Shown piece by piece: positions 1-64,000 of a DNA stretch of 64,000 nt. Every line of letters begins with the position of its first letter. Within the stretch, counting starts at the first letter, position 1. The position numbers and the translations under genes were made by a program. Source of the stretch: Stigonema sp. (lineage in GTDB: Bacteria; Cyanobacteriota; Cyanobacteriia; Cyanobacteriales; Nostocaceae); the NCBI GenBank assembly GCA_965249805.1, contig CBDFMX010000002.1, positions 1,214,639 through 1,278,638 on the forward strand. Reading direction: 5' to 3'. The notes under the pieces were generated by a model. It made no database searches. It was given only the letters and a program-made list of their open reading frames with translations, and was not told where the DNA came from.

Positions 1-920
1 ACTATATATTGAGCAGCCGCGACGTTGCTAGCAACTGGTTGCAACTGTCCCTGTCTGACCAAAGCTTGATATAAAATCGCTGCAGCATCCGCACGAGTGA
101 GTGCTCCTGTGGGATTGAGTGTTTTCACATCCGGATAGTCAACGACAAGATTGGCTTGTGTTGCTACAACCACATTATTCAAGGCATAGTTCGGGATTGC
201 TGAGGCGTCTGTATAGTAGGTAGTGAGAATATCTGGCGACGCGCTGCTAGCATTCAAACTCAAACCACTTGTTAAAGCAACAATTGCCTGCACCTTGGGT
301 ATTTGCTGATTGGGTCGAAACACATTTCCTGGATAACCAGCCATAAATCCGGTTTCGTAGGCTTTCTGAATTGCAGCAGCAGCCCAGTAGCTAGAAGGAA
401 CGTCTGAAAATCCACCAGCACTTAACTGCCGAACCGGGTTTTGGTTAAATGCTTTTCCAATCATTGCTGCAAATTCAGCACGAGTCACAGATTGATCCGG
501 CTTAAAAGTGCCATCAGGAAAGCCGGCAATCACATTTTTTGCAGCTAGGGCTTGAATAAATGGACTTGCCCAGTAATCTTGTCCAACATCAGAAAAGGTA
601 GCCGTTGAAGTTTGGGGTGCGGTGAGAGTTGGAGAGGTTGGAGGCGTACCCTGATCTGGAATTGGAGAGGTTGGAGGCGTAACCTGATTTGGAATTGGAG
701 AGGTTGGAGGAGTAACTTGAGTTGGATTTTGAGAGGTTGGAGGCGTAACTTGATTTAGAATTTGAGAGGTTGGAGGCGTACCCCGATCTGGAGTTGGAGA
801 GGTTGAGGGAGTCTGAGCTGAAGCTGGAGCAGAAATTATTGTGGAAGCAACTGGACCGATGGTGCCTCCTAGAACTAACAATGCGGCACTTGCTGATGAC
901 CAACGTAGTAAACTACACAT
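1..920 (-). CDS. S-layer homology (SLH) domain protein, 5' end of gene (runs off window start); signal peptide, Pro/Thr-rich heptapeptide linker, three SLH motifs
   Basis: Minus-strand ATG at 918-920 with AGGAG about 9 nt upstream. N-terminus MCSLLRWSSASAALLVLGGTIGPVAS, then TPPTSQ-type repeats, then FSDVGQDYWASPFIQALAAKNVIAGFPDGTFKPDQSVTRAEFAAMIGKAF (classic SLH motif) and two further SLH-like segments. The frame stays open to position 1. The ORF track reports only a shifted-frame shadow at 589..903. Confidence 0.7.
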   Translation of the reverse strand, partial: MCSLLRWSSASAALLVLGGTIGPVASTIISAPASAQTPSTSPTPDRGTPPTSQILNQVTPPTSQNPTQVTPPTSPIPNQVTPPTSPIPDQGTPPTSPTLTAPQTSTATFSDVGQDYWASPFIQALAAKNVIAGFPDGTFKPDQSVTRAEFAAMIGKAFNQNPVRQLSAGGFSDVPSSYWAAAAIQKAYETGFMAGYPGNVFRPNQQIPKVQAIVALTSGLSLNASSASPDILTTYYTDASAIPNYALNNVVVATQANLVVDYPDVKTLNPTGALTRADAAAILYQALVRQGQLQPVASNVAAAQYI

Positions 921-1631
921 AAAAATCTTCTCCTACACCAAATTGAGTAAATGGTAGTCAACAATAAACGCGAGACTGAGTTGGCAAAAATACAGACATC
1001 AATTGATTTTTTCTATCAGATAGTTAGGTAATACCTCAAAGAGGGTCTATAACACATCTATCGCAGGCTAGTATAAGACATCTATCGAAAGCAAGGGTAT
1101 TGACTTGTTCACCCTTGTATGGGATTGGGATCGTTAAATAGAGCTTGGGTTTTTGCACTGCGAGGACAAGTGGAAACACGCTCATTGATACAAACCTACG
1201 ATCAATTCTCCTGCAAAATCTCTTCCACACAGATATTATTAGAAGCGGCAATTTCTAACTTGTTCCCGAAAATTAATCTCACAGGAGACGAGAGTTGCAC
1301 CAAACCCATGAGCAGTTATCCTTTCCAGTATTGTAAATTTTTATTTCTCTGAAGACCAATCCCAAAAATTGTTGGTAGGTATATACTTTTTCGCGCTGGC
1401 TGAGGCGATGATTTAACAAGCGTTGGGCATTCGTTACTTTGAGACTGCCCAAATTCCTGTGCGAGGGAAGAACTTCTAGAACACCGATTCAGGAATCAAA
1501 AACCTAACCCCCCAACCCCCTTCCCTACGAGGGAAGGGGGAGCCAAATGCCGATCGCCTGCTCCCTCAAAGCAAGCAGTGAGATGGGGTATCATTTAAGC
1601 CAGCACTTACCTGATACCATATACCAATATT

Positions 1632-2810
1632 ATGTCAAATCATCTGACACTTCCAACAACAAAGCCGCGCATTCCACATTTTTCTTCTGGTCCTTGTGCA
1701 AAGCGCCCCGGCTGGAGTGTGGAAAATCTGAAAAATGCTTGTGTAGGTCGTTCCCACCGATCTAGTGCTGGCAAAGCTAAGTTAGCACAAGTTATCGAAA
1801 GCTCTAAGAAAATTCTTGGTGTTCCTGCAGACTATCGCCTGGGTATCGTTCCTGCTTCCGATACGGGTGCAGTAGAAATGGCTTTGTGGTCGCTTTTAGG
1901 ACAACGCCCTCTCGATATCTTGGCATGGGAAAGCTTTGGTCAGGAATGGGTCAAAGATGTTGTCGATGAGCTAAAATTGCCTGATGCACGCCTGCTGAAA
2001 GCAGACTACGGCAGTTTGCCCAATCTAGACGAAGTTGACTTTAGCCGCGACGTAGTATTTTTATGGAATGGCACAACCTCAGGTGTCAGGGTACCTAATG
2101 GCGATTGGATCAAAGCAGACCGTCAAGGACTTACCATCTGCGATGCCACATCTGCTGTATTCGCTATGGATGTACCTTGGGAAAAGTTGGATGTAGTTAC
2201 CTATTCCTGGCAAAAGGTATTGGGTGGAGAAGCACAACATGGTGTCATTGTACTTTCACCTCGTGCAGTTTCGCGCCTCGAAAGCTATCAACCTGCTTGG
2301 CCTGTGCCGAAACTTTTCCGCCTCGCCCAAAAAGGCAAACTGATCGAAGGCATTTTTAAAGGAGATACTATCAACACTCCATCGATGTTATGTGTAGAAG
2401 ATGCGATCGACGGGTTAATCTGGGCAGAAAGTATCGGCGGACTTCCAGAATTAATTCGCCGCAGCGAAGCAAATCTGGCAATAATCGCTAACTGGGTTGG
2501 GCAAAGTAGTTGGGCAGATTTCTTAGCTGAAAAATCGGAAACTCGCTCCTGTACATCGATTTGTCTCAAGATTGTCGATGCTTGGTTTACTGCCTTAAGT
2601 CCACAACAGCAGGCAGAATCTGCGCAAAAACTGGCGAAACTATTAGAGAAGCATTCTGTAGCTTTCGACATTGCATCTTACCGTTCCGCACCCCCAGGAA
2701 TCAGGATTTGGGGTGGGGCTACGGTAGAAACCGCAGATATTGAAGCCTTACTTCCGTGGTTAGATTGGGCATACGCTACTGTCAAAGCCGAAGTCGATCA
2801 AGCTGCTTAG
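1632..2810 (+). CDS. class V aminotransferase, phosphoserine aminotransferase (SerC)-like
   Basis: 392-aa ORF with FSSGPCA near the N-terminus (FxxGP motif of PSAT), [20 protein letters not shown] and a C-terminal region typical of SerC/AGXT-like enzymes. The true start is probably downstream of the annotated ATG. Confidence 0.55.
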
Positions 2811-2814
2811 GATC

Positions 2815-2975
2815 GTTTAGATTGAGGGCTGGAAATGGCTAATGGCTAACCGCTAATGGCTAATTGCTCATTGAAATCAGCAATTAGCAATTAGCCATTA
2901 GCAATCAGCAATCAGCAATTATCAATCAGCAATCAGCAATCAGCAATCAGCAATCAGCAATTATCAATCCGCTAA
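2815..2975. repeat. STRR-type heptamer tandem array (AATCAGC/AATTAGC and GCTAATG variants) arranged as a palindrome
   Basis: Directly visible: gctaatggctaa...cagcaatcagcaatcagcaat. The left and right halves are reverse complements, so the array can form a long hairpin just 3' of the aminotransferase gene. Confidence 0.8.
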
Positions 2976-4309
2976 AAATTCCGCCGCCACTGATAAACTC
3001 TATCTGAAGGGTATTGACCTTTAAGGCTGACTCTGGCAATCGTTCGATAGTCGCCGAGAGCATTGCTTGGTTGTGGAGTACGATAACCAGCAAAGACCAT
3101 CACCACATCGTTATTCTCAAGACGAGTAATACTCGGTGAATAAACTCGTCCGGCAAACCAAGATTGCGTGTCTCCCACAACTGGAGTGCTAGAAGGGATA
3201 GTAGTTGGGGTATTGTTGACATTGACAGTGATGGGAGCGACAGAGGCGATCGGATTGTTAATGCCGTTGACGATCGTCCAATGGCGAAGATCCTGAGACT
3301 CCGCATAACCGATGTAGTGGAATGCATCAGAGTCGCCATCTAGGCAGTTGCCGCCAGAAAAGAAAAGACCAAAGCGATTGTTGGGGAGCTTGACAATTGT
3401 GCCGCGAGAAGCAACATATCGAGTCTCTGTAAGACCGACTGCAGTGGAATCGTTTAGTCCAGAAACCGGTCCTAAGTCCTTGAAGTTCACACCATCTGTA
3501 GTCGTTGCCAAGCGCGGTGTCACAATATCATGATTGGCTGCTCTGCCAGCAGGAGTTACACCGCACTGCTGAGATTCAGGAAGAGCAGTGTCACCAGTAT
3601 TATCTGCGTTTTTTTGTTTTTGCAAATACAGAATCGTTCGCTGGTTGGTTTGAGGAACTTCGCCGATGATGCCGTCGGGATTGAGTAGCCCAGTAGTTCT
3701 CTCTGGGACATCCTGAAATTCAGGGACTGGCTTGAGAGGCGACTCACGTTCTGGGCTAAGTCGATGCACAACTAACCCAGCTTTATCGATATTCTCGTCA
3801 GAGCGATCCAATGTATAGAGGTAGCTGCTTCCTTTTAGACTGATTACGAAAGGATGTCCCTGTCCGTTATCATTATCATTGGTTGCGCTATCTGAGGGAG
3901 GACAGCGATCGCTCAGTTCCAGCCCCTTTTGCTGGAAATTCCAAGTTTTTCCAGCGTCGTTTGAAGTCGCTGCGACTGTTGCCTCGGTGATGTTTCGAGG
4001 GCGGTAGTCAAAGTATCCTTGCAAGTTATTGCCTACTCCTGTGATGAATGGGAAGTAGTATGGCTGCATCAGTTCAGTGCCAGGATTATTCTGCCGCACG
4101 TTGCCGACACAATATCCTGCTGACGGCAGATCGTTACTTGCTGCTGACTGAGCCAAAGTCCACGGTCCACCAGTGATTACCGCCTCAGTTGGCGAGTCAT
4201 TTGCAGTCCAGGTCACGAAAGAGTCAGATGGGGTAGCGAGACTACTCGCTCCTGAAATGCCTAGTAATGTGGCGGCAGTAAGTGTAATCCCTGTAATCGC
4301 TTGTCGCAA
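2972..4309 (-). CDS. secreted protein with BNR/Asp-box motif (sialidase-like/glycosidase-like fold), function unknown
   Basis: Long minus-strand ORF. Likely TTG start at 4309, preceded by AGGAG. Signal-peptide-like MRQAITGITLTAATLLGISGASSLA. One clear Asp-box, SNDAGKTW. No close family recognised. Confidence 0.45.
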   Translation of the reverse strand: MRQAITGITLTAATLLGISGASSLATPSDSFVTWTANDSPTEAVITGGPWTLAQSAASNDLPSAGYCVGNVRQNNPGTELMQPYYFPFITGVGNNLQGYFDYRPRNITEATVAATSNDAGKTWNFQQKGLELSDRCPPSDSATNDNDNGQGHPFVISLKGSSYLYTLDRSDENIDKAGLVVHRLSPERESPLKPVPEFQDVPERTTGLLNPDGIIGEVPQTNQRTILYLQKQKNADNTGDTALPESQQCGVTPAGRAANHDIVTPRLATTTDGVNFKDLGPVSGLNDSTAVGLTETRYVASRGTIVKLPNNRFGLFFSGGNCLDGDSDAFHYIGYAESQDLRHWTIVNGINNPIASVAPITVNVNNTPTTIPSSTPVVGDTQSWFAGRVYSPSITRLENNDVVMVFAGYRTPQPSNALGDYRTIARVSLKGQYPSDRVYQWRRNF

Positions 4310-4494
4310 AATAATCTCCTGTGTTTCATTTCTATGTAGTAGGTAAATTGTTACATAGCCACAGTTTATTAAGGTTAACAGGAGTTCAAGATTAGATGCA
4401 TTTCTGTTTAAGCAAAATTGTGAAATCTGAATACTTGAAATTGGCGTTGTCTCACAACGAATTTCATTCAATTAAACCATAATATAACCGTAGG

Positions 4495-4750
4495 GGCGGG
4501 GTATCCCCGCCCTTACAATTTAGTCTAGGGCTATTTCATTCTAAGATCGCAACCTCACTCGCCGTGCGTAATAAATTCCTAGGCTAATAGCTGAAGTCGG
4601 CTTAAGCCGACTTGAACTACTGTTAAATGAGCGTCCGTTAAAACGGACTTGTAGAGACGCGAAATTTCGCGTCTCTACAGAGCCAAGACTAGATTTCAAG
4701 GCTCTGATTTAGAATGAAATAGCCCTGCAATGTAGTCTAGTTGTGACAAC
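4495..4750. repeat. MITE-like composite repeat with terminal inverted repeats and internal perfect hairpins
   Basis: TIRs ctagggctatttcattctaa / ttagaatgaaatagccctg. Internal palindromes gtagagacgcgaaatttcgcgtctctac and gagcgtccgttaaaacggac. An upstream hairpin ccgtaggggcggggtatccccgcccttac is related to repeats at 45455 and 48010. Confidence 0.6.
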
Positions 4751-5429
4751 ATTTGGTGATAATGTCACGTCCTTTGCTTTTTCCAGCTAATGGTACTAAT
4801 ATTTCATACTTTTGAGTAAGATAGTTATAGTAATACTCAAAAAAATTGATTTAATTAATAATAATAATAGCAGTGAAACCACTAGAGCAATCCAGTAATC
4901 TCGTAACAGAGAAAGAATCACTCTTTCAACTGCTTGAACAATAATTTATTCTATTTCTTCATTCGCCAGAGTCTGATTAATTATTTCTTCTACCTTACTG
5001 TTAAAGCTGACAATTGCCTTACGAGATACTTTATTAACCTTTCGTCGAGACTTTGATCATCTTGCCGCTCCTTAAAAGCTATTGAAGCCATTTCAGAATT
5101 CTGAAATGGCTTCAATTGGGCTACCAAACTTCCCATGTGGTCGTAATACTAGATAATTTGATAGTGGAGTCAAGCGTAGTCAATCACCGTCTATTCCTCT
5201 GATGATGCGCTCCAAAAACTCAATCACACGCTTGGTCGGCATCAATAGAAGACAGCTTGTAGTTTTTTCCATGCTGTCGGAGTAAGACCTACCATGTGTT
5301 TCTCTTTCATCTCGTCATAAAAGACAGGCTGATTTTTTATTCTTTTCTTTCCTTTAACTGGTTGCATAATTTTTCACTTATAGCTATACTATAAATATAG
5401 CAGATTAACTTCATGGGAGGTGATAACTA

Positions 5430-6780
5430 GTGCTTAAAAAGAAAAAAGGTTTTAGCATCGCTACTAAAAGTGTTAAGTGCAAACTAAAACGTAATGGTTT
5501 TGATTTAACCGAAACTAAAGTAGCTTTTAATGAAGTTGTACACTTTTACTTTGCACTAGTTAATACACATCCTGAAGGTATTGACCTACCAAGAGAGTCA
5601 GATGGAGGATGGCGATATTATGAAAAGTTGACAATTGGTGATGATGCACAGTATCCATTGCCATTTAATGGTTTCCCCGTGCAACTTCGCCGCGCTGCAA
5701 TACGTAAGGCAATTGGTGCTTGGGAATCATGGCATAGTAATTACGTCATATGGTTAAACCGTCCCAAAAAGCAAAAACATCATAGACCGCCAGTACAGCC
5801 ACGTCATTTTAACTTTTCACCTAGTTATGATGCGGGAGTATGGAAAGAAGATGATGGTAGTTCAATCATCTTTAAGATACTAATTGGTGGACAATGGAAA
5901 TGGGTTAAGTTTCAATACCTTGCACCAGAGATTATTGGGGATTGGATAAAAGGTTCTCCATCAATAGTAATAAAAGGAAATACACTTTATATAGTTTTTC
6001 CTTTACAGAAATATGTTCCCGCCACAGGGGGAATAAAGACAATCATGGCTCAGGACTCGTTTAGGGTCTTGGGTGTAGACATGGATTTAGATCGTCATAT
6101 CGCTATACTTTCAGTTCTAGAGGTCAACGCTAAGGATGAAATGTTTGAGGTCACAAGACACTTCATTAAACAAATTAGTCATACCAAGCGTAGGAAGCGA
6201 TCGCTGTGGACGAATAGCCTTAAAAATGCGGCAGACGGGAATTGTTGAGAAGGGGTTTGGTTCTACCATGTGGTTCGGACTGCACAATGCTGAAATTGAA
6301 GCAGGTAGAACTTACGCAAGAAGGATTGTAGAGTTTGCTCAAACATGGCAATGCTCTGTTATTTCTTTTGAGCATCTAGGCAGTCTTAGACCTCAACGTG
6401 GTAAATATTCCCGTCGTTCAAATCTTAAACGTGCTTATTGGTTAAAATCCAAGGTATATCTGCAAGTTAGCCGAATAGCTTACCAAGATTACAGCATTTT
6501 AACAACAAGAGTCAATCCTCGACATACATCAAGTCTTGACCCTTGGGGTAATCCTGTCTGGCGTAATAACCAGTTCCCAGTAACATTGTTTGACTTCCTG
6601 TCTTATCAGCCTGGAACAAACTTAGTGGGAACAGTTAACGGCTACATTGCACACTCTGGCTTGAACGCTGCACGCAACATCGGGTTAAAAGCGATATTAC
6701 GGTACAGAACTAATCTTGTATTGCGGACTCTTACAAAGTATCAGACGCTCCGCCATACAAGAGAAAGCCTAGAGCAGTAA
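5430..6780 (+). pseudogene. tnpB: TnpB-like (IS200/IS605/IS607 OrfB family) gene, frameshifted near 6245, with degenerate RuvC-III (HSG instead of HAD) and no zinc finger
   Basis: Two overlapping ORFs (5430..6248 frame 0, 6136..6780 frame +1) together give the TnpB architecture. N-terminal WESWHSN and beta-rich region, RuvC-I LGVDMDLD, RuvC-II SFEHLG, RuvC-III-like IAHSGLNAARNIG in which the catalytic Asp is replaced by Gly. No CxxC pairs lie between RuvC-II and RuvC-III. Confidence 0.6.
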
Positions 6781-7028
6781 TGTTTTAGGTGTGCAATCAA
6801 ACTAGAACGGGTTTGTGACCTCCCACTTTGATTGTACCAGGCTAGGGTAGACTGCCTAATGGTTCCTACTTCACTACGTTCTAAGCGGTCGAGGTTACGC
6901 CTCATGTGGCTACTAGAAACGATTATTGAGGAGCCGAAAAAGTGAACAAATAAAGGTCGTTGACTCCGGTTAACTCCGATATTTGGCTACTCTAGGTGTA
7001 CAGAGCTTACAAAAATATTTATTTACTT

Positions 7029-7328
7029 TTATCCTTCTGCCGTTTCGCCTTGAGGCTCCTCAGACATAGGTTCCGACTCTGCTTCCGGTTTGATGGGACT
7101 GGGTTGAGGCTTAACGGGTTTCGGACCACGCGCTAGGGCAGGACTAGCCTGCTGCCTGACTTCGTTGCCAAAAGATGCTTTTTTGCCTTTACCCGACGAG
7201 CGGTCTTCGATCCGTTTTAATACTTTGGGAGTGGATTCTACAGGAGGTATAAAATCCGAATTCCCAGAATCGTTGTCAGTACTCTCTTTGGCCTGACGTT
7301 CAGATTTCTTGATTGGGCGTTCTACCAT
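7029..7328 (-). CDS. hypothetical low-complexity (Pro/Lys/Glu/Ser-rich) protein
   Basis: 99-aa ORF with ATG start. Composition suggests a disordered protein. No family recognised. Confidence 0.3.
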   Translation of the reverse strand: MVERPIKKSERQAKESTDNDSGNSDFIPPVESTPKVLKRIEDRSSGKGKKASFGNEVRQQASPALARGPKPVKPQPSPIKPEAESEPMSEEPQGETAEG

Positions 7329-7585
7329 TGTTAAGTTCTGTTAAGTCCTTTGGATATAATACCTCGCTTTGCTACTGACCGAACTGATGTTTTTCGCCTT
7401 GACGGAGTATTTTTTTAGAATCCAACTTGTAACAAGGATAGACATTTTTTGTATAATACTATAAATAAGGTAGATAAACAGAAAAACTTAATGTATCTTC
7501 AACTCATAGCAGACTTTTTCCGGATCGGAGCACTTAGCACTTCGGGAAGAGTTTAATGTCTTTGAGTACCCGGATTTAGGAAAGT

Positions 7586-8460
7586 ATGGAACATTCTACC
7601 TCTATCACCTCGATAGCAAGACATTCATCACCAGCCGAGCGACTCTCATTCGGGAAAGCCTTGCGTGATACTGTACCGCGATCTACTCACGGCAACTGGA
7701 ATCAAAGTGCCGATCGCCCCGATCCGATCGCCGCCTTAGAGGCATCTAGCCAAGGACGACTGCCCAAGAAGAGTGCCGATTCGGTATGGTCGGATGCTGA
7801 AGTCACCGTTCACCTTCCTTCGGGGTGCGGCGATCGTCATGGCGGCAGACCTTGCCACAACCCCTACCACAGGGATTAAAGTACAGGCATGTGGCGACTG
7901 TCACCTACTTAACTTTGGTGGGTACGGGACACCAGAAGGCAACCTCGTCTTCGACGTGAACGATTTCGACGAAACGCTTCCTGCCCCCTGGGAGTGGGAT
8001 ATTAAACGTTTGGCAACAAGCGTTGTCGTTGCAGGTCGCCACATCAACGTTTCGGCAAAGAACTGCTCCGAAGCAGCGCGTATAACTGCCTGCTCCTACC
8101 GGGAACACATGAGTAAATATGCTCAAATGGGTCCTCTTGAGGTATGGTACTCGCGCATTGATGCCAACGTTTTGCGTAACTTTAACCACCATGCCAAGCA
8201 CGGTCAACGCATCGATCAAAATGTAGAGACGCTAACACGCACCTCCGCCTCCGCGTTGCCAAAATTGACAGAGGTGGTTGCCGGACAGTGGCGAATTATT
8301 GACAAACCACCGTTGATGTACCACTTGCCACCTGACGATCTGCTTGAGGAAGAGGTGGAGTCTGTTTACCAGCATTACCGCCAAACCCTGCGGGATGACC
8401 TGCAAGTTCTGCTGAATCGCTATCGCCGTTTAAGTAAGTCACAAAATACTGGGATTAATC
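7586..8460 (+). pseudogene. DUF2252-family protein, 5' portion; contains a +1 frameshift near 7775 and is truncated by the IS607 insertion
   Basis: ORFs 7586..7879 and 7773..8477 in different frames jointly give the DUF2252 N-terminal signature (RDTVPRSTHGNWNQSADRPDPIAALE ... PIRYGRMLKSPFTFLRGAA ... CGDCHLLNFG ... FDVNDFDET). The match ends at LLNRYRRL, where IS sequence begins. Confidence 0.7.
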
Positions 8461-8500
8461 ATGCTATAATGGAGTAAATCAGACATTTGCTCCATTTATT

Positions 8501-9100
8501 ATGTATATCACTCCAACCGAAGCTCAACAACGCTACGGCTATCATCCCAAAACCTTGAGCAGATGGGCAGACGATGGAAAGATCAAAAGTATCAAATCCC
8601 CTGGTGGTCATCGTCGTTACCTTGTTGAATCTCTTGAAAAAGTTGTTGCTGCAATTGATGATAGACCTGTTATTCTTTATGCCAGAGTTTCTACGGCTTC
8701 TCAAAAAGATGACTTAGCGAGTCAGATTGAATATCTTGGTAAGAATTATCCAAATTGTAAATGTATTAGTGAGTATGGATCTGGGCTGAACTTTAAGCGG
8801 AAAAAGTTTATGACTTTAATGGAACAAGTCTTAAAGCAAGAAGTTAAAACCATAGTTGTAGCACATAAAGATAGATTGTGTCGATTTGGATTTGATTTTG
8901 TTGAATGGTTCTGCAACGCTCATAGATGCGACATTGTTATTCTTAACAACACCTACAAACCACCGCATCAAGAACTGATGTCAGACTTTATGAGTATCAT
9001 GCACTGTTTTTCTTCAAAACTTTATTTTTTGAGAAAGTATGAAAAAGTTATAATTGCTTCTGCAGAATACGACAATTCAGACAAACCTGTGTTAGACTAG
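8501..9100 (+). CDS. tnpA: IS607-family transposase TnpA (MerR-like HTH plus serine recombinase catalytic domain)
   Basis: The N-terminus YITPTEAQQRYGYHPKTLSRWADDGKIKS has HTH character. YARVSTASQKDDLASQ carries the catalytic-serine motif of the resolvase/invertase family. Length 199 aa. Confidence 0.8.
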   Translation: MYITPTEAQQRYGYHPKTLSRWADDGKIKSIKSPGGHRRYLVESLEKVVAAIDDRPVILYARVSTASQKDDLASQIEYLGKNYPNCKCISEYGSGLNFKRKKFMTLMEQVLKQEVKTIVVAHKDRLCRFGFDFVEWFCNAHRCDIVILNNTYKPPHQELMSDFMSIMHCFSSKLYFLRKYEKVIIASAEYDNSDKPVLD

Positions 9101-9119
9101 TTACCAGGAGGTACAAACA

Positions 9120-10610
9120 ATGACTAAGCGCAAAAAGAAGCCCAAAAACGAAATTCATCAGATGTCAACTCAGATTGTTAATGTTGTCTTGATTGATCAT
9201 GCAGTTAAGTCTGAGTTGCTGGATATTATGGAGCGCTTAGGTATTGTTCGTTCCGAGGCTTATAACAAACTTGGTGGTGTTAGGTACTGGGGAATGAATT
9301 GGCGCGATGCATATTCTGAAGTTCGTGCTTTGAGATCGCCTGAGTCACTGGGACTGCCCTCCAAGTTAATGGAATGGACAGTCAGTGATGTCGCCAAGGC
9401 GATACTAGCTCAACAAGCTGCAACTGTTGCACTTGTTAGGGGGAAGATTTGGGCGAGACTACCTGGAGAGGAGAATGAAGAGGCTCGAAACGAGGCTTAC
9501 AGAAAGCTTAACTCGACTGAGTTTCTATCAGATTCGTTTCTGAGTAGAATTGTTAGGGAGCAGTTTCAACGTGGTCATACCTGGGTTGACAACCAAATTG
9601 TTTATCAGCCAGAAGCTTATTCGGTAACACGAATTAATCGTTTTGTCTACAGACTGAGTGTATCTGGCTTGACTAGAGGTAAGCGGATTCAGTTTAATGT
9701 AAGAAGTAACCGCAAACCATCTGGACAAATCAGACTTATTTACAATTCAGAATTAGAGCGCTTTGAAATTCATTTTGTAGTTAACTTCGGCATCTATACC
9801 AAGTCTCCAGATTCAGAAAGAACACCCATTGGTATTGACAAAGGGTATACAGAAGCCTTTATTGATTCTAATGAAAAGATTCATGGTGATGGATTAGGCA
9901 AGTTATTAACTTTGAAATCAGATCGCATTACTGACAAGAATCGTCTTCGTGGTAAATTGTTTGCTCTTTTCCGTAAAATTGAATTGTCCGACCCAGTTAA
10001 AGCTGCACGCATTCTTGAAAATAATCTATCTCGAAAAACCGAAAACAAGCGTTATAGACTAGACCAAGCTGCTATCTCTTCATTGCTTGGTCAAGCCTCA
10101 AAATCCCTGTTTGCTACAGGTAAATTAAAAGTTTTTGCTGAAGACTTGACGGAACCGATTAAGAATAAACGTCAATCAAAAGCAATGTCTCGCAAGTTAA
10201 ATAGTTGGGTGAAAGGATACATGCGAGACAGTTTACAGAAATGGGCTGACTGGAGCGATTCAGTGATCACAGAAGTCAACGCTGCGTATACGTCACAAAC
10301 GGATGCTGTCACGTTTACCCTTTTAGGGAAGCGTGAAGGCGACCGTTTTACCAGGCATACTGGGGTCGTTGTGCAGTCTGACTGCAATGCTGCTTTAGCT
10401 GTCCTTCATCGAGGTACGGATCAGGACATAACTCGGTACATGGGATCGAGTGAAGTGCAAGCAGTGTTATTGCGTCGTACTGCAATGTTTTTGAAACTTC
10501 AAGGCTTGAGTTTAGAAGATGCGATGGAGTTGGGATGGCTCGATCCTAAGCATCGGAAGAATCCGGAGTTTCAAAGACTGGTAAGTGGGAGCTTACCAAC
10601 GTCTAGATAG
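9120..10610 (+). CDS. tnpB: IS607-family TnpB (OrfB) RNA-guided nuclease homolog, RuvC triad present, zinc finger absent
   Basis: RBS GGAGG precedes the ATG. RuvC-I IGIDKG, RuvC-II VFAEDL, RuvC-III VVQSDCNAALAV. The region where the CxxC..CxxC zinc finger normally sits reads AAYTSQTDAVTFTLLGKREGDRFTRHTG and has no Cys pairs. Confidence 0.8.
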   Translation: MTKRKKKPKNEIHQMSTQIVNVVLIDHAVKSELLDIMERLGIVRSEAYNKLGGVRYWGMNWRDAYSEVRALRSPESLGLPSKLMEWTVSDVAKAILAQQAATVALVRGKIWARLPGEENEEARNEAYRKLNSTEFLSDSFLSRIVREQFQRGHTWVDNQIVYQPEAYSVTRINRFVYRLSVSGLTRGKRIQFNVRSNRKPSGQIRLIYNSELERFEIHFVVNFGIYTKSPDSERTPIGIDKGYTEAFIDSNEKIHGDGLGKLLTLKSDRITDKNRLRGKLFALFRKIELSDPVKAARILENNLSRKTENKRYRLDQAAISSLLGQASKSLFATGKLKVFAEDLTEPIKNKRQSKAMSRKLNSWVKGYMRDSLQKWADWSDSVITEVNAAYTSQTDAVTFTLLGKREGDRFTRHTGVVVQSDCNAALAVLHRGTDQDITRYMGSSEVQAVLLRRTAMFLKLQGLSLEDAMELGWLDPKHRKNPEFQRLVSGSLPTSR

Positions 10611-10755
10611 ATGGGTGGAAGGAACGTGCTTATGCTTGTTTTCATTTGTAAGTTCCGTTATACCACTCCTCACTCAGACAGCAATTACCGTTTTATACCA
10701 TTTAATAGCGATTTATCCTATTTCATGAGTCTCCCTAGTTGATAATGTCATCAAG

Positions 10756-11276
10756 GTGGTGGGGGTTGGCAGTGTTGGTACGCGTTGCATTGTCGCACTC
10801 CTGATGGCAGCGGATAATGAACCCCTATTTCTTCAAATCAAGGAAGCCCGTGCTTCTGTGCTGGAACCGTATGCTGAGAAAAGCATTTACCAGAACCAGG
10901 GTCAACGCGTGATTACGGGTCAACGAATTATGCAAGCAGCCAGCGATATTTTCCTTGGTTGGACACGCAGCGATCGCGAACATGACTTCTACGTTCGGCA
11001 ATTACGGGATATGAAGATGACCATTGACATTGAGGATATGTCTACAAACGATCTGATCGACTACTCAGAATTGTGTGGGTGGGCACTTGCGCGTGCCCAT
11101 GCTCGCGCTCTGGCGACCCAGTAACGATCAGTGGTTATCTCGGCAAAAGTGATGCTTTTGAACGGGCGATCGCAGACTTTGCCGTCGCTTATGCCGATCA
11201 GAACGAGCGCGATCGTCAAGCACTTGTGGCGGCGGTGAAATCCGGGCGAATCAAAGCAATAGAGTCAGAAAATTAG
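10756..11276 (+). pseudogene. DUF2252-family protein, 3' portion (resumes after IS607); a further frameshift near 11075-11125
   Basis: VVGVGSVGTRC...LFLQIKEA...SVLEPY...QRIMQAASDIFLGW...FYVRQLRDMK...CGWALARAHAR, then in another frame GDPVTISGYLGKSDAFERAIADFAVAYADQNERD. Both are conserved DUF2252 C-terminal blocks. Confidence 0.7.
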
Positions 11277-11277
11277 T

Positions 11278-11487
11278 ATGAAAACAAGCAACAACACGAT
11301 TAAACTTGACCAGTTTTTGAAGTTAATCGGTATAGCCCCAACTGGTGGGCAAGCCAAGCTGATGATTCAAGGAGGTGATGTACTCGTCAATGATACACTT
11401 GAAACCCGACGAGGACGACAATTAGTATTTGGCGATCGAGTGACGGTGGGAGGACAAACTTTTGAGGTTGATTTGAGCAATTTATGA
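11278..11487 (+). CDS. small S4-domain RNA-binding protein (YbcJ-like ribosome-associated protein)
   Basis: 69 aa. LDQFLKLIGIAPTGGQAKLMIQGGDVLVNDTLETRRGRQL matches the S4/YbcJ pattern. Confidence 0.65.
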   Translation: MKTSNNTIKLDQFLKLIGIAPTGGQAKLMIQGGDVLVNDTLETRRGRQLVFGDRVTVGGQTFEVDLSNL

Positions 11488-11614
11488 TAATAGTACACCG
11501 GAGCAGTTGAGTACTAACAGTTGGGTTAGATTGTCGCAGGTAAGGATCGTGATTCAAGCTAATAAAATATCATCTGAGATGGTACTTGTATCTCACCCAT
11601 CCCTACCCTGCTTC

Positions 11615-12037
11615 TCATAACTCATTAGCAATAATCAAATCCATCATCTCATTTTTATTTTTACGATAAAACCGAAAATCACTATCTAGCGTCAACACAC
11701 AACTTCCTACAATTAACTCACTCATCCTTACCAAACACCCATCCGCCAAGGACATTGGTACAGATTGATAACGAGTAATTAACTCCTCTATTCTTTCTGC
11801 TTCATCTTGAAGGTTAAAAGAAACTTCAATCACACCTTGACGAATCAAAGCAATTACAGTTTCTTGTCCCTTGTAGGTATTTTTTAACAAAAAACAAGCC
11901 TCACTGATAACTGCCTCACAGGTTAATAACGGAAGTTCAATATTTTTCCATTCAATTTTAGCCCAATTATGATATTGATCCTGACGTTTCAGATAAGACA
12001 CTAACGGTCCCGTATCCAGCAAAACCTTTTTTCTCAT
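11615..12037 (-). CDS. vapC: PIN-domain toxin (VapC-like) of a type II toxin-antitoxin pair
   Basis: 140 aa. N-terminal LLDTGPLVSYL (PIN acidic residue), further acidic residues in LADGCL and TLDSDF. A small upstream gene overlaps by spacing. Confidence 0.65.
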   Translation of the reverse strand: MRKKVLLDTGPLVSYLKRQDQYHNWAKIEWKNIELPLLTCEAVISEACFLLKNTYKGQETVIALIRQGVIEVSFNLQDEAERIEELITRYQSVPMSLADGCLVRMSELIVGSCVLTLDSDFRFYRKNKNEMMDLIIANEL

Positions 12038-12040
12038 TTA

Positions 12041-12346
12041 TTACCAATTTCCCTCCAAATACTTTTTATTAGTAGAAAGATCGGAAGGTCCACCATCTAA
12101 ACAGCCAGCAAACTCTTTTGCTGCTTCATCAGCTGAAATTGATTCTTTCTCCTCCGGCTGTACGTCCTGCTTTTGCGCCTTAAATTGCAAAAAATCAATA
12201 AAATCTAAGATCTCCTGCTGTTGTTGCCCAGTTAAGCCTTTGATTTTGTCTAAAATCGTTTGTTCCCGATCAATTGCTTGAGCCATTCTCCTATCCTCCT
12301 TAAAAAATAAATCTAAAATCGTACTTATAGAAAGCACCTCGGTCAA
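12041..12346 (-). CDS. cognate antitoxin (small, acidic C-terminus); probable true start at internal Met near 12286
   Basis: Small ORF 4 nt upstream of the PIN gene on the same strand, the typical VapB-VapC arrangement. No specific fold recognised. Confidence 0.45.
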   Translation of the reverse strand: MTEVLSISTILDLFFKEDRRMAQAIDREQTILDKIKGLTGQQQQEILDFIDFLQFKAQKQDVQPEEKESISADEAAKEFAGCLDGGPSDLSTNKKYLEGNW

Positions 12347-12947
12347 ATCCTTATCTGCCTATTCCCTCTGTTGTTTCGAGAAGTGCTAATGCCAAAATAT
12401 ACGTAATGTCACCGTCACGATTGAGCGCGGGCTTTTAGGCACTCAATAATAACTAGTTCTAAATATCCTAAAACAATCTGAGTCATTGTTTAACTCTCAG
12501 CTAATTGGTTAAAGATAGCAAATAAGCGCATCCAAGTGTGAGTATCAAGCAAATCATTCATTCCAGTTCTTTTTCTGTAGTTCTTTTTGGAGTTCTCGCT
12601 CCCTAGGTTCTACCATTCCTTTTCACAAGCAGGAGTGAACGTATAGTTTTAAAGTGTTTGATTTCATTACAAAACTTCATATAAGTCTAATGATTTCACT
12701 CCCCGCCATAAGTTGTCAGAAGTTACCCGCGCTCTTCGGAGGAGCCGGAAACTCAACATTCACAAGCACAGTCAGCGCAAATTGATTCACACAAGAAAAG
12801 CTTTTGGCTTTTAGTGGCGATCGCTTTTGGCTTTTCATATATTGATGAAATGAAGGGCAATAAGTTGGTATTTGTATAACTTAGGCAGAGAGTCAAGAAA
12901 TTAACATGAATAATTGTATAAGATCAAGATATAAATAAAAAAAATTA

Positions 12948-15317
12948 ATGTTAACAAACGCATCTCGGTATAATTTTTGTCATATGGTAAAGAGATCGCT
13001 ACAAGCGTCACCAGACGGAATTAAACAAGCGAAAAAAGCGTTTGCGCAAAAGGCTTGGACTCAAGAAAACCTAGCAGATTTAGTACACATTAGAACTCGC
13101 CAACCCATTTGGAGATTTTTCACAGGTCGTCCGATTGAGCGTTATACCTTTATAGAAATTTGCTCGGTTTTGGAACTGAATTGGCGGGAGATGGTGGAGA
13201 ATCTTGGAACAGAGGTAGCTCAAATCAAAGTTCAGGCTCCTAGCAGTGTCTTGGATATTGATACTTTGGTGCAGGAGGTGCGATCGCAACGCCAGGACGA
13301 AATTCAAGACCAGTGTGGCACATTGCAGCTATTAGATATTAGCCATCAAGTAAGCATAGACGACATTTACATTGATGTCAATATTCTGGAGGATATTGCC
13401 AGCTTTCAGTGGTTAGAAGTCTCTCATTTGCAAAACCTTGGTCCAGATGGATTTGAGCGCTTTGGCTTGGGTGAAGTTTCCCAGAAACAAATACCAGGTA
13501 AGACAGCAGTCGAAATCTATTCCAAGCTCAGGGTGCTGGGTAAACCAGGTGCCGGTAAAACCACCTTTTTGCAACATCTGGCCATTCTGTGCAACCGAGG
13601 TGAGTTGGCAGCAAACCGAGTTCCCATTTTTATCACCTTGAGAGAATATGCTGAAGACTCCAGAGATGCCGGCGATTTCAGCTTATTAAACTACATTCGC
13701 CGAGAATTTCTCTCGAATGGCATTTTAGACCCAGCCAAAATTGAGACACTGCTGCATGAGGGGAGAGTGTTGTTGTTGCTGGATGGGCTAGACGAACTTC
13801 TCAATCAAGATAGCAGTATTATCTTAAAGGAAATTCGCAAGTTTTCTAACAAGTATCACAAAAATTTGTTTGTGGCTACCTGTCGAACGTCAGCGGAAAA
13901 GTTCAAGCTCACGCGCTTTACTGACATCGAAATCGCCCCTTTTACCTCTGAACAAATCGCCGCCTTTGCCCAAAGGTGGTTCGTAGCATTGACTCTGACA
14001 AACGCTCAGGATGGGTTAGCTCAGTCAGTTGAGTTCATTGAGCAGATCAGTTCACCTAAAAACTGGCAATTCCGCAAACTCGCAGTTACCCCCCTGTTTC
14101 TTCATGTCGCCTGTTGGGTGTTCCATCGCCAAGAAAAATTTCCGATTAAACGAGCCGAATTTTATCAGCAATGTGTAAACCTTCTTTTAGGCAAGTGGGA
14201 TGAAGCCAAAGGGGTTGAGCGAGATGAAGTTTATCGCGGGTTTTTATTGCCACAAAAGATCAAGCTGCTGAGTCAGATTGCGGCTACGGCGTTTGAGCAG
14301 GGTCGTTACTTCTTTGAGGAACGCGTCGTTGAGCAATATATTGCCGACTATATCCGTGATTTGCCTGCTGCGCCTACCGACCCTGAAGAATTGTTTGTGG
14401 AAAGTGTTGCAGTGCTGAAGGCGATTGAAGCGCAACATGGGCTACTGGCGGAACGGGCGCGGGGAATTTTTTCTTTCTCCTACCTGGCGTTTCAAGAATA
14501 TTTCACTGCCAGAAAAATCGTTGCCAGTCACAATCTACAGGCATTAGAACAAGCCTTGTCACGACTGGTGAGTCACATCACCGAACCCCGGTGGCGCGAA
14601 GTATTTTTATTGACTGCTACCATGCTGCGGAGTGCAGACGCCTTGGTGCAGTTAATGAAGCAACAAATTGATGCGCTATTAGCCCAAGATAAATATCTGC
14701 AAGAGTTTTTAACCTGGGCAAGCCAAAAATCTTCTACCATTCCTGCCGAATCCAAAGAAGCTGTGGTTCGAGCCTTTTACCTTGCCCTCGATCGGACTCC
14801 TCACCTTGCGCCTCACTTTGCCCTTGCTTGCACCCTTGACCAAGGCATGTTTTTGGATGCGGCGCTGGATGACTTGGTGTTGTCATGTGCAGTTGGTAGC
14901 AGTTCCGACTTTGCCCATGCCCATGCCTGTGCCCATGCCCTCAGCAATGCCGTGGCAATTGTTCTGGATGTTGGATTACATCAATCCCTGCAACAACTCC
15001 AAGACCAACTTCCCGATCCCAATCAAGACAGAGAAAGGTTTCAGACCTGGTGGCAAGCCAACCATCCAGCTTGGGCTGAGCGGTTAAAGGCTGCGATTAC
15101 TGAGCATCGCCAGATTCACTATTACTGGGAATTTAGCCCAGAGCAGCAGCAAGTGCTGCAACGCTACTATGATGCCAACAAACTGCTCATAGATTGCTTG
15201 AATAGCAACTCGGAAGTGACAACCGCAGTCCGGCAGGAGATTGAAGCCTCTCTGTTGTTGCCCCAGAAGGAACTTGCGGAACGAGAATGGCAGTCCGGCA
15301 TCAGCACTAAGAATTAA
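12948..15317 (+). CDS. NACHT-family STAND NTPase with N-terminal HTH-like domain and C-terminal helical region
   Basis: Walker A LRVLGKPGAGKTTFLQHL, Walker B VLLLLDGLDEL, NACHT motif LAVTPLFLHVACW. N-terminal DGIKQAKKAF..WTQENLADLVHIRTRQPIWRFF resembles an XRE-like HTH. Confidence 0.75.
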   Translation: MLTNASRYNFCHMVKRSLQASPDGIKQAKKAFAQKAWTQENLADLVHIRTRQPIWRFFTGRPIERYTFIEICSVLELNWREMVENLGTEVAQIKVQAPSSVLDIDTLVQEVRSQRQDEIQDQCGTLQLLDISHQVSIDDIYIDVNILEDIASFQWLEVSHLQNLGPDGFERFGLGEVSQKQIPGKTAVEIYSKLRVLGKPGAGKTTFLQHLAILCNRGELAANRVPIFITLREYAEDSRDAGDFSLLNYIRREFLSNGILDPAKIETLLHEGRVLLLLDGLDELLNQDSSIILKEIRKFSNKYHKNLFVATCRTSAEKFKLTRFTDIEIAPFTSEQIAAFAQRWFVALTLTNAQDGLAQSVEFIEQISSPKNWQFRKLAVTPLFLHVACWVFHRQEKFPIKRAEFYQQCVNLLLGKWDEAKGVERDEVYRGFLLPQKIKLLSQIAATAFEQGRYFFEERVVEQYIADYIRDLPAAPTDPEELFVESVAVLKAIEAQHGLLAERARGIFSFSYLAFQEYFTARKIVASHNLQALEQALSRLVSHITEPRWREVFLLTATMLRSADALVQLMKQQIDALLAQDKYLQEFLTWASQKSSTIPAESKEAVVRAFYLALDRTPHLAPHFALACTLDQGMFLDAALDDLVLSCAVGSSSDFAHAHACAHALSNAVAIVLDVGLHQSLQQLQDQLPDPNQDRERFQTWWQANHPAWAERLKAAITEHRQIHYYWEFSPEQQQVLQRYYDANKLLIDCLNSNSEVTTAVRQEIEASLLLPQKELAEREWQSGISTKN

Positions 15318-17889
15318 TAACCTCGTGTAAGGTTTGCAATAATTCCTTGACTGTGTAGGGCTTGGACAAAAATGTTTGAACGCCTAAACGAGCAGTTTTT
15401 AAAATCTGCTCGTTTGATGGCAGCCCGCTCATAGCAATCAGCTTCACCTGCGGGTTCATTTTTTGCAACGTGCGGATGGTAGTTTGACCATCCATAGAGG
15501 GCATCATCATATCAATCAAAGCTACACTGATTTCCTGTCGATGCTCGGCATAAAGGGCTATTGCTTCAATTCCATCACTGGCGGTTAAGGTCTGATAGCC
15601 ATATGTTCCGAGTGATGTTTCAGTTGCCTCTCGGATTGCCGCTTCATCATCCACAATCAAAATCAGCTCTTCGTGACCCATGTGCAGTTCGAGGTCCACT
15701 GCTAGCTGTGCCTCCGCTTCTTCTGTGGCAGGCAGGTACACCTTAAATTGAGTTCCTTGTCCCACCTCGCTATACACGTTGACAAAACCATCGTGGCTCC
15801 TGACAATACCAATCACTGTTGAAAGACCTAACCCTGTGCCTTTACCAACCTCTTTAGTCGTGAAAAATGGCTCAAAAATTCTGTTGATAATTTCCCTGGA
15901 AATACCAGTCCCAGTATCCGTAACAGTAATGACAATGTAGGGACCCACTTGAGCATCAATATGATACTGCGTATAATTTGCATCAATTACTAGATTTTCG
16001 GCAGAAATCAGCAGTGTGCCGCCATTGGGCATGGCATCACGAGCGTTGACGCAGAGGTTGATGAGAACCTGATGCAGTTGGGTGGCATTACCAGAGACAG
16101 TCCACAGGTTTCGAGATACGTCGGTGAAGACTTCAATAGATTTTGGGAAGGTCTCCAATGCAATCACCTTAACTTCCTGGATCAGATTTCCGACTTGAAG
16201 CGTCATCCGCTTACCTTCGACTCCTCGTGCAAATGACAGCACTTGTTTGACCAAATTAGCTCCGCGTTTAGCGCTGTTTTCCAATATTTCCAATAGGCGC
16301 TGACTCTGCTGATCGGGAAGTTTCATCTTCAAGAGTTGTACTGACATCAGAATGGGTGCCAGCACGTTGTTCAGGTCATGGGAAATGCCGGAAGCAAGCG
16401 TGCCGAGGCTCTCCATCCGCTGGACACGCAGAAACTGGGCTTCGAGTTGTATCTTCTTTGTGATGTCGGTATTGACAACAAGGGTTGATTTTGATTGCCC
16501 TCGCTCATCGCGAACAAGTGTCCATCGGCTAGCGACGATAATCTCCAAGCCATCTTTTTGTACCTGACTTAACTCACCCTGCCACGAGCCACGCTCAGCA
16601 ACAATCTTTTGAATACCTTCCATCTGAGGCAAAGATTTTTTGAAAAGAAGATCCAAGGTATTTTTTCCCAGCACTTCCTCTGCTGACCAGCCATATAGTC
16701 GCTCAGCACCTTTGTTCCAGTATAAGATTTGGTTTGACTGATCTTGCACGAAAATTGCATCCGTTGTCACATCCAGCAGGGTTGCTTGTTCGCGTATTTT
16801 CGTTTCCGCTCGCTGGCGCTCTGCAAGTTCAGTTTGTACTTGCTCAAAGAGTGTGGATTGGTGGATGGCGATCGCTACCTGCGTTGCCAATTGCTTGAGC
16901 AAATCGATCTCCAATTGCTGCCACTGTCGTGGTGACGAACAATGGGTAGCCACGAGCAATCCCCACAATTCCCCTTGCAAAATTGGCACCACTAAAACAG
17001 CCTTGACTTGAAACTGAGCCAGAAAATCAACGTAACATTGAGTTAGTTCTCCTGCATAAATGTCCGCTGTGGCTTGGATACGACCTTCTTTGTAGAGATG
17101 GACATAACTTTGGGCAAACGTGGTGTCCTTGAGTTTGCTTCCTAAAATAGGTTTCCACTTCTTAGCTACGGATTCTACCACGACAACTCCACTCCAGTCA
17201 GGCTCGAAGCGGTAGATAAACACTCGCTCCACCTGAAGAAACTGCCGCACTTCAGATACTGTCGTGCTAAGAATCGAACTAAGACTAAGAGATTGACGGA
17301 TACGTTGAGCAATTTCGACCACCAGTCGTTCCCGCTCAGTTTGCTGTCGCAACTGCTCTGTTTTTCGTTCAGGCTCAGTCTTAATGTCTACAGTTTCAGC
17401 TAAATTACGCCGTAGCTCCAACTGCATCATCGCTTGGCGACTCAATGCCCATAATGCTTCTACTTGTTCCGGGCTGAGTTCCCTCGGTACATAGTCAATC
17501 ACACACAGCTTTCCTAGGGTGTGTCCGTTTGTTGCGATCAGTGGTATGCCAGCGAAAAACCGGATTTGGGGGTATTCGGTCACTAGTGAATTGGTAGCGA
17601 ATCGCTCGTCTGTCAGCACATCTGGGACAATCAAAGCGCCGGATTGCAAAATCGTCTGAGTACAAAACGCCACATCGCGCTTCGGTGCCTCGAATTCCAT
17701 TCTCAGTGGCATCTTGAACCACTGACGACACTCATCCACAAGGCTAACCAAGGCAACGGGGGTTTCACAAATTCGTGCAGCTAATCGTCTGAGGTCGTCG
17801 AATGCCGCTTCGGGTTCAATATCAAGAATCTGATGCTGGTGGAGGGCTTCTGTGCTAATTGCTTCATTATCCGGCAGTAGAGCTTTCAT
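15307..17889 (-). CDS. hybrid sensor histidine kinase (GAF-GAF-PAS-HisKA-HATPase-REC)
   Basis: H-box SHDLNNVLAPI, G-box DTGTGI / GTGLGLS. C-terminal receiver domain has IVDDE ... ALIDMMMP. The N-terminal GAF regions and a PAS-like segment precede the kinase core. Confidence 0.85.
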   Translation of the reverse strand: MKALLPDNEAISTEALHQHQILDIEPEAAFDDLRRLAARICETPVALVSLVDECRQWFKMPLRMEFEAPKRDVAFCTQTILQSGALIVPDVLTDERFATNSLVTEYPQIRFFAGIPLIATNGHTLGKLCVIDYVPRELSPEQVEALWALSRQAMMQLELRRNLAETVDIKTEPERKTEQLRQQTERERLVVEIAQRIRQSLSLSSILSTTVSEVRQFLQVERVFIYRFEPDWSGVVVVESVAKKWKPILGSKLKDTTFAQSYVHLYKEGRIQATADIYAGELTQCYVDFLAQFQVKAVLVVPILQGELWGLLVATHCSSPRQWQQLEIDLLKQLATQVAIAIHQSTLFEQVQTELAERQRAETKIREQATLLDVTTDAIFVQDQSNQILYWNKGAERLYGWSAEEVLGKNTLDLLFKKSLPQMEGIQKIVAERGSWQGELSQVQKDGLEIIVASRWTLVRDERGQSKSTLVVNTDITKKIQLEAQFLRVQRMESLGTLASGISHDLNNVLAPILMSVQLLKMKLPDQQSQRLLEILENSAKRGANLVKQVLSFARGVEGKRMTLQVGNLIQEVKVIALETFPKSIEVFTDVSRNLWTVSGNATQLHQVLINLCVNARDAMPNGGTLLISAENLVIDANYTQYHIDAQVGPYIVITVTDTGTGISREIINRIFEPFFTTKEVGKGTGLGLSTVIGIVRSHDGFVNVYSEVGQGTQFKVYLPATEEAEAQLAVDLELHMGHEELILIVDDEAAIREATETSLGTYGYQTLTASDGIEAIALYAEHRQEISVALIDMMMPSMDGQTTIRTLQKMNPQVKLIAMSGLPSNEQILKTARLGVQTFLSKPYTVKELLQTLHEVINS

Positions 17890-18249
17890 CAGGGTATAAA
17901 TAAAGTCCAGCTAAAATGGCGTTGCAAAAGTGAGAGTAGACGCCATACCCTTGTTGTATGCGGAAATCTTTGCTGATAGCAATCATTGGATACTTACTTT
18001 CTCTAGTGTCCTAGAAATTCCAATGTTTCAGTACGCTGTCGTACATAATCTCATAGTATCAGTGTTAACTTTTATAACAAGGCTGTTCTTTGTAACGATT
18101 TAAATGGTTTTTATACAACTCATAGAATTTATACAATTCAATCGCTGGCTTGCACATGATTCCAAATATTTTCATGTCAATTGCTTCGCTCAAATTAAAA
18201 ATTAAAAATTAAAAATGTGCCCTTTTTTGGAGAAAAAGTTCATGCAGTT

Positions 18250-18500
18250 TCTGTGTTGCTTTTTTCTGATTTCTAGACTGGAGGCAGAGCCTCCACCGAA
18301 TGGATTCCCAGCCCGGAGGCTGGGAACCAGTTAAAGGTCAAACCCTTGACGCGCACCGACCTTTCTCGTTTTCTCGTGACCACGCTCCTACTTGAATGCA
18401 TCTGTTTGAGGCTCTGCCTCCACTTTGAGGAGGCAGAGCCTCCCAGAACAGCGTTACTAGGCACAAGCTGAGTAACGAGAACGCCTGTATTTTCAGAGGT
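18250..18500. repeat. MITE-like repeat, family with GGAGGCAGAGCCTCC palindromes (copy 1 of 3)
   Basis: ctggaggcagagcctccaccg ... gaggaggcagagcctcccag ... gcgttactaggcacaagctgagtaacgagaa. Related copies at 20600-20830 and 51885-52030. Confidence 0.7.
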
Positions 18501-18554
18501 TACAGCTTAAGTTGACACGCATGTCCTGCTGTTCGCCCCTACTGAATCCGTGTT

Positions 18555-18884
18555 CTAAACATGGATTAATCCATTAGGCATTGTTGCTCCACTCAAATCT
18601 GCTCCACGCAGGTCTGCTTCATCCAGATTAGCTCCATATAGATCGGCGCCACGCAGTTTCGCACCGCATAGATTTGCACTACTGAGATTTGCTTCAACTA
18701 AGATCGCCCCACTCAAGGCGGCAAAACACAGGATGGCGCTGTTCAGGTTTGTCTTCAGCAGTTTGGCTCCACAGAGATCTACCCCACATAGGTCTACTCC
18801 ACTCAGGTTTAACCCACTCAGGTTTAACCCACTAAAATCTCTTTTTCCTACCGCATATTGTCGTTTCAGATTTGACGCATCCAT
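18555..18884 (-). CDS. pentapeptide-repeat protein
   Basis: Tandem A(D/N)LxG pentapeptides (NLSGLNLSGVDLCGVDLCGAKL ... ANLSSANLCGAKLRGADLYGANLDEADLRGADLSGA). Confidence 0.85.
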   Translation of the reverse strand: MDASNLKRQYAVGKRDFSGLNLSGLNLSGVDLCGVDLCGAKLLKTNLNSAILCFAALSGAILVEANLSSANLCGAKLRGADLYGANLDEADLRGADLSGATMPNGLIHV

Positions 18885-19245
18885 ATATATCTCTCTCTAT
18901 TAAAAATCTTAATAGATATGGTTAGTCTAGGAAATAAAAAAAGGGTTTGAGCTATGTTAGTGGCATACGACAAACCTTTACTCGCGTCCTGCAGTGTACT
19001 CGAGATGTTTCCAGTTAGAAGAGCGCTTGTCACACCTGACTAGGTCTGCTAAATTTTCCCAATCCTTCAGGGTAAGTACGGTGAGGTCGTATGTTTCCGG
19101 TGATGAGTGTTTGATAAATGCATCGAATCCCCATAGCCGCTCGTAGTTAAGAGTTTCGGCACTTTGCCAGCCAGTCTGCGAGCGAAAGTTTTTTGGGGGC
19201 AGTGGTTGCAGTTAGTACGCTTAAGTTCATGTTTATTCCTGACGC

Positions 19246-19512
19246 TTACTTAAAACTCTCTGCCAATTCATGCTGACAAACAGTTAGGTTATTTGGCTGA
19301 CACCACTTAATCTGGTTAGTTATTCCTTGGGCGCCCTCCTCTGCTAAATCCTCGATCCAGCCTCCTTGGGCTTCTTCAGCTTCTAGGTCACTTGCAAACG
19401 GACCAAAGTAATAGCTACAGTGAGGCTCAATAGTTGCAATTTCCACCCACCAAGCCAATTCCAACAACGGCTCAATAATCATTTCTGCTAACTTCATAAA
19501 GTTTCTCGACAA
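19246..19512 (-). CDS. DUF1816-family small protein
   Basis: WWVEIATIEPHCSYYFGPFASDLEAEEAQGGWIEDLAEEGAQGI matches the conserved DUF1816 core found in cyanobacteria. Confidence 0.55.
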   Translation of the reverse strand: MSRNFMKLAEMIIEPLLELAWWVEIATIEPHCSYYFGPFASDLEAEEAQGGWIEDLAEEGAQGITNQIKWCQPNNLTVCQHELAESFK

Positions 19513-19535
19513 TTTTTTTGAACCCAGCCTCAGCT

Positions 19536-19793
19536 TTATCTAAGTAGGGACAAGCGAGTATGGGGGAATCTCAGTGACTGTAATGATTTCTGAACTGGCA
19601 TTTCTTGGTAACAGTGACCACAACGCCAGTAAATTCCTCTCAAGCTTATATGACGGAGTAAAGTGCCTGAGCAGCAAAGACAAGTATTCCGAGGACTATT
19701 ACCAGTTGTAGGATAAGTCAGCACTTGGCTCGACCTAATTAATAAAGCTTCCATTTTCATTGCAGGATCAACAATGTGAGCCATATATGTCAC
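19536..19793 (-). CDS. small Cys-rich hypothetical protein (possible zinc ribbon: CLCC...CGHC)
   Basis: 85-aa ORF directly upstream of the DUF1816 gene and co-oriented with it. Four-Cys cluster. No family assigned. Confidence 0.35.
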   Translation of the reverse strand: MTYMAHIVDPAMKMEALLIRSSQVLTYPTTGNSPRNTCLCCSGTLLRHISLRGIYWRCGHCYQEMPVQKSLQSLRFPHTRLSLLR

Positions 19794-20099
19794 CTGAATT
19801 TAAATCTATCTACTAAAACAACTATCGCACCGAAATCACAATATTTTTAAAAACTTTTATGACTAGAAAGGACAAATCAAACAACTTATACTTTAGTTAG
19901 TAAATGCTATACATTTTTTATTACTCTAATCCTTAACTGTCACAATGGTCAAGAGGAAATTTGTACTTTTTTTGGCATATTTTCTCTGATCAAACAAAGC
20001 GTAAGCCGACCCACTATAACTTAGGCAAGGTTTAATGTTCTACCTCCTTTGAGTGATGAATCCAAACCTTTTAGCAGCGATAATATAATATATACGTTT

Positions 20100-20425
20100 A
20101 AATTTACCGATATTATATATAGCAGTCCTAAATGATTCGTGAAAGCAGAGAAACCCGGTTTCTTAAACAATACCTTCGCTCTTATTACCCTCACTCTAGA
20201 AGAGTGGGGCTATACAAACAAAGCCCACCTCCGTGGGCTGTAAGGATTCCAGACTCGCGTTGGTGGGCTTTGTACGTGTAGCCGAGCCAGCGCTGCAGGA
20301 GGGAAACCCTCCGTAGGCGACTGGCGTTCAGGCTTATAGCCTGTAAGGCTTTTCAGAAATTGGCGAAGGTATTGTTAAAGAAACCGGGTTTCTGAGGCTT
20401 GAGATTTTCACAAATGATTTAGGAT
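20100..20425. repeat. MITE with about 23-bp terminal inverted repeats (ATATATAGCAGTCCTAAATGATT ... AATCATTTAGGATTGCTATATAT) and internal GC-rich hairpins
   Basis: TIRs read directly from sequence. Internal hairpins cccacctccgtgggc and ggagggaaaccctccgtagg. Partial ends of the same family occur at 20572, 23270 and 29504. Confidence 0.65.
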
Positions 20426-20569
20426 TGCTATATATCTGTTACAAATACTGGAATCCAAATCTCTGATTTTGAACTCATCTTTTCAGAATTATGCTACCAC
20501 CAAGCTCAAATTGTCTCTGGTGGTAAAGGAATGAACACCATGACAACGGTTTCAAACAACGGTAACAAA

Positions 20570-20880
20570 GATATAGCAGTCCTATTTTATTTGTGAAATT
20601 ATTAGTAGGGTGGGCATCCTGCCCATTGGTGTCAACTTAAGGACAAAACCCTTACTAAACGCTCGTTCCAGACCTTTCTCGTTCCCACGTTCTGCGTGGG
20701 AATGCATTCTGGGAGGCTCTGCCTCCTTACTCTGGAGGCAGAGCCTCCCGATAGCGCGTTACTAGGCACCAGCTGAGCAACGAGAAACACTTGTATTTTC
20801 AAGGTTTACCTATTAGTTGACACCAATGCATCCTGCCTGCCCAGATCATAGGACGGGCAGGATGCCCATCCCACAAGAAA
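20570..20880. repeat. nested MITEs: copy 2 of the GGAGGCAGAGCCTCC family inserted inside another repeat that has gggcatcctgccc-containing inverted ends
   Basis: Outer inverted repeats agtagggtgggcatcctgcccattggtgtcaac (20615-20650) and gttgacaccaatgcatcctgcc...gggcaggatgcccatccc (20815-20870) flank the inner repeat. Confidence 0.55.
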
Positions 20881-20973
20881 TAGTTGGATATTTTTTAACT
20901 TGGAAATCTTCAATGGTAAGCGCCAAAAAACACCTGAACTACCGACACCAGATTCGCGCTCTTGATCTTGCGT

Positions 20974-21294
20974 TCATGTTCTCATCCCCTGGCGACGCCG
21001 TTCTTTGTATTTACGCAGTTGACGCGCAATCTTATCAGCTACCAAGTCTATACTGGCGTATAGGCTCTCGCTACTCTCTGAGGCATGGATAACACTTCCG
21101 TTGGCGTAAATGGTGACTTCAGCTGCCTGCTTGAGATTGATTCGAGGATTACGGGCTACTGATAGATGCACATCCACTTCAGTTGTCAAGTTCTGAAAGT
21201 GGTTCACTGCCCTTTCAATCTTCTGATGTACATACGAACGAATGGCATCAGTAACTTCAATGTTTTTGCCTTTGAGCACAAGCTTCATATTCAA
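20974..21294 (-). CDS. hpf: ribosome hibernation promoting factor / RaiA family (short form)
   Basis: 106 aa. [31 protein letters not shown]...VDVHLSV...[42 protein letters not shown] is the canonical sigma-54-modulation/HPF fold signature. Confidence 0.8.
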
Positions 21295-21842
21295 TTCTCC
21301 TGCTTGACTATCATCAAAATTTGTTTTGGCTGAAACGGAAAGCGATCGCGTTGATTACCGCTTGACCACTGTGTAGATGCTAGTGTTAGCGTTTCAGCTT
21401 CCCGATTTTGTTGGCGTTGTTAGGATAGAATTTGCTTCTTAAAATGCCAATTTGAGATGATATATTCACCCTAGTATTTTGAATGAGGAAGATGTGAAGT
21501 GTTAAAATGAATCAACCCTAATCAATAAGAAACATTTATTTGAGTATTTTTTCAGTTAAATTAATCTTATCTTACAACCTATAAGTGAATCATTAAGTTA
21601 TGTAACCGATCCAACATCTAGCCGAATCGCACTTGTCCTGATCTTGGCATCGGCAGACTTCGCATTTATGCATAGGGTAATTACGAATTACGAATTACGA
21701 ATTACGAATTATTTATAACAACCCTCAGACCACAATTACAACTGGTACGTTAAGCAGATTGGGAAGTGTCCCTAGTCCCCTTCCAGTCGTTCCATGGTTA
21801 TCTAATATTTATCGATGCCGCCACAAACTATAAGCAGTTACT

Positions 21843-23100
21843 ATGACTCACTTCGGCATCATCTGTCCTGGAACGACTGGACACCTGAACACCATGTTTC
21901 CGCTGGGTCGCGAACTGCAACTGCGCGGTCATCGTGTGACTTTATTTGGGGTACAAGATGCTCAACCCAAGACACTGCAAGCAGGATTGGAATTTCGGGC
22001 GATTGGCGAATCTGAGTTTCCCCGTGGGGCGATCGCACAACATTTGACTCACCTAGGAAAACTCAGCGGACTCAGCGCATCGCAATATACTCTCAAAGTA
22101 CTCAAGCAGACAGCGGCTGTTATGCTTCGGGATGCACCGACGTGCTATCATTGATGCAGGTGTGGAAGCACTGTTAGTAGACCAAATTTCACTAGAGGGA
22201 GGAACTGTTGCAGAATTTTTGGAAATTCCCTTTATTACTATTTGCAGTGCTGTAGTACTTCATCAAGAAGATAGTATTCCCCCTTATTTCATGAACTGGC
22301 GCTATCATCCAGCTTGGTGGACACACCTGCGCAACCGTGCAGTTTACGGGTTGCTGAGTCTTACCAAACCCATGGGTGAGGTGATAGTTGAGTATCGCCG
22401 TTCGTGGAACTTGCCCACACTCACGCGCCTGAATGATAGCTATTCTCAACTGGCTCAGATCAGTCAACAGCCTGCGGAATTTGAATTCCCAAGGCAACAT
22501 TTGCCCCACTGCTTCCATTTTACCGGACCATTACATAGTTCAGTTGGTCGAGAAACTGTTGCTTTCCCAAATGAAAAGTTAACTGGGCAACCATTGATTT
22601 ATGCTTCAATGGGGACTGTACAAAATCGCTTGTTGAAAGTTTTCAACTGTATTGCAGAAGCTTGCAACGGGTTAGATGCCCAGCTAGTCATTTCTCTTGG
22701 TGGTGGTGCTAGCTTAGAATCTCTGCCAGAACTACCAGGTTCGCCCCTAGTCGTCGATTATGCGCCCCAACTAGAACTCCTAAAAACTGCCACCCTGACT
22801 ATTACCCATGCAGGCATGAATACTACTTTAGAATCCTTAAGCAATGGAGTGCCGATGGTCGCAATTCCAATTGCAAACGATCAGCTTGGGGTAGCGGCGC
22901 GTCTAGCTTGGACAGGGGCTGGTGAGGTTGTACCCTTAGCCCGTCTGAACATTCCCAGACTGCGACAAGCTATCAAGCGGGTACTGACTGAAGATTCTTA
23001 TCAAAAGAATGCATCCAGATTACAAGGAGCAATTCGTCGATCTGGGGGGGTAAATCAAGCTGCTGATATTGTGGAACAGGCTGTGATCTACCGGGAAGCC
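21843..23100 (+). pseudogene. GT1-family UDP-glycosyltransferase (CrtX/MGT-like), single-base frameshift near 22140
   Basis: N-terminus THFGIICPGTTGHLNTMFPLGRELQLRGHRVTLF is the GT1 N-domain. The C-terminal domain (ORF 22132..) carries the PSPG-like segment YAPQLELLKTATLTITHAGMNTTLESLSNGVPMVAIPIANDQ. The two halves are in different frames. The 3' tail of the second ORF runs into a hairpin repeat and is not real coding. Confidence 0.6.
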
Positions 23101-23342
23101 TGTCTTATATCAAGTTCGCGCTTATTACTTATAATAAAGAACCTCTCCCCCAACCCCTCCCCTATTAGGGGAGGGGAGACTTTGACGCAAGTCAAAGGCG
23201 GGGAGAGGTCAAACTTAAAGGATAAGTCATTTACCGAACATGATATTAGCTCAAACGCCGCAACTTGTATATAGCAGTCCGATCTGATTTGTGAAATTCT
23301 TCGTTTGGTGGGCATTGCCCACCCTACAACATCAAAGTTTTC

Positions 23343-23590
23343 AGGATTTTGTGTCATAAGCGCGTTGATGCTGCTTGCATCTGAGCAACATCTGCTGTAT
23401 CTGCATGAATACCTCCTTGTACTGTTAAAACTGAGCAAGGAGCATGATGCAGCACATAGTTGCTGACACTACCCAGTAAAAGCTCATTAAGTCCACTATG
23501 ACCCCGACGACCCATCATAATTAAGTCAGCTTTCCAAGTACGAGCTACTTCACAGGTAGAGTGTGCGTAAGTCCTATAATACTCAAATGT
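23343..23590 (-). pseudogene. universal stress protein (UspA) C-terminal fragment, N-terminally truncated
   Basis: The minus strand encodes ...[38 protein letters not shown]..., the Usp C-terminal motif. The reading frame has no start, and an upstream in-frame stop lies next to the GTAGAGTGTGCGTAAGTCCTAT motif. Confidence 0.5.
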
Positions 23591-23785
23591 GTGTGTAAGA
23601 AATTAACGCTTATATCAGGAATAAGCTTACGTAATTAAAGAGCAAGGTGTATAACATAAAGCGTATCAACAAGGGCGGGACTTGCACGCGCTTACCGCTT
23701 CCATATTTCACCATTGAGGAGTTTTCGGACAAGTCTGGCGATCTGCAAGCAGCAGCGAGTCGCGTGTCACCCCCTCAGGCGATCG

Positions 23786-24010
23786 CTACTCAAAAGATAG
23801 TTCACGTTTGGTGGCAACACAATCTTGAAGGTATAAATTGATTAATTCTTGGCAAGACATTCCTTTTTCTTGAGCCATTGCCTCAAAATATTCAATTACG
23901 TCAATCCCCAAGGGTAAAGTTACTTGTTGCTTCAATTGTTTTGCAAAGGGATTCGGTTGGCTTTTCAATTGGTCAAGGTCATATTCTTGTTTCATCGTTT
24001 TATCCTCCAT
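23786..24010 (-). CDS. brnA: BrnA-type antitoxin (type II toxin-antitoxin)
   Basis: 74 aa. QLKSQPNPFAKQLKQQVTLPLGIDVIEYFEAMAQEKGMSCQELINLYLQDC matches the BrnA antitoxin family. Its start overlaps the stop of the upstream BrnT-like ORF. Confidence 0.6.
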   Translation of the reverse strand: MEDKTMKQEYDLDQLKSQPNPFAKQLKQQVTLPLGIDVIEYFEAMAQEKGMSCQELINLYLQDCVATKRELSFE

Positions 24011-24286
24011 AATGTTTACTTTCGTTTTTAGTGGCTTTTCGGGCTGAAATGATTCTAATTACGGATTCTTGTTCTCGGTAACAATGAACGATGAGTAATA
24101 TTCGCATTTTAGAGCTTCTGCCAAGCAATAAAAATCGGTCTTCGGCGTCGGAATGATCTTCATCCCAAAACTGTATGGCGTTATCATCGTAGAATACAGA
24201 TTCTGCTTCTTCAAATGAGATACTGTGCTTTTTTTTGATTTATTCGATTCTTCTCGTTATCCCACTCAAAAATTAATCGATTCATA
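24000..24286 (-). pseudogene. brnT: BrnT-type toxin (DUF497), frameshift in an A8 homopolymer
   Basis: Minus strand: MNRLIFEWDNEKNRINQKK, then after a -1 shift in caaaaaaaagc, HSISFEEAESVFYDDNAIQFWDEDHSDAEDRFLLLGRSSKMRILLIVHCYRE...RIISARKATKNE. These are DUF497 hallmarks. Confidence 0.55.
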
Positions 24287-24522
24287 TCTACATTTTCCGA
24301 CAAAAGGTTGAGGATGATGGAATAGAGGCAAGCCCTGACGTTCGTTCCGACGCCGGAGTACCGTTCGATCGCTTCGCTATCGTTTGCGAGACTCGTCTCC
24401 CTGTGTTGGCAAATTGCTCCGCCCTAGTCGAAGCAGAATTGCGCCGATTGTGGTCACCACCGCACCTCGAACGTCCAACCGAGTTTAACGCTTTGGTTTG
24501 AGAATTCTTAGCTGTTTAGATA

Positions 24523-25290
24523 TTACAATAATAGTTCCTGAATTTTGAGTTCAGTCAACTGCTCTACATTACTCAAAACTACCGCCGCTCCTGCTGTGCG
24601 TAATGTCTCAGCATAGGCGTCACGACGAGCGGCTGTTTCCTGCACATGAGGTGGTAAAACGCCTACACCAATCCAAGTTCGAGAAGATTCTAGTAAACGC
24701 GCCTTCTCTACCGTATACATATCAGCTACTGTATCTCCTAGATATACTACTGGTGTCGATTTGTCAAGTTCATTTTCTAACAGGCGAACGGTAGCAAAAA
24801 GTCCGGTAGGATCTGGTTTACCTGGTGCATCCTCCATTGCAATAAGTACTGGCGACTTCAAACCAAGACGCCTTTCCAAAACATAGGTAGCGGAAGCACG
24901 AGTAGCACCGCTGAAAAATCCCCACCGAATCCCAGCTAAAGTAAGTTGCTCCAAGTAGCTAGGCTGTAACAATAACGGTTCATTGCAAATATAGCCTGTC
25001 CAATTATTGGGATCTGCTCCTCGGTAACGCGATTGAAAAAAGGCGACAACAGCTTTGTAGTCAAGTTGCAGTTGCTCACGGGATGTCCGGTTTTCAAAAT
25101 AGCGATAAATTAATTCCTGGGATGCTTCCCAATCATTATTCCAGATACCTTCAGACTTGAGCTGGTCAATATCAACTGGTGTCGGGCGATACCCTCCCCC
25201 TGTGAAATGCTCTACTGTATCTGCTAGCGCCCGTCGATAGGAACCACCGACATCGCGCACAACGCCATCAATATCAAAAATTACGATCAT
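24523..25290 (-). CDS. HAD-superfamily hydrolase
   Basis: Motif I IVIFDIDGVV (DxDG). Later GDTVADM carries the motif IV aspartate. 255 aa. Confidence 0.7.
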   Translation of the reverse strand: MIVIFDIDGVVRDVGGSYRRALADTVEHFTGGGYRPTPVDIDQLKSEGIWNNDWEASQELIYRYFENRTSREQLQLDYKAVVAFFQSRYRGADPNNWTGYICNEPLLLQPSYLEQLTLAGIRWGFFSGATRASATYVLERRLGLKSPVLIAMEDAPGKPDPTGLFATVRLLENELDKSTPVVYLGDTVADMYTVEKARLLESSRTWIGVGVLPPHVQETAARRDAYAETLRTAGAAVVLSNVEQLTELKIQELLL

Positions 25291-25620
25291 AGTTGGTTGT
25301 TAGTTGTTAGTTGTTAGTTGTTGATTGTTGATTGTTGATTGTTAGTTGTTAGTTGTTAGTTGTTGGTTGTTAGTTGTTGGTTGTTGGTTGTTGGTTGTTA
25401 TTCTCCCTCATCTCCCTCATCTCCCTCATCTCCCTCATCTCCCTCATCTCCCTCATCTCCCTCATCTCCCCCTACTCCCCCTACTCCCCCTACTCCCCCT
25501 ACTCCCCCTACTCCCCCCATTCCCCCTACTCCCCACTCCCCACTCCCCACTCCCCATTCCCCACTCCCCATTCCCAATTCCCAATTCCCAAAATTTGTGC
25601 AGATGGTAGGTTATTGCGTT
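25290..25620. repeat. STRR heptamer array (TTGTTAG/TTGTTGA/TTGGTTG) followed by 9-mer (CTCCCTCAT) and CCCTACTCC / CCCACTCC simple repeats
   Basis: Directly visible. The four overlapping ORFs the track reports here are translations of the repeats. Inverted relatives of the same simple repeats occur at 52090-52300. Confidence 0.85.
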
Positions 25621-25642
25621 AAAATAAGCGATCGCAAAGATA

Positions 25643-25975
25643 GTGAGTGTAGCCATGGTATCCCCAGAGGTACGATTGACCAAGTTTATTTTGAAGATTC
25701 TGTGGTTAGATGAGAACGTCGCTTTGGCTGTAGATCAAGTGGTAGGTAAAGGCACAAGTCCTTTAACTAAGTACTTTTTCTGGCCTAGGAATGATGCTTG
25801 GGAAGAGTTAAAAAAGGAGCTAGAGTCAAAACACTGGATTAATGAATTAGATCGGGTGGAGTTACTTAATAAAGCTACAGAAGTTATTAACTACTGGCAA
25901 GAGGAAGGTAGAAACCGCCCAATGGCTGAAGCTCAGTTAAAATTTCCTGAAGTTACCTTCACAGGTAGCGCTTAG
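25643..25975 (+). CDS. plastid-specific ribosomal protein 3 homolog (PSRP-3/Ycf65)
   Basis: [74 protein letters not shown] closely matches cyanobacterial Ycf65. Confidence 0.8.
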
Positions 25976-25985
25976 CATGAGATAA

Positions 25986-27836
25986 TTAATTCCCTTGCTG
26001 TTGTACAAGCTCCCAGAGTTTGATAGTTTTATCCCTGCTGCCACTAACAATTTGTTGTGCATCAGGGCTAACAGCAACGGCAGACACTGAGTCTACATGA
26101 CCTGAGAGAGTAGCAATCTCTTTTTTTGTGCTTACACTCCAGAGTTTGACAGTCTTGTCCCTACTTCCACTGATCAGCGTTTCCCCATCAGTACTAAAAG
26201 TTACTGCTACTACCGACCAGGAATGACCTAGAAGTGTGCAAATTAGCTGACCAGTGTTTACCTCCCACAATCTAATAGTGTTATCATCGCTACCACTTGC
26301 TAGAATTTTCCCATCAGGACTGAAGGCGACTGTCAAAACCGCCCATGTATGACCTGAAAGGATGCTCGAAAAGTTGTAGTTTCGGAGGTTTTTGAGTTCT
26401 CCTACACACTCAAAAGCTCGATCGACTTCCCATAAGCGAATAGTTCTGTCAAAACTAGCACTGGCAAGAATCCCCCCATCGGGGGGGATCGAGCTAAATG
26501 CCACTGCACTTACTTGTAATTGGTGTCCACTCAGTGTGCAAATCTCTTGGCTCGTCTTTACATCCCAGAGTTTCACTGTCTTATCCCAACTGCCACTAGC
26601 TAGTAGCTTACCATCAGAACTAAAAGCGACTGATTTAACTGCATGAGAGTGTCCAAACAGGGTGCATATTTCTTGGAATGTGTTAACGTTCCACAATTTA
26701 ATAGTTTTATCATCGCTAGCGGTTGCCAAAATTTCTTCATTAGGACTGAAGGCGATCGCTCTTACAGCTTGAGAATGTCCAGTGAAACTGCGGAGCAATT
26801 TTTTTGTATTTAAATCCCATAATCTCATCGTTTTGTCATCATGACCACTGGCTAAGATCTGAATAATCTCCCCTTGATCGGGAGGGTTTGTTCCGATCGA
26901 ACTAATAGCAATTGAATTCACGCTACTTAATACACCAGAATGTCCAGTAAAAGTATGTATACAATGCCAAGGGCGAATGGGGAACAGACGTTCCGGTGGA
27001 ACGTCTGTACGGGAATGGATGCCCATTGCTTGCATGACTTCATCGGCGGATTGAAAGCGATTAATTACATCATGTTGCAGCAGCTTGTCAAGGATTTTAC
27101 CCAACATGAAGCTGACTTTTGTTGTTAGGTACTGTTGCCAAGCCCAACAATTATTAGGGACATCAAATAAATCAAAAGGAGGAATCTGGGTGAGTAAGTA
27201 AATGCAAGTCACACCCAAGCTATAAAGGTCACTTGCAAATACGGGTTTTCCCTGTACTTGCTCAGGAGCGGCATATTCTGGACTACCAACGCTCTTGTCA
27301 TTAGACTTATCTGTAAATTGCTGTAGAATATAGTCTCTTGGGTCAAAATCCCTATTAGAAATTGAAAAATCTCCAAAATTAACCAAGACCATATCCCCGC
27401 CTAACCTTCTCTCACTAAGGGGGGATCTGAGGATGATATTTTCGGGTTTAATATCGCAGTGAATGACGTTGCGATCGCCAATAAACTTGAGAACAGGCAA
27501 CAAATCCTCTAAAAGTTGCCAAATCTGAGTTTCACTGAAGGCTCCCACCTCCTCCACTAAGGTAGCCAAGTTACTACCCTCAATGAACTCTTGCACTAAG
27601 TAAAAGTGATCGTCCTGCGGAAAATGTGCAAGTATTGCGGGAATTTGTGGATGTTTGCCTAACTCCTCAAGCCGTTGTGCTTTTTGCTCAAAGACGAATG
27701 GTGTTTGATTTTGCAGCCATTGTTGAACGACACAAGGAACTTTTGGAGATAAACCCTCATCCACAGCGAGGAAGGTTTTGCAAAATCTGAATTGACCAAT
27801 CTGTTTGAGTAAGCGATAACGTTCAAGTATTAGCAT
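25986..27836 (-). CDS. Ser/Thr protein kinase with C-terminal WD40 repeats
   Basis: Kinase subdomains: HCDIKPENIIL, DFG, APE. The C-terminal half has repeated GH...WD units (LWDLNTKK, LWNVNTFQ, LWDVKTSQ, LWEV, LWSV, LWEL). Confidence 0.85.
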   Translation of the reverse strand: MLILERYRLLKQIGQFRFCKTFLAVDEGLSPKVPCVVQQWLQNQTPFVFEQKAQRLEELGKHPQIPAILAHFPQDDHFYLVQEFIEGSNLATLVEEVGAFSETQIWQLLEDLLPVLKFIGDRNVIHCDIKPENIILRSPLSERRLGGDMVLVNFGDFSISNRDFDPRDYILQQFTDKSNDKSVGSPEYAAPEQVQGKPVFASDLYSLGVTCIYLLTQIPPFDLFDVPNNCWAWQQYLTTKVSFMLGKILDKLLQHDVINRFQSADEVMQAMGIHSRTDVPPERLFPIRPWHCIHTFTGHSGVLSSVNSIAISSIGTNPPDQGEIIQILASGHDDKTMRLWDLNTKKLLRSFTGHSQAVRAIAFSPNEEILATASDDKTIKLWNVNTFQEICTLFGHSHAVKSVAFSSDGKLLASGSWDKTVKLWDVKTSQEICTLSGHQLQVSAVAFSSIPPDGGILASASFDRTIRLWEVDRAFECVGELKNLRNYNFSSILSGHTWAVLTVAFSPDGKILASGSDDNTIRLWEVNTGQLICTLLGHSWSVVAVTFSTDGETLISGSRDKTVKLWSVSTKKEIATLSGHVDSVSAVAVSPDAQQIVSGSRDKTIKLWELVQQQGN

Positions 27837-27871
27837 TTCACCGCCAGGGAAAGAGTGCTGGATGCTGTGGC

Positions 27872-28198
27872 TTATTCCTGTGTTTCTTTTGATTCCGTAT
27901 CTTCTGCAACTTGGAAGATTTGTTCTATGTCTCGCGATCCATGAACGACACGCACAATTTCAATTCCCTCCTCTATAGGACGGTAAAAAATGATGTAGCT
28001 TCCTACTGGAAAACTCCGTAGACAAGAAGCTAGGTTAGGGCGCAACCGTCCCATCTGAGGAAACTTTGCTAGTATTGAAAACTGTTCTCGCAGCTTGTCA
28101 AAGAGATTATCAGCAGCTTGTTGACTGTTTTGACCAACGTAGTTCCAGATGTCATCAATGTCTTGTATTGCTTGAGCAGAAAGCCTATATCTGCTCAT
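27872..28198 (-). CDS. parE: ParE/RelE-family toxin
   Basis: 108 aa. The I..IW.Y......Q.A..L...L......L...P.MG start and the C-terminal YIIFYR..E..IEIVRVVHGSRD are typical ParE/RelE. Confidence 0.7.
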   Translation of the reverse strand: MSRYRLSAQAIQDIDDIWNYVGQNSQQAADNLFDKLREQFSILAKFPQMGRLRPNLASCLRSFPVGSYIIFYRPIEEGIEIVRVVHGSRDIEQIFQVAEDTESKETQE

Positions 28199-28554
28199 AG
28201 GGCATCATTAGTCGCCAACCTTTTAAGTCCTCTGGCTTTAATGTCTTCAAACAAAGCCGACAAAGACTCTTCGTCGTATTCAGTATATTGACCATTCTCA
28301 AGCTGCTCTATTCCAACAGCTATATCGCGTCGCAGCGCTTCTAACTTTAGTGTCCGAAGTTCTTCTTCGACACGCTCAAGCCGATCCATCATTTCTTGGA
28401 ACGCTCGTGCTTCATGTACTACAACTTCAGCTTTCCCGTTGACGGTTAGCACAAGCGGGGACTTTGTTGCTTTTATCCGCTCTACGTACTCTTTGGTGTT
28501 TCGCTTAAAGTCAGTAAGGGTTTGAATATCTTCAAGATTGATCCGAGTTTCCAT
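28195..28554 (-). CDS. cognate antitoxin (Phd/YefM- or ParD-like)
   Basis: 119 aa, overlapping the toxin start by 4 nt (ATGA). N-terminus TDFKRNTKEYVERIKATKSPLVLTVNGKAEVVV resembles Phd/YefM. Confidence 0.6.
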   Translation of the reverse strand: METRINLEDIQTLTDFKRNTKEYVERIKATKSPLVLTVNGKAEVVVHEARAFQEMMDRLERVEEELRTLKLEALRRDIAVGIEQLENGQYTEYDEESLSALFEDIKARGLKRLATNDAL

Positions 28555-28708
28555 AAAATCTAATAAAGCACTTTATGATATGTTTAATTAGATGTTAAGC
28601 TTTATATTTGCTTTGGTCAAGAGGTAATAGTTTCGTAGGTTTCGCCTTAATGAAACCGGATCTGGCGGTACAATATGAAAAAACGATTGTGTGATGGAAG
28701 TTTGACCA

Positions 28709-29497
28709 ATGCCCTCACCATTTCCAGGCATGGACCCGTATCTAGAGCAGCCTGCTTTTTGGTCGTCGTTTCATAGCCGACTAATGGTGGCGATCGCCGA
28801 TACAATTGAACCGCAACTTAGTCCACAGTACTATGTGGAAGTTGAAACTAGGACTTATCAAAGCGATGACAGCGAGGATGGCTTACTGATTGGCATTCCA
28901 GACGCGATTGTGTTCTCCGGTAAATCTGATGTGACACCACAACTACTTGAGGAGGATAGGTCAGTAGCTACTCAGTCTCGTCCTGATCGAGTTAGCGTAC
29001 CGATGCCTTTTGAAGTCAAAGAACGCTATTTGGAAGTGCGAGAGGTGGTTACGGATGAGGTGATTACCGTCATTGAATTATTATCTCCGAAGAACAAGCG
29101 AGCCGGGGAAGGTCGAACAGCTTATGAGAAAAAGCGACGGGCAATTCTGAGCAGTGCTACCCATCTGGTGGAACTGGATTTGTGGCGCGGGAATAAGCCG
29201 ATGGCAATTTTGGGAATGCGATCAACCGCGTATCGAATCTTAGTTAGTCGCTCTTATCAACGCCCAGCAGCCGATCTCTATAGCGTTGTCCTGCAACAAG
29301 AGCTACCCAGTTTCCCAGTTCCCTTGAAACTCAACGATCCAGAGCCTTCAGTACCGTTACAGGAAATTTTTAATGGCGTGTATGAGCGTGCCCGCTATAG
29401 GACACGGATCGATTATCACCAGCCTGTTCCACCTCCTGCGCTGTCGGAGGTAGATAAACAGTGGGTTGAGGCGTTGTTAGCTCCTCAAGATACATGA
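28709..29497 (+). CDS. DUF4058-family protein
   Basis: N-terminal MPSPFPGMDPYLEQPAFWSSFHSRLMVAIAD and IGIPDAIV are signature segments of DUF4058, a cyanobacteria-enriched family of unknown function. Confidence 0.6.
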   Translation: MPSPFPGMDPYLEQPAFWSSFHSRLMVAIADTIEPQLSPQYYVEVETRTYQSDDSEDGLLIGIPDAIVFSGKSDVTPQLLEEDRSVATQSRPDRVSVPMPFEVKERYLEVREVVTDEVITVIELLSPKNKRAGEGRTAYEKKRRAILSSATHLVELDLWRGNKPMAILGMRSTAYRILVSRSYQRPAADLYSVVLQQELPSFPVPLKLNDPEPSVPLQEIFNGVYERARYRTRIDYHQPVPPPALSEVDKQWVEALLAPQDT

Positions 29498-29891
29498 TGG
29501 CGCGTCCAGATATAGCAGTCGTAATCAGAAGCCCGGTAACTTTTACGAAACTGGGCTTCTTGGGATCGGGCGATCGCCGCATGTGATAGTCATACGCGCA
29601 TCCTTTAACCTATTGCTCTGATAAAAAATTAGGCAGGAAATTTTGGTCTTCGTTATCCACAGGAATATCATCCGAACAAGCTAATTCAGCGCTACTAGGC
29701 AAGGTGATTTTTTGTCTTTCTTGCACCATTATTTTGAACTCCAAACGCGCTGCATTAATTATAGAGAGAGAAAGCGCGAAATTTCGCGTCAAGACAGGAG
29801 CGTTCGGTGTGTAGATTCTCTTATCCGAACCGTATTGAGCGATCGGCAACAATTGACCAAAAACGTCACAATTCAATCATCAATCGAATTG

Positions 29892-30767
29892 CTACTTTAG
29901 TTCAGACTTCTGTGCTTCTTGTTGCACAACCTCTAAGGGTAAGTCTAATGATTGAGCGATGATATCTTGGCTAAAACCTAAACCTAGCATCCGTTGTACT
30001 GAGTCTAACTTGGTTTCTAAGCTTACTTGTTGGGAAACTTCTTGGGAAGCTTCCTGATAAGCTTCCTGATAAGCTTCCTGATAAACTTCCTGATAAACTT
30101 CCTGATAAGCTTCCTGATAAGCTTCCTGATAAACCTTCGTCTGTTTTAACTCATTTAACCCAAACATTGCTTTAACTTCCTCCCAGCTTTTATGCGGTAA
30201 TTTATAAACAATGATTGTCTCAATCAAATTAATGAGATTCCGCTTAACTACTTCATCATTTAGCTGTTGCTTTGCTTGTTCAACTATAGCCAGTGCTTTT
30301 TCGCCTACGGTTTGTTCTGACTCAATTATAAGCTTAACAACCTCCACTCCCAAAGAAGTATCAGTTTCTGACCCCAACTCATCAAGATAAATGCGCTTGA
30401 CACGGTTAAGTGTGAGAATTTCACCAAAATGGATTTTTTCTTCCCTTTCCACAGTTCGACTGGGGTAAATCACTACCACCTGCCAAGGGTGAGAAAGTCT
30501 GTATTGGCTCAGGTAGAGAAACAGTTCGCCAAAAATCCGATAGTAAAGTGTCTCATCCGGCTGAAACTGCACTTCAACTAGATAGAAGGGTTGACTTGGT
30601 GCATCAGAAGTGGGAATGAATAACCCATCCATGCGGAAGGCAAGTTGTTTGACTTCGCGGGAGGTGAATTCATAATTAACTGCTTCATCTGATGAAGTAC
30701 CGATTAACTCAAAGAAAAACTCAGGAAACTCTTGAAACAAGCGGTAAAAGATACTATCAGTTTTCAT
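29892..30767 (-). CDS. Rpn-family recombination-promoting nuclease/putative transposase (DUF2887/DUF4351 type) with internal QEAYQEV heptapeptide repeats
   Basis: N-terminus MKTDSIFYRLFQEFPEFFFELIG and the core D...EVQ (PD-(D/E)XK-like). The 21-bp tandem repeat at 30055-30140 encodes (QEAYQEV)n. Confidence 0.65.
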   Translation of the reverse strand: MKTDSIFYRLFQEFPEFFFELIGTSSDEAVNYEFTSREVKQLAFRMDGLFIPTSDAPSQPFYLVEVQFQPDETLYYRIFGELFLYLSQYRLSHPWQVVVIYPSRTVEREEKIHFGEILTLNRVKRIYLDELGSETDTSLGVEVVKLIIESEQTVGEKALAIVEQAKQQLNDEVVKRNLINLIETIIVYKLPHKSWEEVKAMFGLNELKQTKVYQEAYQEAYQEVYQEVYQEAYQEAYQEASQEVSQQVSLETKLDSVQRMLGLGFSQDIIAQSLDLPLEVVQQEAQKSELK

Positions 30768-30886
30768 CGTGGTGCTTAATTTTGCCCATCTACTTAATTC
30801 CGCTTTCTGTGGGTTTAGGCTAAGGCGGGCAGATGCTCCCCCACAAAAAGAAGCTTGGGTGGGCTTGTGGCTGTGTTTGTGGACTA

Positions 30887-33136
30887 CTAACCGATTTTAT
30901 TATCCAACGGGAAATCAACAACAACAGGCTGACTACCATTTACCGAAGTTGGTTGTGGTGTAGCAACTTGCTGTTTTGGCTGTAAAGGTAGTAGAGTTTC
31001 ACCTTGCTTAGCAGTTTGATTCCACAAAATCATCGACAGTAGCCCATCTACCAAACCGTTGGTGCTGCCGTTATTTCCACCAACTAGCACATCTGGGATG
31101 AGACGAACCTTACCATCGCCGATAATCTGCATCATCTGCATTGCTGTATAACCTTGTGAACCCAAAGCTTCCACACCAGCACCATAAGCTTCGGCTTTCG
31201 CATTACCTGTAGCGCGGATGGCTTCTGCTTCCGCATTACCTTTAAGGCGAACAGACTCGGCTTCACCAATGGCTCTTAGGCGCACAGATTCCGCTTCTGC
31301 AGACGCTCTTAAGCGGATAGACTCGGCTTCACCTGTCATTTCTTTGACTTTGGCATTCGCCTTGAGTTCGGCAATCTTCACGCCTTGCTCGGACTTCACC
31401 GTTTCTTGCTGGATGTCAGCCTTCGCCTTGAGTTCAGCAATCTTCACACCCTGTTCGGACTTCACCATATCTTGCTGGATCTCTGCCAAAGCCGTCTCCC
31501 GGACAAGTTGTTGGCGTTGCGTTTGCGCCATCTGCTGGACTTCAAAAGTTTTGCGTTGCTCCTCGGCAATTTTCCGGTCTGTCTGGGTTTGCATCAGTGT
31601 TGCCGGCGGCTGAATATCGCCAATGAGAGTATCAATCGCTTGCACATCATAAGCCCGCAGCGCCGTTCTAATAAACTCAGCAGCTTCAACTTGCCGTTCG
31701 CTACGAGCGCTGAGAAAATCTAGTACAGTACACTCTTGAGCTGAGTTGCGGAAATAATTCCCGATGGTAGGTTCTAACACATGGTCTACTAAATTCTGCA
31801 TCGCACCAACGCGGGAAATCACCTTTGGAGCATCCAAAGCACCTACGTGAATAATTTGCGCCACTTCTAGATCGAAGGCAAATCCGTCTCTAGAACGTAC
31901 CGTCAAGGAAGATAGTTGAGCATCATAGCTGTGGCGTTCGGTGCGACCTGACCAGTTTAAAACGATGTTGGTCGTTGGCACCAGTTCAATTTTCATCACG
32001 CGGGTGTTGAGGGGGTGTTTACCAGGATAAAGTGGTTCAATCCACACGCCCTTATGCCCCGTATTCACTAAATTACCATGAGTAAAGGCGGCGCCGCTGA
32101 CATCTTCATGTGCCTTACCCACGAAAGAAATCACCACGCCTACATACCCAATGGGAATTGCCGTCATTGGTACTTGCTCAACCTGGACAAACCAAGGGTT
32201 CAAGTTCCAAGAACCAGAAAGGAGAATCTGCTCTTGTAAGCCGCGTCGCCCACTACCATCAATGAATTTCTGCCCACTCTGGAAGTTATCGTGTCCGTTA
32301 ATTATTGGACCTGCGATTTCACCACCGGGAATTGGCATCCCATCTAGGGTTGTGACTATACCAACTTTTTCGGAAACAACGGTATACACCTGCAACTGTT
32401 CAGGAGTCATGCCGTGGGTACTGGCATTTCCCGCCATAATAATCTTAAATAAGGCGGTGTTGATCCGGTAAGTACCAGCGGTTAGGAAACCCATTTGCCG
32501 ACCTTTTTCCCCACCTTGGGTCAGGAATTTTCGCGCATCTTGGAAATTGTCGCAATCTACAATTTTGCCCAATATCCGCTCTGGCGGATTGGATGCGCCA
32601 TCTGCCGCCACAAGCAGGGCGATTTCACCTTGGGGGACAACGACGACTGTTTCTTTGCGTACTGAGTACTGCCAAGGCCAATGACCCCAGTGCCAACCAG
32701 GAGCAAGGGTATCAGCCTGCAAGCCTGCTTCACCGTTGAGAGCAATCAATCTCCCGGCTGGCAGTCCCCGTCCAGAAATGGTAAACTTTTTAACAACAAT
32801 ACCAACTTCACGTTCGTTGATCACCACTAGTCCGCCAAAGAACAGGGGGACAAAAATGACTAGACCGCCGACAATAACTATCGGGACCACTCCCCAAGCA
32901 CTAGCTTGCTGTGTTGGGATCTGAGCAATTGTTACTGGTTTAGTTTTTTCCACTTGGACTGACGCCAACGTGATTTGTTTTGCAGTATTGGTTTTGGTAG
33001 GAGTAGCACTGGCAGAATGAATACCGCCAGCCAGCGCTAAGGTTGCTAAGACAGATGCTGCAACGCCAAATATTTTATGTGGCTGACGCTGATTACAGGA
33101 ATCTTGACTTTTCATATCTTTTGCCACTAAGGGCAA
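30887..33136 (-). CDS. flotillin-like SPFH/band-7 domain protein
   Basis: N-terminal TM segment, SPFH core, and a long Ala/Glu-rich coiled-coil with repeats of the type ETVKSEQGVKIAELKA and AEAESVRLRA, typical of flotillin/YqiK. The true start is likely at the internal MKSQ. Confidence 0.7.
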   Translation of the reverse strand: MPLVAKDMKSQDSCNQRQPHKIFGVAASVLATLALAGGIHSASATPTKTNTAKQITLASVQVEKTKPVTIAQIPTQQASAWGVVPIVIVGGLVIFVPLFFGGLVVINEREVGIVVKKFTISGRGLPAGRLIALNGEAGLQADTLAPGWHWGHWPWQYSVRKETVVVVPQGEIALLVAADGASNPPERILGKIVDCDNFQDARKFLTQGGEKGRQMGFLTAGTYRINTALFKIIMAGNASTHGMTPEQLQVYTVVSEKVGIVTTLDGMPIPGGEIAGPIINGHDNFQSGQKFIDGSGRRGLQEQILLSGSWNLNPWFVQVEQVPMTAIPIGYVGVVISFVGKAHEDVSGAAFTHGNLVNTGHKGVWIEPLYPGKHPLNTRVMKIELVPTTNIVLNWSGRTERHSYDAQLSSLTVRSRDGFAFDLEVAQIIHVGALDAPKVISRVGAMQNLVDHVLEPTIGNYFRNSAQECTVLDFLSARSERQVEAAEFIRTALRAYDVQAIDTLIGDIQPPATLMQTQTDRKIAEEQRKTFEVQQMAQTQRQQLVRETALAEIQQDMVKSEQGVKIAELKAKADIQQETVKSEQGVKIAELKANAKVKEMTGEAESIRLRASAEAESVRLRAIGEAESVRLKGNAEAEAIRATGNAKAEAYGAGVEALGSQGYTAMQMMQIIGDGKVRLIPDVLVGGNNGSTNGLVDGLLSMILWNQTAKQGETLLPLQPKQQVATPQPTSVNGSQPVVVDFPLDNKIG

Positions 33137-33286
33137 TATTTATCTAATATATCACTTCACTAAGAGTTCCCAGGATTTCTGAAACTGGCTGTAATATTTA
33201 TAAAAATTTATAAAAATTTTGTATGGGGTGTTGACTGCACAATAAGAATTTAGGCTATTCTCGGCATAGCTATGTAAAATGATACT

Positions 33287-33910
33287 ATGCCAAAAATTTC
33301 TATCAACGAAGCTGCTAAATTACTTGGCGTCTCTGCCGATACCTTGAGACGTTGGGAAGAAGAAGGAAAGATTCAATCAGAACGCACGGAAGGGGGTCAT
33401 CGCCGTTATGATGTTGCCAAGTTACTCAACAGAAAAGAGCCACAAGGTAAGACTATCTGCTACGCCCGTGTTAGTACTCGTCCTCAGAAAGCCGACTTAG
33501 AGCGTCAAGTTGCGGTATTATCCGCTTATTGTGAGCAACATGGTTGGGATTATGAGGTGATTAAAGACCTTGGCTCTGGAATAAATTATAGTAAGAAAGG
33601 CTTATTGAAACTCCTGAATCTGATTGTATCTGGAGAAATACGCCGTCTGGTTATCACTCATAAAGATCGATTAATGCGCTTTGGTGCAGAGATGATTTTC
33701 AGTTTATGTGAAATGTTTGAGACTGAAGTCATTATTATTAATCGTTCAATGGAAACCAGTCCCGAAGAAGATCTTGCTGAAGATGTGTTGGAAGTCATTA
33801 CTGTTTTCTCTGCCAGACTATACAGCTTACGCAGCGATCAAAACAGGATGCTAATCGATGAATTAGAAAAAACTGCTAAAAGAATTAAAGAAAATTCCGT
33901 AATTGACTAG
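33287..33910 (+). CDS. tnpA: IS607-family TnpA (HTH plus serine recombinase), solo copy without an adjacent tnpB
   Basis: LGVSADTLRRWEEEGKIQSERTEGGHRRY (MerR-like HTH) and ICYARVSTRPQKADLERQ (catalytic Ser). Paralogous to the 8501..9100 gene. A -35/-10-like TTGACT...TATGTAAAAT lies upstream. Confidence 0.8.
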   Translation: MPKISINEAAKLLGVSADTLRRWEEEGKIQSERTEGGHRRYDVAKLLNRKEPQGKTICYARVSTRPQKADLERQVAVLSAYCEQHGWDYEVIKDLGSGINYSKKGLLKLLNLIVSGEIRRLVITHKDRLMRFGAEMIFSLCEMFETEVIIINRSMETSPEEDLAEDVLEVITVFSARLYSLRSDQNRMLIDELEKTAKRIKENSVID

Positions 33911-33959
33911 GAAAATTCGGTAGATTAAAGTCGTGTTATACATTGATGGCATGACCGAA

Positions 33960-34000
33960 TAATTCGTAATTCGTAATTCGTAATTCGTAATTAAAGAGGG
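33960..34000. repeat. STRR heptamer array (AATTCGT)x5
   Basis: taattcgtaattcgtaattcgtaattcgtaatt, read directly. Confidence 0.85.
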
Positions 34001-34034
34001 TACTTGCCAAAGCACTAAGCCTGATATGCCAGAT

Positions 34035-34150
34035 GCCGTCATGATATCAAATCCGGTTGATTGCACATGGTATTTGTAGGGGCACAGCAGTGCTGTGCCC
34101 CTACCGTTTGTGTGTTCATTTAACCGGATTTGATATGACAACTGATCTGA
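34035..34150. repeat. about 100-bp MITE (TIR tcatatcaaatccggtt / aaccggatttgatatga, central hairpin gtaggggcacagcagtgctgtgcccctac); second copy at 63225-63335
   Basis: The two copies are more than 95% identical by eye. Confidence 0.75.
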
Positions 34151-34628
34151 GGGAATCCCAAAAAATAAATTCTCCATTCCGTAGGGTGTGTTAGCGCTAC
34201 TCGTAACGCACCCTACTATTTTTTTAATTGGAAGTCCCTTAGCAATACTGCTCGGTTAAGATAAATTATCAACCGTCAACGTATGTAGAGACGCGACGCC
34301 ATAAAGCTTGGTGCAGTCGCCTACGGCGGGAAACACTCATTCAGCGCTGCAACACCTGTCGCCTACGGAGGGAGACACTCATTCAGCGCACCGCGAGAAT
34401 TTCGCGTCTCTACACCGATTTAATTCCCACCAGAAATCCAAAACCTACGTAGTATTGAGTCCCTTAGTACTTTCCATCCTAAGTCATCTGTATTAAAAAA
34501 GTTATAGATGTTAGATTAAACACCGAATATCATTTGACAAAAATTCAATTAAATGTTATAATTAGCTTCATTTTTTAACCAGATTTAAGCTACCATAAGG
34601 GTATCCACTGAACGCAGTCCAAATTTCC

Positions 34629-35216
34629 ATGTCTCGTTGGTTTAATACCGCAGGTCCAAGGCATCGCCGACATTCATTATATGCTGTCGCCGACCATTCG
34701 GTTGCCTAACTTGGAGCAGATGATTGAACAACGTAGCTATTTTGTGATTCATGCGCCTCGTCAAACGGGTAAAGGTGAGACAGCCCTGAAGGAGGGTTTC
34801 CCTCCGTAGGGGACTGCTTTCCCGTTGGGCGTCAGCATGGCGAACCGTTGCTTGGTAGTGCAGTTTACCATGAGATTGCACCTCATTTAGTGCTGATGGC
34901 GTTTTTACATCGCGTGGTTAATGGTGGTGGAACTCTCGAACGCGAATATGCGATTGGACGCGAACGCATGGATTTGTGTCTGACATATGGAAAGATAACA
35001 TTAGGGATTGAGTTAAAAGCTTGGCGTGATCAAAAGAAAGACCCATTAGAAGCTGGTTTGTCACAGTTAGATTCTTATTTGGCACGGTTGGGAGAAGATT
35101 TTGGTTGGTTAGTTATTTTCGACCGACGCAGCAATGCACTACCTTTAGATGAACGGTTGGCGACTCAAGTTACAACTACGAAAAATGGACGTTCTGTCAC
35201 CGTTGTGCGTGCATAG
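34629..35216 (+). pseudogene. AAA-ATPase-like/PD-(D/E)XK nuclease family (DUF1703 type) gene remnant; N-terminal about 50 codons fused to the C-terminal nuclease domain across a deletion and a hairpin-repeat insertion
   Basis: MSRWFNTAGP start and, after a 1-nt shift, ADIHYMLSPTIRLPNLEQMIEQRSYFVIHAPRQTGKGET (Walker A). This runs straight into the hairpin gaaggagggtttccctccgtagg. ORF 34848..35216 carries GRERMDLCL...IGIELK, the PD-(D/E)XK core. Confidence 0.55.
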
Positions 35217-35507
35217 GGGTAGTAATGCAACACTTCTCGGTTAAGGGTAGTTGCTCCGGAGAAACCGGGTTTGTGTGAAGTAAACTAGAAATAGCGATAA
35301 TTTTGATGAGTTTTGGGGAAAACCAGCCATTGTTAAATGACAACCTACCCAGGTACTTGCCCTCTGCTGAAAAATTACCCGATGACCATACCCGTGTGGT
35401 AATGGTGCTGGTTAAGGCGATCGCAGTCAACCCAATATCTCACCACCATGCTCATCCAAGTTTATACTCATACATATTTTTAGAATAAAGCTAAAGAGGT
35501 TCTAGAT

Positions 35508-37710
35508 ATGGAATTGTTAGTTCCTTGGGGCGTAGTTAACATTTCGGGGTTTATTTTTAAACCAATTCTTGAAGAAATTGCGAAATTGACGACAGCCGCC
35601 TTAGAAGATTACGTTAAGAATTTCTTTGGCGTATCTATCAAAAATTGGGTGGATATCGCTAAAGAAATATCTTTAAAAATTGCTTTTGGTAAAGCTATTA
35701 AAGAATTTTTAGGATTGGTGCAACAAGAATTAGAAGATGCAGATGTAGATGTAGATGAAATAAAGCAATATAAAACTTCTTTAAAAGAGTTTATTCTCGA
35801 TCGATCTGTTCTCGAAGAACTTGGAAAGCCTCTTCAAAAAGCCTTGGGCAACACCACATCTGAGACTAACAGTCAAACTATCGATACTACAATATTAATA
35901 CAAAATTGGAATAATCTCAATTTAAAGGTTTTACCACCAAATTTTAATTGGCAGCAACTTGCAAAAAGATATGTGAAAAAACTTAATTCTATACTGCGAG
36001 ATTCTGATGAACTACAGAAAGTGTTGGATTCAGCAAGTCTGGCAGGAATACGGGAAACCCTTGCACAAGTGGCTCCCATTTCACCTGATTTTGATTTTAC
36101 TCGTTATAAGAATGGTTTGATGACAGCTTATGGCAACCTAAAATTGGATAGTTTAGACACTAGCGGTAGTCATTATACTCTACAACTGTGGATCATATTT
36201 GTGGCACAAAAAGTGCTGGAAGAGAGTTCTCAACAACAAACTGAAGGCTCTGTATTTGATCTACTAAATAATGATCGGCAAAATTATAAATATACGGTAA
36301 TTTTAGGCAACCCCGGTTCTGGTAAGTCTACTTTAGCGCAATATAAAGCAATAGAATGGGCAAGGAATTCATCGGAGAGATTTGTCATTACAAGAATTAC
36401 CCTTATTAATTGAATTACGCAACTATATCGCCGAGAAAGATAATTATAATAATTTTTTGGAATACTTACATAAAGGAACTGGGTTACGTGGTGGTAACCT
36501 AAATCAAAAAGAACTGGATGACTGGTTAAAAAATCAATCATCAATTGTGATGTTTGATGGTCTAGATGAGGTACTGGATACCAGAAAACGAGAAAATGTA
36601 GCTATTGATATTATTAATTTTAGCATAACTTATCCAAAAGTACGAGTTTTAGTCACATCTCGTGTCATTGGTTATGAAGATCAGCATCAAAAATTCCGAG
36701 ATGCAAATTTTCGTCATTTTATGCTGCAAGATTTAGATGAAGAGCAAATCTGTAGTTTTGTCACTCAGTGGCATAAATTGGCTTTTGGTGACGACAATGA
36801 AAGGAATAAAAAACGCGATCGCTTGCAAAAAAGTATAGAAAATTCTCGATCTTTTAGAGAATTGGCAGGGAATCCCTTGCTGCTGACAATGATGGCAATT
36901 CTCAATAGACATGAGGAATTGCCAAGAGATAGAGCAACTCTCTACGAACACGCATCTATGGTGTTGCTACAAAAGTGGGATGCAGAGCGAAATCTGCAAG
37001 ATAAATCTCTAGAGCCTAAAATTAGTGGCTATCTTGACTATAAAGTGAAACAAGACATGCTGCGAAAAATCGCTTACAAAATGCAATCAGACGCAAGTGT
37101 TATTGGCAATAGTTTAGTTATCACTGGAGATGCTCTAGAAAAATTCATCACTGGTTATTTAAGAGATAGAGGATTTAACGAACCCCATTTGATTGCCAAA
37201 GTGTTACTGAAACAGCTAACGGATCGTAGCTTTATATTGTGTTTTATGGGAGGAGATAGTTATAGCTTTGTGCATCGTACTTTTTTGGAATATTTCTGTG
37301 CTTGGTATTTTATTTGGGAATACGAACACGAAAAAAATATCTCACTGGAAGACCTCAAAGAGAAAATTTTTGCCAAGCGATGGACAGATGAAGCTTGGCG
37401 CGAAATAATTATTTTAATTACTGGTAAAATTTCGGAGAAATTTGCTGCTGAACTTATAGATTCTTTAGTTGAAAAAGATGGAAAATCACGTGATTTTGAC
37501 AATTTGTTGATAGCATGTGAATGCCTGCAAAACGTTAGAAATCGCTCGTTGATTAAAGAAACAGACAGGAAACTGCTTGATAAACTGAAAGACTTGCTTA
37601 CTAGGCAGCCTGGGATAAAGAATGAAATACGCAATAAGGTAGTTGCAGTCGTTAAAGCTACTTGGCATGATGATTCAGAAACTTTACAATGGGTTGAAGC
37701 TTTAGCTTAG
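35508..37710 (+). CDS. NACHT-family STAND NTPase (paralog 1) with uncharacterised about 270-aa N-terminal domain; +1 frameshift at about 36380
   Basis: Walker A VILGNPGSGKSTLAQY at the end of ORF 35508..36413. Walker B IVMFDGLDEV and GNPLLLTMMAIL sit in ORF 36382..37710. Alignment to paralog 2 places an extra A within tcatcggagagatttg. Confidence 0.7.
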
Positions 37711-37940
37711 TAAAATAGAGTTAGAAGGTAAGGATTCAGGTCTAAAGTTAAGGTATTAAAGATGGTGGTTGCAGATCAGGGTTGACCATTGCTTTTATAG
37801 CTTGCTCAAAAAAGAGAATAATTTCATTAAACCCCGACGACTGGAAGTCGCGGCTACACAGACAAAGTCCGCCTACGCGGACTAACCTAAATATAGGGTT
37901 TCAAATTTAATTTGGCGAGAGTAATAAAAGAGCGTTATTT

Positions 37941-40900
37941 ATGCTAGACCGCGTAGTTGCTTGGGGAGTCAGGAATTTATTCGGGTTTGTCTTTAAGACT
38001 CTCCTGGAAGAACTGGCGCGGAACAATTTAGAAAAATCTACCCAAAACTTTTTCTATAAACGGTTACAAAATTTTCCTTTTGCTATAGGGATTCGGCAAC
38101 AAGAAAGTTTAGAAATTGTATTTGGTCAAGCCTTAAAGGAATTTTTGTTGCAGGTACAGCAGCAATTAGAAGATGCAGATTTGTCGGAAAAAGAAATTCA
38201 GCAGTACATTAACCCCTTGCGGCAGTTTATTAGTGATCAAAATGTACAGGTAGAACTGGGAAAGCCATTTCTAGATGAAGTTTCTGATGCTGGCACTTTG
38301 GCAGAGATTTGGCTTGAGTTAAAATTGTCACCGCTACCCGCCGATTTTGACTGGGAACTACTTACCAAACGATATGCTAAGAAAGCTAAGGCTATCCTGC
38401 AAGAATCGGATGAATTATATTCTATTCGTGAACCTAAAAATCTCGCAGCAATCCAGAAAAATACCAAAGAATTTGCTGGGATTGTGCCAGATTTTGATTT
38501 GATGCGTTATCGAACAGAAGTTCAAAAAGCTTATGGTTATCTCAGACTGGATAACTTTGATACATCAGGTTACAGTTACAACCTGAAGTTATGGAATATG
38601 TTCGTAGCACAAAATGTGCGTGAGGTGAATGAAGCTTTGCCACAGGTTTATGAACTACCAAAAGAACATATAGAACGGCTCAAAAAAAGTGGTCAACTGG
38701 AAGATCTAGAAATAGGACCAGAAATTTTAGAACAATACAAACGGGCTTACTCTCAACAAGCCAGCCGCTCGGTATTAGAACTGATTGCCGAGAGGCAGAC
38801 TTATAAATACATTGTGATTTTAGGTGATCCTGGCTCTGGCAAATCTAGTTTGTTGCAATACTTAACGCTGCTATGGGCAGAAGCACCAATTCAGGATTTG
38901 TCCTCATTACCAATTCCCTTGCTGATTGAATTACGTACCTATGTACGGAGTCGAGATAATCAGGAATGTGAAAATTTCTTGGAGTTTTTCCAGCAAGGAG
39001 GTGGGTGCATCTGTCCTCTCAATTTGCCTCAACTTGATGCACTGCTAACAAGTGGTAAGGCATTTGTGATGTTTGATGGCTTGGATGAAGTATTTGAACC
39101 TATTAAACGAGAAGAAGCTATTACAGATATTATTAATTTTACCCAAAAGTATCCCTTGGTGCGGGTGTTGGTGACTTCTCGGGTGATTGGCTATAAGCCG
39201 CAAAGATTGCGAGATGCAAATTTCCGGCAGTTTATGCTGCAAGATTTAGAACCAGAACAAATTCAGGAGTTTATCAACCGCTGGCACGATTTTGCCTTTA
39301 ACGACTCTTTGGAAAAGCAAAGAAAAAAAGAACGCCTTGAAAGGGCAATTCATGATTCCCTGGCAATTCGCCAACTTGCTGGTAATCCCTTGTTGCTGAC
39401 AATGATGGCAATTCTTAACCGCAATCAGGAACTACCAAGAGATAGAACAGAACTTTATAGCCAAGCCTCACGAGTGCTACTACAGCAATGGGATTTAGAA
39501 AAACTCTTGATGGAGGTAGAACCGACAACAATTGATTACAAAGATAAGCAGGAGATGCTACGTCAAGTTGCCTATCATATGCAAACCAGTGAAAAAGGTT
39601 TGGCAGGCAACTTGATTAGCAAGGATGATTTAGAAAAGATTTTAATGGGCTATTTGAAAAATATAGGAGTTACTCAAGAAACAAGAAAAGCGCAGTTGAT
39701 AATTGAGCAGCTACGCGAACGCAACTTTATTTTATGCTTTTTAGGTGCGAATTACTATGCTTTTGTACATCGGACTTTTTTGGAATACTTCTGTGCTTGG
39801 GAGTTTGTCTGGCAGTTTGAGAAAGAACGAAACATTACATTGGATGATCTTAAAAGGAAAGTTTTTGGCAAACATTGGCAAGATGAAACATGGCACGAAG
39901 TCTTGCGCCTAATTGCCGGAATGATTGATGCCAAGTTTGTTGGTGAAATTATTGATGACTTAATGGCGCAAAATGGCGAAGAGGAAAAGTTTATCAACCT
40001 CTTTTTGGCGGCTAAGTGTCTTACAGAGGTGAGAAATCGCTCAGTAATTGCCTCAATTGCTACTAAATTACTTAACAAGATCAAACACTTAACTAAATAT
40101 GACCTTTGGTACTATTACGTACCCGATGGCGAAGAAACTAAGCTAGTTCAGGAAATTCGCACCCAAGCGGTTGCAGCAGTTGCAACAACTTGGCAAGAAT
40201 CTCCCGACACCAAAACCTTCCTCATTGAACGCGCCTCCACTGATGATCGTTGGGATGTGCGACGTGCAGCAGTGCAAGAATTAGCACGGGGATTCAAAGA
40301 TGACCCTGACACCAAAACCATCCTCATTGAACGCGCCTCCACTGATGATGATGGGATGTGCGAGGTGCAGCAGTGCAAGAATTAGCACGGGGATTCAAAG
40401 ATGACCCTGACACCAAAACCATCCTCATTCAACGCGCCTCCACTGATGATCGTTGGGATGTGCGACGTGCAGCAGTGCAAGAATTAGCACGGGGATTCAA
40501 AGATGACCCTGACACCAAAACCTTCCTCATTCAACGCGCCTCCACTGATGATGATGCGGATGTGCGACGTGCAGCAGTGCAAGAATTAGCACGGGGATTC
40601 AAAGATGACCCTGACACCAAAACCTTCCTCATTCAACGCGCCTCCACTGATGATCGTTGGGATGTGCGACGTGCAGCAGTGCAAGAATTAGCACGGGGAT
40701 TCAAAGATGACCCTGACACCAAAACCATCCTCATTGAACGCGCCTCCACTGATGATCGTTGGGATGTGCGACGTGCAGCAGTGCAAGAATTAGCACGGGG
40801 ATTCAAAGATGACCCTGACACCAAAACCTCCTTTGAACGCGCCTCCACTGATGATCGTTGGGATGTGCGACGTGCAGCAGTGCAAGAATTAGCACGGGGA

Positions 40901-42252
40901 TTCAAAGATGACCCTGACACCAAAACCATCCTCATTGAACGCGCCTCCACTGATGATCATGCGGATGTGCGAGGTGCAGCAGTGGAAGAATTAGCACGGG
41001 GATTCAAAGATGACCCTGACACCAAAACCATCCTGAACGCGCCTCCACTGATGATCATGAGGATGTGCGACGTGCAGCAGTGCAAGAATTAGCACGGGGA
41101 TTCAAAGATGACCCTGACACCAAAACCATCCTCATTGAACGCGCCTCCACTGATGATGATGCGGATGTGCGACGTGCAGCAGTGCAAGAATTAGCACGGG
41201 GATTCAAAGATGACCCTGACACCAAAACCTTCCTCATTGAACGCGCCTCCACTGATGATCATTGAGTATGTGCGAGGTGCAGCAGTGGAAGAATTAGCAC
41301 GGGGATTCAAAGATGACCCTGACACCAAAACCTTCCTCATTGAACGCGCCTCCACTGATGATCATGAGGATGTGCGACGTGCAGCAGTGCGAGAATTAGC
41401 ACGGGGATTCAAAGATGACCCTGACACCAAAACCATCCTCATTGAACGCGCCTCCACTGATGATCATGAGGATGTGCGACGTGCAGCAGTGCAAGAATTA
41501 GCACGGGGATTCAAAGATGACCCTGACACCAAAACCATCCTCATTGAACGCGCCTCCACTGATGATCATGGGATGTGCGACGTGCAGCAGTGCAAGAATT
41601 AGCACGGGGATTCAAAGATGACCCTGACACCAAAACCATCCTCATTCAACGCGCCTCCACTGATGATCGTTGGGATGTGCGACGTGCAGCAGTGCAAGAA
41701 TTAGCACGGGGATTCAAAGATGACCCTGACACCAAAACCTTCCTCATTCAACGCGCCTCCACTGATGATCGTTGGGATGTGCGAGGTGCAGCAGTGCAAG
41801 AATTAGCACGGGGATTCAAAGATGACCCTGACACCAAAACCATCCTCATTGAACGCGCCTCCACTGATGATCATCAGTATGTGCGACGTGCAGCAGTGCA
41901 AGAATTAGCACGGGGATTCAAAGATGACCCTGACACCAAAACCATCCTCATTGAACGCGCCTCCACTGATGATCATGAGTATGTGCGACGTGCAGCAGTG
42001 CAAGAATTAGCACGGGGATTCAAAGATGACCACGGGATGTTTGAAGTGTTTTACAAGTGCGCTGTCAAAGACCCCTTTAAGCGTGAGAATGACGAGCAAT
42101 ACAACCCTCGGCAAGTTGCACTTAACGTTATTATCAAGCAATATCCTCACTATCCCCAAACTTTACCACTATTGCGCGACAAAGCCGAAAATGACCCAGA
42201 TGAGCAAGTGCGGGAGTTTGCTAAAAAAAAGTTGGCAGCATTAGAGAAGTGA
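37941..42252 (+). CDS. NACHT-family STAND NTPase (paralog 2) with C-terminal array of about 20 HEAT-like repeats; reading frame interrupted several times inside the repeat array
   Basis: The N-terminal domain is homologous to paralog 1. Walker A IVILGDPGSGKSSLLQY, Walker B FVMFDGLDEV, GNPLLLTMMAIL. From about 40190 onward, 31-aa units PDTKTFLIERASTDDRWDVRRAAVQELARGFKDD repeat. The C-terminal tail ...REFAKKKLAALEK ends at 42252. Confidence 0.7.
40190..42030 (+). repeat. 93-bp tandem coding repeats (about 20 units, near-identical) encoding HEAT/PBS-lyase-like repeats
   Basis: The unit gatgaccctgacaccaaaacc(a/t)tcctcattgaacgcgcctccactgatgatcgttgggatgtgcgacgtgcagcagtgcaagaattagcacggggattcaaa repeats with few substitutions. 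Four units carry indels (about 40340-40385, 41030-41050, 41255-41290, 41560-41580) that break the frame. Confidence 0.85.
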
Positions 42253-42640
42253 ATAATTCGTAATTCGTAGTTCGTAATTCGTAATTAATAAATTAAGGAT
42301 ACTTGCACCTTGTTCATTCATGAAAAAATAATATAGCGGTTCCCTTATTGGTAAGGTACATATCTTGTGGGGGAGCCAGCACTCTCCGGCGGGTTTCCCG
42401 CCGTAGGTGACTGGCGTTGGGCTTCCAGCCCGCCCTTTCGATGGACGGGCGCTTATGCCCATCCCACAAGACAAAGACTGTACCTCATTGAAACGAAAAG
42501 CGCTATAAATGCGTTCTGCACAATATTCATGCATGGGGACGCCAATAATGCTGTCCGGCTTAGCCACACCGCATTTTTGCTCCTAATAATTACGAATTAC
42601 GAATTACGAATTACGAATTATTTTGACGGAAGCCAAAGAT
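42253..42640. repeat. MITE (about 310 bp) flanked by inverted STRR heptamer arrays (AATTCGT x4 on the left, AATTACG x4 on the right)
   Basis: aattcgtaattcgtagttcgtaattcgtaatt ... aattacgaattacgaattacgaattacgaatta. Internal hairpins ccggcgggtttcccgccgtagg and tgcccatcccacaaga are shared with repeats at 20281 and 20858. Confidence 0.65.
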
Positions 42641-42641
42641 A

Positions 42642-45173
42642 TTAATGGAGTGCAGAACCGACCATAATGCCACGACCTCTCAATGCTGCATACACGAGGT
42701 TGGGCGATCGCATATCCCCTTCCAGATACGTCAGCCCTGGAAATTGTAGCACGTTAGGGTCGCTGATCTGAATCCAACTTTTACCCATATCTTGCGACTT
42801 GTACATCGCGTCCTTGCTCGCACCACCGACACGACCAAAGATGTAAATATACGGTTTTGTCGCTGATAAACCCTTGCCGAAGGTGACAAACTCACAGGTA
42901 TTCACCGAAGAGACATCACGAAAACTCTTGCCACCATCAAGAGAACGGTATAATTTGTTGCCCTTGACATCCTCCGGATTGCGAGCGAAGCTCATCCAGA
43001 TGTCACCCTGTTGTGTGGGATTGGGAGCGATCGCCGGGTGAATCAGCCACGTAGGAAATTTTCCAGAAGCGCCCTTTCGCCAGTTCGCGCCACCGTCCGT
43101 ACTGTAATAGAATGTCCAACTATCGTAGTAGTAGAAAGTCTGACCCCGTGGATCTTGACGATCCGCTGCCAAAATATATGCACTCACCCACGGAGAAATG
43201 CTATTAGGCCAAGACTTGGGCAGAGTTTCGTAGTGTGTGTGGTCATTATTGCGGGGGTCATAGGGATTTGGTTTTGAGCTATGATCTAAATTGTTAGCTA
43301 GCTGCCACGTTTTGCCACCATCGGTAGTGTAGTGTGGCCACGTTCCCCACGTCGGTGCCCAGACCATATTCTGCGGATTGGTTGGGGACATGGCAATCTG
43401 ACCGCCTACGGGGACAACCGATTCTTGACCGGATTTGTCCGCTTTCCAGAGATTCTCTTTGGGAATGGACTCGAACGCTTTCCAAGTCTTACCATTATCG
43501 TTGGTCATGCCATACACTGGCCAGTTACCCTGCCACTGGTGAAAGCCGACAAATGCTGCGTAGTCAGGGTTTTTGTAGGAGTAATCCATGCTCGACGCAC
43601 CCGCTACATGGGGGAAGGGTACAGGATATACCGTCCAATTGGGGTTTGCCCATTTGTAATCCGGGCTGATGGGAATGTTTTGCGGGTTAATTTTGGCACT
43701 TGGTACTTGGTTATGGTCAACGTGGCGAAAGCCAATCATATCGTGTACACCACTCAGCAGGTCGGCTCCCCCCCGATCCTTAGGCTTAGGTGGAACGCGC
43801 ACGATGTTCGTGTCCAACTCCTCTAAATTGTTCATCAGCCACGTGTAAGATGGGGTGGCAACGGTAACGTCCGAAGTCCGCGCCACACCCCAACCGTTGG
43901 TCCACCATACCTGTTTGGGGTTAATCGGGTCGATGACTACAGCAGCTGCACCAGTTGCAGAGTAAGACTGATAATAGCCAGGAGCAGACGAATTAACTGG
44001 ATCTTGCGAGTTGTTAGGGTCATAAGCACCCATAGCCATGGTCTGCTTATTCCAGTTATTTCCGCCCTCAGTTGAACGGTATACGTACTTATCTGAAATC
44101 GCCATCACTGTGTTTGGCTTATCTGCTTGCACTGCGATCGCAGAATAGACTCTGTCTGTACCGTCGGGAGTGATATTGGTCCAGGTATCTTTAAAAAACT
44201 TGCTAACACCACCAGATGTCTTACTCCCATTCCTCCCCCAGGTGCCGAAACTGACATAAAGTGTGCCATCTGAGGCAACTACACCGCGCAAGGGATTGTT
44301 GCCGCCGGCAATGTTGCTCCATGATTTGCCTCCGTCTGGACTGCGCCATACACCACTGCCGTGAACTCCAACATAGATGGTCTTGGTTGGGTTGTTGGCT
44401 GTTGCCGAGATCTTGTCAAACGCGACAAACGTAAAACCTGGTATATCCTTGTTGTCACTGCCGTCAGAGTTTTTATATCCTGGCAGACTACTGGGGTCGG
44501 GTAGTCCGCCAAAGACACGGGTCCAAGCTTGATTAACATCTTTTTTCCAAAGACCATTTCTCCGAGAAGCGAAATAAAGCAACCCAGACTTGTTTGGATC
44601 GACTGCTAAGCGCTCTCCTGTGTCAGAACGGTATGCTTGATTTGGACCAATGTAAACATTATTTGTTCCTAAACCCGTTGGTTTCCAAGTGACTCCTTTG
44701 TCATTGGAAACCATCACTTCGCCAGAATATTTGTATTTAATCTTATTATTACTTTCCTTAAAAGTCGAATTCCTGTAATTGACTGCTACATAGACGTTCT
44801 TGGTCTGTATGGAATCGACGGCAATGCTTTCTACCCCGATGCCGGAGCTGGAAAAGTTGGTATTAAACATGTCCATCAGGGGTAGCCATTGATTATTTTT
44901 CCGGTCGAAGCGGTATGGACCACCGATATCTGTACGTATGTAGACATCATAAGGTGATACTGGGGTTGTGACCAAACCGGTCACGTAGCCCATGCCCTGA
45001 ATGTTGACGCTTTTCCAGTTGAAGAACCCAGATGTTTGTGATGGGGGATGCGTTTGTGATGGAGTGGGTACTACAGATTGTTTCCCGCAAGCGTACAAGA
45101 CAAACACCATCAGTGCTGTAGAGACGACCAGAAGTAGAAACCGGAGGGAAGCTTTCATCTTGTAGAATTTCAA
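42642..45173 (-). CDS. lipoprotein with multiple BNR/Asp-box repeats (GH74 xyloglucanase-like / sortilin-like beta-propeller)
   Basis: Lipobox-like LYAC after a hydrophobic N-terminus. Eight SxDxGxTW-type motifs: SNDKGVTW, SPDGGKSW, STEGGNNW, TNDNGKTW, TTDGGKTW, STDGGANW, SLDGGKSF, SQDMGKSW. 843 aa. Confidence 0.55.
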   Translation of the reverse strand: MKFYKMKASLRFLLLVVSTALMVFVLYACGKQSVVPTPSQTHPPSQTSGFFNWKSVNIQGMGYVTGLVTTPVSPYDVYIRTDIGGPYRFDRKNNQWLPLMDMFNTNFSSSGIGVESIAVDSIQTKNVYVAVNYRNSTFKESNNKIKYKYSGEVMVSNDKGVTWKPTGLGTNNVYIGPNQAYRSDTGERLAVDPNKSGLLYFASRRNGLWKKDVNQAWTRVFGGLPDPSSLPGYKNSDGSDNKDIPGFTFVAFDKISATANNPTKTIYVGVHGSGVWRSPDGGKSWSNIAGGNNPLRGVVASDGTLYVSFGTWGRNGSKTSGGVSKFFKDTWTNITPDGTDRVYSAIAVQADKPNTVMAISDKYVYRSTEGGNNWNKQTMAMGAYDPNNSQDPVNSSAPGYYQSYSATGAAAVVIDPINPKQVWWTNGWGVARTSDVTVATPSYTWLMNNLEELDTNIVRVPPKPKDRGGADLLSGVHDMIGFRHVDHNQVPSAKINPQNIPISPDYKWANPNWTVYPVPFPHVAGASSMDYSYKNPDYAAFVGFHQWQGNWPVYGMTNDNGKTWKAFESIPKENLWKADKSGQESVVPVGGQIAMSPTNPQNMVWAPTWGTWPHYTTDGGKTWQLANNLDHSSKPNPYDPRNNDHTHYETLPKSWPNSISPWVSAYILAADRQDPRGQTFYYYDSWTFYYSTDGGANWRKGASGKFPTWLIHPAIAPNPTQQGDIWMSFARNPEDVKGNKLYRSLDGGKSFRDVSSVNTCEFVTFGKGLSATKPYIYIFGRVGGASKDAMYKSQDMGKSWIQISDPNVLQFPGLTYLEGDMRSPNLVYAALRGRGIMVGSALH

Positions 45174-45234
45174 TCCCTGATACCGTTAACTTATGTAGAG
45201 AAGTTGTATGCAACGTCAAGACACTGATGATATC

Positions 45235-45540
45235 AAGTCCGATTGATTAGTTATAATATCCAACCCTCACGCCCAAACCCTGTTTCAAGCACGTGGGTGA
45301 GGCGAGGCGTTATATCATGTCCGTATAAACAGTTACGATATCCAGCCCTCGCCCCCTTCCCCTCTCCCAAGCATGGGAGAGGGGTGCCCGAAGGGCGGGG
45401 TGAGGGTTCATATAATAAGTCATTAACCGGACATGATATTACAACACCATTAAAGCGTAGGGGAGCGGTTTCCGCGCCCTTACCATGTGCAGATGTATAT
45501 CATAACAACTACCGGACATGATATGAAATCTCCAAAAACA
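45235..45540. repeat. MITE-like repeat (ATATCATGTCCG / CGGACATGATAT inverted ends, internal GC hairpins); a related copy at 47890-48060 shares the first about 80 bp
   Basis: atcaagtccgattgattagttataatatccaaccctcacgcccaaaccctgtttcaagcacgtgggtgagg compared with aatatcaagtccgattaattagttatgatatccagccactacccccaaaccatctcccaagcacgtgtgtgagg. Confidence 0.6.
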
Positions 45541-45555
45541 ATCCTTAACTACACT

Positions 45556-45596
45556 GAGCAAAAAAACTCCTCTTCGCAAATGCATAAGAGGAGTTT
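45556..45596 (-). terminator. candidate rho-independent terminator of the atpD-atpC operon
   Basis: On the minus strand, stem aaactcctctt / aagaggagttt with an 11-nt loop, followed by a T-run (A-run on plus, 45556-45565). Lies about 55 nt downstream of the atpC stop. Confidence 0.5.
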
Positions 45597-45648
45597 CGAT
45601 GGGAAATAGACACTGCCATGCCTATACAGCACTTGGGCAGCAAAATCT

Positions 45649-46062
45649 TTAAACCAAACCGCCAGCAGCTTGAAAACGGGCGCGGGCGCGTTTGAAGGCT
45701 TGGGTTGCCTGAATTTGCGCAAGTCGATCGCCAGGCGCCACTTGATTCAAACGAGTTTGTGCTTCGTTAAAAGCTGACCGGGCTTCTTCAGAGTTAATTT
45801 TGTCGCCACGTTCAGCGCTATTAACCAAAATTGTGACTTCATCTTGATCGACTTCAGCAAAACCACCCAACAGGGCGATCGCCACCCAATCCTCATTTTT
45901 ACTGGAACGTACTCGCATGACCCCTGTATCTAGGGCAGTCAATAGTGGTGCGTGTCCACTCAGGATACCTAGCTGACCAGTGGTACTGGGCAAAACAACT
46001 TCTTCAGCTACCGCATCCCACACTGTTTTATCTGGGGAAAGAACACGAACGGTTAATGTCAT
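45649..46062 (-). CDS. atpC: F0F1 ATP synthase subunit epsilon
   Basis: [44 protein letters not shown]... is the canonical epsilon subunit. Lies downstream of the beta subunit, as in cyanobacterial atpBE (beta-epsilon) operons. Confidence 0.9.
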
Positions 46063-46065
46063 AGT

Positions 46066-46150
46066 TTGTTAGTTGTTAGTTGTTAGTTGTTAATTGTTAG
46101 TTGTTAATTGTTAATTGTTACTAACAATCAACAATCAACAATCAACAATT
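46066..46150. repeat. palindromic STRR heptamer array (TTGTTAG/TTGTTAA followed by the inverted AACAATC/AACAATT) in the atpD-atpC intergenic spacer
   Basis: gtttgttagttgttagttgttagttgttaattg...ttactaacaatcaacaatcaacaatcaacaattaacaattaac. The two halves are reverse complements. Confidence 0.85.
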
Positions 46151-46163
46151 AACAATTAACCAA

Positions 46164-47639
<1,476 letters not shown>

Positions 47640-48360
47640 TCAGGATAAGGTCGTAGGAGACTTGAGATTAATCTATGTCATTCTCAAGATTAGCATTGAA
47701 CGATCCCACTCTTCGCCATAATAAATTGCTTCTTAAGACTGTGGCTGGGAGGATACGCGCTCATCTCTTAAACTCTATGCTTTGCTGCTTTCAATTTTTG
47801 CTATGGCTTTCTGTTGCTGTTTGTGATTCAGAATTTAATTACCACAGATACTTATTGCTGTCAACACCCTGAATGGAGATAACATCCGTTAAGAAGTAAT
47901 ATCAAGTCCGATTAATTAGTTATGATATCCAGCCACTACCCCCAAACCATCTCCCAAGCACGTGTGTGAGGTGAGGGCTTACAGCACCATTATTGGGTAG
48001 ACCACAATAAACCGTAGGGGCGCGGTTTCCGCGCCCTTTGTGCATAATCGATTGCACTTTTGTGCAATTTGGTTTAACTTACGTAGGACTTAGGCAAAAA
48101 TTGTCAAAAAGCTTAATTTATCGAACCGCCCTTCGGGTGACGCTCCTTCGTCGAAGATCGCAACGCTTACACCAGTCGCCTACGGCGGGAAACACTCATG
48201 AGAGCGCTGGTTCACCAAGGCGCCAAGATCGCCAAGAATTCGTAGAGTCTGCGTAAGTCCTATTACGTTAAGAAAAGAAAATTAAGGCGCTAATTTGGCT
48301 TGATTCTTGTCTAAAGTTGTGGTTTTACTAGACACTGTAAATATGTAATGGGTACAGCTA

Positions 48361-51300
48361 ATGACAGGAAGACATTGGTTGGTTTGGTGTTTGCAGTTGG
48401 GATGGGTGGGACTATTGGGGTGGATAGGTGCGATCGCCTTTGCCAGCAGTACGTTTGCCCAGAGCAGAATCGTGCCAGATAACACACTCGGTGCTGAGTC
48501 TTCTATTGTTACACCCAATGTTCAAAATTTGCCTAGAGTCGAAATTACTGGTGGGGCAGTTCGCGACGCAAATTTATTTCACAGTTTTCGGGAATTTAAT
48601 GTCGATAATGGACGAGGAGCCTACTTCCAGAATCCTAATGCTAGTATCAAAAATATATTCACACGAGTCACAGGTAATAACCGCTCAGAAATTTTCGGAA
48701 CTCTGGGTACAATTGGCAATGCTGCCAACTTGTTTTTGATTAATCCCAACGGGATTATTTTTGGTCCGAATGCGGTATTGAATGTAGGCGCTTCATTTGT
48801 AGGCACAACAGCTAACGCAATTGAATTTGGAAACTTCGGGATTTTCAGTGCTTCCACACCAGTTGCACCCGGACCAATACTTACAATCAATCCTTCAGCG
48901 TTGCTGTTCAATCAAGTCTCACCAGCTTCAATTACAAATATGTCAACTGCACCCGCCGGACTCAATCCAGTAGGTGTTGAGGTCACAGGTTTGAGAGTGC
49001 CAGATGGTCAAAGTTTACTATTAGTTGGTGGTAATGTCAACGTAGAAGGTGGTAGCCTCAGAGCTTATCAAGGTCACATCGAGTTAGCTGGGTTAGCTGC
49101 ACCGGGAACGGTGGGATTAAATTTGGCAGATAATACTCTCAGTTTGAATGTGCCAGAAGGAGTAGCCAGAGCAGATGTATCTCTCACCAATGGGGGAGAA
49201 GTGAATGTCCGTGGAGCCAATGGCGGTAGTATTGCTATCAATGCACAGAACGTGAATTTAGCAGGAGAAAGTAAACTGCGTGCAGGGATAGAATCAGGAT
49301 TGGGTACGCCAGATAGCCTAGCCGGAGATATTGAAATCAATGCCACAGGGTCAACAACTCTCAGTGATGGTAGCTTTATTACTAACGCAGTGCAACGGCA
49401 AGCTGTAGGGAAAGGTGGCAACATTAATATCAATACAGGTTCGCTCACACTACGCAATAATCCTATTTTGGGTACCAATACATTTTTGGATGCCAGTACC
49501 GTAGGGCAAGGAGATAGCGGTAGGGTATTTGTGCAGGCATCGGGAGCTGTATCTCTTGCCAATAGCAGAATCTTCAGCAGTTCGGAAGCGAACGCAGTCG
49601 GCAATACTGGCGGAATTTTTATTACAGCCGAGTCGCTTTCTCTTACTAATGGTGCTGCCTTGAATGCCAACACGGATGGGCTTGGGGATGCTGGCGCGGT
49701 ATTTGTGCAAGCATCGGGCGCTGTATCTCTTGCCAATAGCAACATATTAAATGATGTGGACGCTGGGGCGGTAGGTAATAGTGGCGGTATTAACATCAAT
49801 GCCGCGTCACTTTCCCTCACTGATGGCGCTGCCTTGACAGCCAGTACGAATGGGCTTGGGGATGCTGGCAAGGTATTTGTGCAAGCATCGGGCGCTGTAT
49901 CTGTTGCCAATAGCACCATATTCAATAATGTGGAAACTCGGGCAGTAGGTAATAGTGGTGGTATTTTTATTACAGCCGAGTCGCTTTCTCTGACAGATAA
50001 CGCTCAACTACAATCTAGTATTTTGAGAGCCAAAGCACCATATATTGGTGGTCGTGGTAATCCAGGAGGAGTAAATATTAATGCAGGCGCGGGCGTCACT
50101 TTAGCTGGAAGTATCATTTACACTGATGTCGGATCTGGAACTGTGGGCAATGGTGGAGATATTAACATAAAGGCTAGGTCTTTCTCTTTAACTGATGGCG
50201 CTGTCTTGCAAGCCATCAACGCAGGGCAAGGAAATGGAGGTAATATTACGATTGATGCCCGCGATACAGTTAAGTTTGATGGCACAGGGGTCAATTCAAT
50301 AAGTCAAAGTGCCGTGCAAAGCAGCATACAACCTGGAGGTGTAGGAAAAGGGGGAGACGTGAGAGTGACAACTGGCTCACTCTCACTGACTAATGGTTTT
50401 CTACTGTTTGCTAGCAATGCTGGGCAAGGAAATGCAGGTAATATCACCATTGATGCCCGTGATACCATAACCTTTGACGGTACAGGAAGCAGCGCCAGCA
50501 CTGAAGTAGGAAATAATAGCGTAGGTAGTGGTGGAGATATCCGCGTGAATACTAGGGCGCTGTTCTTAAAGAATGGTGGTCAACTCACTGCTAGTAACTT
50601 CGGACAGGGCAATGCAGGCAGTATCATTATCAATGCCAGCGATACTATTGCCTTTGATGGCGTCGGCAGCGATGGATTTGGGAGTGGCGCTTACAGCACA
50701 GTAGAATCAACTGGCGTAGGAGATGCAGGCAATATCAACGTCACAACTAGGTTGCTGTCTTTAAACAACGCTGCTCAAATCAATGCCAGTACTTATGGTT
50801 TTGGCGACGGAGGCAACATCACAATCAATGCTAACACTTTTGAAGCCTTGAATGGCGGACAAGTGGCAACCAGTACGACAGGAACTGGTAAGGCAGGAAC
50901 TATCAACCTCAATCTTAAAGAAAGCTTAACTTTAGCAGGAAGTGACCGCAACTTTACTCAACGCCCTAGTGGAATCTTCGCCAAAACTGATTCTGGTTCT
51001 ACGGGACAAGGAGGCAGCATATTTATTGACCCCCGTCAAGCCACTATTAGAGATGGGGCAAAGATATCAGTTAATAGCGATGGTACAGGCAATGCAGGCA
51101 ATATTACCCTACAGGCAGGCACTCTCACCCTTGACAAGGGCGCCTCGATTTCTGCTCAAACTTTTAGTAGTCAAGGTGGTAATATTAACTTGCAGTTAGG
51201 AGACATTTTATTGCTGCGTCGCGGTAGTCAAATTTCTACCAATGCTGGTACTGCTCAAGCTGGTGGTGATGGTGGCAACATTAATCTCAACTCCAAATTT

Positions 51301-51828
51301 ATAGTTGCTATCCCAGATGAAAGCAGTGACATCACAGCAAATGCTTTCTCAGGCACAGGGGGTCGAGTACAAATTAATACTCAAGGTCTATTTGGCATCC
51401 AGTCGCGCCCACAGCCAACGGACAAAAGTGATATTACTGCTAGTTCTACCTTGGGTGTGGCAGGAGTTGTTAATATTAATACACCTGACCAAAATACTTT
51501 GCAAAACAACCTGACTCAACTACCCAAAAATATCATTGATGCTAACGCGCTGATTGCCAATAGTTGCATAGCTAGACGCCACAATCAGTCTGGTGGTACT
51601 TTCTTCATTATCGGCAATGGTGGTTTACAAGAGCGTCCTGGTGATGCTCCTCGTTCTCTTTATTCTACTGGAACTATACGCTCTGTACCAGATCAAGGTG
51701 AAAAAGCCATATCACCTACTTCCACAAGATCCGTCCGTCCTTGGAAAAATGGCGATCCGATTGTTGAAGCGCAAGGTATTTATCGACTGGCAAATGGTAA
51801 TTTGGTGCTGAGTCGAGAATGTCCTTAA
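48361..51828 (+). CDS. filamentous hemagglutinin N-terminal (TPS) domain exoprotein, TpsA-like, with long beta-helical repeat region
   Basis: Signal-peptide-like N-terminus. TPS domain motifs ITGGAVRDANLFHSFREFNV and LFLINPNGIIFGPNAVLNVG (NPNGI). Repeated GNAGNI[TN]I / GGxIxI beta-helix units follow. 1155 aa. No TpsB/FhaC partner lies in the window. Confidence 0.75.
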   Translation: MTGRHWLVWCLQLGWVGLLGWIGAIAFASSTFAQSRIVPDNTLGAESSIVTPNVQNLPRVEITGGAVRDANLFHSFREFNVDNGRGAYFQNPNASIKNIFTRVTGNNRSEIFGTLGTIGNAANLFLINPNGIIFGPNAVLNVGASFVGTTANAIEFGNFGIFSASTPVAPGPILTINPSALLFNQVSPASITNMSTAPAGLNPVGVEVTGLRVPDGQSLLLVGGNVNVEGGSLRAYQGHIELAGLAAPGTVGLNLADNTLSLNVPEGVARADVSLTNGGEVNVRGANGGSIAINAQNVNLAGESKLRAGIESGLGTPDSLAGDIEINATGSTTLSDGSFITNAVQRQAVGKGGNININTGSLTLRNNPILGTNTFLDASTVGQGDSGRVFVQASGAVSLANSRIFSSSEANAVGNTGGIFITAESLSLTNGAALNANTDGLGDAGAVFVQASGAVSLANSNILNDVDAGAVGNSGGININAASLSLTDGAALTASTNGLGDAGKVFVQASGAVSVANSTIFNNVETRAVGNSGGIFITAESLSLTDNAQLQSSILRAKAPYIGGRGNPGGVNINAGAGVTLAGSIIYTDVGSGTVGNGGDINIKARSFSLTDGAVLQAINAGQGNGGNITIDARDTVKFDGTGVNSISQSAVQSSIQPGGVGKGGDVRVTTGSLSLTNGFLLFASNAGQGNAGNITIDARDTITFDGTGSSASTEVGNNSVGSGGDIRVNTRALFLKNGGQLTASNFGQGNAGSIIINASDTIAFDGVGSDGFGSGAYSTVESTGVGDAGNINVTTRLLSLNNAAQINASTYGFGDGGNITINANTFEALNGGQVATSTTGTGKAGTINLNLKESLTLAGSDRNFTQRPSGIFAKTDSGSTGQGGSIFIDPRQATIRDGAKISVNSDGTGNAGNITLQAGTLTLDKGASISAQTFSSQGGNINLQLGDILLLRRGSQISTNAGTAQAGGDGGNINLNSKFIVAIPDESSDITANAFSGTGGRVQINTQGLFGIQSRPQPTDKSDITASSTLGVAGVVNINTPDQNTLQNNLTQLPKNIIDANALIANSCIARRHNQSGGTFFIIGNGGLQERPGDAPRSLYSTGTIRSVPDQGEKAISPTSTRSVRPWKNGDPIVEAQGIYRLANGNLVLSRECP

Positions 51829-51884
51829 ACTTGAGGGTTATTTTATCTACTCTAGGACTTACGCATTGACAGATAACGCAGACT

Positions 51885-52030
51885 GTGTATCACTTCTCGT
51901 TACAAGGCTCTGCCTTGTAATGCTCTAGTGTCCGGCTCTGCCTCCCATCAAATAGGGAGGCAGAGCCTCCTTGAGTGCATTCCCAGGCAGAGCCTGGGAA
52001 CGAGCCCCGGCAAGACGTTAAACTTAACAG
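51885..52030. repeat. MITE-like repeat, GGAGGCAGAGCCTCC family (copy 3)
   Basis: ggctctgcctcccatcaaatagggaggcagagcctccttgagtgcattcccaggcagagcctgggaacgag. Confidence 0.7.
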
Positions 52031-52089
52031 AGCTACCATGCATATGATGGTTGATGTGTAAAGTGCGTAAGTCCTATACTCGTTTGAAT

Positions 52090-52300
52090 ATAAACTAAAG
52101 TTTCGGGGGAGTGGGGGGAGATGAGGGAGTGGGGGGAGATGAGGGAATTAATTTGTCTTCCCCTACTCCCCCTACTCCCCCTACTCCCCACTCCCCACTA
52201 CGCCAGTCGCCGTGAGAGCGGGCTGACCCGACTGCAGCGCTGGCTCCCCTACTCCCTACTCCGAGTCTGATCAATTATGGTGCGTTACACTTCGTTAACG
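52090..52300. repeat. simple repeats (GGGGAGTGGGGGGAGATGAGG, CCCTACTCC, CCCACTCC), inverted relatives of the 25400-25600 array
   Basis: Directly visible. Confidence 0.8.
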
Positions 52301-52320
52301 CACCCTACAATTTGCTATCT

Positions 52321-54975
52321 TCAACTTTCGCCGTGTTCGCCGCATCGTTGAATCATTTCTGCTACCAAACCAGTCCAACCAGTTTGATGATTAGCACCTA
52401 GACCTGCGCCGTTGTCTCCATGAAAATATTCATGGAAAAGAATGAAGTCACGCCAATGGGGATTTGTTTGAAATACTTCCATAGTACCATACACTGGTCT
52501 GTGTCCAGAGGAGTTTCTGAGAAAAATCTCACCTAGCCTATTAGACAACTCAATTGCTACTTCCAGTAGGGTCATCTCTTTACCAGAACCAGTGGGACAT
52601 TCCACTTTGAAATCGTCGCCCATGTAGTGATGGAACCTTTGAAGTGATTCAATAATTAAATAATTCATCGGAAACCAAATCGGACCACGCCAGTTCGAGT
52701 TACCACCAAACAAGCCAGTGGTAGATTCAGCCGGTTCGTAATCCACTCGGTACTCTTGACCGTTTGCTGTCAAAACATAGGGATGTTCTAAGTGAAATTT
52801 AGAAACGGAACGGATACCATAGGGACTCAAGAATTCAGCTTCATCTAACATCTTGTGTAGAATGCGGCGCAACTTGTCTTCGTTGGTAATTGCCAGCAAT
52901 CGCCGATCGCCTACCCCCAGACTTTGCATACAGGATATTCCTGATGTCAAGTCAGGTCGATTCTCGATAAACCATTCTGTCCGCCGCTTGAAAGAAGGCA
53001 GTTTCTCTAAGATTTTAGGTTCCAGCGTTCCCACTGCAAACAGCGGTGCTAACCCTACCAGCGATCGCACCTTCATCGGGTAATGACTACCATCACCAGA
53101 TTTTAGCACATCGTAGTAAAACCCATCGGTTTCATCCCATAGAGCAATCTCATTTCTCCCAATGCCGTCCATCGCACTAGAAATACGGAGAAAATGCTCA
53201 AAGAATTTGCTGGCGATGTCTTCATAAACCGGATTGTCTACAGCCAATTCTAAGGCGATCGTCAGCATATTTATGCAGTACATCCCCATCCAACTGGTAC
53301 CGTCTGCCTGTTCCAAAGTGCCACCTGTGGGCAGTTGCGCACTGCGATCGAACACTCCAATATTATCTAAACCGAGAAAGCCACCCTGAAAAATATTGTT
53401 GCCCTCGATATCTTTGCGGTTCACCCACCACGTAAAGTTAAACAGTAACTTTTGAAACACGCGCTCCAGAAATTCCCGATCGCCACGTCCGTAGATATTT
53501 TGCTCTATATTGTAGACACGCCAAGCTGCCCAAGCATGAACCGGTGGGTTGACATCACCAAACGCCCATTCGTATGCCGGAAGTTGACCGTTGGGGTGCA
53601 TATACCATTCTCGCGTTAAGCGGGTCAATTGCTGCTTAGCGAAGTCAGGATCAATTATGGCAAGCGGTATCACATGAAACGCCAAATCCCAAGCAGCAAA
53701 CCAAGGGTATTCCCATGTATCGGGCATCGAGAGAACGTCATCGTTAAATACATGTACCCAATCAGAGTTTCTGCCATCTTGGCGAGACTCTGGTGGCTTT
53801 GGACCTACCGGATCGCCTTTTAGCCAATCTTCCACCACATAGTAGTAAAATTGTTTGCTCCACAACATCCCCGCAAATGCTTGTCGCTGTACACTGCGTT
53901 GGTCTTCCGATATAGGATAGGGACAAATACGGTGATAGAATTCATCGGCTTCTTTGATGCGATCGCCTAGGATTTGATCAAAATTAGCCCCAAATGGTTC
54001 TGCCAAATCTGGACGATCGCAAAGTCGCAACCGCACAGTTTTGGTTTCGCCTGCAGCGATGGTCAACACCTGATAGGCAGCAACCTTCGTTCCGATTTGA
54101 TTAGGATTGACTGCATCCTTTTGACCATGTATTATATAATTGTTAATCCCATCTTTGACGTAAGGAGAAGCATTAGCGACTCCATCTAATCTTTCAAAAT
54201 TCGTATCATTTTCTGTAAACAGCAGTTCCGTCGCCTCGTTGCAGTATAGCCATGTGTTGCCCAGGCTTGATACATAAGCTTCGATCACACTCAAGTGTTC
54301 ATCAGATTTTAAGACCTTGACACTCGGCTTTTCTTGATCGGCAAACCAAGACCAGGTATTGCGAAACCACAGTGTTGGTAATACATGTAGGGTTTTTTCT
54401 TCCGGTCCCCGATTCACAACGCTAAATTGAATCAAAATATCGGACGGTGTATTTTTGGCGTACTCAATAAACACATCAAAGTAGCGATCGTCAGCAAACA
54501 CATTTGTATCCAGCAATTCAAACTCTGGCTTTTGGCGACCTCGAATGCGATTTTCTTCCACAAGTTGAGTGTAGGGAAAAGCAGCTTGGGGATATTTGTA
54601 GACACACTTCATGTAAGAGTGCGTCGGGGTGTTGTCGAGATAGAAATAGTATTCTTTGACATCTTCCCCGTGATTGCCTTCATTTCCCGTTAAGCCAAAA
54701 ATTCTTTCTTTGAGAATTGGGTCTTGACCATTCCAAAGCGTAATGGCAAAACACAATCTTTGATGGTTATCACAAATTCCGGCGATCCCATCTTCACCCC
54801 AACGGTAAGCGCGGGACCGGGCGTGGTCGTGAGGGAAGTAGTCCCAAGCACTCCCATCACGACTATAGTCTTCACGGACGGTGCCCCATTGCCGTTCGCT
54901 GAGGTAGGGTCCCCAGCGTTTCCAATAGGCGGTGCGATCGTGGTCTTGCTGCAATCTTGCTTCTTCTTGAGTCAT
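52321..54975 (-). CDS. glycoside hydrolase family 63-like glucosidase (MOGS/mannosylglycerate-hydrolase-like)
   Basis: 884 aa. N-terminal [21 protein letters not shown]...[23 protein letters not shown]...[35 protein letters not shown] and C-terminal (alpha/alpha)6-barrel-like region are typical of bacterial GH63. Confidence 0.6.
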
Positions 54976-55146
54976 AATTTTGCTTTCGTGTACGCATTAA
55001 TGCCACCTAAACCACCAGTGACGATGGCGATTTTTCCCAATAATGGTTTCATAATTTTTCTCTACAACATTTTCTCTAAGGTGGGCAATACCCACCCAAC
55101 CACTCCCCCTTCCCTTTTAGGGAAGGGGGTTGGGGGGTTAGGTTTT

Positions 55147-56163
55147 TTAATTCATCGTCAGCACTGCTCGAAAACGCGGCTTCCCATCACGTACACGCTC
55201 AAGAGCCTGTTGGGCATTTTCTAGAGGATGAGTTTCAATCATCGGGCGAACGCCGTGTTTGGCAGCGACTTCTAATGTCTCGCGCATATCTTTAATTGAG
55301 CCACTTGGACTGCCCATGACCCGCCGACGGGCACCGATCAAATCCATTGGCGGCGGAAAGAGGATTTCTTTGTTATCCACAGCTAGCAATACTAAGGTTC
55401 CTTCTGGAGCAAGGGCGTGGATCGCCTGTCCCATTAACTTGGATGAATTGGCAGTTGAGAGAATGACATCAGCACCACCCATCTGCTGCACCTTTTGCAC
55501 CCATTCGTCAGTACTGGAGTCAACCGCTTCATCTGCTCCCAGTTTTTCTTTAGCCAGTTGGAGTTTATCTTCGCCTCTGCTGACTGCAATTGTACGTGCT
55601 CCTAAAGCATGGGCAAACTGCAGCGCCAAATGTCCCAGTCCTCCTACACCCATCACCGCAACAGTTTGTCCCGCTTTGAAGCCAACGTAATTGAAGGGAG
55701 TGTAAACAGTAACTCCTGCACAAAACAGGGGTGCTGCGTCTTCAAAGGAAATTTCATCGGGGATGACAGTCACGTCACGGGCAGGGGCTTTGGTATACTC
55801 TGCGTATCCCCCGTTGAGGCTAACACCAGTCGCCAGTTGCTCTGGACATAAAGTTGATTCACCGCGTATGCAGTAGCGACAATGACCACAGGTGTGCTGT
55901 GCCCAAGGAATGCCAACGCGATCGCCTTTCTTGAGATAGTTGACTTGTTCGCCAACTTGTTCAATGACTCCGGCAACTTCGTGACCTGGAATCACTGGCA
56001 CTGTTGACATTCCCTTAAATTCCTCATTAACCAAATGCACATCCGAGCCGCAGACCCCGCAGGCATGGACTTTAATCAGCACATCCAAGGGACCAATCTC
56101 CGGCACAGGTACATCACGTATTTCCAGAGGTTGGTGATAATTGGGTAAAACTGCAGCTTTCAT
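55147..56163 (-). CDS. zinc-dependent alcohol dehydrogenase (MDR family)
   Basis: GHEVAGVI, catalytic zinc Cys/His (CGVCGSD; GHE), structural zinc CxxCxxC (CGHCRYC...C), NAD-binding GVGGLGH. Confidence 0.85.
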   Translation of the reverse strand: MKAAVLPNYHQPLEIRDVPVPEIGPLDVLIKVHACGVCGSDVHLVNEEFKGMSTVPVIPGHEVAGVIEQVGEQVNYLKKGDRVGIPWAQHTCGHCRYCIRGESTLCPEQLATGVSLNGGYAEYTKAPARDVTVIPDEISFEDAAPLFCAGVTVYTPFNYVGFKAGQTVAVMGVGGLGHLALQFAHALGARTIAVSRGEDKLQLAKEKLGADEAVDSSTDEWVQKVQQMGGADVILSTANSSKLMGQAIHALAPEGTLVLLAVDNKEILFPPPMDLIGARRRVMGSPSGSIKDMRETLEVAAKHGVRPMIETHPLENAQQALERVRDGKPRFRAVLTMN

Positions 56164-56274
56164 GCTATAATCTCCTAATAAGGTAAATTAGACAAGTTTA
56201 TACTTAGGGCTGGTAATCGCTAATGGTAGCAATCAGCAATTAGCAATTAGCAATTAGCAATTAGCAAATGCAAA

Positions 56275-57042
56275 CTACTGCTCATGGTAGTTCCATAGCA
56301 GTCCACCATCGACAAAGAAGGTAGCGCCAGTGATGTAGTTAGCGTCGGGTGAAGCTAAAAAGGCGACCATAGAAGCAATATCACTTGGTTCCCCTAGTCG
56401 CCCGAGAGGGATATTTTGCAGCACAGCGTTTAGCTTTGCTTTGTCTTCGATCAAACTTGTGTTAATGGGTGTGTTAATAGCTCCCGGTGCGACGTTGTTG
56501 ATCGTGATGCCCAATGGTCCGAGTTCTATTGCCAAGTTTCGCATCATCATTTTCACACCACCTTTACTTGCACAGTAAGTGGTAAAGTGCGGGAAAGGTA
56601 ATTCTTCATGCACTGAGCTAATGTTGATAATCTTTCCTTGGCGTTGAGTTTCCCTTAAGTGCTTGACGATCGCTTGTGTGGCGAAAAATACGCCTTTGAG
56701 GTTGACGTTCAGCACGTTGTCATAATCCTTTTCTGTTATATCCCAGAAATCGGCGTTCTTTTCTATACCTGCATTGTTTACCAGGATATCTAGCTTGCCG
56801 AAGTGTTGGATACCATCGGCAACCATCTGGTTGATATCGCTGACTATACCCAAATCTGCTTTGACAACTAAGCCTTTACGTCCGGCGGCTTCGACTTTCG
56901 CTTTGGTTTCCTCCGCCCCTTCTGGGTGAGAACGGTAGTCGATGATGATATCCGCACCTTCTTCTGCAAGCCGGATGGCGATCGCTTGTCCAAGACCTTG
57001 ACTACTACCTGTTACTAGCGCGACTTTACCTTCAAGTTTCAC
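56275..57042 (-). CDS. SDR-family NAD(P)-dependent oxidoreductase (glucose 1-dehydrogenase-like)
   Basis: TGSSQGLG (TGxxxGxG), NNAG, catalytic YCASK (YxxxK). 255 aa. Confidence 0.85.
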   Translation of the reverse strand: MKLEGKVALVTGSSQGLGQAIAIRLAEEGADIIIDYRSHPEGAEETKAKVEAAGRKGLVVKADLGIVSDINQMVADGIQHFGKLDILVNNAGIEKNADFWDITEKDYDNVLNVNLKGVFFATQAIVKHLRETQRQGKIINISSVHEELPFPHFTTYCASKGGVKMMMRNLAIELGPLGITINNVAPGAINTPINTSLIEDKAKLNAVLQNIPLGRLGEPSDIASMVAFLASPDANYITGATFFVDGGLLWNYHEQ

Positions 57043-57529
57043 GATCTGGTTCTCCTTTTGAAAGGGCTATGATATCTGCTGTCAGTGTGAAAAAATTAGC
57101 GGTTTCAGGTCTCTATACAAGTTAATACTTGATGGCGGCGAGAACAACTAGAAATATAGCTAGGTCTTCCACCCGCGATCAACTAAACTTTTTTGTTGTC
57201 AGCCAAGATTAATCTCCGTAATTTAATTCTTTAGATAGATTGCAAAAAGTGATCTAATTGATTTAGCAATTTGATCGCAACTCCCTGTTACCTAGGCTAC
57301 CTTACCCTTAAGCTTCTTTAGTATTCTCCTTATGGAAGAGGTAATAGCTGGCTTATGACCAAATTTTTATACCCTAAGAGTTATTCAAAAAAACTGCTCT
57401 CCCCACCAAGTGCAGAGAGAGCAGTGCCATGCCATCTAACTAAATATGTATACACTCACGTTTAATCGCATTTCGCAAATCTCTACAAAAAGTAGTCAGC
57501 AGTTTTGTTTATGGATTATGTGAATCAAT

Positions 57530-58036
57530 TTAAGGCTTACCAAGGAAGTCTATTTTGCCAAGTTCTACACCGCAGTGGCGGAGAATGTCATATGCAGTCG
57601 TGACATGGAAATAAACGTTTGGTAAAACAAAATATAGGAGAAATGGCATTCCTTGAAAAGATAGAGTGTTGTCACGCATCTGTAAGGTAATTGTTCTCTC
57701 CTCCGAACCGTCAATTTGCTCGGGTTTAAATGTATCTAAATAAGAGATAGTTTTCTTCAGGCGGTCAATCAGTTCGGGGAATGTAGTTTCATTGTCCTCA
57801 AACTTGGGGGCTTCTATCCCTGCTAGTTGTGCGGCACCTCTCCTTGCTATGTCAGAGGCAATTTGTACTTGTCTTGACAATGGAAACATATCTGGGGATA
57901 GGCGACTGTTGACCAAGACGTTCGGATCGATTTTTTTGGTTTCCGCATATGTAGCACCTTTTTCAAGAATACCCACAAGGTTATTTAGGGTGCGAATACA
58001 CACTGGTACTGAAGTTTGATACATTGAAATTGTCAT
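57530..58036 (-). CDS. DUF1993-family protein
   Basis: MTISMYQTSVPVCIRTLNNL...KKIDPNVLVNSRLSPDMFPLSRQVQIASD...FEDNETTFPEL...FVLPNVYFHVTTAYDILRHCGVELGK closely matches the conserved DUF1993 pattern. Confidence 0.65.
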   Translation of the reverse strand: MTISMYQTSVPVCIRTLNNLVGILEKGATYAETKKIDPNVLVNSRLSPDMFPLSRQVQIASDIARRGAAQLAGIEAPKFEDNETTFPELIDRLKKTISYLDTFKPEQIDGSEERTITLQMRDNTLSFQGMPFLLYFVLPNVYFHVTTAYDILRHCGVELGKIDFLGKP

Positions 58037-58116
58037 TGATATTTCTCCAGAAATGGGTCAATAGAATCATAGTTTATATTGGATGTGTAAGATTAGGTAA
58101 TCCCAGAACGCTTGGG

Positions 58117-58650
58117 GCAACGGATGTTGTAGCGGATGTAGCGGATGGGGCAACGGATGTTGTAGCGGATGTAGCGGATGGGGCAACGGATGTTGTAGCG
58201 GATGTAGCGGATGGGGCAACGGATGTTGTAGCGGATGTAGCGGATGGGGCAACGGATGTTGTAGCGGATGTAGCGGATGGGGCAACGGATGTTGTAGCGG
58301 ATGTAGCGGATGGGGCAACGGATGTTGTAGCGGATGTAGCGGATGGGGCAACGGATGTTGTAGCGGATGTAGCGGATGGGGCAACGGATGTTGTAGCGGA
58401 TGTAGCGGATGGGGCAACGGATGTTGTAGCGGATGTAGCGGATGAGGCAACGGATGTTGTAGCGGATGTAGCGGATGAGGCAACGGATGTTGTAGCGGAT
58501 GTAGCGGATGGGGCAACGGATGTTGTAGCGGATGTAGCGGATGAGGCAACGGATGTTGTCGCGGATGTAGCGGATGAGGCAACGGATGTTGTCGCGGATG
58601 TAGCGGATGAGGCAACGGATGTTGTAGCGGATGTAGCGGATGCGCTATGC
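58117..58650. repeat. 33-bp tandem repeat x about 16 (GCAACGGATGTTGTAGCGGATGTAGCGGATGGG), followed by a partial inverted copy at 58670-58705
   Basis: Near-perfect units with G/A and A/C variants. In-frame on both strands, giving ATDVVADVADG on plus and SATSATTSVAS / HPLPHPLHPLQ on minus. No convincing start or signal context for any of these frames. Confidence 0.85.
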
Positions 58651-58717
58651 TCGTCGGACGACAATTAAATTATCCGTTACATCCGTTACCCATCCGTTGC
58701 CACAGTTATAATTAAAC

Positions 58718-58736
58718 AGACCAATCGGTCTTAAAC
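58718..58736 (+). promoter_or_regulatory. candidate TetR operator: inverted repeat AGACC-N4-GGTCT followed by TAAAC, 7 nt upstream of the tetR start; related sites at 59384-59402 and 59476-59489
   Basis: agaccaatcggtcttaaac (58718), agaccgtttggtcttaaat (59384), gaacggtcttaaat (59476, half-site). All lie immediately upstream of tetR or of the downstream thioesterase gene. Confidence 0.4.
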
Positions 58737-58742
58737 ACTCAA

Positions 58743-59345
58743 ATGTCTAAAGGCGAAGAAACAAAAGAAAAAATTCTCCAACAAGCAGCCGAACTGTTTA
58801 ATCAACAGGGGTATGCTGGTTCGTCTATTTCAGATATTATGCGTGTGACAGGATTGCAGAAAGGAGGGATTTACAATCACTTCGCAAGTAAAGATGAGCT
58901 AGCACTACAGGCTTTTGACTTTGCGATCGCCTGCATTAGCAAGCGTCATAGAGCCGCGTGGCGAAGCAAACATCATGCAATTGAGCGTCTGTTCGCAATC
59001 ATTGAGACATTTCGGATCTATATAGATAAACCAGATAATCCACTCATCAAAGGAGGATGTCCGCTGCTGAATACTGCTGTGGAGAGTGATGATGCTCATC
59101 CGGCGTTACGCGATCGCGCTCAAAAGGCGATGAATTCTTGGCGTGACATGATTTGTCGAGTTATCCAAAAAGGAATCGAAAAAGGAGAAGTTCGCTCAAC
59201 AGTGAATACTGATGAAGTTGCAACTATTGTGATTGCAACGCTGGAAGGTGCTGTGATGATGAGCAAGCTTTATGGCGACTCAATTCATATCGAAAGAGCA
59301 ATTAATCATTTGACTGATTACATCGAAAGCCAATTGCGGATGTAG
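58743..59345 (+). CDS. TetR/AcrR-family transcriptional regulator
   Basis: N-terminal HTH KEKILQQAAELFNQQGYAGSSISDIMRVTGLQKGGIYNHFASKDEL. 200 aa. Confidence 0.8.
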   Translation: MSKGEETKEKILQQAAELFNQQGYAGSSISDIMRVTGLQKGGIYNHFASKDELALQAFDFAIACISKRHRAAWRSKHHAIERLFAIIETFRIYIDKPDNPLIKGGCPLLNTAVESDDAHPALRDRAQKAMNSWRDMICRVIQKGIEKGEVRSTVNTDEVATIVIATLEGAVMMSKLYGDSIHIERAINHLTDYIESQLRM

Positions 59346-59511
59346 AACCTGCGGACTTTTTTGATCGTCGTTTGTTTTAAATCAGACCGTTTGGTCTTAA
59401 ATTAGATAAGGAAGCACTGATTTTGTAAGTAATGGATGACATCACTGATACTTTATTTTTAACCTTTAACAAACTGAACGGTCTTAAATAATCAAATTTT
59501 TAGGAGCAATA

Positions 59512-59958
59512 ATGGTAATTTCTCACAACTTGCACAGACCATTAGAAGTAGAACTTGCAATACCTGTAAGGACATACGACATTGATTTTGCCGGAATTGT
59601 TAGCAATATCGTATACATTAGATGGTTAGAGGATTTACGTTCAAAGCTTTTAGATGAACACTTCTCACTTGATAAACAAGTTGAGCAAGGATATATCCCT
59701 ATCCTGGCAGGAACTGAAATTGTGTATAAACGCCCAATCAAACTTTTTGACCAAGTGATTGGACGTTTATGGTTAAGCAGTTTAGGGCGGTTGAAGTGGA
59801 TTATTCAAGCCGAAATTTTATCTAATAACGAATTGGCAGCAACAGCTATACAGAAGGGTGCATTTGTCAATTTGCAGAATGGTCGTCCCATTCCAGTTCC
59901 AGAGGAATTGCAAAAGAAATATTCGGAGTATCAGCACGTTACAGCGATTTTAAAATGA
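59512..59958 (+). CDS. hotdog-fold acyl-CoA thioesterase (4HBT/YbgC-like)
   Basis: YDIDFAGIVSNIVYIRWLEDLR (active-site Asp region of 4HBT thioesterases). 148 aa. Confidence 0.65.
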   Translation: MVISHNLHRPLEVELAIPVRTYDIDFAGIVSNIVYIRWLEDLRSKLLDEHFSLDKQVEQGYIPILAGTEIVYKRPIKLFDQVIGRLWLSSLGRLKWIIQAEILSNNELAATAIQKGAFVNLQNGRPIPVPEELQKKYSEYQHVTAILK

Positions 59959-60227
59959 ATAGACCACACGCAGACCTCGCTTCCATTCCTCTCTCCTCGT
60001 AGGAGAGAGGCTTTGATTTTCTCCCCTTCCCTTGTAGGGAAGGGGCTGGGGGTTAGGTTTTACGGGTTGTGCTTGGGTAGGTCATCGCGGTCTTTCAATT
60101 GAGGGATCTAGCCAAAATAAGGTGGTCTATGCAGGCAATATCATCGGTGCAATTGGCTCACTGATTGGAACATTGATACTGATTTTGGGCTGTTTAAATC
60201 TTGTAATTGTCAGGAGTGTTTAATTAA

Positions 60228-60680
60228 TTGAAAGAGCGATCGCAAGAACTTCAAGAAACCCTCTATGCAGAAATTCCCATCACTTACTATCTCGGAGTAG
60301 TTGTACAAGACTACAACGGTAGCTGTCTGACACTGAAAGCAGCGTTAGAGAAAAATATTAATCACAAGGATACTGCTTTTGCCGGTAGTCTCAATGCGTT
60401 GGTTACACTCGTAGGCTGGGGACTACTTTGGCTTGTCCTGAAAGAGCAAGAGTTAAAAGCGAACATCGTTATCCAAGATAGTCGTATTAACTATCTCAAA
60501 CCAGTCACAAAAGATTTCTCAGCCATCTGTCACAAGCCTAAGCCAACACAAATCTCCCAGTTCATCAACACCTTGAGAAAGAGAGAAAAAGCAAGGCTAG
60601 AACTATGCTCAGAAATATGGGAAGCAGGGGAATTAGCCGTGGCATTTCAAGGACGATACGTTGTCCTTCTCAGCAATTAG
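60228..60680 (+). CDS. putative thioesterase (YiiD C-terminal domain-like, hotdog fold)
   Basis: 150 aa. IPITYYLGVVV...GSCLTLKAALEKNINHKDTAFAGSLNALVTLVGWG resembles the YiiD_C/DUF4442 family. Confidence 0.45.
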   Translation: MKERSQELQETLYAEIPITYYLGVVVQDYNGSCLTLKAALEKNINHKDTAFAGSLNALVTLVGWGLLWLVLKEQELKANIVIQDSRINYLKPVTKDFSAICHKPKPTQISQFINTLRKREKARLELCSEIWEAGELAVAFQGRYVVLLSN

Positions 60681-60769
60681 TCAAGCATATTTGGCGTCAA
60701 TGTTACATCTTGCACCACGCTATCAGTAGCCTGCGATTCAAATCGCAGGCTAATAGGAAAGTCCACTTA

Positions 60770-61080
60770 ATATCATGTCCGTTCAAATAACCGTCATTGC
60801 GACCGAAGGGAAGCAATCCTAAAAACCTTGTGATTGCATCGTTTCACTCGCAATGACATATTAAGGGTGATTTGCCGGACATCATATAAGTAGTTATGCA
60901 AAATTAAATATACAATGTCCGAAGCGAAAGGAGTGCGAAGCGCAAGGGATGCAATCGTAAGCGTTTAGGATTGCTTGACTTCGTTCGCTGCGGACATAAA
61001 TATTTTTGCATAAGTATTTAAGTGGACTGTAAAATAATGTTTAGTCCACTTAAGTGGACTTTCGCTTTGAGCCAAGGAAT
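60770..61080. repeat. MITE-like repeats (ATATCATGTCCG...CGGACATCATAT ends; ttaagtggac / gtccacttaa inverted pair)
   Basis: Inverted ends visible at 60776/60862. The pair taagtatttaagtggactg ... tagtccacttaagtggactt lies at 61010-61070. Confidence 0.5.
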
Positions 61081-61188
61081 TTATTCCTTGGCGGTATGTC
61101 GGGCAGGTGCAAGATATGAATGTGAATCAATGTTAAAGAAACATCAATTTTCGGAGTAATTTTCGATAATGATGTAATTGGCATCGAA

Positions 61189-62493
61189 CTAAGGTAAACG
61201 AGTGAAGCTGGGTTGGTTTAGGTAGCTATAAACCAACCGAGAAACTTGATTAATAAAATCCCTGGCTCTGAGATCGTCGAAAGGTCTTTTCACAAAAATC
61301 CCTGCCAAGTAACGCCTACCAGCTGGCAACTCAATGATACCTGCATCCGCCAGAATAACCCCAAGAGTCCCTGTTTTGTGAGCAAATACCGCATCTTTAC
61401 CAAGACCAGCTTGCAGCAAACGCTTGTTTTTTACATGACGCATTATATCCAAAACCTTAGATTGGCTTGTATCACTAAGCAACTTATTATTAGCAATTAA
61501 CGCCGACAGTCGCACTAAGTCTTTAGCACTAGTCGTATTAGTTCCTTTAAAGTCGCCTAGCAGATGGTGAATGGCAGTGTTTTGCAGCCCCCAACTGCGA
61601 AACCGCTGATTTAACCTCACCTTTCCACCTAGACGGTCAATAATCATATTAGTAGCGGTATTATCACTGATGGTAATCATCTTAGTGGCAGTTTCTAAAA
61701 CACTCAGTCGGGTGCCGACAGGTTTGTCTTGCAATACTCCCGAACCTTCAGCTTCAGCTTTCAAATCACGCCGCAGCACTAAGGTTTGATTCAGCTTAAC
61801 TCTGCCAGCATCTACTTCCTGAAACAAAGCAATCAGAATCGGAAACTTAATGGTGCTAGCAGCGGGAAAAACCTTTTCCCCATAGATGTCCAAATAATTG
61901 CCGGTCTGCAAATCTAGGAAAAACATTCCTGGCGAGAGGAAGCTGTAGCGAGCCATCAATGTTTTAATTTGAGAGTTGAGCTGCAACATTTCTTTGCCTA
62001 AAGATACAGTCCCAGCAAAGGTGGAAATATCGCCGACTGGGACGGGAATCTTCTGTTCATCTAGCTTGGTGTTGGAATTTAACGCTGGGGCTTCGTTAAC
62101 AGCGACGCGGTCAATCGATGAGAATTTTACCACCCAGTGGGAGGATGAATCTCCTTTAAACAGTAAGTTTTTGGAGTCAACGGTGTAACCTGGTGCTAAT
62201 TCAATCACCAATCTGGTCGTCTTGGAGTCAACCTTTCCAATCCGAATCTCCCGAACGGCAGATCCAAAACTTTCATGGATTGTATTATCGTCAATATGAG
62301 TTCCCGGTAGGTCAATGACAAGTCTCGTTGGGTTGTTAATCAGAAAAGCTCTTGGTATAACTCCAGAATCGGTGGTTAAGTCTAGCTGATTTTTGGCGGT
62401 GTCAAAATGCCAAGATTGCAAGTTGGCGGCTTTTGTAGGAGTTGATAGCAGCACAATACTGATAACGCTCAGTAGGAAAAAGCGTAATCTCAT
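61189..62493 (-). CDS. AMIN-domain protein fused to a class A beta-lactamase-like serine hydrolase domain
   Basis: Signal peptide. AMIN-like N-domain (LQSWHFDTAKNQLDLTTDSGV...LVIDLPGT). Class A motifs STIKFP (SxxK), ISDNTA (SDN), HKTGT (KTG). Confidence 0.7.
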   Translation of the reverse strand: MRLRFFLLSVISIVLLSTPTKAANLQSWHFDTAKNQLDLTTDSGVIPRAFLINNPTRLVIDLPGTHIDDNTIHESFGSAVREIRIGKVDSKTTRLVIELAPGYTVDSKNLLFKGDSSSHWVVKFSSIDRVAVNEAPALNSNTKLDEQKIPVPVGDISTFAGTVSLGKEMLQLNSQIKTLMARYSFLSPGMFFLDLQTGNYLDIYGEKVFPAASTIKFPILIALFQEVDAGRVKLNQTLVLRRDLKAEAEGSGVLQDKPVGTRLSVLETATKMITISDNTATNMIIDRLGGKVRLNQRFRSWGLQNTAIHHLLGDFKGTNTTSAKDLVRLSALIANNKLLSDTSQSKVLDIMRHVKNKRLLQAGLGKDAVFAHKTGTLGVILADAGIIELPAGRRYLAGIFVKRPFDDLRARDFINQVSRLVYSYLNQPSFTRLP

Positions 62494-62697
62494 CCGTGTT
62501 ATTTTTAAGCGACAGTAGAATTCACATGCACAGATTTTCCTGGTTTTCCGAGTCTTGTCCGGAAGAAAACCACATGAAAGAGCGTAAGTAAATCAAATCA
62601 AGTATACAGCCTCATTGGGAAACAGCTTCCAGATATTAGATAGCCAAAGCGCAATTTTTGTTCCTATTTCTGGGTAACCAAGGCGGCAATGTGGATA

Positions 62698-62826
62698 TGG
62701 CTAAAGTTGCCCAAAAGAAATCTCAACGTCCACAGATTAAAAAGCTAGCAGACAACATCATTAAAGCACAAAACAAAGAAATTGCTGAGTTGAAACAGTG
62801 GCGACAACATTGGTATAATAAGTGAG
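62698..62826 (+). pseudogene. short ORF resembling the C-terminal end of DUF305-family proteins (remnant)
   Basis: MAKVAQKKSQRPQIKKLADNIIKAQNKEIAELKQWRQHWYNK, 42 aa. Standalone fragment. Confidence 0.25.
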
Positions 62827-63224
62827 TCAGTACATCGGTTAGAGCTAAAAGCAAGCGATATGCAAAGCTGTTGAGAATTTCAATTAATTTTGTGTGACGA
62901 TCAGCAACAAATATAATAATGTTACTTAAAGTAACAAAAATTTACATTAACCTAAAACTATAGCTCAATACTGTTGAACTTTAGAGATATTTTCCCTTAT
63001 TCTTTTTTTTTGAACACTAACAACATATCTGATGGTTAATTGATAGCTGCATACGTATTTCATCAAAGTCTAGCACTGTGTTTTAGAGAAATGTGCTTGT
63101 TATTATCTATACTATAGCGATATTTTCGCCGTAGGTCATAATGTTAATGTTGTCCAAGCTTGCATTAGAGATATCCACGATATCGGTCGCGTCTGTGAGG
63201 ATGTTTTTCACTCCATGTTTATTT

Positions 63225-63335
63225 CTCATATCAAATCCGGTTGATTGCACATGGTATTTGTAGGGGGACAGCAGTGCTGTGCCCCTACCGTTTGTGTGTT
63301 CATTTAACGGGATTTGATATCACCCGTATGCCCCA
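63225..63335. repeat. second copy of the tcatatcaaatccggttgattgcac... MITE (see 34035-34150)
   Basis: Near-identical about 100-bp sequence. Confidence 0.75.
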
Positions 63336-63414
63336 GCAGATCTTCTGGCTAGGAACCGGAGCAGTGTGTGCAACCATCAGACGGCATCAACAGCAGCCCC
63401 GATCGCACGTTAAA

Positions 63415-63560
63415 AATTCGTAGTTCGTAATTCGTAATTCGTAATTATTTTTCAGACGGGGATTTAAACCCCGACTGAAAAATGACCACGTATAGACGTG
63501 GGGGTATCAAACCCCTTTTTAATTACGAATTACGAATTAGTAATTACGAATTATGATGAA
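63415..63560. repeat. inverted STRR arrays (AATTCGT x4 ... AATTACG x4) flanking two short hairpins
   Basis: aattcgtagttcgtaattcgtaattcgtaatt + ttttcagacggggatttaaaccccgactgaaaaa + gacgtgggggtatcaaacccc + aattacgaattacgaattagtaattacgaatta. Confidence 0.75.
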
Positions 63561-63735
63561 CTATCTGTAGAAAAAAACTAAAGTTTTAGGCTTTCATCTC
63601 GTTGCTGAATCACGGTATGAATTTACCTCACGCAAAGGCGCAAAGAGAAAGAGTTTTAAAATACCTCATTTTTTCTTTTCATACTTCAATTCAGCAACGC
63701 CAGAAATTGTGATACTAGTGATAGTTGCTTAAGTT

Positions 63736-64000
63736 CGGATGAATTTAGATGTTGAATTGCTTATGCGTCCTCGCCAAGAAATTACGGATATGTTCTCAAC
63801 ATTCCTTCAGTTGGAAAGAGACAGATTTAGCAAATGGTTGACCGCTCCTACACTACATCGAAGTATCAAAAATTGCTTAAAGTATTCACCAGATGTACTT
63901 AACTCAGAAATTTTTTGGGCACTTTACTGGTACAAGCAGTGGCAAACTCAGTCCAATAGACTCGCCATAATGCATTTATCGGCTTATTTACAAGAATCAT
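63736..64000 (+). CDS. hypothetical protein, 5' end (runs off window end)
   Basis: ATG at 63736; the frame is open to the window end (MNLDVELLMRPRQEITDMFSTFLQLERDRFSKWLTAPTLHRSIKNCLKYSPDVLNSEIFWALYWYKQWQTQSNRLAIMHLSAYLQES). No family recognised. Confidence 0.3.

Follow-up and report, generated by a model that had tools for sequence, protein, structure and literature searches.

A cysteine-less TnpB in an IS607-type element that interrupts a DUF2252 gene of Stigonema sp.

The 64,000-nucleotide stretch of Stigonema sp. DNA analysed here (the window) carries, at positions 8428-10735, an ordinary IS607 insertion of 2308 bp, which is a new member of a known, uncharacterised lineage of cysteine-less TnpB proteins. 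Judged from the sequences, the stretch between RuvC-II and RuvC-III has changed from a Cys4 zinc ribbon to a cysteine-free hairpin in this mostly cyanobacterial lineage, which is still under purifying selection and keeps both the D-E-D triad of RuvC and the general TnpB/Cas12f fold. That the zinc ribbon of TnpB and Cas12f, with its four cysteines, is replaceable wholesale under strong purifying selection, with mobility kept, bears on the role of the finger, which Altae-Tran et al. called unclear (PMC10691335). In the literature searched, no study of this lineage was found, nor any data on its expression or activity.

The borders of the element come from comparison with an empty site, namely the intact 459-aa DUF2252 orthologue P0121 at locus L006 of a related metagenome strain (95% identity). 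This locus aligns to window positions 6991-8427 (94.5%) and 10734-11485 (95.2%), with a 2-nt overlap. The empty site reads ...CGCTATCGCC|TAGTTGATAATGTC... (that is, ...TATCGCC|TAGTTG...), and the occupied one ...CTATCG[CC]GTTTAAGTAAGT...GAGTCTC[CC]TAGTTGATAAT. The dinucleotide CC (GG on the opposite strand) stands at both junctions without further duplication, which is the signature of an IS607 serine recombinase; the same borders may equivalently be written as 8426-10733. The earlier note had described an IS607 element at 8440-10750 that splits a DUF2252 gene. Its family assignment is borne out by these junctions and by the profile score of TnpA, and the ends do coincide exactly with the break in the gene, at 8428 and 10735 rather than at the positions first given. 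All the features discussed in the text are collected in Table 1.

Table 1. Coordinates of the IS607-type element, its flanks, and the neighbouring insertion (window positions)
Feature	Position	Strand	Description
Second IS607-derived insertion	5143-6990		1848 bp; contains TnpB-like gene 5430-6780
DUF2252 5' part (pseudogene)	7586-8427	+	PF10009 249.5 bits, profile positions 7-221
Candidate TAM CGCC	8424-8427	+	directly 5' of left end; in empty sites of L006-L008
Left crossover dinucleotide CC	8426-8427	+	last two bases of the CGCC motif
Left end (LE)	8428-8500	+	alignable with the LEs of relatives, beginning at the first base specific to the element (GTTTAAGTAAGT)
Inverted repeat AATGGAG...CTCCATT	8468-8496	+	within LE, just ahead of tnpA; hairpin
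tnpA	8501-9100	+	199 aa; IS607-type serine recombinase; NF033518 183.6 bits (cutoff 110)
tnpB	9120-10610	+	496 aa; RuvC D240/E341/D421; cysteine-less TNB ('zinc ribbon') hairpin
Predicted omega/reRNA scaffold	10579-10735	+	RNAalifold covariation, 53 right ends; may begin further 5' than helix 1
Helix 1	10579-10585 with 10592-10598	+	inside tnpB 3' end
Helix 2	10613-10618 with 10663-10668	+	RNAalifold
Inner hairpin	10621-10625 with 10652-10656	+	window-specific
Subterminal direct repeats ACCGTTTTAT, ACCATTTAAT, CCTATTTCAT	10687-10726	+	candidate TnpA binding sites; motif scan
Terminal hairpin	about 10706-10721	+	hairpin prediction
Right crossover dinucleotide CC	10734-10735	+	right-end (RE) terminus ...GAGTCTCCC; 2-nt overlap against the empty site
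Putative guide-templating flank TAGTTGATAATGTCATCAAG	10736-10755	+	from TnpB/IS607 reRNA architecture (PMC10711439)
DUF2252 3' part	10736-11276	+	PF10009 profile positions 230-392; 95.2% identity to L006 from 10734

The element has the marks of the IS607 family, i.e., a serine-recombinase TnpA with a MerR-like HTH (PF12728 at the N-terminus, joined to the resolvase catalytic domain PF00239) and a 2-bp crossover dinucleotide as the sole duplication. In IS607 itself, insertion is an exchange over an identical dinucleotide without target-site duplication, the ends carry short direct repeats bound by TnpA, and the sequence preference found did not extend past (G)GG (PMC6188088). The right end of the window element, the terminus of which is conserved throughout the family loci, has three NCNNTTTNAT repeats within its final 50 nt, and the right ends of Moorena elements have repeats of the same type; the simple motif used for the right end found no direct repeats in the left end, the family alignment of which was made with MAFFT on 59 loci. 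A scan for promoters and terminators gave results no better than shuffled sequence. The element is apparently present only once in its genome.

Regarding the TnpB, the motifs IGIDKG (D240), FAEDL (E341), and SDCNAA (D421) confirm the full RuvC triad that had been read from the sequence, and the absence of zinc-finger cysteines, also claimed at that stage, withstands an alignment check. No Cys occurs between Q393 and D421, and in a profile alignment to AsCas12f and OsCas12f the four zinc-Cys positions are occupied by D395, T398, R412, and T414. The earlier interest in a compact nuclease was overstated, since a TnpB of 496 aa is not particularly small; compared with ISDra2 TnpB and Cas12f, it has about 45 extra residues at the N-terminus and a conserved helical C-terminal extension of about 65 residues. 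By sequence it is a divergent member of TnpB, with profile matches that are specific yet weak and fall below the curated cutoffs (NF040570, 50.8 bits against 100; PF07282, 18.7 against 26.3), and a phmmer search of the PDB with the single TnpB sequence returned no match, so that a family profile was needed for the Cas12f alignment. The AF2 model (pLDDT 85.6, pTM 0.65) has a confident TnpB/Cas12f fold, and the top Foldseek matches are AsCas12f (E = 1.7e-11), Fanzor2, ISFba1 TnpB, and ISDra2 TnpB; all 47 PDB matches at E <= 1e-3 are Cas12, TnpB, or Fanzor structures. Among the aligned relatives, E341 and D421 are each found in 57/57 and D240 in 51/57, while the dN/dS of tnpB is 0.12-0.14 (about 0.13) over the whole protein. 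The remaining six of the 57 carry D240A, and for this reason some branches may be nuclease-dead.

The cysteine-less state was at first thought uncommon, a view that does not survive comparison with the relatives. The trait is fixed across a large lineage, being common to more than 500 cyanobacterial relatives and to IS607 elements on Acinetobacter plasmids, and is present in all 120 listed relatives of the 357 matches (58-100% identity); moreover, loss of the C4 finger across large TnpB branches has already been published (Altae-Tran 2023, PMC10691335). The nearest relatives of the window TnpB are from Iningainema, Scytonema, and Brasilonema. A second cyanobacterial clade, at ~40% identity, is likewise cysteine-less, and among the nearest representatives of 50%-identity clusters with coverage of the region the same holds for 64 of 131. 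The hairpin has the lineage consensus YTSQvDSvTGTLLGkRxGDxFtRxtGvvxQAD, and the nearest C4-bearing cousins retain the same hairpin sequence. Many members, although they have no zinc ligands, bear the misleading NCBI label 'zinc ribbon domain-containing protein'. In about 15 of 79 related loci, tnpA lies directly upstream of tnpB; most of the others are solo tnpB genes that keep both ends.

The earlier note had also assigned the degenerate TnpB-like gene at 5430 to the same subfamily. This gene shares the cysteine-less trait but must be placed elsewhere: BLASTP against the 9120 TnpB gives E > 1, hhalign finds a match (E = 0.0015) over the C-terminal 91 columns only, and the gene sits in a separate insertion of its own. 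That second element is likewise validated by its empty site (GGTC|...CTACTC|), with TC at both junctions. Its TnpB-like protein has Gly at the position of the RuvC-III Asp, a state conserved in intact homologues at ~60% identity. Besides the missing cysteines, the 5430 and 9120 elements have in common a related TnpA and a related type of left end.

The right end of the 9120 element has the properties of a structured RNA. Across 53 right ends, RNAalifold finds 16 base pairs, 13 of which show compensatory changes. The share of paired cells is 97.8%, whereas slid controls reach 32-64%. The covariation score of 0.572 compares with at most 0.152 in the controls, and it was reached by 0/500 shuffles; the single-sequence fold has z = -2.2. 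No Rfam family matched in window 4500-11500 at E <= 1. Beyond the scaffold, the first eight positions of the right flank are unconserved across loci, and on the left side a short motif stands out. Counted over 58 non-redundant loci with recognised right ends, a set that leaves out the ~40%-identity clade with its ends ...AGATTTAGTTTACCCC, position -3 is G in 57, position -2 is C in 35 and T in 22, position -1 is C in 56, and position -4 is mostly A or C. The left-flank dinucleotide equals that of the right end in 40 of 43 loci (CC/CC 27, TC/TC 12, AC/AC 1), which documents sub-lineages in which the crossover dinucleotide and the candidate TAM have changed together. From these insertion sites we infer a candidate TAM of HGCC or AGTC, of the general form G-(C/T)-C; the TAM of IS607 TnpBs is known to include the crossover dinucleotide (PMC10711439).

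These features fit a mechanism modelled on characterised elements, and we consider it likely that the window holds an autonomous IS607 element with a cysteine-less TnpB that moves in this way. The element, with a cargo of tnpA, tnpB, the structured RNA at the 3' end of tnpB and right end, and the subterminal repeats, would have integrated into the DUF2252 gene by serine-recombinase crossover at CC (=GG). By analogy with ISDra2, ISXfa1, and ISFba1, the 3' RNA would be expressed as an omega/reRNA, with a scaffold that ends in ...GAGTCTCCC and a guide drawn from the right flank. Excision by TnpA would restore the donor site as ...CGCC|TAGTTGATAAT..., at which TnpB and its omega RNA, acting as a nuclease, would recognise G-C-C (G at -3) beside the guide match and then cut; the element would be regained by repair from another chromosome copy still holding it. 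The occupied site would escape cutting because its right end (...CTCCC) has C, not G, at -3.

Against this mechanism it may be held that TnpB has lost its nuclease function in this lineage and has taken on an RNA-guided DNA-binding or regulatory role, as TldR and Cas12k have, or serves as an accessory to transposition. The loss of all four zinc ligands would fit such a change, as would the sub-branch with D240A and the Gly that replaces the RuvC-III Asp throughout the intact homologues of the 5430 lineage. However, E341 and D421 do not vary, the large majority of the aligned sequences, the window copy among them, have D240, the low dN/dS extends over the whole protein, and the genes remain within mobile IS607 ends, accompanied by a predicted flank-reading RNA and a conserved target motif. 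Finger-less TnpB branches with conserved catalytic sites are also regarded as probably active (PMC10691335), and a lineage without nuclease function seems to us very improbable. A different objection concerns the nucleic acid, in that G-(C/T)-C could reflect nothing but the site preference of the serine recombinase, and the 3' structure could serve TnpA binding or transcription termination instead of guiding. IS607 TnpA does bind subterminal repeats and depend on matching dinucleotides (PMC6188088), and the final 50 nt of the right end contain repeats of this kind. Yet the extra G at -3 is invariant and -4 is biased, whereas for IS607 itself a preference was found for (G)GG and nothing further (PMC6188088), and helices 1 and 2, which covary as RNA helices, are set 70-155 nt in from the end and in part overlap the tnpB coding sequence. 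Characterised IS607 TnpBs are laid out in the same way, the crossover dinucleotide being part of their TAM (PMC10711439), and this explanation by the recombinase, too, is quite improbable.

The host gene raises a question of order. PF10009 is split between profile positions 7-221, in ORF 7773-8477, and 230-392, in ORFs 10756-11124 and 11073-11276; the uninterrupted protein read LLNRYR|LVDNVIKVV, and the final 'RL' of 'RYRRL' is encoded by the element. Compared with the intact orthologue, the gene has, besides two in-frame indels, two extra ones that shift the reading frame (+1 near 7768, +2 near 11104), and in view of this further decay the insertion is probably not recent. The same indels might mean that DUF2252 had become a dead pseudogene before the insertion, which would then be incidental and not the cause of gene loss. 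Such damage is nevertheless expected to build up after any inactivating insertion, the flanks are still ~95% identical to the intact orthologue, and one genome cannot give the order of events; we find prior death of the gene rather unlikely. For genome annotation, the locus is to be recorded as an ordinary IS607 insertion in DUF2252, whether it inactivated the gene or came to lie in a dead one.

Returning to the RNA-guided mechanism, the analysis provides testable predictions for an uncharacterised family, namely an RNA scaffold, a TAM of HGCC or AGTC, and the start of the guide. A broader proposal, the chances of which we judge to be about even, is that in a large IS607 TnpB lineage (cyanobacteria, and plasmids of Acinetobacter, Vibrio, and Photobacterium) the zinc ribbon has turned into a metal-free hairpin with full RNA-guided nuclease activity, in which the Asp of the first Cys position and the Arg of the third possibly pair in a salt bridge, and that a TAM of the form (H)G-C/T-C co-varies with the crossover dinucleotide in CC, TC, and AC sub-lineages. 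If true, this would be a natural zinc-independent TnpB, a clean example of co-evolution between TAM and crossover site, and an example of the exchange of TnpB/omega-RNA modules among elements whose TnpA and left ends are related.

Among known systems, IS607 and IS1535 (Kersulyte 2000; Chen et al. 2018, PMC6188088) share with the window element an HTH serine-recombinase tnpA followed by tnpB and a 2-bp dinucleotide common to ends and target; they lack terminal inverted repeats and have short subterminal direct repeats, which the window element appears to parallel, with candidate repeats in its right end. The differences are that the window dinucleotide, read in the sense of tnpB, is CC (GG on the opposite strand), with TC or AC in sister elements, and that the window family has a conserved G at -3 in addition to what IS607 prefers. 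The TnpB-reRNA nucleases of ISXfa1 and ISFba1 (PMC10711439; PMC11061315, PDB 8IAZ) are likewise linked to an IS607 TnpA, with a right-end RNA that runs into the flank (predicted here) and a TAM (candidate here) 5' of the left end that contains the crossover dinucleotide, and the ISFba1 protein has a similar fold (8iaz, TM-score 0.60 on target). These nucleases are ~390 aa long with an intact CxxC...CxxC, whereas the window TnpB has 496 aa and no such cysteines, and their TAMs are GGG, AGGAG, or GAGGG. The ISFba1 reRNA, a RAGATH-18 RNA, is located outside the coding sequence, whereas helix 1 of the window element falls inside the 3' end of tnpB. With no Rfam match at E <= 1, the window element does not belong to the RAGATH-18-guided IS607 TnpBs, which have that RNA downstream of tnpB (PMC11061315).

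The zinc-finger-less branches of Altae-Tran 2023 (PMC10691335), such as RIIIr-4, resemble the present lineage in the branch-wide loss of the C4 finger and the conserved catalytic site. In RIIIr-4, however, the RuvC-III Asp is changed to His, while the window TnpB keeps the canonical QSD-C-NAA Asp (D421), retained in all the aligned relatives, and membership of that branch was rejected. Pro-Fanzors, the IS607 TnpBs ancestral to Fanzor2 (PMC10711439), are similarly cyanobacterial and IS607-associated, and the window TnpB resembles the Fanzor2 fold (9b0l, TM-score 0.52-0.55). Their definition combines DPG in RuvC-I with an intact finger and a Glu that has moved to six residues ahead of CxxC (PMC10711439), and the DKG, canonical FAEDL Glu, and missing Cys of the window protein place it outside this group. 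The top structural and profile matches remain ISDra2 TnpB and Cas12f (PDB 8EXA, 8J12), with the same WED/REC/RuvC/TNB architecture, D-E-D triad, and YTSQ...NAA motifs; these proteins hold zinc via the four cysteines that the window TnpB has replaced, and ISDra2 is an IS200/IS605 element with a Y1 transposase, in contrast to the IS607 setting of the TnpB described here.

In the window, both the ORF listing and the domain scans find the DUF2252 gene fragmented, with two ORFs between its pieces. When the DUF2252 pieces were re-joined and the resulting protein used as query, an intact orthologue was found, P0121 (459 aa, 95% identity), and the metagenome contigs of a related strain that carry it, L006-L008, are collinear with the window. 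Window positions 6991-8427 align to L006 1907-3341, and 10734-11485 to L006 3340-4089; in L006 the empty site runs ...AATCGCTATCGCC followed directly by TAGTTGATAATGTC..., and the occupied site ...CTATCG(CC)GTTTAAGTAAGTCAC...CATGAGTCTC(CC)TAGTTGATAAT. The element therefore spans 8428-10735 (2308 bp). The CC dinucleotide stands at both junctions with no further duplication, in agreement with the exchange across an identical GG dinucleotide, without target-site duplication, described for IS607 (Chen et al., PMC6188088), GG here being the other strand. NF033518 identifies the tnpA product, which has HTH and resolvase domains, as an IS607-family serine transposase (183.6 bits vs a cutoff of 110). 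The earlier note's observation is confirmed, and its reading of an IS607 element interrupting a DUF2252 gene is supported. The break that the note proposed was right within a few bases, the pre-insertion protein reading LLNRYR before the true break and LVDNVIKVV after it. Compared with the 95%-identical orthologue, the gene has two further frameshifting indels, +1 near 7768 and +2 near 11104 (a CG duplication), and it is a decaying pseudogene.

Features of the locus, of related loci and of the predicted RNA (window coordinates unless a locus is named)
Feature	Position	Strand	Size or identity	Basis
DUF2252 5' piece (PF10009 profile positions 7-221)	7773-8477			domain scan
DUF2252 3' pieces (PF10009 profile positions 230-392)	10756-11124 and 11073-11276			domain scan
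ORF between DUF2252 pieces (tnpA)	8501-9100		199 aa	ORF listing
ORF between DUF2252 pieces (tnpB)	9120-10610		496 aa	ORF listing
Second IS607-derived insertion, non-autonomous	5143-6990		1848 bp	L006 comparison
Intact 5430-type homologues	L092 1602-2927, L093 590-1960, L094 346-1689		441-456 aa, ~60% identity	
Third IS607-type serine transposase gene, solo tnpA	33287-33910	+	207 aa	
Helix 1, within last tnpB codons	10579-10585 with 10592-10598			
Helix 2	10613-10618 with 10663-10668			RNAalifold

Two distinct IS607-derived elements flank and interrupt this one locus. The second has TC at both junctions (target GGTC followed by TAGGTG; empty site in L006 ...CATGTGGTC followed by TAGGTGTACAG...), a right end ...TTGGCTACTC, and, without tnpA, a frameshifted TnpB-like gene at 5430-6780. 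The earlier note had assigned this gene to the subfamily of the main TnpB, a placement that is not supported: BLASTP between the two gave no significant similarity, and a profile match is weak (E = 0.0015) and confined to the C-terminal RuvC-II/TNB/RuvC-III region. The intact homologues are cysteine-less too, and in their conserved AHSGLNAARNI motif Gly takes the place of the RuvC-III Asp; this lineage retains the RuvC-I Asp and RuvC-II Glu, and the Gly could reflect a rearranged or inactivated catalytic site. In L092 and L093 the gene is preceded by an IS607 tnpA with 67% identity to the window TnpA, which suggests that elements related in TnpA and left end have swapped TnpB/RNA modules; the left ends of these two loci, GTC followed by T(A/C)GCAATTAAG..., are similar to the main family's. 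The two window elements thus have a common TnpA and left-end type, and unrelated TnpB and RNA modules. The solo tnpA elsewhere in the window encodes a protein with 34% identity to the main TnpA (tblastn E = 1.8e-30), and no tnpB-like ORF lies downstream of it.

All TnpB matches of the 496-aa protein are sub-threshold (NF040570, 50.8 vs 100; PF07282, 18.7 vs 26.3). A word-based homologue search gave 357 matches, the best 120 of which are all cyanobacterial (Scytonema, Brasilonema, Iningainema, Calothrix, Symploca, Moorena), and 521 encoded relatives came from a genome scan; among the relatives listed, Moorena genomes hold dozens of family tnpB copies each. A full IS607 tnpA lies directly upstream of tnpB in about 15 of 79 related loci, most others being solo tnpB copies with both ends kept. 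The RuvC triad is intact (D240, E341, D421), as had been read from the sequence; E341 and D421 are invariant in 57/57 aligned sequences and D240 is retained in 51, six metagenomic relatives having D240A. The AlphaFold2 model, built from the family alignment, is confident (mean pLDDT 85.6, pTM 0.65), and its significant PDB matches are exclusively Cas12f, Fanzor2, TnpB and other Cas12 proteins (e.g., 8j12, E = 1.7e-11; 9b0l; 8iaz; 8exa). Against four relatives, tnpB has dN/dS = 0.12-0.14. From triad conservation, model, PDB matches and dN/dS, the window protein is therefore a strongly constrained protein of TnpB fold with its catalytic triad kept, and its zinc ligands are absent.

In a metagenomic sub-branch of the cysteine-poor lineage (P0327-P0346, second clade), the RuvC-I Asp is Ala (DKG to AQG) and E341 and D421 are retained; these proteins may be nuclease-dead derivatives. 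Two Moorena TnpBs, P0033 and P0104, have short in-frame insertions (VRVAWPFGH, TVREAWPT) at two different places in conserved surroundings; these may be traces left by a small repeat element.

The CxxC...CxxC pattern is absent from all of the best 120 of 357 relatives, whose hairpin-region consensus is YTSQvDSvTGTLLGkRxGDxFtRFxGVVLQADxNAAxNI; a second clade (~40% identity) is likewise cysteine-less, save that some of its members show a vestigial single Cys in the first position, the third, or both. When a profile of 57 family sequences was matched to PDB Cas12f chains, AsCas12f QRCSECG...fkCRACG...NAD fell opposite the family's qvdsvtG...F..irytG...qaD. This alignment, with relatives that retain at least one cysteine, places the four zinc-ligand positions of the window TnpB at D395, T398, R412 and T414. 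An exhaustive profile search over 1.84 billion cluster representatives gave 2820 matches at E <= 1e-3, 264 of them at E <= 1e-30. The hairpin region was spanned by 131 of the best 150 representatives, with no cysteine in 35, one in 23, two in 6 and three or more in 67. The closest matches are cysteine-poor, and full C4 relatives, starting at about E = 1e-95, have the same GxRxGDxF hairpin (e.g., YTSQICSQCGCLGKRTGDKFHC); the lineage therefore arose from a finger-bearing ancestor, through ligand replacement. The lineage reaches outside cyanobacteria, to an Acinetobacter plasmid on which a 461-aa TnpB (...YTSQSDSFLRGLLIGTRKGDRFHRFNGEVVQADWNAARNV) comes after an IS607 tnpA. A PF07282 match has led NCBI to label many family members "zinc ribbon domain-containing protein", although they have no zinc-binding cysteines.

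The window TnpB is not a member of the RIIIr-4 clade, in which the RuvC-III Asp is replaced by His (Altae-Tran et al., PMC10691335), as D421 is not His; nor is it a pro-Fanzor, which the DPG, relocated Glu and intact finger of that group (PMC10711439) rule out. The zinc-finger loss, which the earlier note had considered unusual, is real at all four ligand positions, but it is a lineage-wide state, of a kind already reported for large TnpB branches (PMC10691335).

A predicted guide RNA overlaps the tnpB 3' end. RNAalifold, on an alignment of 53 right ends, predicted 16 pairs, 13 with compensatory changes. A terminal hairpin lies ahead of the right end. By direct count 97.8% of cells are paired, vs 32-64% with partners slid; the covariation score is 0.572 vs at most 0.152 for slid partners, and 0/500 shuffles attained the observed value. 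An Rfam search matched no family to the right-end RNA. We infer RNA expression, processing and cleavage for the main element.

Right ends are conserved to ...GAGTCTCCC in the Scytonema type and to ...GAGTATCCC or ...GAGTATCTC in the Moorena types. Among 59 aligned left ends, 58 loci had enough flank for scoring: position -4 is A in 35, C in 14, T in 6 and G in 3, -3 is G in 57, -2 is C in 35 and T in 22, and -1 is C in 56. The left-flank dinucleotide is identical to the last two right-end bases in 40/43 (CC/CC 27, TC/TC 12, AC/AC 1), and, as the empty site shows, CGCC is part of the target and not of the element. A Moorena sub-lineage with right end ...TATCTC (L032-L034, L036, L041-L049, L051, L055, L058, L071) has an AGTC flank in every case, and copies ending ...TATCCC have HGCC in front. 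Two copies (L024, L059) end ...TCAC, and AGAC precedes L024, the one with a readable left flank. It seems that the flanking motif changed along with the crossover dinucleotide.

The added value is modest and lies, for a so far uncharacterised family, in the definition of a target motif, in a predicted RNA scaffold and in a coupling of crossover dinucleotide and predicted TAM. From the left-flank motif and its match to known layouts, the predicted TAM is HGCC for the window copy and AGTC for TC-type relatives; the occupied site would be shielded from cutting by the right-end C at -3. No conservation is seen in the first eight right-flank bases, as expected of a guide. The TAM of characterised IS607 TnpBs includes the crossover dinucleotide (ISXfa1 GGG, ISFba1 AGGAG; PMC10711439), a layout that the main family's flank motif matches.

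Follow-up and report, generated by a model that had tools for sequence, protein, structure and literature searches.

The window analysed here, a 64,000-nucleotide stretch of a Stigonema sp. contig, carries two adjacent genes encoding NACHT proteins on the forward strand. Gene 1 (35508..37710, +) encodes a short, sensor-less NLR consisting of an NNH2 domain and a NACHT core, 734 aa in length once one extra base is removed. Gene 2 (37941..42252, +) encodes a long NLR of ~1439 aa with five indels repaired, in which NNH2, a linker and NACHT are followed by a HEAT array and a cap; Pfam returned NNH2, NACHT and HEAT_2 for this gene. The stop codon of gene 1 (37710) and the ATG of gene 2 (37941) are separated by 230 bp, and alignment of the products revealed 45% identity across ~730 aa, bearing out the co-oriented paralogs proposed by an initial sequence-only reading of the locus. 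In this assembly neither gene is an intact ORF: gene 1 is split by one frameshift over ORFs 35508-36413 and 36382-37710, and gene 2, with four frameshifts and a 3-nt deletion, occupies ORF pieces 37941-40385, 40358-41092, 41210-41602 and 41575-42252. Over its full length the reconstructed gene 1 aligns with 16 intact orthologues (714-740 aa), and intact homologues of gene 2 (1135-1273 aa) share 67-77% identity with it. The gene 1 product contains no repeats, and in the alignment its end coincides exactly with the start of the first HEAT repeat in gene 2. A recent origin of gene 1 as a truncated duplicate of gene 2 is ruled out by the 45% identity, by the existence of its own 714-740 aa family and by the monophyly of the short clade.

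The N-terminal domain of both proteins was identified as Pfam PF22734 (NNH2), with E values of 3e-54 for gene 1 (residues 29-218; 35592..36161, +) and 6e-47 for gene 2 (38016..38564, +) and scores of 183.9 and 160.1 bits against a cut-off of 27. The sequence-only reading had described a homologous N-terminal region of ~270 aa that it could not classify; the homology was upheld, whereas the domain proved to be one already catalogued, with a span of ~180-190 aa according to Pfam. In gene 2 a ~70-aa linker lies between NNH2 and the P-loop (LPxVYELPKEHxxRL..., 38622..38759, +), and gene 1 lacks ~40 aa of it; this linker measures 33 aa in the short clade as against 71-73 aa in the long forms. NNH2 is all-helical in the AF2 model, and no solved structural relative of the domain was found. 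Conservation falls on hydrophobic and aromatic residues and on Gly, Pro and Gln, none of them of catalytic type, and because of this composition the enzymatic effector of a new type that had been envisaged for this region is unlikely. Its name comes from work on bNACHT proteins (Kibby et al., bioRxiv 10.1101/2022.07.19.500537). Across 351 representative clusters NNH2 is almost always N-terminal and mostly accompanied by HEAT repeats, and NACHT stands behind it in eight of the eight clusters scanned, ruling out that NNH2 is a swappable effector of other architectures. The literature searched yielded nothing specific on NNH2 function or on paired NLRs in bacteria.

Gene 2 matched the Pfam NACHT profile (PF05729) at 42.4 bits, against a cut-off of 26.7. 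The gene 1 fragments fall under this cut-off because the frameshift splits the domain; intact orthologues of gene 1 carry PF05729. The motifs quoted in the sequence-only reading were all located in both genes on the + strand: Walker A (GNPGSGKS at 36306..36329 in gene 1, GDPGSGKS at 38823..38846 in gene 2), Walker B (MFDGLDEV at 36550..36573 and 39069..39092, respectively) and the GNPLLLTMMAIL motif (36868-36903 and 39381-39416). Additionally, a winged-helix motif that includes the conserved His, FVHRTFLEYF, is present in gene 1 (37267..37296, +) and aligns with the NLRP3 NACHT via the family profile. Walker A and Walker B do not vary in 17 short forms, and a TSR motif, GNPLLL and the winged-helix His are likewise invariant among short forms. 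The AF2 model of gene 1 (pLDDT 78.9) gave NLRC4 (4kxf, E 3.9e-12), NOD2 and NLRP3 as its best PDB matches, with NAIP5 lower in the list; the matches to NLRC4, NOD2 and NLRP3, together with the FVHRTFLEYF motif, indicate the NBD-HD1-WHD(-HD2) fold and winged-helix His. Thus, the Pfam hit, the core motifs and the structural matches support the assignment of these proteins to the NACHT STAND NTPases of the bacterial NLR-related kind, and the proposed layout of N-terminal domain, NACHT and C-terminal repeat sensor was likewise recovered.

The sensor is confined to gene 2. HEAT_2 (PF13646) was detected on three of the gene 2 ORF pieces (E 2.6e-38, 2.6e-25 and 5.2e-28), and a combination of TRF and unit-by-unit listing resolved an array of 18 units of 102 bp (34 aa) that are 95% identical (40206..42031, +). 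The array is closed by a C-terminal cap with a final degenerate HEAT (42032..42252, +), translated as DPDEQVREFAKKKL, so that an earlier count of about 20 HEAT-like repeats, in the downstream gene only, was a fair one. Among the 13 full-length units, 12 of the 102 nucleotide columns are variable and none is purely synonymous. The variation sits at repeat residues 5, 8, 15-17, 20 and 24, joined by residue 34 in the last unit; residues 15-17, 20, 24 and 5 also vary most in arrays from ~12 other genomes with highly similar repeats. Residues 15-17, 20 and 24 (helix B and the A-B turn) and 5 and 8 (helix A) probably constitute the ligand-binding surface. Family-wide, the internal nucleotide identity of the arrays ranges from 65 to 97%, and arrays are intact in complete genomes. 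Repeat number is variable, with 9-18 units in orthologues of different species and 3-18 in the long partners of paired loci, and a single genome can hold many long-form paralogues differing in this number. NLRs with highly internally conserved repeats are recognised by >85% identity, few variable positions and an excess of amino-acid changes, and the 95% identity and 12 of 102 columns found here place gene 2 among them. Such conservation was earlier noted in bacterial NLRs for WD and TPR repeats (Dyrka et al. 2020). We give roughly even odds, as part of our best explanation as a whole, to the near-identical HEAT repeats being held homogeneous by inter-unit recombination with a handful of residues diversified.

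The gene 1 frameshift (36377..36379, +) consists of one extra base, a +1 shift at 36378 (GAG-A-GAT). Frame 0 reads ...WARNSSE around this point and frame 1 reads DLSLQELPLLIEL, the orthologues being one residue shorter here, and the extra A lies outside any homopolymer. In gene 2, aberrant repeat units of 101, 99, 98, 103 and 101 nt occur at 40308, 40817, 41018, 41218 and 41525. Frameshifts in hypervariable codons result from a 1-nt deletion in unit 2 (40346..40359, +; GATGA-TGGGAT), a 1-nt insertion in unit 11 (41258..41271, +; CATTGAGTAT) and a 1-nt deletion in unit 14 (41563..41576, +); unit 9 has a frameshifting 4-nt deletion (41028..41041, +) and unit 7 the 3-nt deletion that remains in frame (40824..40837, +). 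Three of the five repeat indels therefore fall in hypervariable codons 15-17, and the other two between variable columns 13 and 22. Because every one of them lies at or beside variable codons, misassembly within the array is likely, and we regard the repeat indels of gene 2 as most likely errors of consensus calling in tandem units that are nearly identical. Fungal NLRs provide documented cases in which repeats of this similarity were misassembled (PMC12222747). As for the gene 1 shift, it may be genuine, in which case it would be recent.

It is possible, if doubtful, that all of the frameshifts are real and that the locus in this genome is a dead pseudogene pair, the module being in the course of loss. 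Five frameshifting indels within 6.7 kb would be in keeping with such decay, as would a spacer broken by a ~200-bp insertion with a dispersed repeat, the lack of homopolymer association of the extra A in gene 1 and the splitting of a glycosyltransferase gene (21834-23271) in the same window. However, zero in-frame stop substitutions are present and conserved residues are kept, gene 1 departing from family-invariant columns at 3 of 129 where intact orthologues do so at 0-10; the repeat units free of indels show zero degenerative substitutions. Furthermore, the clustering of indels at or beside the few columns in which units differ is the mark of consensus calling from mis-placed reads and is unlike random decay, and a long spacer is also found in the intact pair of Nostoc UHCC 0870. 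The homologous genes are intact in complete genomes (L003 and L004) and in loci uncut by a contig end. On a related-strain contig (L090, ENA ERZ26165376, 96-98% identical) the last 50 residues of gene 2 are identical in the overlap, which does not extend to the frameshift sites since the contig ends 69 nt beyond the HEAT array. This independent contig, from a 97%-identical strain, breaks next to the array.

In three other pairs, the spacer between the genes is a conserved 32 bp with GGAG before the ATG. This conservation in two Nostoc pairs and one Calothrix pair (336/3) implies that the two genes would be co-transcribed. In the present locus the spacer (37711..37940, +) appears as an expansion of this ~32-bp ancestor, with the first 15 nt retained and ~200 bp extra thereafter. 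It includes a dispersed 36-bp hairpin repeat (37848..37883; strand not applicable), with the palindrome GTCCGCCTACGCGGAC forming an inverted repeat at 37867-37882; copies that are 92-94% identical occur in two other Nostoc loci (L027 and L052). Promoter and terminator scans gave matches no better than shuffled controls, and Rfam and tRNA scans of the window were both empty.

Co-conservation of the pair, a check suggested in the sequence-only reading, was examined across cyanobacteria with a strongly positive outcome. At 13 of 13 other loci a short form is followed by a long form on the same strand, within differing genomic neighbourhoods; the hosts include Nostoc, Calothrix, Scytonema, Oscillatoria, Microcoleus, Gloeotrichia, Iningainema and a Pleurocapsa MAG. 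Solitary long forms, with no short form within 8 kb, were found at ~70 other loci, and a solitary short form at none of the loci surveyed. In a phylogenetic tree the short forms are monophyletic (bootstrap 100/100) and the partner long forms constitute their own clade (93/100), which the deep-branching partner L007 joins only at 48/100. The distance matrices of the 13 pairs are correlated (Mantel r = 0.74; 1 of 5000 permutations as high), with a mean distance of 0.45 among short forms and 0.40 among their partners. The recognition domain is carried by one member only, since short forms stop at the first HEAT helix. Taken together, these comparisons of sequence and gene order show that the gene pair is more than a casual duplication and that it is an operon-like module kept together in filamentous cyanobacteria, which suggests a bacterial equivalent of plant and animal sensor/helper receptor pairs. 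The family is confined to cyanobacteria of complex morphology. NNH2 does not belong to the housekeeping domains, gene surroundings differ from genome to genome, and relatives carry intact copies; the likeness to bacterial NLR-like modules drawn in the sequence-only reading therefore survives these comparisons.

Its assignment to a defence system was not recovered by PADLOC, in which zero models recognise either gene; the only matches were weak, P-loop-level ones to PtuA and AriA, and neither an Avs/AVAST model nor an Avs-type effector (nuclease, protease, SIR2 and similar) was matched. Around the paired loci, housekeeping genes predominate, toxin-antitoxin genes and transposases occur here and there, and classical defence islands are absent. 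Guilt by association with defence genes is weak in such surroundings. We put forward an antiphage role, and a split of tasks between sensor and helper, as possible interpretations.

The pair can be compared with several known systems. As in the bNACHT proteins (Kibby et al. 2022/2023), a NACHT core is combined with NNH2 (PF22734) and HEAT repeats occupy the 'antigen-receptor type' C-terminal position in a family that is abundant and multi-copy in cyanobacteria; the difference lies in the strict co-inheritance of a sensor-less paralogue with a sensor-bearing one. NAIP/NLRC4 likewise consists of two paralogous NACHT proteins, both represented among the structural matches of gene 1, and provides the idea, proposed here, of a ligand-bound sensor that nucleates a second NLR. 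NLRC4, however, keeps an LRR domain whereas the short form has no repeat domain of any kind, and the output domain is CARD in that system and NNH2 in this one, where the interaction is putative. The plant pairs RGA4/RGA5 and RRS1/RPS4 share with our locus adjacent, diverged and co-inherited NLR genes with an apparent split into sensing and non-sensing members. Plant pairs are usually arranged head-to-head with a shared promoter and a sensor bearing an integrated decoy; the cyanobacterial genes instead form a tandem operon on one strand, yielded no additional domain and keep both P-loops intact. The fungal het-d, het-e and HNWD genes (Paoletti 2007, Dyrka 2014) resemble gene 2 in their C-terminal repeats of at least 85-95% nucleotide identity, in variation limited to a few surface positions, in a repeat number that varies between relatives and in notorious misassembly. 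They differ in that their repeats are WD40, ANK or TPR and not HEAT, and in that they serve allorecognition at hyphal fusion; filamentous cyanobacteria do not fuse. Finally, the Bell-domain/NLR amyloid pairs (Dyrka et al. 2020) are also two-gene NLR modules of multicellular bacteria with a helical N-terminal domain proposed as executioner, but there the partner is a small effector sharing a short amyloid motif with the NLR, and here it is a full NACHT paralogue.

Our preferred reading, to which we assign a probability of about 0.5, is that morphologically complex cyanobacteria share a conserved two-gene NLR module, laid out like an operon, of which this locus is one copy. The product of gene 2 would be the receptor, comprising the NNH2 helical domain, the NACHT NTPase switch and the HEAT solenoid; that of gene 1 would be its ancient paralogue, having dispensed with the whole HEAT array and the ~40 aa before the P-loop and kept NNH2 and all of the NTPase motifs. 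Binding of a ligand by the HEAT array would open the long protein, whose NACHT could then nucleate a mixed oligomer by recruiting the sensor-less partner, as NAIP does with NLRC4. Once clustered, the NNH2 domains of both proteins would act without enzymatic activity, either assembling homotypically or attacking the membrane, with cell arrest or death as the result. In this scheme we infer the hetero-oligomerisation, the direction of signalling, the NNH2 output and the role in defence or cell death. With its five frameshifts, its widened spacer and another split gene in the window, the module is possibly dead in this genome, a point against our best explanation. Also against it count the intact NTPase motifs of both partners, where one member of a plant pair often has degenerate ones, the tandem and not head-to-head orientation, the PADLOC result, the mainly housekeeping neighbourhoods, the loose placement of L007 and, in the short form, the lack of the repeat domain by which NLRs are normally autoinhibited.

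More speculatively, and with the odds rather against it, the locus may be a true bacterial sensor/helper NLR pair, in which a hypervariable, recombining HEAT receptor detects a phage or other foreign protein and templates the assembly of its sensor-less paralogue into a mixed ring like that of a resistosome or inflammasome. The clustered NNH2 domains would then be an executioner of a kind not recognised before, working non-enzymatically through prion-like assembly or an attack on the membrane.

The short protein might instead be a brake, capping or poisoning the long receptor's oligomers or making that receptor harder to activate, and so buffering any auto-activity that arises from HEAT reshuffling. 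Strict co-inheritance fits this idea, as does the position of the short gene first in the operon, an order common for antidote-type genes; the loss of the sensor and of the 40-aa pre-P-loop segment could leave incomplete interfaces, and the short forms evolve slightly faster (0.45 against 0.40 mean distance). We nevertheless consider a brake unlikely: a pure cap needs neither NTPase motifs nor NNH2, yet both are kept and invariant in the short forms, and most long-form paralogues (~70 loci) exist without any such brake. Less probable still are two further proposals. The full NTPase cores of both proteins would be compatible with two independent receptors that merely remain adjacent, but adjacency in 13 of 13 loci over cyanobacterial orders and in differing neighbourhoods, the 32-bp spacer and the correlated divergence exceed what this would predict, and no solitary short form was found. 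A non-immune module, acting as a signal-transduction or regulatory switch in, for example, developmental or stress-induced cell death in filaments, attracts a similarly low estimate. Homologues in Nostoc sp. NIES-3756, NIES-2111 and Nostoc punctiforme are annotated 'putative signal transduction protein containing Nacht domain', and the mainly housekeeping neighbourhoods and the limitation of the family to morphologically complex cyanobacteria agree with such a function; hypervariable residues in homogenised repeats, however, point to an arms-race ligand and not to a conserved endogenous signal, and the multiple paralogues of varying repeat number per genome are also at odds with it.

Paired NLRs, in which one protein senses and the other executes or amplifies, are central to plant and animal innate immunity. 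To our knowledge, work on the bacterial NLR-related proteins has so far treated each as a single gene that combines all functions. If the preferred reading of a co-inherited cyanobacterial module is true, it becomes testable whether sensor/helper cooperation is ancient or recurrent, and a true sensor/helper pair would mean that NLR division of labour arose in prokaryotes independently of plants and animals. The repeat domain normally autoinhibits NLRs, and a sensor-less NLR is without such a domain; the pair would offer a simple system in which to ask how such a protein stays silent and what NNH2 does. The HEAT arrays show that homogenised repeats with few hypervariable residues, known from fungal allorecognition NLRs, are also used by this bacterial family, and their known variable residues give a direct handle on specificity as the residues to swap. 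A practical warning follows: in long-read and metagenome assemblies, arrays of this kind will probably be mistaken for pseudogenes.

Two further genes of the window to which the sequence-only reading had drawn attention are both real: the third NACHT gene, at 12948, encodes NACHT with NCH2, and the gene at 25986 encodes a kinase-WD40 protein.

Two co-oriented paralogues, 230 bp apart, were characterised: gene 1, the upstream member, which is without a sensor, and gene 2, the downstream member, which carries a HEAT array. ORF calling resolved gene 1 into two overlapping frames on the + strand (35508-36413 and 36382-37710) that meet at GAG-A-GAT (36377-36379). Removal of one base gives a 734-aa protein that can be aligned over its full length with intact orthologues, which measure 714-740 aa. 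Gene 2 (37941-42252, +) is present as four ORF pieces and encodes approximately 1439 aa after repair. The N-terminal domain, of a kind not recognised in the sequence-only reading, was placed by Pfam in PF22734 (NACHT N-terminal helical domain 2, NNH2) in both proteins, with E values of 3e-54 and 6e-47. NACHT follows NNH2 in both, and HEAT_2 repeats are found in gene 2 only. The two proteins share 45% identity across NNH2, NACHT and the helical region. Furthermore, each retains intact NTPase motifs (Walker A, Walker B and TSR) together with GNPLLLTMMAIL and the winged-helix FVHRTFLEYF, all of which are without variation among 17 short-form (HEAT-less) sequences. When the repaired gene 1 protein was modelled with AF2 (pLDDT 78.9), the top PDB matches of the model were NLRC4 (E 3.9e-12), NOD2, NLRP3 and NAIP5, and NLRC4 and NLRP3 were also touched by a sequence profile search. 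Assignment of both proteins to the NACHT clade of STAND NTPases is thus well founded, given the Pfam domains, the conserved motifs and the NLR matches of model and profile. The proteins belong to a known kind, the bacterial NLR-related NACHT (bNACHT) proteins with NNH2-NACHT-HEAT architecture. In other bNACHTs, mutants of the winged-helix His are hyperactive. A PADLOC screen, suggested by the sequence-only reading, gave no model that recognises gene 1 or gene 2 above P-loop-level noise.

Nostocales and their relatives proved very rich in NNH2-NACHT-HEAT proteins of approximately 1200 aa when searched with gene 2, while gene 1 identified a separate set of HEAT-less proteins (714-740 aa, 50-66% identity). 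Genomic context was obtained by exact protein look-up together with a scan of species-representative genomes, and ORFs at all fetched loci were classified with a family HMM. A long form (with the HEAT array) lies directly downstream of the short form, on the same strand, in 13/13 other short-form loci: Nostoc ChiVER01, P8219 and UHCC 0870, Calothrix 336/3, Scytonema PCC 10023, Oscillatoria SIO1A7, Microcoleus CAWBG58, Gloeotrichia echinulata, Iningainema tapete, a Pleurocapsa MAG and three further MAGs. For approximately 70 further long-form genes, the nearest 8 kb contain no short form. Anabaena PCC 7120 is among the hosts of solitary long forms. The genes around the pair vary from genome to genome, being serA/prmA in two Nostoc, radical SAM and ilvA in Calothrix, SNase, hpf and lplA in Gloeotrichia and Iningainema, and an IS607-type recombinase and a BNR protein in the window. 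Our literature search found no description of such obligate pairing of sensor-less and sensor-bearing paralogues; the genes of a bNACHT study were only rarely in operons, and these were poorly conserved (Kibby et al., bioRxiv 10.1101/2022.07.19.500537).

Short and long forms are also co-inherited. In a neighbour-joining tree the short forms are monophyletic (100/100 bootstraps) and their long partners form their own clade inside the long forms (93/100), with one deep-branching partner (Oscillatoria) lacking a resolved placement. The distance matrices of the 13 short proteins and their 13 partners correlate at r = 0.74, a value reached in 1 of 5000 permutations. Co-conservation of the pair, which had been proposed as a check from the sequence alone, was therefore borne out. 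Additionally, a 32-bp spacer with GGAG upstream of the ATG is conserved in the pairs of two Nostoc and Calothrix, which points to co-transcription. The short clade has a second derived character, a deletion of approximately 40 aa between NNH2 and the P-loop, leaving a linker of 33 aa versus 71-73 aa in long forms. Adjacency, the two clades, correlated distances, the spacer and the linker deletion together indicate that the pair originated in an old duplication, followed by sensor loss in the upstream copy and by inheritance as a unit since. One short form has a linker of approximately 70 aa rather than 33, and the short form of locus L084 (5631-7907) is the deepest branch of the short forms; HEAT loss may thus predate the linker deletion. 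A pairing of another kind occurs in Moorena producens 3L (locus L026, 4251-11990), where two long NNH2-NACHT-HEAT genes stand in tandem, the first matching the profile only from position 149 onward.

The C-terminal repeats of gene 2, estimated at about 20 in the sequence-only reading, were resolved by Tandem Repeats Finder as 18 copies of a 102-bp unit with 95% matches (40206-42031, +). Thirteen units are exactly 102 nt and five are aberrant. Only 12 of the 102 nucleotide columns differ between the 13 full-length units, and there are no purely synonymous differences. The variable residues are 5 (I/F), 8 (E/Q), 15-17 (RWD, DAD, HAD, HED, HQY or HEY), 20 (R/G) and 24 (Q/E/R), and the last unit differs at residue 34 too. 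In approximately 50 other family members, entropy is maximal at positions 15-17, 20, 24 and 5, most clearly in the 12 members with the most similar repeats. Positions 17, 20 and 24 share one helix face, as do positions 5 and 8, and these residues are inferred to constitute a ligand-binding surface. Internal nucleotide identity of 65-97% is the rule for arrays of the family, and the arrays run without interruption in two complete genomes, Calothrix 336/3 and Nostoc UHCC 0870, whose short/long pairs are intact. Homogenised repeats with few diversified residues are known in fungal NLRs (PMC4986451, PMC1805685), and bacterial NLRs have been reported to follow the same regime in their WD and TPR repeats (bioRxiv 10.1101/2020.01.06.895854); the gene 2 array is a further instance.

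The bNACHT paper uses the NNH names in its figure legends and does not discuss a function for these domains (Kibby et al., bioRxiv 10.1101/2022.07.19.500537). Across 1.84 billion representative proteins, a full HMMER scan yielded only 351 NNH2 clusters, in which the domain nearly always occupies residues 1-250 of proteins of 700-1350 aa. Divergent members that were scanned contain NACHT in 8/8 cases and HEAT repeats in 5/8, one also with TPR. For residues 1-290 of gene 2, AF2 predicts helices throughout and a confident core at residues 50-155 (pLDDT above 90). The NNH2 residues that are conserved between short and long forms are hydrophobic or aromatic, or else Gly, Pro or Gln; no acidic or basic residue, and no His, Ser or Cys, is invariant across the two forms. 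NNH2 is thus a lineage-specific and probably non-enzymatic domain; the effector of a new type envisaged by the sequence-only reading would not be of enzyme type, there being no invariant residues of catalytic type. In P0233, an NNH2-NACHT protein of 1290 aa from the same search, NNH2 begins only at residue 596, and the 575-aa region ahead of it, without a Pfam match, represents either a fusion or an unrecognised extra domain.

We propose that the repeats of the long protein recognise a variable ligand, probably of foreign origin, and that the activated NACHT of this protein would draw the sensor-less partner into a mixed oligomer, by analogy with the NAIP/NLRC4 model. Output would then come from the clustered NNH2 domains. 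Rival explanations are that the short protein is a brake, that the two are independent receptors, or that the pair has a non-immune regulatory role. The cyanobacterial pair departs from plant paired NLRs in that it is tandem rather than head-to-head, both P-loops are intact, and no integrated decoy was found.

The state of the present copy requires separate consideration. The aberrant units of gene 2 (101 nt at 40308, 99 at 40817, 98 at 41018, 103 at 41218 and 101 at 41525) comprise four frameshifts and one in-frame deletion. Of these five indels, three fall within hypervariable codons 15-17 and two lie between variable columns 13 and 22. At such sites, reads that were placed in the wrong unit would conflict with one another; we therefore favour consensus error. 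The aberrant strings resemble blends of two variants (e.g. CATTGAGTAT), no decay was seen in the other units of gene 2, and misassembly of highly similar repeat arrays is documented (PMC12222747). L090, an independent contig from a 97%-identical strain, ends 69 nt beyond the array. Real erosion of this copy is less likely than not, yet a serious possibility, and several features speak for it. The extra A of gene 1 lies outside any homopolymer, so that this shift may be real; the spacer between the genes has gained approximately 200 bp, including a dispersed hairpin repeat; and a glycosyltransferase outside the NLR locus is also frame-split (21834-22151 and 22057-23271, +), with a GT28 N-terminal domain in the first ORF and UDPGT/GT28 C-terminal domains in the next. 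Conversely, the gene 1 protein departs at only 3 of 129 family-invariant positions, compared with 0-10 in intact orthologues, and if gene 1 is a pseudogene it would therefore be a recent one.

Immediately upstream of the pair, 33287-33910 (+) encodes a MerR-HTH and serine-resolvase protein (IS607-type transposase A). The next 1.6 kb (33911-35500) lack a long ORF, and a 122-aa ORF there (34848-35216) has no Pfam match; the stretch is possibly a decayed mobile element. A 7-bp unit occurs in arrays, as (TAATTCG)n or its reverse complement (AATTACG)n. Two of these arrays, at 42254-42286 and 42588-42620, form an inverted pair around approximately 300 bp of the interval from gene 2 to the BNR gene. 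Further arrays, of 36-37 nt, lie at two other places in the window (21678-21714 and 33958-33993) and in L090. The arrays are similar to the short tandem heptamer repeats of heterocystous cyanobacteria.

Both additional genes pointed out from the sequence alone are present: an unrelated third NACHT protein (12948-15317, +), with NACHT C-terminal helical domain 2 (NCH2, PF22727) and no repeats, and a Ser/Thr kinase-WD40 propeller fusion (25986-27836, -). An intact ParE toxin and Phd-YefM antitoxin pair (27875-28204 and 28198-28572, both -) adjoins the latter. The region 29892-33136 (-) encodes a DUF2887 protein and then a 749-aa SPFH/Band 7 protein whose C-terminal coiled region is long and repetitive. 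Finally, a large haemagglutinin-like two-partner-secretion (TPS-domain) protein is intact in the window (48361-51828, +) and split into 1012-aa and 151-aa products in L090 (5823-9279), a contig of 6x coverage.
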